This document shows, one piece after another, positions 1-64,000 of a stretch of 64,000 nt of DNA. This DNA is from Tubulanus polymorphus (Eukaryota > Animalia > Nemertea): positions 3,100,001 through 3,164,000 of the forward strand of contig NC_134028.1 of the NCBI RefSeq assembly GCF_964204645.1. Direction: 5' to 3'. The notes beneath the pieces were generated by a model, which saw nothing but the letters and a program-made list of their open reading frames with translations, was not told where the DNA came from and made no database searches. Each line of letters opens with the position of its first letter. Position 1 is the stretch's first letter. A program made the translations under genes and the position numbers.

Positions 1-3000
1 ATACCGCTTTCCCAGTTGAAGTAATCCCCAATGGGTATATCGGGAGACGAGCCGGCTTTTTGACGTCTGAGGAAGTACATCTGATCGATGTAATAAAGTC
101 CGCCGTAAATCGTGTAGATCGGATCGACGAAACATAGAACATTGTGTATCACGAACGCTAACTCAGAGTCTCGAGCGTTGATCAGTGAAATCGACATGTA
201 TGGAATGAAAGCAGCCTGAAAGTATGTGAAATTAAAATGATCTACAGGAACAGACAGTTTGAGTTGCTAAGATTTTAGATATACTTTTAGTAGCTCAGTG
301 GGCTAAGGCATGCTGCTGTAGCATTCACTATCGGTGGGCAAACAGGTTCGAGTCCTGGAGACTGCCTACAAGTACGTCCCCACAGTGAGGTTTAATGAAT
401 AATCCAATTAAGCAAAAATAAACAAATGAATATACGTACGAAGAAGTAAACAGTCGGGATAACTGATAACGCCGAGTCGAATGTCTTAAATGCGAATGAA
501 AAAACGTACGACAACAATGTAACCATCGGCATATAAACCAGGTACAACGTAATCAACGAGACAACAGCTCCTAAATACATGATTGATGGCATCTGAAAGT
601 GAATAATCGAGGTTTCATCAAAATGCATGAAATTTACGAATCATTCTCGTAAGCTTAAACACCGATGTTAACTTACATAAAACATGAGCATGACCATGAT
701 GGATAAAATAGCACAGAATGAATATTGTACGATGTGAACGAAAAACATCGATCCCCAGTAGACTAGCATACGAATACCAGACACTCGCAACTGATTACGA
801 GCCTTTAGCTGTAAAAACAATTATTGAAAACATTAATGTTCAGCTGTATACTATCGCAGTACTGACACCATTAGTATATATCAAAACAATACCTGTTTAT
901 CCTTTACGATATCACCGGCAAAGTTAGCCGGTAACATAGACAGCGCGATGCCCAGAAACAACGTATGACTGTACATCGTCGGTGGTATAAGATTAGGATC
1001 GATCGCCGGCCACAGGAACATGCTAGTTTCGATGGTAACAGGCGCGAGAGTTTTGACGAAACCGTTTGATATCAAATTGAGTAGAACTGGTACCGAGTAA
1101 ACAGCCGTATCATTGTACAATAACGTTAGATTATGAACCACCTATAAATATTCCAAAAAATGCATTTCAATAGTTGTATAATCATTTACAAGACAGTTAT
1201 TTGGAGTCCTAAGTTGCATAATATTCACCTGATTGAAAGTGCCAATCTGTAAGCCGAGATGATGAGGTGCAATATCCAATAAGTTTGTGCTGGCATTTAT
1301 TTGCTCAAGATTTACACCTTGTTGCCGTATGTTATCAAGAAAGGTCCTCACTGCAGCAGAGTTATCTACAGAATGTTAAGCGCAGAGTTCTTTTAATATC
1401 GAATTGAATCCTACTTAAAATCGGCCCCACTTTAACAGGAGAAAACAACGTACCTTCGCTGGTATAAACCATTGATTGTGCAGTTGTGTACAGAATATGT
1501 TTGAACGGGATGACCTGAGGAACTTTTGGTTTAGGAATCACAACCCTAGTACCAATGACCAGACCTATTATAACGAATGCAACCGGAAATATCAGTCGCG
1601 ACCACAGTAGAGTCTTATTACGACTGGCTTGCTTGTAATGTATTCGACACAGTGCCCAGAAGCGTTGTTTCGGTACGCTGACCGGCTTCATATCCACGGC
1701 GCTGTCCATTTCTTGCACAATGTCGATCGCGCTCGGTCGGAAATCGATATGCGAGTTATGTAGTTGTAACAGTTCCATACGTTCAGCGGAACGCGACTTG
1801 GGTATGCAAACGTGATCAGGCATGTGTCCTTGAGCCATCAAATCAGGATTTTCATCATCCTCTGAAATGATTTGACATACAATTAGTTATAACCACTTAT
1901 TTCATAAAATATTACTTGCTTGTTTTCAATGTCTTGGTTACGTTGGTTTTAAAGGCAACTGATAAATCATACAGTTTACTTACCAAGTTTCAGGAAAACT
2001 TCCTCCAATGTAGTCATAGAGATACCGTAGTGTTCAATGCTCATATCACGAGATTCAATCACCGCGAACAGACCTGCAAATCGCACGATAACTAAAACAT
2101 GTAGATTCTTCTCGTGAAGTAGGTTACCGAATAATGAAATAAAACCACAGATAAAAACCTGCGAATCTACTCGATTCTGGTAGAGGTAACAGAATGCTGA
2201 GCTCTTTGCCGTGTTGTCTCGTTACAAAAGATGATGGAATATGCTGCTTTACGACTGCTTCAATGGATTCAGAATAATCCGGATTTTCGAGAACCAGGCT
2301 AAAAAATAAATTCATAAAATTTTGGTGATGACAACCGAGGTAAAATGAAAGGTAAAGTGAAAGGTTTGAATGACTACTTACTTGAGATGGTAACCAACAC
2401 CGAATTTGTTTTTCAAAAAGAGTGACGTTCCACAACACTGTAGCTTGCCCTTATTCATGAAGATTTTTCTATCTGTTGGAATCAGAATTCGGACACGATT
2501 GAAAAATCACGCTTGAATTAGTAAATGACAACAACTGAGAAATCAAATTCGAACCTGCAAGTATATCCGCTTCATCCATGAAATGAGTGGTTAATATGAT
2601 CGTTCGTCCAGGACGTCTGGCCTTCAAAACATTCCACAATTGTCTACGCGAGTACGGATCCATACCGGCCGAAGGCTCGTCTAAGAATATTATCTACAAA
2701 TAAATTCAACAGGTTCATACGCCTTAAACCAGTATATCTCTATATTGGACAAAATTCCCAAAAATCTGCAAACAAACCTTAGGATCACCGATCAAAGCGA
2801 TTCCTACGGATAACTTGCGTTTTTGTCCACCGCTAAGCGTCGGTATAAGTTGATTAGCTTGTTCAACTAGATCCATATCCATGAGAATCTGCTGTACCTA
2901 TAATCCGCGATTTACATGAAAATTGATCATTCATGACCGAGAATCTTATGTAAATCATATGCGATCTTGAGTTCATCTTTCTTACCTCGGTTTTTACTTT

Positions 3001-6000
3001 CTCAGGAGGAACATTTTTCAGATTTGCATATAATTCGAGGTGTTCGTGAACGGTTAAGTTGTAAAGAAGGCAATTCTGTTGCGGACACAAACCGGTCATT
3101 CCGCGTATTTCCAACATCTCAATCGGATTAGTTATACTCTATTGAAATAAGATCGGAAAAATATCCAGAATATTTCAGAAAGCCCTGAAAAACGTCTTTA
3201 ATTGGAATGGTTTATACTCACATGTCCACAAACAGTAGCGGATCCTGATGTAGGAGTAGTTAATCCAGTTAACATGTTGATTAACGTCGTTTTTCCAGCT
3301 CCGTTGTGTCCCAAGAAACAGGTTATATGCCCTTCATAAACATCGGTATTAAAACCTGTAACATGCACAGAATATTCAGAGGTCATTGTCGAGGGAAACT
3401 TACGATTAAGACAATAAACTCAGGATCTTATAATCAATATTCGCTTGTAAATTAAGAATAGTTGATTTATTCATACATACCATCGACAGCCATAGCATTG
3501 ACTCGACCGAACCAGGTTTTGAAAGCTTTTGTTAAATTAACGATTCTGATCGATTCTTTTCCGATCAATTCCTGCGGCACGGCCTCGACGTTCGCGTCGA
3601 GCAGGTTGTTGTGATTGGTGGCGCTACTGTTCGCGTGCGTCTGATCACCGAGAATGTGAGTTCGTTCGTCCGCTTCTCGTCCGCTCGGACACCAGTACGA
3701 CGGCAGGAAACAGAACCACGGCGGCTGACTCGGTCGGTAATCACCTGAAAGATATTTTCTCGAAGATAAAAGACCACGATGAAAAATCTTGTTCAGCCGA
3801 TGAAACTTAAAATCTTTTTGTCGGTTTTTCTATGATGAGAATGAATGAAATAATTCAATTCAGCAATTTCATGAGTTAGTCGATTTCCCACGTCATTCCA
3901 TTATGAAAAGTATTTTCCCTCTGAAATTTGCTCGACTGATCAATAAAAATATGAGAAATTGAAGAATGTGATGAATATCGAAATATCGTCAAAAATGTGT
4001 GCTTAAATATCACCAGAAAAAGAATAAATATATCATAGTAAAAGTATATATATATAGTAAGCGATATTTCACTGAGATTTTAGAATGGCCAAAAATTAAA
4101 GAGTGCATTCAAAAAGAAACGACCTGATCAGAAATCATTGATTTCCTCAGATGATTACAAGACAAAGATGTAGTTACCCTCAGATAACTATCTATCATTC
4201 AATCTCGACGATTATACATGAAATCAAATACTGTTTGCCGGTCATTTTATGAGCTTAGGATTTCAGAAGTTTACAATAGATGATTAGCAGTAATAGTACC
4301 AAGGAGGGCTTAATTCTTCATGCAATGTATCATGCAATAAAGCATTAATTATGATTTCCCGAGAGTTTCAAGTATTTGATCGTTTTCAATAGAGCAGTGT
4401 TATAATAAAATCATAATACGTCAAAATTGTTTTCCGTATCCCGGACTGAAGTGGTATAAACTTAAAATATTCAAATGCGTCCTGTGCCTGAAAAAAAAAT
4501 GATGTGCCTTGAATAGAATAAAAAACAATTAAGCCAATGAAGATCATTCACCATAAAATATTCCATCAGTGAGTTTTCTGAGAAGAATGAGAAAGAGAGA
4601 AAAAGTGAGAGAGGAGAGAGAGAGAGAGACAACTACAGCCTGAAGTCTGTCTGTTCTAATAAAGTAAATCTCTGTAAGCAAATGATTCATGATTCATAAC
4701 GGTTTCATTACAGTGAGCCCCATGAGCCTCGCGGTAATGAACTGAATCCCGGAATCATCATTTCAATTCCTCATTTTGATTAATGACTTTGCTCAGCCGC
4801 GATACGAAGAAATCAGTCGGAAAGCAGCAGGTTATCAGACATCGATGTAACCGTCTTAAATGAGTTTCATAGTCGATCAGTTAATGTCGAGAATTTGAAT
4901 AAAAAATACTTGCCCGAGACATATCACGAGATATATCATGAGACATATCACGAGACATATCACTCGTCCTTAGATTATCATTGCAAATGAACAGATCAAC
5001 AAGCTGCAGACGCCTGTACATGTACAACAGTCTGTGTGTATGTGTGTGGTGTACACCAGAACAGAAATATTTTTAAGAAGAAACTTTGTTTACGGTATTA
5101 TGATACAGTAGTAATATATAAAGACTGCACAGTATAATAAACGAACAAGTGAAAATACACGCAACTTACTAGCTTGAAATTTCCGATAACATATTTTCAT
5201 AATTTTACCTAGAAAGTGACGTTTAATGGCGGGTGAAGTTACTATCGATCAACAATGAAAAATAATGTATACATAAGTCAAACTCGTGTTCGAAGGAAAA
5301 ATATCAACATCTACGAAACGTAAAACGCGCGAAATCCGCATCGAAAATGATTCCGTAAGTTGATATTTTACCAATCCGGAATTCCATACATCGACTAAAA
5401 ATATTCTACAAACCAATAAATTCCATTTCATGCAATTGCGCAATACACAAAACATCTACATTAGTTTGAAAATATATATATATCGAAAAACATAGGAAAC
5501 AAATGTTACTAACTAGCTGTTAGAATATCCTTTGATTGATAATCTATTATATAATTTACGTGGCGTGACATGTCTATGGTATTTTTGGAACATGCAGTGG
5601 AGATCTGACGATCAGCTGTCAGGTTTTAGAGGTGGTGAACTTGGTACAAAGTGATATTTCTTCTACATCAAAGAACACACAAAGTGAACCTTAGAGATTG
5701 ATTATCAATATTCTTAGCAATAAAATCCGAAAATTCAAGTTCAAGAACTTTCAGTTAACTCGAAGCATCAAATGCATTTAAATAGATATCTTAAGATGAA
5801 CGCGACAATTGATGTTTTTATAAAGAAACCAAAATATCAATTTTCATTCAATAAACTGCCAAAAAACTGAAAAACGTACAAAGTAAATTTAATTCAAGTG
5901 GATTTTATTTCACTAGTTGGAAAGATGGTAATAACTACTTTTTGTATTGAAAAGCGCAGCTACAGCCGAGAGGATTGACAAGCAACGATGCATCCATGCA

Positions 6001-9000
6001 GGTCGTTAACAAAGGTCGATTGTACGTCTGCCCTAAACTCACTCACCAGAATCACTGAAGCGAGATTATTATCAGTGATACAAACACAGCGACTCTGGCA
6101 AGTGAGGATGGTCTATTCTATTGTGGTCGATATAACGAGAAACTTACTTGGGAGAACGTTGTCGAAATAAATAGCGAGAAGGAAATAAATAACGAAATCG
6201 ATGATCAACATGATGAATGGTCCGTAAAGTGGAAACGTTCCGAGCGACATCTTGTCTAAAGTGGCGCCACCGTGCAACATATCGAGCAACGCAATCTAAG
6301 AAAACAAAGAACATTTTGTCAAGTTGATAAGAGTTGGGTATGCATTTTCCTAATGGGATAAATGTCGCGTTGGACAATCTCAATCTCATATAACGGCATA
6401 AATGTCATCTAAAATAAAAGCCAATTGTCTATGAATTCATGAATAGCAATTCCCAGCGAGAGACAATAAAAGCAACATATGAAAGTCATTTATGAAAATA
6501 GAGAAGTACAGTAATGCACTTCTGCTCGGGCAGGAAAATCAATACCGTCATATAACATTATCGACTCGTTGACCAAAAATTGTTTCACGCGGATAACTGG
6601 ATACCATTTCAGCGACGATTCATGCAGAAACCTAATACAGCAAGAATTCATCAAGGCTTTCACATAATTCAATACCGTTGGTTTATACTGGTAGTCTCCA
6701 GTGGAAGCAGATGAAATTTTTTAGTAACACCGGTTATATCCACCAGAGGTTTTACGAGGAAGGCCATCTCTTTGGCTTTTACATCCACCCCTATGAAAAT
6801 TAGCCACCTTGATATCTGCTGTTTCTCAACATATTAAGCCAATATTCTATTGATGCTTACAACAACAATTGCTTCATAAAAAATTTTAAGTTAACATAAA
6901 AATAGCAGATTGCACCAAGCTAGATCAAATGATTTGCTACTTCAACGGTCACAATCTAATAGACTAATACAACTCCTCTAAAATCCCAGCGTATGAAGAA
7001 CAAACACTGCATTTATCTGAGAAACTTACACGATCAGTAGCAAACGCAATAGCTGTCGGTGACAATAAACATAGTAACCATTGTTCAGCAGGTGAATACG
7101 ATGACTCTGGAATTCCGTCTGCCCCGACAGTTCGACTCAGCGCCACCTATAAGGGAAATTTTTCATCGAACTCAGCCACACTCAGATGTGGAGAATAGAT
7201 AAGATCGAAACCCACTACTTACAAATACAAATTGACACAACATTCTGGACTCTGTCTAGAGACCACTGTCTGACTTATAGAGAGTCCAAAACGTTGTCAT
7301 TTCGCTTATAATTCATGATTAACTAACTTTGATCCCATCAAATACTTTCTATAAATACATCATAATGAATATCTTTCAAACAACAAATTCTGAAAATTTC
7401 ACGCTTACCGGCAAATACCCGACTAATGATAACGCCAACACGATGAAACTGCTGACCGAGGCAGCGACGCGCGTTTTATTCGAGAACGCCGATATCAGAA
7501 ATCCCATCGCGATCAAAGTCAGTCCATAGAGGTAGAGAAACAATGCTATCAACAACCAGTTCGAATACATGAAAACTTTGAATAGGTAACCGATTAACGC
7601 GATTCCAGCGGTGACTAAAAGAATCACGATCGCGTACACTATCAACCAAGACAACCTAAAACGAAACCAGATTCTTAAATTCTTTCAGCGGTGAAAAATG
7701 TTTACCCTTTAGTGCCGCGGATAATTTGAAAATTCCGCCCCAGTGCATCGTATAATGGGCATACTGCAACAGTCCGTCGACAATGCAGTGCATTAGCATT
7801 AGCTAATTGCATCACTGATTTATACATCGCATCACGTTATTGACGCACTGAAAGGCTTAAAAAATGCTCCTTTTTTAATCTCACAAACAATGAAATTACG
7901 AAACTTGAAATGATTATAATAAGGGAAAAAATCGGAAGGGCCAGTGCGTTTTTAACAAAATCTGCAGCAATTTTCATCAAAACGTCAAAATTATCTCATC
8001 GGCAGGGATACAAAAATAGTGGTATTTACCACTAGAGAATACCTACCAATACGGTGAGTTGAGTAGACCCATTATTTGCATTGTCTCTTTGATCTTGCGC
8101 TCTTTATCGTAGACCAGGTAAACTACGAGATACGTGAGGAACGGTGTATACGACATCGGTATATAGATACTATACAATATCTGTAACACTTGTATGCTCG
8201 GATAATGAGCGTCTTTCGGCATCATTTTCACTTGATATCGTTGTTTCGGAATAGTTTCATTTGATTTCCACTGAAATATTTCGAGAAAAAAAAAAATACG
8301 CCATATAAAATGGAAATCACACCACGCGTGTAAAGGGCACACTCTAATCATTTCTAAAAATAACTTTACTGGCGCAATACTGATTTCAATTGAATACAGG
8401 CACGCCGCAATAGCTGCATAGAAATGGATTAATTTCATTGGGGTCCAATAAAGGCTTTAAAAATTAATATCAATGATCTGAATAATGGGAGCTTTTAATG
8501 TTGTACGGCATTCCACTGAGAAATCTTAGCTGTTTAGGCATTCCTTTGAGACATTTTTGTTTGTCGACCAATGAATTTGTGTAGTTGCCACTGACACTGA
8601 CACTCCATACGTGTTTATGTATAACTGCGTGAAAAGATTTAAATCTATCATGGAATCACTGTAAAAAGTGGGTTTGGGCAAAAACTCGAGTTGGTTCACC
8701 GACACTTAATCCATTCCTATTCTTAACGAGCTTCTTCAACTAACTAATATCAAAAAGGAAACACAGGAACAACAGCTTCATTTAAAAAATTCAAGTGATC
8801 TATTTCAGTATTGCTGGAGCTGGATACTGATGATATAGTACCTACCTGTATAATAGCTGTATCTATGGCAACTTGTAGCACGGCAAAACCGCTGTACAAA
8901 AAATCATTACTGGGACAGTTACCTTTAGACAAACCAGATGGACCATCATGACAGTCAGCTGAAAATATGATAAAACATAATCAAAACCAAATCATTGAAG

Positions 9001-12000
9001 CTGATATCATTTGAAATCATTATGCTGATATAGCTTGCCTATCTATCTATTAATCAAAGCCTCCAAGATTGTGACACTGGACTCAGTTAATGGACTTTGT
9101 TGGTTTTTTTAAATTATTCAACTCTAAATTTGAATACCCAACAATTATGGAATTGGTGTGCTACCAACAGACTGGCCACCTTATTCGACTTGCTTTTCCC
9201 TGACTTTTCCCTGCCACGCACATTGTTCTCCCTGACTTGATTTACATAGATGGAAACTATTTAACAATGTGCGATCTAGCAATCTCAACAAATCTCCCTG
9301 ATTCTTAGCCTTTTTTCTTTTACAAAATTCCCTCGACTATTCCTCGAGTTTTTTAAAGAAAAGAAAATTTCCTGACTTTCCCTGATTACTGGGTGGCGAC
9401 CCTGAGCCAACAGTGTGTAATTTCAAATGCATCAATTCTCCAATCCACCAGCGTGGTAACAGTAACAAAATGTATAAACAGTTCATACATGTACCTGCAG
9501 ATGCAAATGGTAATATTTGACTGGTCAGACTGAACTGTTCAGCTGGTAGACGTATCGAGTAGCTGATCGTATCGCCATCTATTGTGAAGTTTAATCCGGC
9601 GTACCAGGATGTATAGTTCATCATGTAATCGACTTCAGCTTCGGTATTATTGGTGACGAACACGTATCCCGGCCTGGCCGTTACGTTCAATGTCGCGACA
9701 ACTGAATCCAGGATTCTTCGAATATCCGCCGTATTCTCGGACACAACGAGAATCGGACGATTCCGTAAACTCGTCGGAATAAACTGCGATTTCGTAATAT
9801 TCGTTGTCGCCATGTCGGTGATAGCGGGCAGTTTGGCGGGCATAACTATTCGTCGAACCATTGTCAGAATGAGAATCAGTGTGATTGGATAAAGAACCTC
9901 CTGAAATACACACAAATACATCTATATAGAGACACTGTCCACAATTTGACGGGTGGATAGATCAATTTGTAATGACGGGTGGATAGCTCAATTTGTATAT
10001 CATCCCTTTGACCGGTGGATAGCTCAATTTGTATATCATCCCTTTGACGGGTGGATAGCTCAATTTGAATATCATCCCTTTGACGGGTGGATAGCTCAAT
10101 TTGTATATCATCCCTTTGACGGGTGAATAGCTCAATTTGTATATCATCCCTTTGACGGGTGGATAGCTCAATTTGTATATCATCCCTTTGACGGGTGGAT
10201 AGCTCAATTTGTATATCATCCCTTTGACGGGTGGATAGCTCAATTTGTATATCATCCCTTTGACGGGTGGATAGCTCAATTTGTATATCATCCCTTTGAC
10301 CGGTGGATAGCTCAATTTGTATATCATCCCTTTGACGGGTGGATAGCTCAATTTGAATATCATCCCTTTGACGGGTGGATAGCTCAATTTGTATATCATC
10401 CCTTTGACGGGTGATTAGCTCAATTTGTATATCATCCCTTTGACGGGTGGATAGCTCAATTTGTATATCATCCCTTTGACGGGTGGATAGCTCAATTTGT
10501 ATATCATCCCTTTGACCGGTGGATAGCTCAATTTGTATATCATCCCTTTGACCGGTGGATAGCTCAATTTGTATATCATCCCTTTGACGGGTGGATAGCT
10601 CAATTTGTATATCATCCCTTTGACGGGTGAATAGCTCAATTTGTATATCATCCCTTTGACCGGTGAATAGCTCAATTTGTATATCATCCCTTTGACCGGT
10701 GGATAGCTCAATTTGTATATCATCCCTTTGACCGGTGGATAGCTCAATTTGTATATCATCCCTTTGACGGGTGAATAGCTCAATTTGTATATCATCCCTT
10801 TGACTGGTGGATAGCTCAATTTGTATATCATCCCTTTGACCGGTGGATAGCTCAATTTGTATATCATGCCTTTGACGGGTGGATAGCTCAATTTGTATAT
10901 CGTCCCTTTGACCGGTGGATAGCTCAATTTGTATATCATCCCTTTGACGGGTAGATAGCTCAATTTGTATATCATCCCTTTGACCGGTGGATAGCTCAAT
11001 TTGTATATCATCCCTTTGACGGGTGGATAGCTCAATTTGTATATCGTCCCTTTGACCGGTGGATAGCTCAATTTGTATATCATCCCTTTGACGGGTAGAT
11101 AGCTCAATTTGTATATCATCCCTTTGACCGGTGGATAGCTCAATTTGTATATCATCCCTTTGACGGGTGAATAGCTCAATTTGTATATCATCCCTTTGAC
11201 CGGTGAATAGCTCAATTTGTATATCATCCCTTTGACCGGTGGATAGCTCAATTTGTATATCATGCCTTTGACGGGTGGATAGCTCAATTTGTATATCGTC
11301 CCTTTGACCGGTGGATAGCTCAATTTGTATATCATCCCTTTGACGGGTAGATAGCTCAATTTGTATATCATCCCTTTGACCGGTGGATAGCTCAATTTCT
11401 ATATCATCCCTTTGACGGGTGGATAGCTCAATTTGTATATCGTCCCTTTGACGGGTGGATAGCTCAATTTGTATATCGTCCCTTTGACGGGTGGATAGCT
11501 CAATTTGTATATCATCCCTTTGACCGGTGGATAGCTCAATTTGTATATCGTCCCTTTGACGGGTGGATAGCTCAATTTGTATATCGTCCCTTTGACGGGT
11601 GGATAGCTCAATTTGTATATCGTCCCTTTGACCGGTGGATAGCTCAATTTGTATATCATCCCTCTGGACAGCGTAACTATGACTGTTGTATTGCTCGATT
11701 TTAATGGCCTTATGGCCTTTAACTGGTTCAATTTGCTTTCGTGGAGATGGAAAAAAATTGTTTGCCCGTTTCTAATTCGGCACTCGCATTAATGGAGGAA
11801 GTTTAATTAAGTTTAAATCACTGGAGCACAGTTCGTATACAGTAACTAGACCGTCCGTCCATCTGGCTTGTCATATATTCAATTAACTGATCAATACACT
11901 GGTGTATCACTCTATCCTGGTATGATGATACACAGTAAAGCCCCCGATGATGACGATCGACACTGGGTATCCATCCGTCTGCTCAGTTATAATCACAGTA

Positions 12001-12433
12001 AATGTGTTTATTATACCGCTACTGATGAAGTCATGCAATGGCTAATCTATCATCGTGGTCAACTATATATCAGTACTAACTGTCATGTTGATATATACGC
12101 GCGTTCGTTCGCGTGCCTTGTAGAGCATTTATCAAACAGCTTCTCTCTTCGCTACCCATTGAAATTCAAGTCAGTTCCATTTCGGAATTATGACTGCCAT
12201 AACAGTTGCACAAGGTCTCATGAGGCAGTGCACACGACATGATTGTGTTAATCCACAAATGGATTGAGGTGAAAGTTACCGTATAAAACAAACTTTGTCA
12301 GATGAATATGAATAAATTAACAGATTTTCTGCAGTAGAACCCCGTAATAAAAATGACTAAAATTATCAAATCATTTAATTGAAAAGGATGAAATATAACT
12401 CAACACAGACAGATAAAGCTTATCAGCGCATGT

Positions 12434-12527
<94 letters not shown>

Positions 12528-14547
12528 GCAATTCCTTCTATGTAGAGGTTTCGAAAGAGCGACAAGTATCATCAGATTCAAGTATGATATGTAGGTACTG
12601 TAGGTCTAAATGATAGAAACGAATGCACTGAAACAACTATAAACTGAGACGACACTAAACTGTGACTACCACTCTCGACATTTGTTGCCTAGCAACGCAT
12701 CAATACCGTACATTGATATGATGCGGCCACATATGATACACGTTGGGCCAATTGCGATGAGAGCAAACTGATAAAACTGGGAGACGGATGGGAAGAAAAA
12801 AAATGCAATTTACTAAAAATATTCATAAAATCAAGCCAAAGTCGCTTGAATTTAAGATGAAAAACATCATCTAAAGGTTACTTGTGAATACAATTTTAAG
12901 CATAATACTGATTTTTTCATAAAATCTTAATTTCTGAAAGTGAAAGTAGCAATTTTTATATCGGAGAAACCCATTCCAGAATTAGATCATTGAATCATTT
13001 ATATTTCAAAGGACTGTCTGATTTTTTGTTCCATTTGATCAACCAATAGCATTTTATTTCGCAATTCTTTTGGCATGGTGCCCCAATTTTCAGTATAAAA
13101 TACTCCCGATCAAACCAATTCTTTGAAATCCAGATCCAGCAAGTAAGTAAGGTAGCTACATTTTGAACAACGCAAGTTCGTAATTGTACGTACAGTCCGA
13201 TTAACTATGCCTCTAATTTTGGATATCATTTGTTTTTTTCTGAAATTGCTCTGGTGGTTTTTTAAACCACTGGCACAGCTTTTATCGCAATTACCGGTAA
13301 GTCTTTTAGAGACATTTTTGAAATGGCTGATTCAATATTTGGGGAATGTTGCACTGAGGTGGATTTCCCCTCTAATTGTCAACCGATTATTGACTATTCT
13401 TCATGGTCAATAATCACAGAATGATTGGTTTTTAAAACGTCCCCAGCCAGCAAGTAAGTAAGGTAGGCTGGCTTACACAGAATTTTGAGCTTTTAAGCAA
13501 GTTATTAACTGTACGTACACAATCGAAGCAATGATGCCTATACACAATCGAAGCAATGATGACTGTACACAATTGAAGCAATGATGCCTTAGATGATGCC
13601 AATGATGCCTGATAGAGAAAACAAAAATAGAGAAAAAGTTCAGTTAGGCCTATACAATGATAGGTCCTTGTAGCCTACCTACTTAGTGCTGGATGGGATA
13701 AGAAGCTACGCTTCTATGTGGACTAATGTGTGAGGGCGTTCTCGTCGCAGTCCATGTCAGTAGCCTTTAGGAAATTTTATCCTCTTAGTAATAATAGAAG
13801 AGAGTATATTTCTTAATGGCGAAGCTAACACTCACACACCATGAGCTGCATTAAGCCTGAAAAGGCTAATTGGTGCACTTATGCCATGGATCAAGCAAGC
13901 CGAGATGAGACAACTGATTTAGAGATAAATCACCAATTCACCACACAATGTCAACTAATCGCAATCTCGCACATATTCACTTGAAAAATTACTATAGAAA
14001 TTCTTTTCCTGAAATAATATTAGCCGACTGGATAAACTTGCCACAGATTCAGAATGAATCTAGGAAGTGATTATTTAGCCTTATAAAAGATATTTTGCTG
14101 GATCCATATATTTTGTAAAAATAAAATCATTATATTTGGTTTAGGGTTAGGGTTTCGATAGGGTTAGTGTCAAGAGGTTGAGAAGAGGGTCCAGAGGGTT
14201 CCGTTTCATAACTAGGGATAGGGTTAGGCTATAAAACATTCGATTCAGGTGGGTTTCAGCGAGCTCGGTGGTTTAGTGGGATGAAACTGCGCTAGTAATT
14301 ACTGGCCCGGGTTTGAGTCTCGCTCTTTCTGCTCTTATGCTATTTTCTCAAACTCTGTTCTCCACACTTCCGGTAAAATAATCACTTCCATAAATCAAAA
14401 TAATTTGTAATACTAGTTACTAAGTTAGGGTTTTTTAACTGTCACCAGGTCACCTACCTGGAAGGTTCTGGCCTTTTCACGGTTTCTCTGTCTAATATTC
14501 CTCAACAACAGCGCTTTGAGCTGCTGCCAATAGTTATATCTCGCCAT
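1..14547 (-). CDS. ABCA5: ABC transporter subfamily A (ABCA5-like), 5' part; gene continues beyond the left edge
   Basis: Phase-consistent GT-AG exons: 14458-14547, 9495-9900, 8846-8958, 8047-8270, 7409-7655, 7030-7146, 6148-6295, 3481-3744, 3222-3355, 2986-3138, 2778-2897, 2555-2693, 2382-2472, 2159-2298, 1984-2073, 1454-1861, 1229-1350, 893-1141, 677-808, 440-592, <1-215. Motifs: N-terminus [17 protein letters not shown]; Walker [10 protein letters not shown]; signature LSGGQKRKL; Walker B/D-loop [12 protein letters not shown]; H-loop TTHFMDEAD; [34 protein letters not shown] is typical of the ABCA5 group. The ABCA family call is firm; exact orthology is less certain. Confidence 0.93.
289..367 (+). 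mobile_element. tRNA-derived SINE-like head in an ABCA intron
   Basis: A-box-like TAGCTCAGTGG and B-box GGTTCGAGTCC, but no cloverleaf acceptor stem. Confidence 0.45.
9168..9404. mobile_element. Non-autonomous TIR element (CAGGGTGGCCAC termini, TTCCCTGAC subterminal repeats), degenerate copy
   Basis: Ends CAGACTGGCCAC...GTGGCGACCCTG with repeated TTTCCCTGAC. Related copies at 36493-36638 and 56470-56692. No clean target-site duplication (TSD). Confidence 0.55.
9944..11663. repeat. 36-bp minisatellite, ~47 copies, in ABCA intron 1
   Basis: Unit GACGGGTGGATAGCTCAATTTGTATATCATCCCTTT with point variants and no spacers. Confidence 0.98.
12437..12524. repeat. (AT)n microsatellite
   Basis: About 44 perfect AT units. 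Confidence 0.98.
13516..13590. repeat. Short tandem repeat, ~23-25 bp x3
   Basis: TACACAATCGAAGCAATGATGCC repeated three times with variants. Confidence 0.8.
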
Positions 14548-15241
14548 TATTCACTGCTTCTCCCGTTCTACATCGCGAAATTCTGTATATAACCAGCTTC
14601 AAACCCGGGACAGACTCACATCCTCATATTTCGAGCTGTCAAAAATTATTCACGATTATGATCGACCGTAGCGCCATCTAAACCAACTTGCCAGAGAAAC
14701 TGGACTAATTTTTTCCTAGGGTGGATTCGGAAAAATAACGAAATGGCGAACCTCATTTGAGCTCTGTACATTCATCATGATTTACTGCTTAATACATGAG
14801 ATGGTTCAACAGTATTTCCAAACATATTTACCCGGTCCCGGCAGTGGTTGCCTCCTCAAGATCTACATCGCTCTACGAACCTCCAGCGTGACCAACATGC
14901 TTCAAAGTACACATTATCAACATAGGGGAAAATAATGAATGGGCAACCCACTATACGATCCACTGATCCACGATTGATTAGAATGAAGTCTAAATTAATC
15001 TATTCACACTTTTATTTACAAATTTAACAACTGATTTAAATATATCCACATAAAGCGCATAAACAAAACAGCACATTCAAGGAGGCCTACCAACATCTAA
15101 GAAAATTCCATAATTTTTCCTTTTGAAAAGTCAGAAATAGGCATAATGTAGGCTATGCCACAAAAATGAATTGCTTATGTTTTCATTGAAATAACGTTGA
15201 AAGACAATCTCCTGATAGAGAGATCCATAATTAGCCAGTTC

Positions 15242-16989
15242 TTAATTCGACTTTTCTTCATTTGGTTCTGACTGCAACTTTTCTTCAAGATTATTGAACT
15301 GTCGCAAAGATTCATCTTCAGCCGGATCTTCCACCTTTAATAAAAAGATGCCAGAAGAATGAATTAGAAGAAAATAGATTTAAAATAATTCTTCATTCAT
15401 CATTAGGCATACCTGTTCAACTCCTAGAACTTCTGGTATGTAAAATTGCAGCATATTTTGTACCCCATTTTTCAGCGTTACAGTCGAACTAGGACACGAT
15501 GTACAAGAGCCTTGAAGTTTTAATTTCACTATGCCATCTTCGAAACCCTGAAGATGATTTTCAGGAAAAATTGTATATGGAAAAACCATGTGCATCTTGA
15601 AGACTAGAAATCTAGTCAACTGGACCCAGTTCCACAGTTGTGAGTTAGAGTTAACTCTGAGTTAAAGTTAGTTCATTTTCAATGTTTTAGCTTAGAGTCA
15701 AATATTAACTCACAACTGTGGAACTGGACCCTGGGCTTAAAAACCATAAACCAGTCCGACGTTAAGGTAGTACCTGGTATATGATGTCACCGCCATCCTC
15801 TTGCACGGTGGGTCTTATTCGCGAATCTAATAATTCTTTAATCATAGCCACTGTCTCATCATCATCTTCTTCAATCACTAGATTTAATCAGACGAAATAA
15901 ACGTGTTAAACATGTATTCTACAAGTATTTTTTGTAATAAATTTCAATTGTTAAATGAATCAATTGAACACGAACCAGTGTCAGACGGTGGTTGCTCATC
16001 TGTGAGTACAGGTAATCCACTCGAATAAAAGTCCATTACCGTCGCGAAAATGTGAGGTTTCAAGACGCCCCAATCTGATTCTTCCTCCTATAAAGGGTCA
16101 AGATTGGCAAAATAAGTCTTACATAATATTGGTGTATAGATATATCAAAGTCATCATACAACATACCTTAGTTATCGTTAGAAAATCTGTACCAAAGAAA
16201 ACACCTTTAACACCTTCAACTCGGAAAAGTTGCCTGAAATATCAAATTATAGTTCATCAATTTTGAATATCTTCAAATTGCATTTTGAGATTGGTTCTAA
16301 AAGAATCTATATAAACACTTTGCTAATGGTGAACCGTAGGCAGCGCTAACAGAAGGGAAGTCCATCGTTCCTGATTCCAGAACGTCTTTGCCAGGCATAA
16401 ACTTCATACTGTTCGGGTTTGGCGTGTCTTGCATTTGAATAAACATGGAACGCACTACAATAAATACAAATGCATTGCATTATTAGACTTTTCGGACGAG
16501 AAAAAAATCTTAAACGTGCCAATTTCCAATATTGAATAAAAATCAGATTTGAAAAATCCTAATTCTCAGAATTATGAAGTTCTCCTCACCTGATTGTAAC
16601 ATCCATGGCTGGGACGTGAGCGGAGTATCTAACTTTGCAGAACAATTCAAAACTGGTGTTGATCGTACATTTCCCAAAGTATGAAAGCTTTTTAAATGAA
16701 AAATAATGGATATTTCTTCAGTCGATTTCGTCCAATCAAATGATATTTTATGTAATACGATGTCGATGATCGATTGATTGAATTTGATTGATTTGTTTCA
16801 AGGGGTTATTAAATGTTTTCAGTCACTTCTTAGAATCAAAGTGATTGTAAATAGATTTTGATGAATAAATCAAAACACTAGCCTATCGTTTTTCAGACTT
16901 AAAACTGTAATTACTCACTATTTTAGAGACAAATTGTGAAACATTGGCCTTAAATTTACTCCGAAAATCTTTTTCATGGGCGCAGCCAT
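15242..16989 (-). CDS. NFU1: NFU1 iron-sulfur cluster scaffold homolog, mitochondrial (~271 aa)
   Basis: Exons 16919-16989, 16590-16687, 16319-16454, 16167-16233, 15976-16087, 15774-15877, 15413-15547, 15242-15334. Basic presequence-like start [10 protein letters not shown]; [16 protein letters not shown]; [20 protein letters not shown]; [11 protein letters not shown] (CxxC). AATAAA at 15011-15016 on the minus strand. Confidence 0.97.
15623..15730. mobile_element. MITE, probably PIF/Harbinger type, in an NFU1 intron
   Basis: TIRs GACCCAGTTCCACAGTTGTGAGTTA / TAACTCACAACTGTGGAACTGGACC, flanked by CTG on both sides (15620-22, 15731-33). Confidence 0.75.
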
Positions 16990-17080
16990 CGTGAAATACT
17001 CGCTTACCAAGGCTGGTGTTAGACTGGTTGCCGGTGTCTACTGGTTGATCCCATCCTCCATTTTCGATGCGTCAAACATG

Positions 17081-17322
17081 TCAGTATCGGCTGGATTCGA
17101 ACCCGGGATACCCCTGTACACCCTCTATTCAGCATCAGGACCCTCTGAATCAGTATCAGTAATTACTGGGTTCGAACCCGGGACACCCCTGTTCATCCTT
17201 TATCATCAGGACCACTCTGAATCTCAGTAATTGATGGGTTTGAACCCGGGACATCCCTGTACTTCCTCTATTCAGCATCAGGACCACTCTGAATCAGTAT
17301 CAGTAATTACTGGGTTCGAACC
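17081..17322. repeat. Tandem ~70-80 bp repeat with four Pol III B-box-like motifs just upstream of NFU1
   Basis: GGATTCGAACCC, GGTTCGAACCC, GGTTTGAACCC and GGTTCGAACCT, each within CCTGT...CATCAGGACC.CTCTGAATC units. Confidence 0.75.
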
Positions 17323-18034
17323 TTAGAGACGATCAGGAGGTCATTGACTACATTTACCGAAAGCATGAAGAAAATAAAAACAATGATTTTTACAAGAGAA
17401 ACACAAATCTCACGTAATTAATCATGTAATGTTAACACCAAAAGAAGGATACTGGGTGCCACTTTTTAAGGCAAAGTTAACTATTCAGGACTCTGCTTCT
17501 GTATATAAAAATCTAACCGATCATCAGTGGAAATATCAAATTAGCGGGTGGTGAAATATATATGCCGTCACAAAATATTGCCGAAGGGCACTTAAATCTT
17601 AGACCGTACAATGTATTGGGCAATACGGTCTGGATCCGCCCCTGATGGCTATAGTGACAATCAAAAAGATTGCTAATTTTGTAATTACTCTTCGCTCAAC
17701 ACTCGCTTCTAACCGGTCAACAAGTGTTAGTGTGTCCGGGTGGAAGTGGTAAGCTGTATTGCCAATATTCAATTATCATGTTTTCCGGACATCCTCGTCT
17801 CCGCACAATATTGGTGGGAATATTGGGTTGAAGAAAGAGGTGGATTGCAAGATAACAAAAAACCACTGACTGGTGAACTAACAAAGTTCCCAGAGTAGCT
17901 AAACAGATAAAGAATTTCAATCATATATATTCTCATACAGTGTACAACAATTATACAAAATGCCAGGTTTGTGCTCGAGGAATTATAACGTAAGCTCCTC
18001 AAACACGTGGACTGTATTTCAAAAACAGTCCAAC

Positions 18035-18139
18035 CATGGACGTATAAACTATAAACTAGAGTTTATACATCCATGGTCCAACCATAGACTCTAAAACAGA
18101 AACGTCTATGGCCCACAACCATGGACTCTCGAGTCCATG
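18035..18139. mobile_element. Cluster of three ultra-short palindromic elements (CATRGA...TCYATG)
   Basis: Elements at 18035-18075, 18083-18110 and 18120-18139. The first is flanked by a perfect 7-bp duplication GTCCAAC. Confidence 0.6.
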
Positions 18140-20549
18140 GCTCCCCGCACTAAAACCAGAGATAAACCTGGCCAAATACTCTGGAAAGCGTAAGATTTAA
18201 TGAATCAATCTGATTTACATTTTTACTCTTTAAAATTTGACCCGGCCGGCCACCTATCTACCAAGGTATTACTTTAAAATCATGATAAGCTAACCATAAC
18301 AGACCCGGCAGATAGAAATTAGGCTAATTGATTACAAATTTCATTGATGTATGAAATGACCTGCCTGATCAGGAAAAACAAGGTATCATTTTTAGCCTTA
18401 TAATAATGACTTAGATTATTCAATAATAAAATTACTAGCTTTTAATATCACATATCATGCAAGGTATTTCAAATTTTTTATTCAAATTTCCACTGCAACT
18501 GATTCATACAATTTGAATCAATAGGAAAATAACAAATTTACACAAAGAATTGTAAACTTTGATCCATAAAACACCGACAATTGGGACTAGTCCGAATGTC
18601 TAAGACTATTAATTTGACATTTCATGATGTCACCGGGCATGAGTGACACTTGATTATTTCATGAAATATGAAGCATTCTATCATATCAACTATACAGCAA
18701 ATGACAATGTAAGAAAGATTTCTGTTTATACAAAAAACTGCAAAACATATCTCTAGTATATAAACATTAAAGCTGGACATAAAACCACAAATTCATTCAA
18801 ATAATCAATCTCTAATTTCATTTCATTAACATTATTTTTACAAGAAAACTGAAATTTTGCAAACTTTGCTTTGTATTCGAGGAATTATCAGTTCTTCGTT
18901 AACCAATGGGTGAACTGTATTTGAAAAAAAAAAACAGTTCAACATAAAAGCATTAAAATCAGAGATAAAACCTAAAGATTAACTCTGGAAAGCTTGAGAT
19001 TAGCTAATCAATCTTTATTTTCATTTTCATTAAAATTATTTTCCAAGATAACTAGAGTTTTACAAGATAACTAGAGTTTTTCTAACTTTGCCTGAGATTT
19101 TCAAACATTATCAGTTCGCTCATTTAATACAACGTTATTTCAGGGAAAACATGACAATAATTTTACTATCGATAACTAATCACGTTTATAGCTGTTTAAC
19201 ATTCTTTCTAAAAAAGAGTAAAATGTATCTCCCAGATATTATCCCTAAAACAATTAACATTTACAGCAGTGATAGGGTGTGATATATAGATAAATGGACG
19301 CATGATCTTTCATCAGTTATTTGAAGCATTCTATCGAAACAGATATTCTTTAGTGTGTTTGGTTTAGTTAAGGTTTATGGTTATTTGTTTTGTTTATTAC
19401 TGAGCCGATAGAATGCTTAAAACAACAACAGAAAGGATCTCAAGAGGTTGGGAAACACGGAGAAGGTTGTTCTATGAAAGAAGAACCTTTAATAATTGGA
19501 TCAAGTTGATTAGAAAAAATGCCTGATGATGAAGGCCCTATATAGAGTATTTACTAATTGTTTGTTGGTTTCGTTTATTTGTATTACTTATAATTTAATT
19601 TGTTTTTTTTTTGTTATGCATTTTTTTATTAATTGTTTTTTTTAATGTATTTTTCTTAATTATGTTCTATGTATTTTGTACTATTTATTACAATCTACAT
19701 CATCAGGAATTTTTTATCGGTGAAATTATGGGCTCACTTTAAAAAAGTGCTACAAATTCACTGCTGCACCTAAATAATAGTTTATTATAAAACACCCCGA
19801 TTAGTATGAAAGCCACTCAACCTTATGATGTGGATGACAATGAAAGAAGTTAAAACAGCTATAAACAAAATTAAAACGATCAAAATCAAGTTCAAGAGAT
19901 CAAACTAATAACGTTCCAACATCCTTTATTGTGTTTAAAAGTTGCAACTGTTTAACTGACTACGCTCTCCCTTTTGAACATTTAGGCTATGCAAATCATT
20001 TTCACTCAATAAAATATAAAATAAATCACTATTTCTAATATTAATAATCGAATAAAGGCTAAGAGAGTAATCATTCTATGAACTATATGATTATTACAAA
20101 TTAAGCAAAGCTATGTTTAACTAAAGTATGAAGCTTATCTGAACTATCCTGTCGATATTATATCTCAATTTACGTGTATTTCAACCGACCTTCGAGTCAA
20201 ACTGAGACGCTGAACGCGATCGATACCATGAATTAATGGAGCGTAAATTTTATGAGACTCCAAGAAGGAACTTTAAGGACTTAAATGACTCATCTGTTTA
20301 ACAAATCTAAACAGTTTGCCTAATCAGTATAAAGAATCAGGAGGATGCCATTTTATTGAAATATTCAAACATGAATAGTTCCTTCTCAGGCCCAGGGCCC
20401 AAATTACCTAATTTTAATAATCAACATTTCGACAACTAATCAACTATTCTTTAGTTTATTCCGCCCCTTCAAATAGACCAGTGAATTTTGTAAAGACTGA
20501 TCAGACTGATTTGTAAAATAAATCAATACTTCACATATTCTACTCTCGT

Positions 20550-20842
20550 TGCTGCTCCTGAATAAGTGTTTATAAGATACGCATTGTCTCTGCTGCTCCT
20601 GAATAAGTGTTTTTATAAGACACGCATTGTCTCTGCTGCTCCTGAATAAGTGTTTATAAGATACGCAATGTCTCTGCTGCTCCTGAATAAGTGTTTATAA
20701 GACACGCATTGTCTCTGCTGCTCCTGAATAAGTGTTTATAAGATACACATTGTCTCTGCTGCTCCTGAATAAGTGTTTATAAGATACGCATTGTCTCTGC
20801 TGCTCCTGAATAATTGTAATGAGAGACGCAATGTCTCTGCTC
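20550..20842. repeat. 41-bp tandem repeat, ~7 copies
   Basis: Unit GTCTCTGCTGCTCCTGAATAAGTGTTTATAAGATACGCATT. Confidence 0.95.
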
Positions 20843-21496
20843 CACCAATTGTAGAAGAAATCCATCATTGAGCGATAAACCGATGCTGGCTGAATTTTTC
20901 ATCTAGACTTCAGCAGTTAAATTCAAGTTGGATTCATTCTGCTGACTGTTTTAATCAGTAGATTCTAGATGGTTAGTTGATCTTAGTATGGGCTTTTTCT
21001 CATAGATGTGATTCAGCTGAAAAGAGTTAAAGACAATATCCTGTATTCACACAATATTTCATATAACATTAATCATAATAATTTCCATGTGAATCAACTT
21101 ACCTTTCAAGATTGCCGAGTATCGGCTAGGATTGTCTTAGTTGGTTCATGAGTTAAATTCGTTGGACTCTTCCATGGTAGTTGATGAATTCAATTCAAGT
21201 TGTACCTTCTATGATTGCTGTGTTCATTATCGGATCTTGGTTGGTTCTTGAGTTTCATTCGAATCGGCCCCTTCTGTGCGCTGTTCTCTAATCGGCAGAT
21301 TTCTGATGATTTGTTGACCTCAAGCTCTCGTTTGAGTTGGTGTCCCTTACAAACACACCTGCCGGGAGCGAAACGGCGGTTTTTTCAAAATCGGAAATCG
21401 AAGTACAGATATAGTTGCCTGATCGGCGGTCGTTTTTTTTAAGTCCAAGAACATAATTGGTAATTCGGTTCTGGTTCATTCAAACAATCTTTTATT

Positions 21497-22413
21497 CTGC
21501 CTAATTCTGATTTTGGAAATAACTATATTACAAGGTTGAAGATAATTTTACAATATTTGGTCTTTTTTTATGTAACTAGTCCGAAAGTTTACAACGTTTA
21601 ATAATTTTGTCTAACTTCAATTTTTTTGGTCGTTTTCACCGTTTAAATAGTCGAAGCACATATTAAGTGACTGATTGGGGTTAACTTTTTTTCTGCCTAA
21701 TTTAATACATGGAGATTTTGGAAATAACTATATTTTACAATATTTGGTCTTGTTTTTATGTAACTAGTCCGAAAGTTTACAAGGTTGAATAATTTTATCT
21801 ATTTTTTTCTGCCTAATTTAATACATCGAGATTTGGAAATAACTATATTTTATATTATTTGGTCTCGTTTTTATGTAACTAGTCCGAAAGTTTACAAGGT
21901 TGAATAATTTTATCTATTTTTTTTCTGCCTAATTTAATACATCGAGATTTGGAAATAACTATATTTTACAATATTTGGTCTTTTTTCATGTAACTAGTCC
22001 GAAAGTTTATAAGGTTGAATAATTTTATCTATTTTTTTCTGCCTAATTTAATACATCTCGATTTTGGAAATAACTATATTTTACAATATTTGGTCTTTTT
22101 TTTATGTAACTAGTCCGAAAGTTTACAAGGTTGAATAATTTTATCTATTTTTTTTCTGCCTAATTTAATACATCGAGATTTTGGAAATAACTATATTTTA
22201 CAATATTTGGTCTTTTTTTCATATAACTAGTCCGAAAGTTTACAAGGTTGAATAATTTTATCTATTTTTCTCTGCCTAATTTAATACATCGAGATTTTGG
22301 AAATAACTATATTTTACAATATTTGGTCTTTTTTTCATGTAACTAGTCCGAAAGTTTACAAGGTGGGAGAATTTTGTCTAACTTTAATTTTTTTGTCATT
22401 TTCACCGTTTAAA
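21497..22413. repeat. ~116-bp AT-rich tandem repeat, ~7 copies
   Basis: CTGCCTAAT recurs at 21497, 21693, 21809, 21925, 22039, 22156 and 22272; each unit contains TAACTAGTCCGAAAGTTTA. Confidence 0.95.
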
Positions 22414-25400
22414 TTTGTTTAATTTTTTAAAGTTTATTGTAGTTTTTCTCGAGTTTGTCTGAAATCGGAGTACATAATTGGGAAATTTGATTCCGGTTCA
22501 TTCAAACTATCTTCCAATCAGTCTGAAATGGCAAGCTGAAGAAAAGAGCAGAACCTTTTGAGCAGAAAATCCTTTCGAATATCACTGATCATAATAATCA
22601 TGTCAATTCATATATAAGATCAGCAATGTGGATCGATACGTAGATTTTAATAATAGTCTTAAATGATATTTATGAAATTCAACGCATATAGTAATTCATC
22701 TATATTCTAAATATCTAAGCAATGGTTGATTATTATAGTTTAACAACAATTCAACTAAAGCATCTATAGTCATCTCTAGGAATACCAGAGTTACACCAAA
22801 GTAATGCATAATCAATCTTATCAAATCGTTTTTGAACTGTTTTCTCTTCTATCTTCTTGAAATTCTTGATGTGTCTTTTATTGAAACCCAGGCCCATCAT
22901 ACAGTGCAAACGTGCTAGTAATATTGGCCTGTATATATTTCGATTGTCAGCTAAACCATGTTCGTATTATTAAATTTACTTCATCGTGAGTTAATAAACT
23001 TAAAGAGATGTTTTCTACCCACAGATGGCGACATCTGTACCCAGTGAATGGTATTCTAATCCATTTCATTAATTCTAAATATTGCTCCTAATATATACAA
23101 TGATTTTGTAATTATGATAATATAACTAACTGAAGAGTGAGTGCGCTGCCAGCATTGAGCACACTGATCCTATAAGTAAAATGGTTCTACAGATTTAAGA
23201 AACCTCGAATCATTCCCACAACTTGACAAATCCAGAATTCTGCAAAGCCTTAAAGATTCAATAAATCCCACGCACAAGAGACAGAGTTAAAACATACCCA
23301 GTATTCTTTATATATCAACCAATATTGAATTATACTTATTAACCCCTATGGTTTAGATTTGAGCACTTTTACCTTATATGAAGATGCTGAATTAGTTACC
23401 TAATCAATAAGTTGATTGATAATGTCCTAGCTATAATTGAAATTGTCTCGGACAATATTTTATATGGGGCTTGAAATTTCTACACGAGAAGAATTTCAGA
23501 TCCGGTACGAATTTGAATTAATCACTACTATTTGAAATGCTAATTTTGCATCAGAGCTTTTGATACCTAGCTTAACTAACCTAGAAACCCCCAAAACCTA
23601 ACTGATTCAACAGATCCCACACACACATGTGGCCCAGTTAGACGCAGATGACATTGCGCGATACAGTCGTCTGATCCACTGTGCAATTTTGAATAAGTTT
23701 CACTTATATTCATTTCATTGAATTCATTTTGATTAAATTCTAGGTATCTAAGCGAACCATTAATTAGTAATCATACTAGCTATATTTTAATTGTCAGTTG
23801 AACAATATTTATATGGAGCCTGAAAATCTACATGAGTAGAATTTCAGATGTGGTGAATTCGTCACTATTTGAATTCATCAGAAATTAAAGATAAAAAAGC
23901 ACATTTTTAGTGGTAAATTAGAAATTGCCTTAGCCGAATGGCTATATAATCTTTATTTACCTTATATAGTACACGGTGTATAAGGACCAAAAGACCTTGT
24001 TATGACCGGACCTCCCTGGTGCGGTGCGAGTCATGATGCTAGAAAATAGTTTGAAGGAGAGGGGTTAGTAAAAGAGAGCTATTAGCAAGAGGAATAAGAC
24101 CTAAGTTTAGGACATCCTGTCAGAATAAGGCTTTCAATCTGACATACACAGTGAAATTGAAATATTCCCCCTTCCAAATCCAGGAATGTATTTGTGCACA
24201 GATTCGATCGGAAGTAAATCTGCGTTAAATGATTTTGGCAATATGTATCAAAACTAATACAGCTGTGTGAAGACACCATAGGTTCACTTAGATACAGATA
24301 AATAAATGTGCTCAGATACACATGTATCAGCTACATTTTAAATGTCCATGGAATTAGAAATAATTTCACATAACAATTGAATTAACCTTAATCGATCTAA
24401 GTAATACGTTAATGAGTAATTCATCTTAGATTCTAATTTTCAGTTAAACTATATCTTATATGCGTCACTTGACACACAGTATGGCTTTTAGATATTAATT
24501 GAATCAGTTAGGTTTGAGTAAATTTTGCAAATAATGAAAAGCATGGCTAGTCATCGTAAGCGCGGCAGTTGGCGATACAGAACTGATCAGTCAATGAGAC
24601 TGATTCACTTATAGATGTGCTCAAATATATTATATATTTCAGCTATATTTCAATAAATATTTATGATATAAAAAGTTTTTGATCTAACATCAAATATTGA
24701 ATTCATCTTAATTGTGAATATCTAAGCCATTTTTCCTGGCTGTATGCTAATTGTCAGTCAAACAACAATTATCATGCGTCGCCCAAAACGAGACGCAGTG
24801 TTTCAGGAATGAATTAAATCAATTAAAGCTTTGGTTTATTCTGGATTTATCTAAATGTTGAGACCAAATCACTGTTTCATAAAGACCTGTAGTCCATAGT
24901 TTTCCCCATATAACACCAGACCTCGATAGAGCCCTAGACACTATCTTATGAAATTCATAACTGTTATGTGTGAGGCAGCACACAGTATATATTGTAAAGT
25001 ATGGCCTCAATCTTAATAAATTTATCAATATATTATTTGTAAAGAAAAATCTATCAACCAACGATAAAGTTTAATTGATATATCTTTAAGTAAAAATTGT
25101 CCTATCTAGATCTTGACTGTCAGTTAAACAATAGTCATATGAGGCCTGAAATATCTACGGTACATTCGAATAATTTCAAATGTCACATAAGATATTGAAT
25201 TTACCTTAATTGTACGTACTTACAAAACTTTTAATCATAACAGACCAATCTACATTTTAATTATCAGACCAAAGAATATTTAAGGGACCTCACTCAATCA
25301 TTTCGTCTAATATTGTAAATATTCAAGCAATCATTGCCTAGCTATATTTCAATTTACTACCGGCCACAGAGCCTCAATAAAGTAGTGCGGAGATGGTGAG

Positions 25401-25821
25401 CTTGACCAGCGCCTATGCATTCTACCCCAGATATGAAAAATCAACTTAGCTTTATGTATGCATGTATTCCTGTTGCCATGCAGGATGAGCCATGCAAGAC
25501 TGCCAGGTTCGGCTGCGACAGGTCTTTCGGTGTTTGGTGGTACTTCAAGGTGGAGTCTTTTGTGGGCACTTCTGGTGGGCAGATTTTAGATGGGCCTTTC
25601 CGGATTAACCTGAAATGAGTAAAAGAACGATATTCTGTAGTTACACAATCCTTTCCGTATCACGCATCGTAATTTACATGTGTATCAACTTAACTTTCAA
25701 TATTGCTGAGTTCAGTGTTCTTTTTTGGCATCGTCTTCTTTGTAGTCACCTTCAGCATCTTCTTCTTCATCTTGGGAGTCCTGAAATGAAAAAAAAGAGA
25801 AGAGCGATGAAAACCTGGTAC

Positions 25822-26596
25822 GGAACAAAACTAATGTTCGAAAGCTTTTCAGCTCTCCCTCGCCGGTCACATGCCGAGAACACCAGACAATGAGCCAGCT
25901 AGGAATATACTGCCCTCTACACGCCCTCACACAGAACGCGAAAACCAGAATGACAACGCCTCACATTCCCCATCTAACTGCAGGATGTACTGGGCGACGT
26001 CAGTAACTGACAAACCTGTAAAATTGCACGAAACACAAATAGTGCAGTACAACCAGCTTGACCGGGTTGAGATTCAGGATCTCAACTAGCACTCAAAAGC
26101 GTGACAAGAGACTTCATCCACTGACCGAGGTTATCACAAGGACACAATGAAACTAGCACTCACAAGCCGACGAGAGACTTCATCCACTGACCGAGGTTAT
26201 CACAAGGACACAATGAAAACTAGCACTCAAACTAGAAATCAAAGAGCGTGACAGTAGAATCATCCCTCAGCCGACTCAGAATACCAGAAACAAAGAGCGT
26301 GACAGTAGAATCATCCCTCATCCGGGCGGTCACAAGGACACAATGAATGCTAGTAGCGTGACAATCCAGTATAACCGCTCCATTTGTATCCCGTGCAATC
26401 TCACAGATATGCCCGTCATTGGCATCACTCAGCACACTTTGTAGATAGGTGGGGGAAGTGAGGCCTCGTCATCCTGGTTTTCGTGTTCCGTATGAGGGCG
26501 TGTAGAGGGAGAATTTCCTGACCGACTCTTTGTCTGACATCCTCGACACATGACCGGCGAAGGAGGGCTGACGCTTTCGGACATTAGTTTTGTTCC
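25822..26596 (-). ncRNA. Candidate long hairpin RNA: diverged inverted repeat (arms 25822-26048 and 26374-26596)
   Basis: The inverted repeat is directly visible at ~77% identity by hand alignment. Mismatches are mostly transitions and favour G:U pairs on the minus strand. Minus-strand splice acceptors flank it. Transcription itself is inferred. Confidence 0.5.
26085..26362. repeat. Direct repeats (~66 bp and ~46 bp units) in the loop of the inverted repeat
   Basis: AACTAGCACTCA...GAGACTTCATCCACTGACCGAGGTTATCACAAGGACACAATGA twice plus a partial copy; AAAGAGCGTGACAGTAGAATCATCCCTCA twice. Confidence 0.9.
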
Positions 26597-28604
26597 AGCA
26601 AATGTTGAAATTCGACAGAGAAATCGGCCCTGAAAAATAAAACGGGTTAAAACCTGAAAAATAGAACGGATTAATGAACACTGAACAGTACAGGACAGTA
26701 CGGAGACGAACAGTAACACATAAAACATAAAGACGTCGTTCCTCAGGAAGCAGGAACAGGAGCAGGAACGGGAGCGCAGCGAAAATCGCCAGGAGAATCC
26801 ACGGTAGCATGTTCACAGTGTGAGTAAGCTGAGGTGAATGGTCTATGCTTGTGTACACCGTGGTCAGCCGGTGACGTGTTCAATAGCGCGTATGAATGAT
26901 ATCAACAACTCTGAAAAACCGCAATTGTGTCTCTATTGTTGAATGGATTTACATTATGAAAGGTTCCACCGCCGGGTTGAATACGCGCCAGTAGTCAGCT
27001 GAACAATATAGTAGAGGAACTTTTATAAGGCCATGAAATAAATCACTTGATTCCCAACAGCTACTTCCGAATTCATTAGCCACCGCCTGTTTTTTTTTCT
27101 TAAATTCTAGAATAATTTATAAATTATACCGACCGATAGCACTTCAGTTAAAGATTCACACCATCACAGGTCTTCATATCATACAAACCGCGTAAACATT
27201 TACTAATGAAATTAGTTGATTAGTCACAACTACGAAAGGACAGTTCATGCACCCCGAGATAACTAACTCACACCATGCACGAGGAAAGCGGTCTATTTGA
27301 GTCATTGGGGGAAAACCCACTAATACCATGTATTCACGATTAATCATCATTCATACTGTTATCACAGAATCCCGTCAATAGACAGATTTCATTAAAAAAA
27401 ACTCCTTGATTTAATTGAGGGCTTTTTAATTACTTGGAGCACCGACCCTCTGAAATTCTGCCAAAAACTTCATGCTTACCACTCATAATTTGAAAAAAAA
27501 AACAAATGGTTTTCTTTAATTTTGATACTGGATTAAACGGTACATCAACATGTAAATTTAGGAAAGTCCGTTTCTTGTTCCAATTTACTCTTATATCCCA
27601 TTTTTGATTTTGCTCAGAGTATGGCGGTATCAAATCATGCGTACAGGGTCAGTCTGTCCATGAGGATACTAGTTGCGATAAGTCAGACAAGTCATGATTA
27701 GGCATTAAAGCAATTCACTAAGTGAAAAACTGCCACCTGCCACTTTTTTCTGCATTAAGCGTTAAATTTTGCTTAAGCCTACAAAAATCATGTCATCATT
27801 GATGCCGGTCCTTGGATAGAAGAAAAATAAACTCATAAGAAAAACCATTCAGTAAATGATAATAATAATATTGAGTTTATTAATCACAATGCAATAAAAG
27901 TGGTAATTTTCAATTTGCCTCGTGCAAATTCATACGCTCGCTGTTGTAATGTGGTAACAATTCTCTGGTGAAATTAATCCCTTAAGTTCCTAATCTTTGC
28001 ACGAGTCTACTGTATTTCACAAACTCTTACTCAGAATTTGACAACACCAACTCGGGGTAGAATTTTACCAGTCTCGACTTTACCGCAGTAAGAAACTGAG
28101 TCTACTGTATATCATAAACTCATACTCAGTATTTGACACCAACATGTGGTTTGTGAAAATATCCGATCGTGAAACTAAACGATACGAAACACATGGTTGT
28201 GGTTTTTTTTCGGAATTTGACTACCCAGGCAACACCCTTTCGTTGAATGTCCACTTTCATGGAGCAACCCGTGGCCGGCGTTAATAGATAGCCGATACAG
28301 CTAATGGAACTGATTAGATTAGAGAAATTGCCCCCTCGCCAAATGTATGTTTGATTTCAGGTAGCTATTTCGGCGATTTAGCTCTATTTAGACATAACAC
28401 ATCACATGCTAAGAATCGTGAACCCACCACCGGTAGCACGGTGTATAATCGACAGACTTCTAATTTATCAAATGGAAATATTTGTTCACATCGAACGCCG
28501 GAAGTTTGGTTAGATTGCATTTTTCACTGAACGTGCAAATAAAACATGTCTCGTTTATATACTCAGGTTTAGTTTTTCCCGTCGTTTAACTAGAAGTGTA
28601 CGGA

Positions 28605-31572
28605 ATGCTAGTTTCATCGAATTTGACCTGTCGGATTGTGGTAAGAATTAGATTAAAAACACCTTTCATTTGGACCATCATAATTGTCACCTTTCATTTC
28701 GGACTATGGATTTATTTCAGAGATAAATCGAGTAGATATGGATGCACACCAGAATCTGACGTATAAATGATTTGTGCTTTTGTGAATAAAAAACTGTTTG
28801 ATTTTGTTGACATTTTTTCGAAATTCTTACTACAAATCTCTTGCTTTTCTCTAGTTCCTAGTCTTGGTTTCTGTGCAGGGTTTGATTTGTAAGTATAGCC
28901 CGAATAACTACGTTACTTTTCAACCGATAAAATGTACAAATTTGGGAATCATTCATTATGGCGGATTTTTATAGGTGATGATTTAGCCAGAGAACTAGAG
29001 ACTTCTAATGCGGGTATGACTTACTAACGCGAGGCTTGTGTTCAAAAATCGTGTCTCCCATCACACACGTCTAATCGGTCTCAACGTTACTTTCTTTCAA
29101 ACAGGTGCCTTTGAAGGTGACATAGAATTTGGTGATAGTGTAAGTATTTCATTAAGTAGTGTAGCATATTATTTACATACGTATCTAGAACGTCATTGGA
29201 AAAGGTAACAAGATGGTAAATTCCAGCGCTGACCCTTTCGTGATTTCTTTACAAGTAGATGATGTAGTTTTTGGTAATTTGTTTTTAGTTCAGAAATGCT
29301 GTAAAATATGAATTTCAAACATGGCCGGGTGGAATGGTACCATACGATTTAGGAAACGAATATGGTAATTTAATCATTTTTCTCTCTGAGACTAAAACTG
29401 AAAGAAATTTTCATTGACAATAAATCGAAATGGAAGCGTTCAAAAATGAAATCATCGCGTATTTCAGACCAAGAATCCCAAAAGAATATCAGGAAAGCTA
29501 TGGATAAAATCGAGGATGAGACTGCAATCGAGGGCATACCTTGCATCGTATTCTGGCCGAAAATGGGAATAGAAACTGATTGGATAAAATTCAAAAATGA
29601 TCGAGGGTAGAGAAATGTTATTTCATTAAACATGCGCTCTTCAGTTTGATCGAACGTCGTATTTTTCATTCTGATCGGAATCGTTATGTTTTCAGCTGTT
29701 CAACGACTGTAGGACGGGCCGGTAACGGTGAACAATATTCCTACCTGGCTCCGAAATGTGCGAAACATTTCGGTGTGACGATGCACGAACTGGTACACGC
29801 GTTAGGATTCTGGCACGAACAAAATAGATCTGATAGGGATAAATACGTCGAAATCAAATGGGATAATATAAAGCCGGGTATACACACAATATCGGCTTAT
29901 AGTGTCTTTATTCTTGAAAGTAACCGTACGTAATGTTCGAATATTCTAAAACCTAAAATTTCAGAACGAATGTGGAACTTCCGTCAGTTAGAAGCGGAAA
30001 GCAGTGACAATCTCGGTACTGAATACGATTACGACAGCCTCATGCATTATGGACCCGATTATTTCAAGAAGGACGGCGCCGGTCCAACGATCGTACCGAA
30101 GAAATCAGGCGTCACAATTGGCCAACGTACACACCTCAGCAAAATAGACATCGACAGAATCCGAAAGCTTTATAAATGCACAGGTTATTATTGAGAGAAA
30201 TTCTGTGCCATAGAAATAGAAAAACATCGGATCAATTCTTTTCTTTATTTTTTTTCTTCAAAATGTTAATTGTAGGTATCGAAAGAAAAACAGTTACAAG
30301 TAAGTTATCGCGATTGAAGCATACAATTCAGTTTCAAATATCTCATTTCCAGTTTTACAAGCTTATTCCTTCGATGAGCAAATACCTGACTAGAGCTTAC
30401 TTCATGTCACGGTTTTATATTGTAGAGGCACCTAAGCAGCTTCCCAGAATTTCAAAACCATCCAGTAAGTTTCTAAGCTATTCACCGGTGGGAAAATACC
30501 CCAAAGAAATGATTAGGAACTCTAGAGACAATTTGTTCCACTATAAAAATTTCAGACTTCAAGAAGTCGTGCGACTTCGAAAAAAACACTTGTGGCTTTG
30601 CCGAAATGTCAAGCGATTTGAAGATTAAATGGACGCGAACTCAAGCTAAATCTGGAACTGGACCAAAGAACGATCATACAACTGGTTCTGCGAATGGTAA
30701 CCATGTTTCCCTCAATCAACCCATCACGTATTTTCCGTTGCGTCCTGTGTTTTGTGAGTAGGTTTCACATTTCTTCATTTTTGAAATGTGTCTGCTCGTT
30801 TTTTTTTCGCAAGGCTGGTCGATGGTTATGGATGGAACTCAAGCACCGGACGCCGGAACTTGGACTAGGATGATGTTACACGATATTCCGGAGAGCAATA
30901 ACGGATATTGTTTGACGTACTGGTACAACGTCAAAGGTAACGAAACTGGTTTCATTCGGACGTTTGTCAGCAATACCGAGTACGGCTATAGACGAGTGGC
31001 TGAAGACATCGCTGATAAGTCTGGCAAGTGGAAAAAATTTACCTGGCATTTTGGCGCATCAGTTAAATTACGGGTATGTGTGAAATACTTTATTTCATAT
31101 TCATCCACAATTATGATTCAACTTTGTTTCAGGCGATAAGAACAATCTAGATACAATCTAAGTTGATGGTCAATTGTCGCCTAGGAAAAATGACCCGACA
31201 GTACCTCATCGTTTGCAAACGGGTTTGACTTTTATTCTAACCAGTTTCACCGGTTCCGAGGGAGCTCTTTTGTCGTATTGGGCGAATCCGCAGACGCACT
31301 AGTATAGGTTAACCCTGCCTTACTGCGAGGCTATGTACTGACCGCAAAGGTCCCGTGTGACCGTCGTTTACTGTTCATAGCTTATTTGATATAAGATACT
31401 AAAAAGTGCATAGATCTTAAGCGAAACGACTGAAGTTAAGATAATGGATCCGATAAAGATTTGATTTGATTATATTTCTCTATTTCAGCTTTCTATAGAT
31501 GTTCTGTTATTTGGAGCTGGTACACCTCAAACAGCTATCGATGATCTAGACTTGAAGCCAGGAAAGTGCTGA
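28605..31572 (+). CDS. Secreted astacin (M12A) zinc metalloprotease with C-terminal MAM domain (~435 aa)
   Basis: Exons 28605-28640, 28855-28888, 28975-29013, 29105-29139, 29289-29364, 29468-29606, 29696-29877, 29965-30183, 30276-30299, 30426-30464, 30556-30696, 30814-31073, 31489-31572. Motifs: hydrophobic signal peptide; propeptide FEGDI; R/NA activation site; HELVHALGFWHEQNRSDRD zinc motif; SLMHY Met-turn; MAM CDFE..TCG, GP..DHTTG, CLTYWY, AIDDL. AATAAA at 31594-31599. Confidence 0.95.
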
Positions 31573-31970
31573 AAGATTATTCCTTTCTTTCGAAATAAAA
31601 TGGATGTTGATTTCAATAATTGAGCCCAATTGTTTTTTCTGTTCTTACATTCTAGTTTGTGCTTTAGTCCTTGATATTCCATTAATATGTTTTAATTAAG
31701 AAAACAAGGCTTGCTCGATGAATCTAATGTTGGACTCATCAATTTCTTGTAAATAATGATTTTCAATGTACATGTAATCTTTATTTGTCCAGCTCTATAG
31801 TCTCCTCATTCAGACTTGCAGCACATCTTCTAATCATCTGTCACCACTATTACATGCATAATGCCTGGTCCTAAAACATCTATCATCCAAACCAAACCAA
31901 CTCCACAAACTTCATTATAATAACCATTTTATTATTTGAAGTTAACATGATTAATGAAATTCTTTGGCAT

Positions 31971-34900
31971 TCACTGTTTAGCGGAATGTACATTGAATGT
32001 ATATTCTTTAGTAAACGACTCTGTTAATGCGTCATCGAGGCTTTTCATCGCTCGCCAATGCAGTTTACTACTATTAGATGGATTGCCTTCGGGATGTCTG
32101 AGTTCCAGTCGAATATAATCGAGCCAAATATCTAGAATACGATGAACAAATATTTCAATTGAATGATGTTGAACTCTTTGAGTTTGTATCTGTTTAAATC
32201 ATGTACTGAACCAACAAACCTATATCATCTTTTCCATAGTCATTAATTGCATCTTCGAAAACTTGTCGCAAATAATTCATTTTTTGAGGTTCCTGAAATA
32301 ACAAAGTTAAAACCGTTACAAAATATTTCAACAATTCGTACCGAAAATTCGATGATTGCGAAGATGATAGTTACCTGAGACATTTCAATATCGATATACC
32401 TTCGATAGAAAGCTAACGAAACTGGTTTTAGATGCGATAACCTGAAAAGAGAGTTAATTTCCCCATTTAGCTGTATCTGTCTAGGAATGGTGAAATTTGT
32501 CAGACTCTGCTGCTCAATCTAAACAAACCTTTGGTACAATTTTCTAGTCTTCTTTATTCCAGTTGCCGAACACCAGCCTAAGTACCATTCTTTCAGTGGT
32601 TCGCTTATTTCCCGATTTTTCAGCAGCCCAGACTACAGAAACAAAGGCCATAAATACATCAATATCTTGGATAATTAATCGCAACATTTTTCTATAAGTT
32701 ACTAACTCTACCTCGAAGAAGTCAATAATTTTAGGCGATGCAGTCATTCTGTACCAGTCATTCATCAGCTTCCATAACGTTGCCTGTTGCTATAAGAAAA
32801 TTGAATGCATCAGTTGAGAATAACAGCAGTTCGCGAATCGTTTTTAATGAATATTGACAGTATCAAACCTGTAGATCTGTGCAGTCGATTGATTTATTGA
32901 AAGTGTCTTCGATCAGTTCAGCTGCATTTTCAGTCTTGATAAGCAGTGTTAAACGCATGTGCCATAGTTTCACAGATTTCACATGTTTACTCGTCGATGT
33001 TGTCGCTACGTCGCAGGCTTTGTCAATTTCACCAGCGTTCACAAGAGTTGTGATCTGGAAGCGTAGGAAGAAGGCTACCGCTTTAAAAAGATTCTACAAA
33101 CAGTTTTTTCCAGATTTCTTCTAAAACATTCAAATGACTGATTCTCTTTGGTGAAGCTCATTAGAGCAGAGAAATTAAATGCCTTATTTCCAAAAGAGTT
33201 ACGAGTTGGGCTTTTAACGAGATGACGAGAATCTAGGCATCGTCAATCTTTGAACATGAATGAATGTCTTCTCCCTTGATACAACTCATACTATAAGTGG
33301 CAGATGCCAGCATCAGTGATATGGCCCCTTATCAGGCTGAAAGCTGAATCTCAAATTGCTAAGCTAACTCACCCAGTCGACATACGAATCCGCGTTTAAG
33401 AGATCTTTTTTCGAAGCTTCCTGGAAAACGCTCAACGTTCGCGACAATCTCTGAAAATATACATGGATTTCACTAAACCGTGGTTATTGTATATAATTCA
33501 TTTAACCACACAACTCCCTGGCCACGGTTTATGATAAACATGCTTCGCAAACATTTCGTTTCCCTTTTTTGTGAAAATGAGAAATTTGTGCAAGCGGTCT
33601 CGATGGGCACGATGACACAGAAGAAATGAAGCAACCTATTTGGGAATGTGATAAATGAATAGAGGTCTCTCAGTCGATACACGCCGCTATTTATCATGTT
33701 CACGAAGCTAAGAGGATAGTCGAGATAAAACTTATTGATGGCTGCTTGGCGTTGAGGCTGTACCGGTGACAATCTGCAGTAGAATGCGCCTCATTAGTTT
33801 TCACTTCAGGCAGACGTGTGTGAAATTCACAGTGACAGGAAGTTGTGCGGCGTTTCCAATAGCCCAAACGGATGACTTTTTTAACGATTAATCCAAATTC
33901 CCAACGACTGAATTCAAGAAATTACACCCAGCTTGTCATATCTAAAATGACAAATAACCCTCAAATACTAAGGACTGATTCCAGATATCTTATTGCCATT
34001 GAGTTTATACATCATCCGTCATTTCACAACTCTCTTAAACCACGATTACACAAGTGTCTTGGCCCGGGCCAAATCATCTCTGTGTGATCGCGGCTTCACT
34101 TCTACGGCCCTATTCTAGAATGCGTTGCTGGAGCCCAGGAGGCATGATCATTTCTATCAGCCTACTCTTTGACTGGTCGACCCAGAAACATGTGCCATCG
34201 GCTACTAATAAGCTATTTATAAGGAAATACTGACACAATGGATAATGGTGGGCAATGAATAAAATGTCTCTCAGGAAGCCAAATGCAATATTACATACAT
34301 AAAATATTGATCATGACAGACTTGTTTTTAAGAGAATCATTCGGGCATTCAGTCTAAATGGGCAATTTCGCTAAGTCGTACATCTCCCCAAACTCCGCAC
34401 CGGACTTCACTTACATAACTGATCAAATCAATCAAGCAAGAACTTTTCTAAAGCACAAAAAGACCTTTCAGAAAGTGAGCCAATCGTTGGTATGTTTCGG
34501 AAGTTCCTTTCTCCTTCTGTAAGGTTATAAAACTTACCCATTCCCTTAATGATTGTGAGGACTTTCTCTTGAGTCTTTTTAAGCACGTTTCGAGGTAGAA
34601 CTGCCACATTTTCTCTGCAAGATCAATCGAGAAGATTGTAAGTATGATTCCGTACCACCAGATCGACAAACTCAAATCTTCTAGTTGCCAAGAGAAATTT
34701 TGGTCACCGTAGTTTCTCTTCTTATGGTGCAAGCTGGAACTGGTTGCCAGCAGACATCAGATAGTTGATGACATCGTCACATAATAGATATCATAGAGCG
34801 TTTAGAGTTTTTTTTCGGAATAGTGCTATATAAAAACTTTCTACAATTATTATCGTTATTATGAAATATTGTAGGGTATTTGGCATATGTCTACTGTTGA

Positions 34901-37900
34901 ATCAGATGAATCTTCTGTTCGAGCATAGAACCAAACGGAAACAGGATCAAATAGCAATCAATAATTCACCGATCATTGATCGATTAATGGTTTAGAAAGC
35001 GTTAATCGTTAATTGTTGTTATTTACTCAATTCTTTCGTCATCGTTTGCACCAATTCTCAGGTAAACTGTCTCCCGAGTTACAGAGTAAACACCGTTAAT
35101 CAAACAGAAGCTTGAGAATTACTCGCAAATAAACAAATATTCGTGAGATGTACAATAGACAGGGGGCAGGCGGCTGGTGTGGCCGATTGAGAATCTATGG
35201 CAGATATTAATTCAATATCTTTAGCGTACGTTTCCTCGTTGATTCTTTTCTGTGGCTTCATCATATTTGTGGATATCACAATGCTTCAGTGAGGGGAGAT
35301 CCCTCTTAAGCCGGGCGTAGGTCGGCCTTGCGACGCGATCGTCGCGTTGCGTCACAAGTGGTCGGTTGCGATGCGGTTGTCAGCGACTGTGTGCGACTAG
35401 TTGCTGCCAGTCGCAACATCACGCAGGTCGGTTGCGACGGTCGCAGAAAGTAGAACATGTGCGACTCACTGCGACTGGCGTCGCTGGCAGTCGCAACCCG
35501 TCGCTGGCAGTCGCAAGGTAGCGTAGGTCGGTGAGTCGTTGCGACGCGATCGTCGCTGGCGGTCGCAGTGAGTCGCGTCGCAGTGAGTCGCAAGCCGTCG
35601 CAAGGCCGACCTACGCCCGCCTTTAGGCCAACTTCGGTTAATCTTTTGTTTTCGAAAATGGTTTTTTGAGGTCTTAAGATCTCTTCGCAGTGTTTGTTTT
35701 TGTTCGGAATGATGAAATGTTCGAATTCGATGTTTAGCTTATCTTCGATGAACGTTTCCCGGGGGATGTGACATGACTTAACAGCCTGCGAGACAAACGG
35801 CTTCTCCAAGTAAACTATTTGACATTTCGCGATCATTCTAGACACGTTTTGCTGAAAACGAGTTCCCAAGCTGCGGGAGAATGAAATACCAATCACTCCG
35901 GCTGAAAAAAACCGTGTCTGAACTCGATAGACGTGGGACTGTACTGAACGAAGACTTAAGTTTCATGAAGCCTATTTAAGCCGGTATTCTGAAGGGACGA
36001 ATATTTTCATCATTATATCATGGCTCGAAGATATTCGTTTCTCATCTGACTTCGGAGATCAAACAGATTTTTTCTTAAACCCGAGTGGCTATAGGCGTAG
36101 CGCTCGCTAATACGAGACAATCCCTAGACAAGACGAAATAAGAGCTACAAGGCAATCCGAATAATGAAATTTGGACCAATACGAGAATGTTTCTGGGTAT
36201 TAACTGAATGCTTATAGAAGGTATTATTTTCAGATTTGTGTGTGTCTGTTAATGTTTACTCTTATGCACTTGACATATTGTCAGCAACGACAAAAGCATT
36301 TGACAGTCAATATGAACAACATTAGTTTTCTTTTCTTCATTCTTGTCAAGTGTAAATTGTAATTTCACCGCTTGTTGTTCAGATTGAAAATGCAAGGTAG
36401 ACAAAAAACTTGTACTGTCTACAACAACATAGAAAATCATGTAATATTGGACCGAAAAGGCACCGTCTTAAAGAACAGTAACGGTAGTTAATCAGGGATC
36501 GCCACTTTTATTTGTCTTACTTTTTCCCTGACTTTTCCCTGACTTGATCTGTTAAGAACACAATCAAGAACATAAGACACAGACAGAAACTTTTTTATTT
36601 TAGGTGATCTAGCTATTCCCTGACTTGTGGCCACCCTGTAATGCTACACTGATATTTTGGATCCAAACAGTGATCTGGGCTGATACAAAGCCACAACTCA
36701 ATACAAGGGTCTGCCTAGTTGGCTCAGTGAGGTCTTCATTTCATTTGACCCTAAATCTGAGGTCATTTATAGTAACTTCACGTATATAACAGCGTTTCAG
36801 ATGAGACACTCGTCATCAAATGACAATAGGTTACACTTCAAGCTGTGATGAAGCGAATAAGGGTAAATACAACTAGAGATGAATCTGTCACACTTAATAT
36901 AGCGCGACGGACTAATAACATCCAAAATACAAACAGTAGGGGGTGACACATGTTACACATAATCAATACGCATTGAAACTAGAAGACCTTAATCTCTTAA
37001 TGTTTTAAGGACTAATGGCTTAGAGAGGCATTTGAGTGCACGAACCATGACATATCTATTTATTCATTGAGATCCAGGCCTTACACATTATACGCAGGTT
37101 ATGTAAAAACAACAATCCTCGAGACAAACCCATTTCCGACTAATTCATAAAAAAATTAATCTAGTATTTTGTACTCCATGCATACAACGTAACCATTTCT
37201 CGATATGAAAAATTATTCGAGCCAATTAACGAACTACGACTGAAATTAATTGGAAACAAACTTGGAGCCGAAATGCATCAGACTCGCGATAACCTTTACT
37301 ATCAACTGTCACAACGCAGAATGTATAACAATGTTTGAATGTATAATCTAATATATACTGTAACGAGGATAATTCAATTAATTTGGCCTCGTAAAAATTA
37401 GATTTTCAATTATGACGCCAATAAGTGAACCACTATACACACTATAACATATAAACCATCCAATTCTCAGGGAATATTCATGTTGAAGAAATGGGAAATA
37501 GTCTTCTGCACTAAAAACATTATTCTAAATTCATAATTCTGCTGGGAATGTTTCATTTTGTCCAAACAAAAATTGATCTTTCATAATCATGAGCCTTTTC
37601 TTTGTTAATTCAATGAGGCTCAGATAATTATAATGCGTCCTGTTCCTTTTTCAAAATTTTCATTCTATGTTTCTTAGTAAAATATTGATAAAATGGATAT
37701 AAAACAGGGTAATTATGACAATGGCGCGAGTATGGAACTATTACAGTATGAATTATAGGATGTACCGTTAAGTGCTCTCAACATGATGTTTCGTTACTAG
37801 ATTTTTTTCTACCTATCTCGTCGAGTTTGTCGTCGTCCACTTCATCGGTGCAAATAAAGTGCTTCAGTTCTTTTTTCCACGTGTACATGAGTTTTTGACA

Positions 37901-40900
37901 TTGTGTATAAAAACGTAAGGTAAAACACGACCGAATTCAATAATAACGCGTTACATTCTCTAGGTATAAACTTCTCGTATATCTATACAAGTCAACGCAC
38001 CTGAGACTGTACAGTGATTTAGAACACGTACGGGACGCCCCTGCACAACACGGGACGCCTGTGCTCAACACAGGATGCCCGTGCTCAACACGGGACGCCC
38101 GCGCACAACACGCTAACTTCTAATTACCATGTAAAGACATTAATAAATTAGACATCGTACTGCTCATATCACCCCTATATAACACTAGTACTTTACTCTC
38201 TCCGACAATGAATCACCATCCTTTTAGAAGTTTCAGGCGGGGTACATGATCGCGACTGATACAGTACATCACCGGATCATGGTGGCCAAGTGATGCATGG
38301 CAGATTAGGTAAACGAACAGCTAGTTTCATGTATGATAGAAAATTTGTCCCGCCGGACAATTCAAAGATGGCACTGGTTCAGCTGAATGTCTTTACTATA
38401 CGAATACAGTGTTCACATCAGAAGCCAGCCACATCTATCTTCCTACTTGGTCTCGCATTACTATATTGAATCTTTCTTCCTCTTTCTTTGCAGACACATT
38501 ATTCAGTAATCATTTATTCAGTTCACATGATCGATTAGTAATAAACGTCAACCAAATGGAGAGCAAACCGGACATGATGAAAAGCGCCAGGAAACCGCAC
38601 GTTTAGATGTGAATGGTTGAAAAATTGACGCTAAGTACACACGAGATCGGTCATTAATACGAGGTCTAAAACAATTCTGTTCACGGTGTTGAGAGGTTGA
38701 GTTGTGGTTTAAACCAACAGTCAATCCCGGGTCTCATCAAATCCGCTTTGAATCCTTCCCGGTGAATGCGAGTTCTTTCCATGACATCGGAAAGATTCCA
38801 GACATCTTCACCGATAATAACAGGATGGAGTTTATGGTTTACGAGTTCCATATAGATTGATACATGTACCTGCTGATCGGCACGATAATACGAGTAACCT
38901 TCAGAATACTGAGTTATAAGTACTCCTACAACATTAAATACATGATATACATCTGCGCGCGATAATAAACCTTGCGTAATTAATAAGTGTTCCGCTAAAA
39001 ACAACGTTTAATGTAACTGTAATTCATTGTTATAACATATGTATAGAGTTATTAGATGATATTATAGGATTACGGGGCAAGCCTGGGTGTGAAATCTCAT
39101 TAATCAAGTCACTAGTCAATTAGTTGGGGTAATTTGCAACGAACGCCGCGCGCAAGAGAGAGAGAGGGAGGGAGGGAGGGAGAGAGAGAGAGAGGGAGGG
39201 AGGGAGAGAGGGAGAGAGGGAGAGAGGGAGAGAGGGAGAGAGGGAGAGAGGGAGAGAGGGAGAGAGGGAGAGAGGGAGAGAGGGAGAGAGGGAGAGAGGG
39301 AGAGAGGGAGAGAGGGAGAGGGAGAGAGGGAGAGAGGGAGAGAGGGAGAGAGGGAGAGGAGAGAGGGAGAGGGAGAGAGGGAGAGAGGGAGAGGGAGAGA
39401 GGGAGAGAGGGAGAGAGGGAGAGAGGGAGAGAGAGTAGCGAAAATGAGCCGCATAAATCAAACAATAATCACACGTATTTTATTCAAATTGATCTAACCT
39501 GCGATATTTTTTCTCTCGTTTTGGTGAGATGTCGGTGCTACGTTGTGTTTCTCGCCAGACTGTGAAAGATCCTCGGAGAAAACCAAAATATCTTATCGGT
39601 CGATAATATGACAGGAGTCAGATTGATGATCTCGGGAATTTTCAAATTTTTCCCCTCTTTACAATTGGCTTTCACATCTTTCAGAACAAAATACCAGGAT
39701 TTCTATATCGCGAAGCACATCAAACATGTAATAAACCAGGATGTTTTTACACGATTTTTCCAGATTGATTACATTTTTTTCACATAGTTTTCAGTTACGT
39801 TTGACCCAATATTTTAACCCTAGAGTAAAATATCAACCAATATTGAGAGGAACTGTAGAACTGAACTGAATTCATAGATATTTGCATACATTAACCAAGT
39901 CTTGATTGAACGCAGTTGGTTTCAGACGAATCAACCTATATTTGCTCCGTCCAATTTTCTTCAATAATGAACTTTCTGTCTCCTTTGTCAAATTATAAAT
40001 ACGCGCTTCATTTATCAATCACAACTGCGTATTAACTACTAACTGATTAATGAACTCGACAGCGTGAATATACCGAAACAAAGTCGACTCCTGAGGGATC
40101 AGTACTCAACTCGCTGTTGCATGAAAAAAACCAAGCACTGCAAGCAATGAATAGACAAATACAGTATAATCCTCTTTACTGACGTTCTGTATCAGATATG
40201 AACAATAAACAATTACTAATAAACCAAGATTTGAGATAATTAAATATTTCATCGCATGATTCGATAGACTGCACCTCTTTCGCCTAATAAGGTCAGTCCA
40301 CAGACTAATTCAAGGTCTTAATACACTAATTATATATAATCCTGTTAAACTGTTGATTTTACAGATTTCGAAGCAGCCAAAACGGGTTTAATTGTTAATC
40401 AGTTTAAACACGAACATTTCCACTGAGGGTCTGGGATCAGTGCACTTCAGCACTTCCCAGCCAACTGTTAATAACTCGTACAGTCATTTTTTCTGAATTC
40501 TGAATTTCCTCAAACGGAGACCGCTCAACCGGGATTTTTTTCTTAAACGCCGAACGGGCATATCGCGGAACGGGCGTCGTCGTCGTCTTATACATTAGTA
40601 AGCTCAGCTCGAGGCGTAAACACTAAAAGATTTATATGTTCCATTGTTATTCGGAATTAGAGTTAGCTGAAACATGAGGCTGTATTTCAATGAACGCATC
40701 AACGAAGGTAAGAGTTTTCTATATTTGGCTTTAACTGATTATTTGTCTAATGAGGGATAAAATTGGCTTTTGATGATATCAATTGCTTTGAATAATTGAT
40801 ATCAGGTATGATAAGATGGATAATATGCATATTTCATCGGCGTCCAAACACAAGTAATATCATGGCTATGAAGTACGGAAGCTCCAAATAATTAAACATC

Positions 40901-43900
40901 TATCGTGGAAATAACAAAATTAATCCTAAAGATAAAAGCTATAATTACGGAAACGTTTTTGGCCAAATGTTTAACGCGGGTCGTTGCCCGCATGACATGG
41001 ACCAGATTTTGCCCTATCAAAACATTTTTGCCAAATTTTGTTCAAATCATTCTTGTGAATGTTAACTGGTTCATTTTATGAAAGAATTTTTAGTAACGAG
41101 TTACATGTGAACGCACCCTTTAATTAAGCGCAAACTTAATTTGACTCGGTCTGGTATGGGCCAGTTTGACCAGGGCCAAATCATCATATAAGTGTCACCT
41201 TATATACTTCTGAAACATATTCATAATATGAATAAAAGTTTCTAATTCATCTCAAGTGAATTGATTAAACTATAACTGTTATCTTCACGTGGGGTCGGTG
41301 GTTGGTTTGATCTAGCGACAATGATCGAAAAGTTTCATCAAACAATTAACAGATGTTCGTTTGGCCAATTATCGTTACAGCTCGAAACCTGAACAACTAA
41401 CGAGTAAACATCGCACTCATTCATAACTGTAACCACAAACAGCCCGACCCTGTCTCTCTCTCTCCAGCCGGGCGTATACATGTGTGGAATACGGCCATAT
41501 GAGACCCGTATTGACAGAGGAACTAAACTACGGAAATATAGGCAAATATAAGTAAATGCGCAGTGGCGGTAGCCTCACTCAGAACAGATGGCAAATATTT
41601 GCTCAGGAAAATTCGCACAAGAACCGCGCAGTTCGTACTCGGGTCTAAACCGTGACCTGTAATAGCAGTGATTTCTGTTATATTAATTAAATAATCCATA
41701 TTCGTTTTCTGCAATAATCTGACGAGTCCGATTAAAGGACCCGCAGTACGCGATTCTATACTCAAAATAGACCAACTTGAAATTTCAGAATTTAGACGCC
41801 TACTCTGTTTCTACTGCTGCCCAAAATGAATACTATTGCGATCATCGCGTCTTATATTGCGTAGGTTGATAAATCATCTTAAATGGGCCTGAGCTAAAAC
41901 GATATATATCGCCTGGACTTTCCCATAGAAACTGAAAACCTTAATAACGCGTAAATAAAGAGAATCCACAAAACTGAATGAACGCTAACGCCAGAGTTTG
42001 CTAAATTCAAACTGACAGAAAGTGTGTACACATTGACAGTGACAATTCATTTGAAAGAATCAACCATCAATGTGTTGACAAGTACCTTTACGATGACATG
42101 ATGGGCTAAATCATATTGGAATACTGCGCTGAAGAACTGTTACCTCCATATTGGACAAAATACGCACTTTAGATATTAGTTCGTCGTAGGCGTCTGGTTT
42201 TAGAGAGGCATTGTTTAACTGTTTGGCGACAGACTTATAATAAAAACAAGTCTATTAAGTGAGGTTAAACTAGGAGAGATGAAGGATCGATCGACCAAAC
42301 CATGGATGTATAAACTTTATAACCTTCCCTGATCAAACTCAACATATTCATAATAGTTTAATAAGGTCTGTTCTAAAATTTTGAAAGCTCGGCCTAAATT
42401 GACCCGTATCGACAAGTTTCTTCGCTACTGTGAATGTCTGGTCCATTCAAATTGGACAGGGCTAAATTCAGAATGTTCAAAATCGGTGGGTATTGATTGA
42501 TCATTGAGGTTGGGTTTACATCTGCTCGTTGAGACTAAAAACACCTGCAATTCAATGATTCGATGAAAATATTAGGTTCTGTTTGAACAAGTGAATTGTG
42601 TTCATCGGGACAGCTGATAATCTGTATACAATATCACCTAATACGCTATCCAGTATCCAACAGTCAAACTGTGAAAACAAAAATAACCATATACATCATC
42701 TACACGTGGCTAACCTTCAGTATGCTAATCATTTTCGAGTTCTTGCTCATCAAAAGCACACTCGTCTGAAATATCGTCTGACAAGGTCAAAACTCAGACA
42801 ACGCTTTGTAGCGACACTCTTATGTTTCAGTTGTTTGTGATGATGTGACAGTGGGTTGAGATCGTATCAAAAATGTACGGCCGAAAACCTAGTCGCGATT
42901 GCCGATGATGAGGACTTCGGCTTGTCAGATTAGTGCTAGCCAAGAATATCTGTATCTGTCGGTATCGCAGATTTTCTGGCAGAATCCTAACCGTCTTAAA
43001 GAAAAGGACGAAAATCCTATAATATGCAGATTACTTACACCGCATGCCAGCTCAAATTATACACAGCATGGCCCGGTATATGGATACAGGGTAGCTTATC
43101 AGCTTTGATACCGCGAATCAGTTTGTCAGATGAATAATATCAGCGTTGTTGAATTCGCAGCAACACGGAGAAAATACAAAAATCGAGCAGGGATTTTAGA
43201 TATATCGAAAAATATACAAAGGATAAATGAAAATTGAGTGACCAAGACAGATCAGTAATATAGAAACTAATATCTCGTAAGATAATGTAAAATAAATTGA
43301 GGCAAATATACGAGCTATGGTTATATATAAATCAACGGCAAGTTTATTACATGTTTGATGCGCTTTGGGATCGTAGTTCGACGTCTTCATTCAAAACTTC
43401 CCGAGAACTTCATATTTACACAACCACAGCACATTCTGATAGATTCGTTTCTTGACCACGAGAGGGCCATCAATTCGAGAGGGCCATCAATTCTACGCCA
43501 ACTTCACAGTGTTTATGTGTGTAATCTGGACCGCGAATGAAAACGGCTGAATATAACTGCTCCCAGCTGATCGATGAAAATAAAAAAAAAACCTCTTGAT
43601 TAATGCAGAAATCTGTATCCACGCCGCAGAAAAAAAATGAACATGTGATTCTGGTTAAGATGTTCTTTCGTTCAGCTAGTACAATGAGAGTAGCAAATGT
43701 GGTCGATGATTTCCTTCGATGTATATTGATGGAAATTGCCAAATTTGAGGCCAGTTAAAACTTGATCTGTAACTGAAGCATTGAAGCCGCCACAAAGATC
43801 GATTCCCGTGAAAATTGGCCGGCAAAAACATCCCAAAAATTCATTAGTGACTTAACGCGTTGAGAAAAATGTGGCATTTAAATCATTTTACCATTTTGCG

Positions 43901-46900
43901 TTGTCTCGAAGGAATCAAACTCGTGATCCCGAAAATACCATCTTAGCCAATTACGCGGAAACACTTGAACATTTTTCGACAAACGAATTTTGTTGCCGAG
44001 CAACACGTCATAATCATCATCCATTATTGCAACGGGACAACAATGCGAGCGTGCTCTCGGCGAGCTGCAACTCGGCGCTCGCGGAATCAGACGCATACCT
44101 GACTTAAAAGAGCCCGTATAAATCTCCATCACTAGAATGAGCGGGTTTAATCAAATCAAAAGCTAATCAAGAGAAAGCTAACTGCCTCTCTGCAGGCAAA
44201 CTGTAAGAAATCTCAATGTCCTCAGACAATTGAGGTTGAAACAAATATCTAATTCAATTTCGATTATCGCGGATGGCAGGCTGTAGATTCCAGACAGAAA
44301 TTAACTCGCAGTAATGTGGACCTGGATTCTGTTTTAAGCCTGTTAACTTCGTGGGGTTCATTTTTACCGTTAGATTTGAATACGGAACCAAATACAATTA
44401 ACTCATTTCACTTTCATCCATTCAAACAGTTCGAAAAGTCATGAAAACTAGCCTGAATTTGACAATCGCGCTTCTACAATGTTTGCAAAGCTTCGATAAT
44501 TTGCTATAATTATCTGTCAATGACAGAAGATTAATGGCTGCAAATTATCAATAGTACGAAACGCTAAATTTTCAATTTGACCAATGCTGTGATTTGGTTC
44601 ACACCTCTGTGTATCGACACTGAAGCATTAATCATACATAAATACTAGATAAACATCGACGTAAATGGACAATTTCAGCACAAACACGATTCAAATAAAG
44701 ATTAATGGCTTCAATTCCAAATCATTTCCGACACGTGTATAGTTGGGCCATTCCAATTTGAATATTTATAAACTACGACGTGAAAATCTCTTCCACAGCG
44801 GCTGATTGTTGAAGGCCTACTTTCGAAGGTCTTGTGACTGACACATTTATGGGCATTTTTTATCAGTGAAAAGCCATATTTGAAGGCGTATCAGCAAATA
44901 AGGTATCAGTGGACGGTGAGAGGTATTTTACAGAATTTCCCAGTAGAAAACGTTTCCTAAATGCTATCAATAATGCAAGCGACGTTTATAAGATTCCATA
45001 TGATAAAGCAGTTAACAGTTAAGAGTTCATTTAGAAAAGGGACTAGTACAAGACCCACCAGGAACCTTGGATCGACTGCAGCATCACACGAAAAACTGAC
45101 GATTTTTAAAAGCGATTAAAATAAGATTGACAACTTCTTCATACACGTATAGGGGATTAAAATTCATCATTATACCACCATTGGTGACGGTTTGCGCGCA
45201 TGTGTGAGTGTATGTAAGTGAAAGTATTAACATATGAATATAGAGTTAAAACACACGACCACGCGACGCGACGACACGCTATAGAGCGCGAGAGAGAGAG
45301 AGAGAGGACGATCAGTTGAATACCAGCATTAACGGTGAATGGTCAGACACTCTCTCCTCCTAGCGTCGTCGTTCGTTATCCATTCACACAGCCGCGACGA
45401 CTTCTTCAACGAAATATCAGAAACTAACAACAACAGAGGCAAATATCGTAAACCAGACGTCGGTTTAATTATTAACGCGTTAACTCTGATTGGTCGATTG
45501 AGTCTCACCGATCAGGTGGGTTAACGAGAGACACACACACACTGGTTTATTAACTCTCAGCTCGTTAGGACCGTCGTTACGATCATGTGTATTTCATCGG
45601 TGAAATATCATCGTTCTTATTCGATGTCGCAAAAAAATGATTTAATCATGGATTATTCGATATCGATTTGAATTCGTCGAATGAATAATTCAGGTGAGTA
45701 GGAAACTACAGAACTGTTATCAGGACGACTGATTTCTGTCTACTATTCTAGAAAATGATATATTTATTCCTTTTCATCTTTTTCATCCCGATCAATAATG
45801 GATTGTTTAATTCAGCATCCACTGATTAGTAAGCTTTCGTGGACATTTTCCTAATCAATTCAAAAGGAAACATCAGGGACGGTTGCATTATTGCATTGAA
45901 GGTAGCTTTGAGGAAATTTATAGTAGACTGGACTCATGGGATCGGGGGGGGGGGGGGGGTTGCTGGCAGCGATGCTAATAAGAGTTTGAATGACCAGGGA
46001 TTCGGGATCCTAACTGAATGGACCGACGCTATCGAATACGCTGAAGGCGATACCATCTTACGATAATGTTGTCCCTTTCGGCGTAAAAAAGAAAAACATC
46101 AATGACATTCATCTAAACGATGAAGTTTCAATGGGACGTGGACTCGGGCGATCATAAAACCTGGATAATACTTCTTATATTACACCCATAGGGAATATAG
46201 CTAAAGGCTGTATAAACTTGACAACAAAATTACTTCGGCAAATATCACAATCGGCGGCGACGACGACCGACCGCCGGCGACAAAGACTCATTGCTGCGAT
46301 GTGAAAAATTAGCTGAGAATTGGTTATTCTAGTAGCTTATTTTTCTGTCATAATGCGACTTATATCGTGCGATTGATAGTGATCACCGACATGGAAGTGA
46401 GAAGGTTGTCCAGCTGTCGGCTTTACGAAAAATGACCAGTTAACAATCATCGAGTTGATTACCGGTTGCTCGTAGTTCGAATTACAGTTTGTTTTGTCGC
46501 TGGACCGATCTCGCTGGTCATTTGTTATTCCTTATTGTCGACGCAAACTGAAGACAGGTTTCATCGTCAATGGTCGATTGAGTATGTAGAAAAATGGCTA
46601 AAAAGCGCAAAATTTACGGAAAAAAAGTCCATTCTTTGATCGTAATCGCCGTCGGTCAGGCAGAAAATTCATGTTTTATAAAAATGACCTTTCAATCGAA
46701 TAAAAATCAATCTTAATTTAATCTCGCGTGAAAAAATCCGGGCTCGAAAAAATATGAAAACAAGCTTTGAATATCGCTTTGAATTACGGCTAATTAAATG
46801 CATGTCGCGATTGTTAAGTGGGCATGCCGTTCATTTGAGAATAGGGACGAATTTCACTGAAAAACCCCACAGGAAATTAGCCGGCAATATTGTTTGACAC

Positions 46901-49900
46901 ATTCGCGTACGGCTTCTGCAGGAATGTAATAACAGTCAGCAGAAGCGTGCTATAGGACGGGTTTAAATTATTAATGAGCTAAGCCTGCCGCAGCCAGTGA
47001 GGTTTCATGCAGGTTTTCACATCAAGGACTTGTGTATTGTTCATTGATTCATAGTATATACAGAGAACTTGCACAATCTGATGACAATCGGACAACTGAG
47101 TGACACTGAAAAACTAGTTCTTCACAGTTCAAAAACTTAGCTTAATCATTTATAATTACATACTTCTATATCGGAGTAAAGTTTAAATGTGTAAACCTAT
47201 TTTACCAAATATAGACATTGAGTTAGAAAAGTAGCCTAAGTTCCTAATGATGGCTATATACAGCTTTGGTGGGGGTGAGAAATCTTCTTTTCTTTAAGAG
47301 CTTTAATCTTTAATCTTTATGGACATTTGAAGTCCAACAGGGAACTCAATTCTCAAGAGATTCAATTTCAATTTCGTGATGAATGACGAATTCGATCAGT
47401 TGGGTGTCAAAATTCGCTTCATTATTTACTATTCTTCAAACATGGCTCCAACAATTAGCGTATTTTCTAACGCTTTGTCAGTTTCGCAGTTAGGTGTTCG
47501 AATTCCTATCATTCGGAAGCCGTTACAATGGCTAACTGTATTACAAACACCAAAGCAAGGACCAAACACGCCATCGTCCTACAGGTGAATAATTTGTCAC
47601 GGTATCACACCTAATCCCGCTAATAAACCCTCAATCCGCGGACGATGAATCGGTTTAGGTGAAAACCTAAATTTTCCCACACTTCGTCAATAAACAACGC
47701 ACAATACAATCGAGGCTTAAATGAAGTCAAAATTCTTTTTATCTTTTCATAAACGGTTTTTGTTGAAATTAGAATCCGATTCATTTTTGGTTTTATCGAG
47801 ATACATAAGATTGCGGCGAAGGTGTCTGACAGAATGACAAGCTGTGCGTAATATCTCTAAAAACGACTGATTGGAGCAGATGTAAATTCATAGATTGAGT
47901 ACCATTGATTGATTATTGATTGACTCTTGAGACCCACATATACCACACGTAGGTAGCGTACACCTGCCAAATAATGAATTATGAATCACATGCAACCATG
48001 GACTTCATTTTAGAGTCCATGGTGCAACCAAGGGCATGATAGAGTCATAAAATCTGTCGAACATTTTTGTTTGTCGTTATACGTTGAAAATTCTATGTAG
48101 TTCAAATGAAATGATTTGGCATAAAATATCACCTTCCAGTCTTTTGAAAATGTTTACTCAGATAATCTCGTTCCGATTGTTTCTTCAATCATTCAATAGA
48201 AAATATAACTATTTACAAATGCGATGAAAATTCAGACCCTTTACCAAATAGCCTAATTCACAAGCAACTGAGAAAGCAACTGCTGAAATGCTATTTAAAT
48301 TTGGTAACTATCGTAGTATAGAAAGTTACTACGTAAACAGATCTGGATGAATGAGATGAGGTTAAATGGTGGTCATCAGTCTCGAGTGAGGTCTTTTTCT
48401 ATTTAGAAAATTGAAAGAAACTATTTTGATGGAACATCAGAACTAAATCATAATATTTTGTTAGCATTCAACGATACAGGGAATATTTCCATTGAAAACA
48501 ATTGACATTTTGATGTGTTGGAAAGATACACATCTACACCTCATTAAACCTCCCATTCTCTGGGTCTATCTCGAGAATCAGGTTATCCCTATTTCTAGGC
48601 TAACTAGCCGCAACACTAGCGCGCATTCCATTCTCTTTGATTTGACAATAATTGTGGCAATTGAGAAGATATTTCGGACAATATTTTCACCTATGAAAGG
48701 GAGCATTTAAAATATAAGTCAAGAGAGACTCATATCAACTGTCAGCTATTTTCCGAGCTCTCCTGATATGTACGACAATGAATCCATATTATTGATGATC
48801 CATTATTTCATTATTTACGATTTCTATGTTTTACAGCTGAAATGCGATGATGTTGGTGAAACTGTTCTATCTCGGCGTGCTGATTCCATCAGTCGTGACC
48901 GTCCTGCTGTTCATCGGGTTTCTAATCTGCTGGTTCAAATGTGGCCTTCGCGAGCGGGTAGCTCGAAAATACGCCCGAAAAAATAACGGCATTGGCCGCG
49001 GCGCAGGAGGGCAGACGCAGAGACAAAAATCTACGAGCAGGAACAGCCACGAAATGAAACACATGAACCGCGCATTACCGAGTAAGGATTATTGGAATAA
49101 GGATCGAGTGCCTGCCGTTAGCGTGCCCGGACGCGCTCAAGGCAATGTGGATATTCTTTACGGATTTTACGGCGACAGCAACGCGAATAAAAAATATAAA
49201 CCCGGCGAGTATCCGTTATTGAACCGCGAATCGTGGAGATACATGTCGCAGAAATCCATTCAAACTTTCCGCGAAGATTTACGCAGGGAAAAAGTGCCGC
49301 GACCGCCGCAAACGAACGTTCACACGACGACGACGCCTATTCAACAACATCGGCGGCCGCATTATCAACACGCGAGGGAAAACAGCAGTTCGGCCGATTC
49401 AAATTACAGCGAGCGAAGCACGAAAAAATTAAACGGATCGACTTCGACTCTGGAAGACGCCGATAGTATTAGTACGGTTAGCGGATACCCGGATACTGTG
49501 ATAGACATCGCGAATAACGACGATCCGGTCGGATATTTCAATCGAAACTTCCACGAATCCGACCCGATAAAAAACTGCGCGACGAAGCGCGCGAGTCGCG
49601 AAAGCGAAATCGCGACAAATCAATTCGAGGAATCGCCGGCTTCGCATCGGTCGAGTTATAATAAACAAGATTCCGGAATCGATTCGTCGTCCATAACGAT
49701 CGACCTGTCTCCGTGCCAGTCGCGCAACGACCTGAGACCGGTCAGCGCCGCCGGTCGACAGCACCGGTCGACAAAGTCGCGGCGCGACTCGAATCGCAGC
49801 GACTCCAGCGAACAATACTGCGAATTCGTGCAGACCGATCGAAACGGACGCGAGGACGCGGTCACCAGCGGCGTCGATACGAGCTCAAAAAATACCGACA

Positions 49901-52900
49901 GAGATAAACATTATCTATCGATAATGCCGAATTTAAGAGCGCCGATTGTTAATGTGTGATACAAACCTGTGCGTCCCTTGACTCATATATATATACACGA
50001 ATTCAAATAGGCCTATATGACAGTTAAGTATTTTTGTAGAGTGCCCGCTTTTCACTTTCAACGTCGCGAAGGATCGTTTGAAAATTTCAAGCATTGTTCA
50101 AACATTACCTATTCGGTAATCTTTCCATTGAATTGTTGACTTCGCATCAAGAAATTCTGCTTCATATTTCAAGTACGAATCTTTTTGTTACGAAAAACTC
50201 ATTCGTAGTTTTAGATCTATCTATACGACTGCAGAACTGCTTACACTGCTGATTTTAGGTGGCATTGTGATCAGCACCCGAGCAAAAATAGGATTTTCAC
50301 ACCAAAAAACGTTGTTTGTATTAAGCATTTCTGAAGGCATTTTTGTTTTGTACTTTTTGTAAGAGTTCCGTACTTTAAAAACGACTGATCAATTAAAACA
50401 GAGCCGACATTCTGAAATGTTCGTAATCATTTCATTTATTTATTGCCCCTCATAAACTCAGTCTCATAATCACTATCAGTGGCCAGGGTAATTTTGCTGC
50501 CACCTATTGTTGATATTTTATACTAATTGTATCACTCGCTTGTAAATAGTAAAAATAAACTGTTACCAAAAACTGGAGAATAAAACTCGAATATTTTCTA
50601 TCCTTTAAATAAAAGAACAAATAGTCATTTATTTTCTTTGAATTTCATTTTGAGGCAATCAAATTTTAGGAGGGAACAGGAAATAATTTGATAAGTTCTG
50701 ATTAAAAGATCAGTTTCAAAGAACAGTTTAAGATTTAGACTGAGGGTTAATCCAATTTGCTAGTTACCCTCAGGGGTGTGCTTTATAGACCGGTGTCGAC
50801 CTTAACCCAGGGGTTAACTTAATAATTGAGTTAACAACTCAATTCATTTTCAATTGAATTAATAACTCAATCATCGTTAATTGAGTTAGCCCCCTCCCCA
50901 CGGGTTAGTCGATATCATCAGTTTACAATACAAGCAACATAACGCATCGGTCAAAATACTTCACCATACTCAACAGACGACCAATAGCCCTGTACGGAAA
51001 ATGGGTTTGATAGAAGCCACATCATAACGTTGAACTATATGAACACCAAGTGTAACATTCCCATGATTGAGACTTCCGTTCAACTGCCAATACACGGTAA
51101 CTATACCCCTATATAGACAGATTTCAAGAGTTCTACATCAAATCGAAATGACTAAATCCCATCAAAATGACAGAATATCGGCGAGTTTAAGCGGCTACGA
51201 CGAGGGTATTTATTTTTCAGTAATGGTTCTCATCTTTCGGATTGATGACTACTGTTCATTACTCATACACTATACAAGATATCATTCATTCATAGAATCA
51301 GTCAAGCTACGAACGAATAACCGTGTTGAAACACCTGAAACACCTGATTTCTTACAACGCAACAAGAATAACCAGGCAATTAAAGAACTCAGTGTGAAGT
51401 AAGATTTCGGTCTCCTGAAGTCAGTTTCATTCAATACATTCACAACGTAAGTGTCTGACATGAGGGTTTTACTCAGTTCACCAGCGCCGCCGCTGACTGC
51501 GTGCCAGTGCGGCTACGCTTTCAATAACTAACATTTCCATAAATGATCCCTGGCCGTTCTTTCCTTTCAACCATAGCAACAGGTTGTTCGAGCATCATCG
51601 CGACATTCGAGAAACCTGTCGATATTTCAAACGGCATCACTAGATTCGATTGTAAGAGAACTTTTCGCAAACAAACAGTTTGCTTTTTTTGAGGTCGTGA
51701 TCGTGTCGAAGGATGAACCACGCCAATTATCTCTCGTCTTCGGAGGTGAAGTTATTCTATTAGGACACAGTTTTATAGACGACTTTCAGCGGTAAATACA
51801 ATTATTTGACAGTAGAGATAAAATAGACGAACAGCACAGCCGAGTGGAGCGACTGGTCAAATAACCATTTACGTAAAAAGCATCCGATGAATCGGAAATT
51901 AGATTATGATAAACTCACCATACGAATAATTGATCAACTACAACCGACTTACACTCAGGCTATGTATGAGATGATGAACCAAAAAATCAAAATGGCCTCC
52001 TTGAAATCGAAGAACAAACTACTTTTGGCCTTCAAAACTCGGGGCCTTGTATTTGTAATAAATCTCATATAAGCTCTGATCATACACGCATTTTTGGGCC
52101 GGGCCAAACATTCTCACAGATGCCAAATTTCAGCATGCGTCAGATTTTTCAAACCGGTTCAGGAAGCGACCAACTTCACTTGCCACAGCATTATTTTGAT
52201 AGAATTTTAGTGACGAGTGAGTGATTGACAGGTGAATGTGCTCTCTAATGAGCCACGGGCTGATTCAAACCCGGGCCAAATCATCTGATCGCGGCTGTAC
52301 ACGCAGCTAGCCATCGTGGTTTATACAAAACATGACCAGGAATCTTAGAAAATCCATATGGTACAGAGAGCACTCACTTAGACTCGGTAGGGACTGGAAG
52401 TTTCATTAATGAATGTTATTCATAGCTATGTCAGGACGTGGCACATATTCCATTTGTCGGTAGCAGTCAGAATAACGATAAAAGCGCCCGTAATGGATTA
52501 TCATTGGCCAGATTTTTGTCAACGTGCTCAATAAATATGGATATACTAGAGAACGGATAACACGCATATCTGACAAGAGGATAGATGTATCAGTTCCGTA
52601 ATAAAGCAAATAACACGCAACGTATGCGATTGAAATGGATAGCATACATTACGGACATCACATGGAATTAGAACAACAGGTTTTTACTTATGGGATTTTA
52701 GAGTTTTGACAGTTAATCCAACTATTAGTACAGGGTCCTTACAGATCAGTTATAACTGGGTATAAGGAGTTTTAAATGAGAAAATTTCAGTTTTTATGGA
52801 ATCAAGGAGTAGTAGGGATCCTGACAGTAGTCATCAACTGAAAAAAACATGGGGGGGGGGGGGGCGGGTCGGCAGTTTTATAGACTGGTATTACCTCTAA

Positions 52901-55900
52901 CTGTCCGCCCGGGTTAAAGATAGTACCAGTCAATAAAAACCAGCCACAATGTTTGATCTAAAATTGGTTTAAAAGCCAGCCCATGTCTGAAATATAGTCT
53001 AGAACACTAGATATAATCATCGAAGTCACTGTTAGATGATCCAGAGCCAGACACCCCACACATTCACTTGTGCTGGTCACACAATCTTCGAACCGAAGAT
53101 AATTCCCCGGAGAGAAATGTAGCAATCAACTCGATGCAAAAGACGCAATACTTTTATTCAAATACGTACAGTATTGTCCGATATATAGACAGATACAGTA
53201 ACGTAGTTAAGTCTCAGTAACCTGACCGGAATGTCAACTGAATCTGAGCAACGTTTCACTACGGCCTTCAATTCACTGGAATTATTCGCCCCCAGTCGCA
53301 GCAACCTCCGTGATTTACCAGACAAATCACTATACTTAAACAGTGATAAAACCACTGATCGACTGAAAGTGCTTTCACTGATCTCCGCAGGAATTTATTA
53401 TCCTGGGCCCAGTTTCACAAAAGAGTTTAACTCAAATTTTTGGTGTAATTGCTATTGGTTACTTCATGTTTTCAATGAGGACAACAATTCAAACTTAACC
53501 GTTTTAAGCTTTAACTTTTTCGTGAAACTGGACCCTGGACTTAGTGCGTAAAAGTACAAGAAATTCCGCATCAACGATAGTAGTCTATATTCTATATTCT
53601 GAACGATTTCGTATTTTGATCCTCGCGCTAACTTTCTAAGAAACATGTCGTCCGACGAAAATGTCAGCTTTTACGCAGATGACGACAAACCGCGGATGAA
53701 ATTTGTCGTTCGTTTTTGCCCTATTCAAGATGAGTAGGGTAATTCTCGTACGTAGAAGAATGAAGAACAGTCTCTTTGACTGTCTGCGCAACATATCTAG
53801 ACAAACACCGCAATAATCTAAATGGCATTTTCATGTCCCGAAATCGTGCATTGGAATTGTATTGACCATCGTCGATACATTCAATGTCAAATAAATCACA
53901 AACCGTTGCATCTATCGGCGACATGATTCTATACGAGGTTCTTCGTCGTCGCGAGCGGTAATTTTGATTCCATCGGCGACGCAGAGATGACTGACCGATA
54001 AACCACGACCCGGCTATAGATCAACACTTGCGAGATCTGAACAAACTCGGAAACAGACAGTGACAGAGTTTCGGATCATCGTCGTTTCCGAGAAGAAAAC
54101 ATTTTTAAAGTCGATATCTTAGTTCGAAATCAATGAACAAGACTGAACAGAAATGCCTTTGATTTTTTTAACAGAGTTAATCATCAGTTCCATAGTGGGA
54201 AGGCAAACTTGACTATAGATTTCGCTAATAGAACTAACAGAATAGGGCAATTATTAGGCAGGTCATGATTGGTTTCTACCCATTCGGGAATTCTCTTTAG
54301 GCCCATCCGTTTCGACCAGAACATGCTTTACCTATTCGGGAATTACAATCTGTAAACCTGATAGAAGCGGCCGGTAGAGTTTGTAATCCGGAATTGCACT
54401 ACCTAAACCGGAATACGTTCAATCGAAACCCGCCTGATATGTTCCGATTTTGAAGTTCAATTTCTGACAAGAGGCAAACCACCTGAGTACACTGATCAAG
54501 TTCAAAAACACCGGGGGACTTGAATTTGGCATTCACGTCATGACTGTATAACGATGTACCACCGGTTTATACTGGTAACAAACTGAGGGATAAATCTGTC
54601 AGTTCGATGTAACAGCGTTATATTCACTTATCTCATACGTACATGATCAGTATCACAATACAATACACAATAGACCCTTTTTTATTGGAGAACTCGATGG
54701 CCATTAACTGAGCACAAGATCAGCTACTTTAGTCACTAAATGATTAGTCAGCCATTTATATGCATTAAACTGGCCATAGAAAATGAAGCCTCGATTCACA
54801 GCCTCAGACTGCTCTGTAATGATATGAGTTAATGTTAAACGATCAGATATAAATGAATATATTTTACCCATAACTGAATTTTTTGATGACCAATTATATG
54901 GTCAATGAATAGACTTTGAGGATACTATTTTCTTGTATCTTTAAATACCAGGTTAATGCCTGGTCGAACTTCGTTACTGCAAATATTCTGAATTACTGAC
55001 GCTATTTGTCAACAAGTTGAAAGAAGACCTTCTTCAAACACTGCATTATTTCCTATTGAGGAAAGCGTTCATTTCATGTCTGGTGCGGAAAACTGAGCTG
55101 TTCGGTAAATGGAGGGTTTATCAAGCAAAAATACATAATACTCTTGAATCTCGAAAAGCCCAAAAAAAACCTATTATCCTACGAAGTGTTTACAAGATCT
55201 GGTCGAAGATTATTTGCTTTAAAAACGACAGTTTTGACGGTAAGCTCAGTACAAACATACGAAAAAGTGTCATCGAAAAATAAGCAGGCGATTCCGCACA
55301 GCAGCGAGAGCTTTCGGCTTTTGGCGTGTTTAATGGAATTAGGCTAAATTGATTCGTGGCTGACAAAACTGTAGAATTAATGACACGTAATAACGTGAAA
55401 GCTAACAGCATTGTTGATTAATTGCCAAAATGATTGCTAACTATACTGTTGAAGTGCCCGCGCATTTGTACATTCGCTAGCAGAACAAGTGTCTGTACAC
55501 TCCTAATAATGTGACAACGCATTTTTTGCGGCTATTAACGAATTGTTCAATCCAAAATCTGATTTATTTATGAAGTGCTGTGGCCCTGAAGGTTTATACG
55601 TGCCATATAGGCTTAGACCAACTACGTATAGAAATTCTAGATGTGATGTTTTCTAAAATAAAACATCAGAATTTCAAGATAATTTAACAGTTGACGATAA
55701 AGAAGTCGTTTTTAGCATTCATACAAGCACACACCTGACTGAACGCAGCGAATCAGTTTTTGAATTATCGCTGCCTGCCGGGTGACAGAACAGACTCGTC
55801 GTAGGTGTTCAAATGGCATGACATTTCCTGTATGAGATGTGACTGAAATTTTTACTCGAGATTGAAGTTACGACCAAGACGACCGATACCTAGCACACAG

Positions 55901-58900
55901 TAGTGGTTGGTGTTTCAGCATATCACGCTTCAAGAATGGAATCATTTCGACTGATTCGCCGATTTTTGAAGTTGAGAGACCCGTAAGCCGCAATCATGCT
56001 AATCTATTTCCACTTCACCGTACGAATGAAACCAATTATATCAACGAGGATCAATTGTTCTATTAATACACGCGTGAAAGTTGTGTTAGATAAACACCAC
56101 ACTGACTGACAATTAAAGCAATCAAACCGAGCCTCGTGATATTGGCGCGCATACCAGTGTTTAACCAGTCGAAAAACAAGTAGTTAACAAATATATATAT
56201 ATACACGTATATACAGACCGAGTACCATTACATTAGATCAAATAATTATCCACCAATTTCTCAGTAAATCATAATATCTCATACATCTATTATTTCATCA
56301 TCCCCGACATTGTGTGGCTTCGTTTTCCAAGAACAAGATTGTTTTGTTTTTACATTGTTATGAAAGCAGTTCCAGGGGTCCACAAAAAGGATTAACTCTT
56401 TTAACTCCTGAATCAACCTTTGGTCAGAAAACTTTCACATGAACAAGTTATCTATTGCTAATGATCCTTCAGGGTGGCCTCTTTTATTTGACTTACTTTT
56501 TTCCAAGACTATTCCTTGTCATGACTTGATCTAGTAAGAATCCAATCAATTAAGAAATAGGTACGCGATCTAGCAATTTCGACAGATTTCCCTGATTTTT
56601 AACTTTTTTTAAAGAAAATTCCTGTTCCCTGACCTTTTTACAGAAAAGAAATTCCCCGACTTTCCCAGATTTCCAGGTAAGTGGCCACCCTGTTTTTGGA
56701 GAGAAGTGTTCGTTTCCTCCGTATTCTCAATATTTACGTAATACGAATGTACGTACGCCAATTTGTAACTGGCTGCGCGTTCAATAACAGAAACTCTGCG
56801 GCCGGCATTTTTTTCTGTTCAGACTCAATGAATGAAACGTAAATCAATCATTTTAAATCTGTTAGACGCTCGACATGAATAGAATATTCACAATTCATTA
56901 ATCGAATATAATCAGTTACACAAGAATATCGGTGTCAGGGTTTGATGAACGAGCATCTAAACACAACACTCCCGGGGAAAACTGATGTTGCGTAACTATT
57001 CACTACGCAGGCGTAGTAAAAAGTAACTGTTGGAATGCTGCAATGATTACTGATCAACTGAATGGTGTGCGTTCTTAACGAACTACTGTTCATTTTAGTT
57101 TCGAATAATTCCAATAGATGGCGAACTCACAGCAGCAGTAACTCAGTCAGTATATGTTTTTCAGTATTCTCCACGCATGGCGTCACTCTCCTATCAATAG
57201 TTGTTTCTTCTCTAACTGTACTCATTTACCTGATGAAGCTACTCAGAGTTCCAGATGTTTCTATCCCAAATTCCCTGACATTTCCCCGATCAAGATCTAA
57301 AATTCAGATTTCGACCAAAAATATACAGTCAACTGCGAACAGGGTTTCTAGTCCCAGTCTGACGGCCAAAATCAGTCTTGAATTTCAAATAGCTTCAAGC
57401 ACACAGCAGAATCCACACCAAAAATGACCTTTTTTCGGCACGATAAAAGGTCACAGGTTGGTCATCCAACTATACACTAGTAGTCTTTACATCTGTATCA
57501 GTTTAGAAATCTAGAGGAGTGATAGGAATGTAGATGATCATACCTGTTGGTAACTGTTCCACGGCTTCTTCGTACTTGGAGAAACATTCGTCTTCAAACT
57601 GTCTTATCGTTTTCTCTAATATAAATGAACCAAAAAATACAAGCGTAAAGATTTGATGGTAAAACGCTTCTTATTGTGACATCAATTTGCCATCGAAAAG
57701 CTAATTTTTCAGACCTTTTGGTTTTTGATCCTGAATGGTAATTTCTTTCAGTTTTCTACACGCCAACGCATGCCACATGATCTCTTTATGCATATAGAGT
57801 TGTTCCAACCTGCATTTACCAGATATATAGAAATAAAACTCAATCTTCATTAACTTGATTTAACAGACTGCAAAACTGAGCTTTTACAAACCTTTGGTAT
57901 ATATCATTGATGTGCTTCTTCGTGAAATCAAAAAGTTCCGCTATGGGTATGAAGTCGAGACAAAATTCAACATCATCTAGAAATAATGAAACTCATGATA
58001 AAATGTAGGATTTAGACCAAGAAATGCAGTGCATACAAAGATATTTCGACATCTTACCAGGAAACTCATCCAATGCCTTAGAGAAAACTACTTCGGCTAT
58101 CTTGCCGTTCAACACTAAATCATCTGTCTCCTAAAACACGGAATATGTCATCAATATCATCATTTACAGAAGATATCTTGAAATCTTAAGTTAACATGTT
58201 AATCAGTGAAGATTCTCTGATAAATAGAATAAATACAACACCTCTTCCTCAGTTAGTTTCTCCCCAAGGACACCAGCTAATAGTATTTTGTTTCTTTTCT
58301 GTAACTTCTCTGCGTTTAAAAGTTCCAGGCGGTAATACTGTCAACACAATAACAAGCACTCAGGTATATGTATATCAGAATATTGATTTGATTTCGCTTT
58401 AGTGAAATATATGCCTAACTAACCTCGAGCCAAAGAGTTTTTGATTTTGGATTAAAACGTATTCCTCTTTGCATCAAACTTCTGGCGGTTTCTATGGCGC
58501 CAAGCTGTTCGAATTCCCACTTTGATGCCAGTATCCATAGATCTATAGATCGCAATCGAAGATAAGATCAAGTATAGGATAGAAAAACTCACAACCAGTG
58601 TCACACTCGACTCAAAGTTAAGCTCACTTTCAAGTATCTAAACACAACAAGTCTTAGAGTTATAGAACTGAAAGTTTTACAACTGGCAGGAATTTATTTT
58701 TGGGTGTACGAGATGAAGATTTCCAGTAAGTTTACCTGGTTTCTTATTGTGAATTTGCAGCATTTTCATGTAAATTTGCCCAACATGAGAGGTTTCATTC
58801 TAAACAAAGCAAAAATATACATATTTATATATAAGATTATTTAGTCTTAGAGGATATATTCATTTTGCTCAAAGTACATGAGCAGTCTGATTTGATCAAG

Positions 58901-61900
58901 GAAAATTTCATACGGAGTCTACTGAAGTCAACGTATTTTTTTAAAGGACATAAGGACCGTTCGTTAAGAACGTATGCAACCTTTAAGTAGGACCTTGACG
59001 TCAAACACACCTTGACGCGAGACATTTTTGTTAATTTTTTCATTGTTATCTGAGATCAATGACAATAGAGTACCATGTACGTACACTCAGTGGGACTGTG
59101 GAAAATGTTCTGAACTTTTTAGTAATCATCGTAGATTTGACAGTTTTGTACTGAGTCTGGTATCTGCATTATCTATATTTGAATCAACATTTCGTAAACA
59201 CTGTAGAAACTTTGCGCGAACACTGTTGTTGGTGAGAACGTACAAATAGAAATTAATCGAAAAGTTTACAACGGCGAAAAGATGACAAACTTCCGCCCCG
59301 ACCCTCCAGAGATGTTCTCTATCCGGGTAGATACTACTGATAATCAGTAACACGGAATTCGGCATCATCAAAGCGACGAACATAACCGCGACTAAAACGA
59401 TCATCTTCGTAGCCTTGTTTACGGACGACGCTTTTTTCGCGTTCGCGCCGAACGATTTTGTGCGCCGTAAAACGACGAGAAGCGCGATCGTCAGACAAAC
59501 GATCGCGCACATCGGAATATACGTGCCGAGTACGATCGCGAGTATGTACGCGAGCGCGAGCGTAGACGCGTAATAGAAACAGCCGCGAACTACGTCGAAT
59601 TCGATGCTTAGATTATTATAAAGATGAAGCACGATGGAGAGTACGACTACGACAAATACGGTTGATTTAGCGGCCGTTTGCGTGCAGATTCTGCGGCCTA
59701 AAAATGGCCAATTTACGATTATTAAACGCTCGGCACAGATCAGAACGACGAGCCACGTACTAATAAACGCGAACATGTCACCGAGCATATCGATAAGAGC
59801 GCACAGCCATTCCCCGAGTCGAAAACGCAGCAGAATATCACCGGTGACGGAAACGGACACCATATTCACCCACGACAGCGAATGAATCGACGACACGCCG
59901 AGATCGCTAGCCGCTAACGACGCTAGGTACCAGCCGTACGAATGTCGACGGAAATACGCGGTCATCATCAGACACACGGACGCCACGTTGCCGAATAGAC
60001 CAAGCGCGAACAGAATCGGTAAAACAACGAGATTGAGAATGTTCGTGAATTTACTGGTCGGTTTAAGCGGAATAATAGCTACGTTAATCACGCTCCAGTA
60101 CGGATAACCGATATCTATTGTTAAATTCATTTTTATCACGCCGAATAAACAATAGGATTCGCTATCTATTAGGAAAGTCATCGGATTTATACGCGTATTC
60201 GTAAAAGCGTAAGATTCGATTTGAATCGATCGCTGGAGCGAATAACGCGATAAATAACTTATTTTCAAACACCACAGATCAAGTAAATATAATAAGTTGA
60301 ACTAAATCTCGATATTGATTTTATTACGTACCCTCGATTTGGAGAAATCAATGAATGAAAGCCAGAGTGTGATATCATTGCGAAATCGTTCAGTTGCAAA
60401 CTGAAACATAAACATTTTTTTAATCTTTTTGATATTCCAGATTCTACTACAGTCAGTTTGATGTGGATTTTGATCCATTCTGGATATAATTCATGGGCCT
60501 CCTATACATAAACATAAGATGTAAATCAATGTTAGACATAAATGTATTGTAGCCTATGATATAATTTCATTGGTCTCAAATGATCTGTATTTAGCAGGCT
60601 TGACTGCATTATAGGCTGGTTTTTAGAATTTCTACTCAAATTCAAATATATATTCTTTTATCATTTATTACCATACATTATGAAGATACAATGTATCCCG
60701 ATTTACCCTGAACAGTCTGTGAACGCGATGAATAATCGCAATCTCAATTTCCAGCTTCTTAAAGTGGTATCCACTCGTCTAGAAATAGAAACAATATAAA
60801 TTATGCCTTTTTTATTTATCTAATTATAGCGAAATCATTCTATTCTCTAAGGCCTCCTTTTTAAATCACCGGAGTTCAGATTTTTTTAAGAAAAAAAATG
60901 GGAGGACGAAGAAAGAAAAAATGAAAACAAACAAATGTTTCATATACCAGGAATAGGCGTTTTGAAATGAAAGGGAACAGGAAAAAATAGAAAATCTTCA
61001 TTATTAGATTTTTATTAGTAGAGGAATATTGTGAAGAATTTGATTGAACTGATGAGAGAAAGAATAATTTTCTGCAAATCACGATATTCAAAATTCAGAT
61101 GAACATAACCTTGTTACTACTTGTAGATTGAAAATCGAGATGGACATAAAAAAATCTTTTTTTTCATTGAAAAATTGTGATGAAAAAAAAGTATTTTGCA
61201 GAACGTACCTTACGTCGTTTTTTCAATAACTCTAACACATTGATTTCATACTGAAAAAAGGAATGCATATTCAACAAGTTACAATCTTTGAGTAATCAGT
61301 CTGATTACTCCAGGGTACAATCAACACACTGAGTCTACAACAATCAATACAGCAATCAATGACGGCTAGCCTCCTGATTATGATTTTCATGTTCTACCTG
61401 TATATATGCCAAGAAATCTTCTTTTGCTTTGGTTTTTCTTCTCATCTTATATTCAAATGCTTTTCTCTTCTTCAAAATAGCTCTGTGGTGAATAAAACCA
61501 AATTCAAATAGGCTTAGGTGTACCGAAGGAATGAAGGTATTGATAAAAGCGTAAACAATGTTTTGAATGCAATGATGCCGCTAGGCTAATTTATTTTGTC
61601 AACAAGGGGCGTGGACATTTCTAAGACTTTATTAATCTGATCTCGTTAATGACATTTCCTTTTTTAAGGGATAACCATAATCTCACATTGAAGATTTCTC
61701 CACATTTGTACTGTTCTAAAGCGTCCTTTGTTAGTACATGTTACATTCGTATTTTATTGCCGTGTCTATCTCATGTAATTCTGTTAAAAATTGAACGCAA
61801 TAAATCTAAATTGAATTGTTTAGTTAGTATGGGCTTTTTGTCGAGAGATTGGGCCTACCTAGTCTCCGCTTTAGTGAAAAGACCAACTCTTTCCATCTGC

Positions 61901-61950
61901 TCAAGTTCTGGGAGCATCTCTTCAATACTCTGTTCGACAAATTCAGCCAT
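31971..61950 (-). CDS. UTP6: U3 snoRNA-associated protein 6 homolog (HAT-repeat SSU processome subunit, ~595 aa)
   Basis: Twenty phase-consistent exons: 61859-61950, 61398-61482, 61209-61250, 60707-60778, 60332-60400, 58736-58799, 58424-58542, 58242-58337, 58058-58130, 57892-57976, 57715-57809, 57544-57615, 34538-34614, 33373-33450, 32869-33054, 32712-32789, 32529-32632, 32375-32441, 32220-32292, 31971-32131. Recognisable segments: [25 protein letters not shown]; [16 protein letters not shown]; [11 protein letters not shown]; [14 protein letters not shown]; [29 protein letters not shown] at 31928-31933. Confidence 0.95.
34036..34097. mobile_element. Short palindromic repeat remnant; related copy at ~52072-52296
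   Basis: AAACCACGATTACACA...TTGGCCCGGGCCAA...TGTGTGATCGCGGCTT. The segment CCCGGGCCAAATCATCT..GATCGCGGCT is shared with 52270-52296. Confidence 0.45.
35309..35622. mobile_element. GC-rich MITE, PIF/Harbinger-like, probably a recent insertion
   Basis: ~27-bp TIR AG(C/G)CGGGCGTAGGTCGGCCTTGCGACG with one mismatch. TTA duplication at 35306-08 and 35623-25. Internal GTCGCA/TGCGAC repeats. Confidence 0.85.
36493..36638. mobile_element. Non-autonomous TIR element, CAGGGTGGCCAC family
   Basis: CAGGGATCGCCAC...GTGGCCACCCTG with TTCCCTGAC repeats; TAAT on both flanks. Confidence 0.6.
38027..38112. repeat. ~20-bp tandem repeat x4
   Basis: CACGGGACGCCYGTGCTCAA variants. Confidence 0.8.
39155..39434. 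repeat. Purine-only (GGGAGAGA)n simple repeat
   Basis: About 280 bp containing only G and A on the plus strand; it explains the SLPLSL/GRERE ORFs. Confidence 0.97.
47997..48021. mobile_element. 25-bp palindromic element of the CATGGA...TCCATG family
   Basis: CATGGACTTCATTTTAGAGTCCATG flanked by ATGCAAC / GTGCAAC. Confidence 0.5.
48847..49959 (+). CDS. Uncharacterised 370-aa single-pass membrane protein, nested antisense in UTP6 intron 12
   Basis: Long GC/CpG-rich ORF in AT-rich surroundings. Acceptor TTTTACAG ends at 48836, with an in-frame stop just before the ATG. Candidate 5'-UTR donor CAG/GTGAGT at 45693/45694. N-terminal hydrophobic segment followed by a basic cluster. AATAAA at 50554-50559. 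Confidence 0.8.
   Translation: MMLVKLFYLGVLIPSVVTVLLFIGFLICWFKCGLRERVARKYARKNNGIGRGAGGQTQRQKSTSRNSHEMKHMNRALPSKDYWNKDRVPAVSVPGRAQGNVDILYGFYGDSNANKKYKPGEYPLLNRESWRYMSQKSIQTFREDLRREKVPRPPQTNVHTTTTPIQQHRRPHYQHARENSSSADSNYSERSTKKLNGSTSTLEDADSISTVSGYPDTVIDIANNDDPVGYFNRNFHESDPIKNCATKRASRESEIATNQFEESPASHRSSYNKQDSGIDSSSITIDLSPCQSRNDLRPVSAAGRQHRSTKSRRDSNRSDSSEQYCEFVQTDRNGREDAVTSGVDTSSKNTDRDKHYLSIMPNLRAPIVNV
50789..50915. mobile_element. Degenerate MITE-like inverted repeat
   Basis: GTCGACCTTAACCC...GGGTTAGTCGAT with a central TTCATTTTCAAT core resembling those at 15623-15730 and 53406-53534. Confidence 0.45.
53406..53534. mobile_element. MITE, probably PIF/Harbinger type
   Basis: GGCCCCAGTTTCACAAAA...TTTTCGTGAAACTGGACC flanked by CTG on both sides (53403-05, 53535-37). 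Confidence 0.7.
56470..56692. mobile_element. Non-autonomous TIR element, CAGGGTGGCCAC family
   Basis: CAGGGTGGCC...GTGGCCACCCTG; internal sequence similar to 9168-9404 and 36493-36638. Confidence 0.65.
59126..60130 (-). CDS. Intronless rhodopsin-class (class A) GPCR, peptide-receptor-like, 334 aa, nested in UTP6 intron 5 on the same strand
   Basis: Seven hydrophobic segments. N-terminal NLT sequon; TM1 GLFGN; TM2 LAASD; TM3 Cys and ERL (DRY variant); TM5 Pro; TM6 FVALMMP; TM7 NFSINFYLY; helix 8 VRAKF. The NFxLY TM7 form is typical of FMRFamide/sex-peptide/GPR139-like invertebrate expansions. Confidence 0.92.
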   Translation of the reverse strand: MNLTIDIGYPYWSVINVAIIPLKPTSKFTNILNLVVLPILFALGLFGNVASVCLMMTAYFRRHSYGWYLASLAASDLGVSSIHSLSWVNMVSVSVTGDILLRFRLGEWLCALIDMLGDMFAFISTWLVVLICAERLIIVNWPFLGRRICTQTAAKSTVFVVVVLSIVLHLYNNLSIEFDVVRGCFYYASTLALAYILAIVLGTYIPMCAIVCLTIALLVVLRRTKSFGANAKKASSVNKATKMIVLVAVMFVALMMPNSVLLIISSIYPDREHLWRVGAEVCHLFAVVNFSINFYLYVLTNNSVRAKFLQCLRNVDSNIDNADTRLSTKLSNLR

Positions 61951-62868
61951 GATTGGGTTTTAATCTTCTCACACGAAAAATTTCGTTATGTCAATGTACA
62001 CACGTTTGCCCTACAAAATAAAGTTGTTGCTTGCAGACTGTAACAAATGTGCCTCTCGGGCACGGGATTTAACCTTCGCGTCTTGCGTTGATTCGAGGAA
62101 GGAAAATAATGTACATCAGACAAATTGATTAATAATGATAACAAAAGAGATCGATAATATTCAATTTTTAAAACATGGGATTTCGGGATTTTGATTTGGA
62201 GGATCTTATTCGAGAAATGGATAGCTCCGAGAATATCCATATCAGGGCATCCATATCGCGGCAGCTCCCAAACGGGGAGAGCCGTTTCGGGTTTTCGGGG
62301 CAGGAGCCGTGAAATATCCGAAATGAATCGCTGAAATGATAGCAACAGCTGGCAGAAAATGAAGTCCCTTTGCTAAAGGTTGAATTTTAGCGTTTGCTGA
62401 ATTTTTTCAACCATTGAGAATTTATTATGAACATAAAAAAATTACAATATAGAATGGACGTCCATCGTCCAGGGGGCGTTTGTTGAATAATCATCCCCTG
62501 TATGGGCTCCGAACTATACAGAACCTCCTCTCGACTGTCGTTTTATTGATCTATCGTGATTTAGAATACAAAGTCTGGAGAAAACTTGGAATTAAACGAT
62601 AATGATTTATTTACAAACAAATTTATAATCCTTTTCATGAGTCTCGGATAACATTGATCTTTGTCATCACTCCGATAGCATAATTTTTTGGTGGGTTATT
62701 TGAGTTATGATCTCTAAGTTCGCAAATTTTGAACGAAGAACTAAGTCTTCGGGCCTCGCGGGGCTCTTCACGCAGGCCGGTCAAGCATTTTCAACCCTAG
62801 TGCACCGCAAACGAGCAGTTTCCCACTTCTCACATATATATTCAGCTATTCCTCGTCATGTTTTGCTT

Positions 62869-63683
62869 TTAACAATCTCCCGTTCGTACTATTGCTGTAA
62901 CTCGGTCTTTCTTCCTGAACAAGGCAATATGACTGCCACCAAATGTAACCTTTCTTTGGCTTCCCGATGCGGACGACGTCACATTTAGGATGCTCTTCAA
63001 GCCTTCCACTGGTTCGCAGACGATTTCAACACGGCATGACTTTTTGGCTGGTTTGACGACGATTCTTGGACGGTCTGGACGACAGAAGCAAGCTTAAATG
63101 GAAATAATCTCGCTGCTTGATGTGTTGGTTATGGCAAACAATGATCAAGTATGAGACATAAAAGTTCATGAATATCAAAATCGAGATAAGACGGAAGAAA
63201 AAGAATTTTAAGAATTATCTAATGGATGCCATTTGAATGCATTCATATCTATTTATTACCTTTAAAGGTTTGACGAACATTTCTGAAAACCTTTCTGAAA
63301 CGAGAACCGAAAGAACTTTGGTTGGTATTCGATGGTCTTCCATCGTCAGCAATCTTTGGCTTGGAAGTCGCTCCCAAAATACTTGCATCTTCAGCCACTA
63401 CTGAAATGATGGATCCTTTAGTTAAATCTATGATACAGTTTGGAGAAGCGGCTCCGACTGCTCTCGTATTGGTTTTTCGATCAATGTCAACATCATCGGT
63501 AACGTTTAACTGGGCAACGTCATCAGGATGACCGACATCTCCATCTTTTCCATATTCACAATATCCATTCGATTTGCACATCGAAGTACCACCACAGATT
63601 GACGATTCTACCGGTGGTGATAGTAAACTTTCAACGACATCTTCCAAAGACTGGGCTTCGGGATCAATTTTGTTTTCCATCAT
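62869..63683 (-). CDS. Uncharacterised ~215-aa disordered protein with putative PP1-docking motifs
   Basis: Exon 1 is 63260-63683 (donor AAG/GTAATA); exon 2 is 62869-63092 (acceptor TTTCCATTTAAG). The phase-1 join reads ...NVRQTFK-A-CFCRPDRPR...LKSILNV...QRKVTFGGSHIALF...GDC*. AATAAA at 62606-62611. Confidence 0.65.
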
Positions 63684-64000
63684 AGTTTTTATAAGCTTTT
63701 TATAGCAATATCAGCACAGTTTTTGCAGCGTTTGCAGAGATGCGATTAGCTCTGTTGCTAAGTCGACAGTAGTTTATGCAACAGTTGCTAGGCAATACCA
63801 AAAGCATCTTGGTTAGGGTTGCTACTGCAGCTTATATCCCGTTTGTTACTAAGGTGTTTTTTGGAAAAGAGTTTATAGGCTAATAATTATATATCTTTCA
63901 GGATTTTGCGTTCATCGTAAGATTAATTTACATTAAATGTCCATAATCAATGGCGTACGTAGAAAAATATATACACTCTAAAAACTTGTTTACGTTTTCA

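What the first reader, a model, noticed from the sequence alone, without database searches (positions are those of the whole stretch)
25822..26596. Diverged inverted repeat with strand-biased G:U wobble: candidate long hairpin-RNA (endo-siRNA-type) gene
Seen: two ~225-nt arms (25822-26048 and 26374-26596) are reverse complements around a 325-nt loop of direct repeats. My hand alignment gives ~49 substitutions and 2 small indel regions. About 41 are transitions and ~8 are transversions. About 29 transitions form G:U pairs on a minus-strand RNA, against ~12 on a plus-strand RNA, so the minus-strand duplex stays ~90% paired despite ~77% identity. The minus strand also has polypyrimidine-CAG acceptors at ~26654, ~26630, ~25781 and ~25610. 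I see no TSD, transposase or clear codon periodicity. Established: Drosophila hpRNAs are Pol II transcripts with long G:U-rich stems that are diced into siRNAs and regulate genes in trans. Inference: selection maintains an RNA duplex here, implying an hpRNA-like locus in what appears to be a non-insect invertebrate. The target is not visible in this window.
Basis: partly seen in the sequence, partly recalled or inferred. Interest (0 to 1): 0.8.

Follow-up and report, generated by a model that had tools for sequence, protein, structure and literature searches.

The report
Multicopy RNA hairpin inside a repeat
The long inverted repeat is real, but it is the core of a repeated DNA block with about 160-210 copies in this animal, likely a mobile element; it is likely copied into an RNA that folds into a 230-base-pair stem and likely gets A-to-I edited, so it is not a single-copy silencing gene of the fruit-fly type.

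Summary
The inverted repeat is confirmed: arms 25822-26048 and 26374-26596, 29 minus-strand G:U against 12 plus-strand (p=0.012), 91% paired on the minus strand. Genomic reads cover it about 160-210 times deeper than single-copy DNA, inside a multi-copy block of about 10 kb with no recognisable protein, terminal repeats or target-site duplication. A run that behaves as RNA covers the hairpin and stops near 26860-26900. At 25975 all 5 covering contigs read minus-strand A as G, in a UAG context, against 1 of 1153 DNA reads: likely ADAR editing, so the minus-strand duplex likely forms in cells (different individuals, so not proven). Transversions are depleted and CpG decay is 12:1 towards G:U. 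That fits selection on the duplex, but mutation bias near a transcription start is not excluded. The four proposed splice acceptors are read through. Earlier AI notes call the host a ribbon worm, a group reported to lack DICER2 and endo-siRNAs but to keep siAGO. No other copy, small RNA or target could be obtained.

The parts
26360..26596 (-). 5' arm of the hairpin on the minus-strand RNA
   Evidence: alignment and fold
26063..26359 (-). Loop of degenerate direct repeats (66-nt and 51-nt spacing); folds better than shuffles on minus only (z -3.3 against +1.7)
25822..26062 (-). 3' arm of the hairpin
25975..25975 (-). Likely A-to-I editing site (minus-strand A in 5'-UAG-3', paired with U at 26447)
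   Evidence: X5 55.1 of 55.1 depth in 5 contigs, X6 7.93 of 7.93; DNA X8 1 of 1153 reads, X1 0 of 4951, X2 0 of 313
26597..26900 (-). Transcribed 5' leader and likely transcription start near 26860-26899; initiator-like TCATTC at 26899-26894 (motif recalled); its short ORFs have no credible homologue
   Evidence: X5 contig 26703-26853, X5 depth 0 at 26917-27318
26900..27955 (-). Multi-copy but untranscribed upstream region, likely promoter; right end of the block near 27953
   Evidence: DNA depth 124-548, X5 0-24 with X5 at or below 0.58; one single-copy-depth X1 contig leaves the window sequence at 27953
25610..25693 (-). 84-nt intron-like segment, 75% like 21017-21102; donor reads TT here and GT in the paralogue; spliced frame open for 84 codons; not seen spliced
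   Evidence: crossed unspliced by X5/X6 contigs
22460..25420 (.). Degenerate repeats with about 165/340-nt period, downstream of the hairpin on the minus strand; about 38-91 copies
17470..27955 (.). Whole multi-copy block (about 21-210 copies by part) between an NFU1-like gene and an astacin gene; left end not resolved; may be more than one element
   Evidence: depth; Pfam hits for the flanking genes

Best explanation
The inverted repeat is the most amplified part (about 160-210 copies) of a roughly 10-kb repeated block that is likely a non-autonomous mobile element, and it is likely transcribed on the minus strand into an RNA that likely folds into a 230-bp G:U-rich stem, which ADAR likely edits and which would supply double-stranded RNA that restrains its own family. 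Shown: the repeat, the strand bias, the copy number, coverage by RNA-like contigs with a boundary near 26900, and one RNA-only A-to-G difference. Inferred: an old inverted duplication arose in the element's 5' region; along the lineage of spreading copies, changes that left G:U pairs were kept and changes that left mismatches were mostly lost. Predicted, untested: the stem is cut at low efficiency by the single miRNA-type Dicer or fed to the piRNA route, ADAR competes with that as for C. elegans rncs-1, and the products act on other copies of the family, the only complementary sequence known here.
For: Copy number: X8 depth 956-1238 over 25711-26715 against a mean of 6.0 in 12 low-depth bins; X1 summed contig depth 4071-12351 against 41. 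Depth stays high outside both arms (630 at 25510-25710, 953 at 26716-26916). RNA: X5 alone shows 3 GT..AG joints in the astacin gene, has depth 49-117 over the hairpin, 0 at 26917-27318 (DNA 548 and 249) and 0.27 at 16923-17469 (DNA 2702), so it is not carried-over DNA. Editing: 25975, the only RNA-only row among the 40 shown, in the 5'U/3'G context that metazoan ADARs favour (PMC9989829); 4 of 109 arm adenosines have that context. Selection-like pattern: transitions:transversions 43:14 in the arms against 39:47 in 7 direct-repeat pairs of the block (p=0.0005) and 177:127 among X8 alleles (p=0.017); CpG-type transitions 12 G:U-making to 1 A-C-making (p=0.003). Of 6 majority DNA alleles and the RNA-only allele shown in the arms, 26422 restores a pair, 26394 and 26401 turn A:U into G:U, and the insertion at 26509 (885 of 1037 reads) closes a bulge.
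Against: No small-RNA data, so silencing is untested. Non-CpG transitions alone are 19:11 (p=0.20). Two majority alleles (25859, 26456) break pairs. The excess of T>C places in X5 is weak (p 0.012 to 0.23 by comparison). RNA and DNA runs are from different samples; one heterozygous copy with a private allele would give at most 1 read with probability 0.20, and X5 shows only one allele at several sites that are mixed in DNA (26653, 25663), so a subset of copies is expressed. X5's kind is not on record and contigs cannot show strand. No terminal repeats, TSD or transposase, so 'mobile element' rests on copy number and one contig with another flank; tandem or segmental duplication is not excluded. 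No endo-siRNA signature was found in the one nemertean small-RNA set published (PMC11114477).
Confidence: 0.42

Rival explanations
1. Neutral by-product: an old inverted duplication near the start of a transcribed repeat. The G:U bias comes from transcription-linked mutation bias (C>T and A>G on the non-template strand), and ADAR edits the duplex as it edits any repeat-derived dsRNA.
For: The arms lie 0.3-1.1 kb from the inferred start, where vertebrates show C>T over G>A and A>G over T>C on the non-template strand (PMC2927911, passages). The unpaired leader and loop are also T-rich on minus (T 0.38 and 0.36, A 0.17). Repeats are the main ADAR targets in animals (PMC9989829). Non-CpG bias not significant.
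Against: A 2.6-fold overall and 12-fold CpG bias is larger than the vertebrate bias as I recall it (size not seen in the passages). X8 allele places are strand-symmetric over the block (A>G 181, T>C 198, C>T 179, G>A 175; unpolarised). No skew further downstream (A 0.33, T 0.35). The hairpin is the best-represented part of the block.
Confidence: 0.25
2. Cis-acting RNA structure of a non-autonomous retroelement (LARD-like; recalled), needed for packaging or reverse transcription, with some G:U pairs being ADAR edits copied back into DNA.
For: RNA-strand structure under apparent selection; a second minus-biased hairpin cluster at 17960-18150 (19 against 6 G:U); the right end reads TGTTAC on minus from 27959; 5' U is enriched before wobble G (12 of 31 against 16 of 86, p=0.03).
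Against: No direct terminal repeat in the window; about 1 kb of untranscribed upstream DNA is multi-copy and fades gradually; 5' G is not depleted before wobble G (8 of 31 against 17 of 86, p=0.61), unlike ADAR's preference; 12 of 31 wobbles fit CpG decay.
Confidence: 0.15
3. Host hpRNA gene family, amplified by duplication, diced into siRNAs that repress a separate gene in trans.
For: Long imperfect stem near the 5' end of a transcript with its own upstream region; Drosophila hpRNAs can be tandem (9-20 copies), dispersed and TE-derived (PMC10317233); nemerteans keep siAGO (PMC11114477).
Against: DICER2 reported absent in Trochozoa and no siRNA signature in a nemertean or in molluscs (PMC11114477, PMC12479628); no splicing seen at 4 of 4 proposed acceptors; about ten times more copies than the largest fly cluster read; no target in the window.
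Confidence: 0.13
4. The arms are decayed terminal inverted repeats of a MITE or foldback DNA transposon.
For: High copy number; the outer 24 bp are 96% complementary.
Against: Depth does not fall at the arm ends and no cluster of loose ends or TSD lies there among the rows shown; DNA-level TIR decay gives no strand bias.
Confidence: 0.05

Closest known systems
Drosophila hpRNAs (hp-CG4068, hp-pncr009, Nmy/Tmy, hp-ODox2, hp70; PMC10317233, passages and section 7 read)
   Same: Long imperfect intramolecular stem near a transcript's 5' end; can be multicopy and can contain TE sequence.
   Different: Defined by Dicer-2-dependent 21-22-nt siRNAs and a target; neither shown here, and DICER2 is reported lost in the likely host group. 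About 160-210 copies against at most 20 in the clusters read. No splicing seen.
C. elegans rncs-1 (PMC3409262, passages read)
   Same: Non-coding stem-loop of about 300 bp that is A-to-I edited; editing competes with dicing.
   Different: rncs-1 is described as one locus with small RNAs shown; this is a high-copy repeat core with 23% arm divergence and no small-RNA data.
ADAR-edited repeat-derived dsRNA of metazoans (PMC9989829, passages read)
   Same: Repeat-derived duplex; edited A has 5' U and 3' G.
   Different: The usual substrate is two nearby young copies in opposite orientation; here the duplex is built into each copy and its arms are older than the spread of the family.
Maize Mu killer (PMC3440606, start of abstract only)
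   Same: Transposon-derived inverted duplication transcribed into a long hairpin that silences its family.
   Different: Mu killer is one rearranged copy driven by a flanking gene, with transposase sequence in the arms; here the hairpin is the amplified core, likely with its own promoter, and has no recognisable coding origin.
LARD non-autonomous LTR retrotransposons (recalled; search listing only)
   Same: Large non-coding repeat with conserved RNA structure.
   Different: No LTR pair found in the window.

Membership tests
Drosophila-type hpRNA | Long intramolecular stem on one strand | tested here: met
   about 230 bp, 89-91% paired on minus
Drosophila-type hpRNA | Transcribed locus | tested here: met
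   X5 and X6 contigs cover it; X5 is inferred to be RNA from GT..AG joints; strand inferred only from the A>G site
Drosophila-type hpRNA | Spliced, capped, polyadenylated Pol II transcript | tested here: inconclusive
   4 of 4 proposed acceptors crossed unspliced by contigs; 109 and 1173 joint rows not shown; ends not testable on contigs
Drosophila-type hpRNA | Dicer-2-dependent 21-22-nt siRNAs from the arms | not testable with these tools
   no small-RNA run offered; literature reports no DICER2 in Trochozoa (PMC11114477); host taxon from AI notes only
Drosophila-type hpRNA | Complementary target gene in trans | tested here: inconclusive
   window only: best 21-mer match has 3 mismatches; no genome held, genome index unanswered
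TIR DNA transposon / MITE with the arms as termini | Copy number falls at the arm ends, with a TSD | tested here: not met
   depth 630-953 just outside the arms
TIR DNA transposon (whole block) | Terminal inverted repeats and TSD at block ends | tested here: inconclusive
   none above chance, but the left end is unresolved
LTR retrotransposon / LARD | Direct long terminal repeats | tested here: not met
   self-BLAST shows no long direct repeat between the block ends
Autonomous transposon or endogenous virus | Transposase, RT or viral protein | tested here: not met
   0 of 18 block ORFs reach a Pfam cut-off; no credible hit
Fossil ADAR hyper-editing in a retroelement | Wobble G depleted after 5' G | tested here: not met
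   8 of 31 against 17 of 86, p=0.61; 5' U enriched, p=0.03
ADAR substrate | A-to-G in RNA, absent from DNA of the same individual | tested here: inconclusive
   RNA-only A>G at 25975 in UAG, but DNA runs are other samples
Known Rfam RNA family | Covariance-model match | tested here: not met
   0 matches at gathering score in the window and 0 at E<=1 in 16800-28400

The most novel reading that the evidence does not exclude
A mobile element of a ribbon worm carries its own hairpin-RNA gene, kept double-stranded by selection and spread to about 200 copies, whose stem is diced by DICER1 and loaded on the siAGO that nemerteans kept after losing DICER2. It would be the first natural long-hairpin substrate for endogenous RNAi in Trochozoa and would explain why siAGO survives there.
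Probability: 0.17. Interest if true: 0.75.

Novelty: new variant of a known kind. Interest (0 to 1): 0.45.

Why it matters
Molluscs, annelids and nemerteans are reported to lack a dedicated siRNA pathway, and what they do with their own long dsRNA is open; one paper suggests RNA editing melts it (PMC12479628). A high-copy, expressed 230-bp stem with a candidate editing site is a ready test: existing or new small-RNA and RNA-seq reads can be mapped to it to see whether it is diced, turned into piRNAs or only edited. About 200 copies also give enough variants for a within-genome test of selection on an RNA duplex. If the bias is mutational and no small RNAs exist, it is an ordinary edited repeat.

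Tried and rejected
Other copies could not be obtained: no genome is held, the genome index gave no answer, arm patterns found 0 matches in metagenome contigs and viral contigs, and earlier findings held no look-alike. So no covariation test and no genome-wide target search were run. The run search listed no RNA holder on record; X10 (RNA guess) laid only 5 short pieces, none on the hairpin: neither is used as evidence. Coding readings rejected: the 113-aa leader ORF had 0 of 46 candidates at E<=0.01 and only Atlas hits of 0.84 or less; the 55-aa exon-like ORF 0 of 4; the 4 hits are repeat-protein artefacts; one search's hit is 13 residues. An LRR reading of the degenerate repeats was dropped because, by my reading of the aligned units, the conserved motif has stops in all frames. 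A hammerhead or known RNA family: none; tRNA: none. A 9-bp TSD candidate (17549-17557 and 27966-27974) is at chance level and has no TIR. A 15-of-16 match of the 5' arm to 18250-18265 has E=0.69. A taxon check with the window's GPCR ORF returned nothing at E<=1e-20, so the host group rests on AI notes. The bacterial promoter scan is not relevant. The G:U richness of fly hpRNAs is recalled; 'wobble' has 0 occurrences in PMC10317233. For the single-copy baseline I used 12 low-depth bins and left out 3 bins of 12000-16922 that hold other repeats.

Full report
Observation. A computed alignment of 25822-26048 with 26374-26596 gives 173 matches, 29 transitions that pair as G:U on a minus-strand RNA, 12 that do so on a plus-strand RNA, 9 transversions and 4 gap columns, unchanged in 5 of 5 scoring schemes (p=0.0115). 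The stem runs on to 26062/26360 (31:12, 14 transversions, p=0.0054). The minus strand folds at -423 kcal/mol against -317, with uninterrupted helices of 36, 29 and 25 bp. The best of 79 like-sized inverted comparisons elsewhere scored 92.5 against 255.5.

It is a repeat. Raw genomic reads (X8) cover the five bins of 25711-26715 at 956-1238 against a mean of 6.0 in 12 low-depth bins (range 1.4-8.5; three repeat-bearing bins left out), about 160-210 copies. X1 contigs agree (4071-12351 against 41). Depth stays high just outside the arms (630 and 953) and fades gradually on both sides. The multi-copy block runs from about 17470 to about 27955, at about 21-210 copies by part, between an NFU1-like gene and an astacin gene. 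One X1 contig of single-copy depth follows the block to 27953 and then continues for 1623 letters unlike the stretch: one sign of another insertion site. The left end is unresolved and the block may hold two related units, since 25603-25711 and 21010-21120 are 75% alike around an intron-like segment. I found no terminal inverted or direct repeats and no TSD above chance, no Pfam family at its cut-off in 18 block ORFs, no credible homologue and no Rfam match. 'Non-autonomous mobile element' is therefore an inference; the class is unknown.

It is likely transcribed. Run X5 has no recorded kind, but it alone shows three GT..AG joints in the astacin gene and has depth 0.27 on a repeat where DNA depth is 2702, so I treat it, and X6 of the same sample, as RNA. 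X5 covers the hairpin at 49-117 and falls to 0 at 26917-27318, where DNA depth is 548 and 249. The RNA/DNA ratio is 0.06-0.08 over the hairpin, 0.02-0.04 in 22393-25127 and 0.002 in 27316-27862. This fits a start near 26860-26899 for a minus-strand RNA; the initiator-like TCATTC there is a recalled motif. Contigs cannot show strand or ends. X5 or X6 contigs cross all four proposed acceptors unspliced (26573-26698, 26539-26739, 25666-25890, 25368-25655), though 109 and 1173 joint rows were not shown.

The duplex likely forms in cells. At 25975, X5 reads C for T in 5 of 5 contigs (55.1 of 55.1) and X6 in its one contig, against 1 of 1153 X8 reads, 0 of 4951 in X1 and 0 of 313 in X2. On the minus strand this is A to G in 5'-UAG-3', inside the 3' arm, paired with U. 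Metazoan ADARs favour 5' U and 3' G (PMC9989829, passages); 4 of 109 arm adenosines have this context. It is the only RNA-only row among the 40 shown (304 not shown). Against: the samples differ, a single heterozygous copy would give at most 1 read with probability 0.20, and X5 shows one allele at sites mixed in DNA (26653, 25663), though it has the 12% insertion at 26512 at a 10% share. The overall T>C excess in X5 is weak (24 against 15, 13, 11; p=0.012 against X8, 0.12 against X1, 0.08 against X2; 0.07 over the larger stretch). I put editing at about 75%.

Why the bias. Transitions outnumber transversions 43:14 in the arms, against 39:47 in 7 direct-repeat pairs of the block (p=0.0005) and 177:127 among X8 allele places (p=0.017). 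CpG-type transitions are 12 G:U-making to 1 A-C-making (p=0.003); the rest are 19:11 (p=0.20). CpG decay should hit both strands, so keeping mainly the G:U outcome fits selection on the minus-strand duplex. Majority alleles shown in the arms are mixed: 26422 restores a pair, the 26509 insertion closes a bulge, 26394 and 26401 turn A:U into G:U, 25859 and 26456 break pairs. Two earlier AI findings proposed edits fossilised in DNA for similar hairpins; here 5' G is not depleted before wobble G (8 of 31 against 17 of 86), though 5' U is enriched (p=0.03), so that is not the main source. The remaining rival is mutation bias near a transcription start, which runs in the same direction in vertebrates (PMC2927911, passages); leader and loop are T-rich on minus, the downstream repeats are not. 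One copy cannot separate the two.

How it most likely works. An inverted duplication in the 5' part of the element's transcript, older than the family's spread (arms 23% apart; most reads within 10% of this copy), is kept as a duplex, edited by ADAR, and likely serves as a dsRNA source acting on the family's own copies (0.42). The last step is untested. Rivals: neutral by-product (0.25), cis structure of a retroelement (0.15), host hpRNA family with a trans target (0.13), MITE termini (0.05).

Comparison. Fly hpRNAs are defined by Dicer-2-dependent 21-22-nt siRNAs and can be tandem, dispersed or TE-derived (PMC10317233, passages and section 7). Earlier AI notes call this genome a ribbon worm; my own check returned nothing. 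PMC11114477 (passages and section 7) reports no DICER2 in Trochozoa, siAGO kept in some Nemertea and no endo-siRNA signature in one nemertean; PMC12479628 (passages) reports the same lack in molluscs and suggests editing as the fate of their dsRNA. So this may work like an hpRNA or like rncs-1 (PMC3409262, passages), but membership of the hpRNA class is not shown. Ten literature searches listed no description of such a repeat in a nemertean; I saw only titles and abstract starts for most, the library lacks most subscription papers and Repbase, and I read no supplements, where repeat libraries or small-RNA tables could bear on novelty.

Verdict. A real, likely expressed and likely edited long hairpin, built into a high-copy repeat: a new variant of a known kind. 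Interest 0.45; the bolder reading, a natural DICER1/siAGO substrate in Trochozoa, has about 0.17 probability and is directly testable.

Noticed in passing
window 17960-18150: Five adjoining short hairpins that fold better on the minus strand (-120.6, 19 G:U) than on plus (-99.0, 6 G:U) for 17940-18260; a degenerate partial copy lies at 18860-19040.
   Followed up: partly
window 18230-18290: Short piece with about 2300 DNA depth and X5 depth 353; 1814 reads continue leftwards into a different sequence, so it belongs to another abundant, expressed repeat or marks a truncation.
   Followed up: no
window 21350-21430 and 21433-22461: A small piece with depth about 3500, next to a 116-bp tandem array that many copies lack (joint 21432 to 22462 in 192 reads).
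   Followed up: no
window 18564-21298: Left part of the block has about 21-50 copies but an RNA/DNA ratio of 0.07-0.15, as high as the hairpin: likely a second transcription unit, with an intact GT-AG intron-like segment at 21017-21102 and a 41-bp array at 20550-20841.
   Followed up: partly
window 17078-17322: Tandem repeat of about 70 nt with a tRNA B-box-like motif (recalled), about 450 copies, almost no X5 coverage; no tRNA called.
   Followed up: no
window 15620-15730: Palindromic high-copy insert (MITE-like) within the NFU1-like gene.
   Followed up: no
window 28003-28180: Separate very abundant repeat with a 92-95-nt period directly right of the block.
   Followed up: no
window 9973-11663: 47 copies of a 36-bp unit in or beside an ABCA-like gene, open in one frame for 631 codons.
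   Followed up: no
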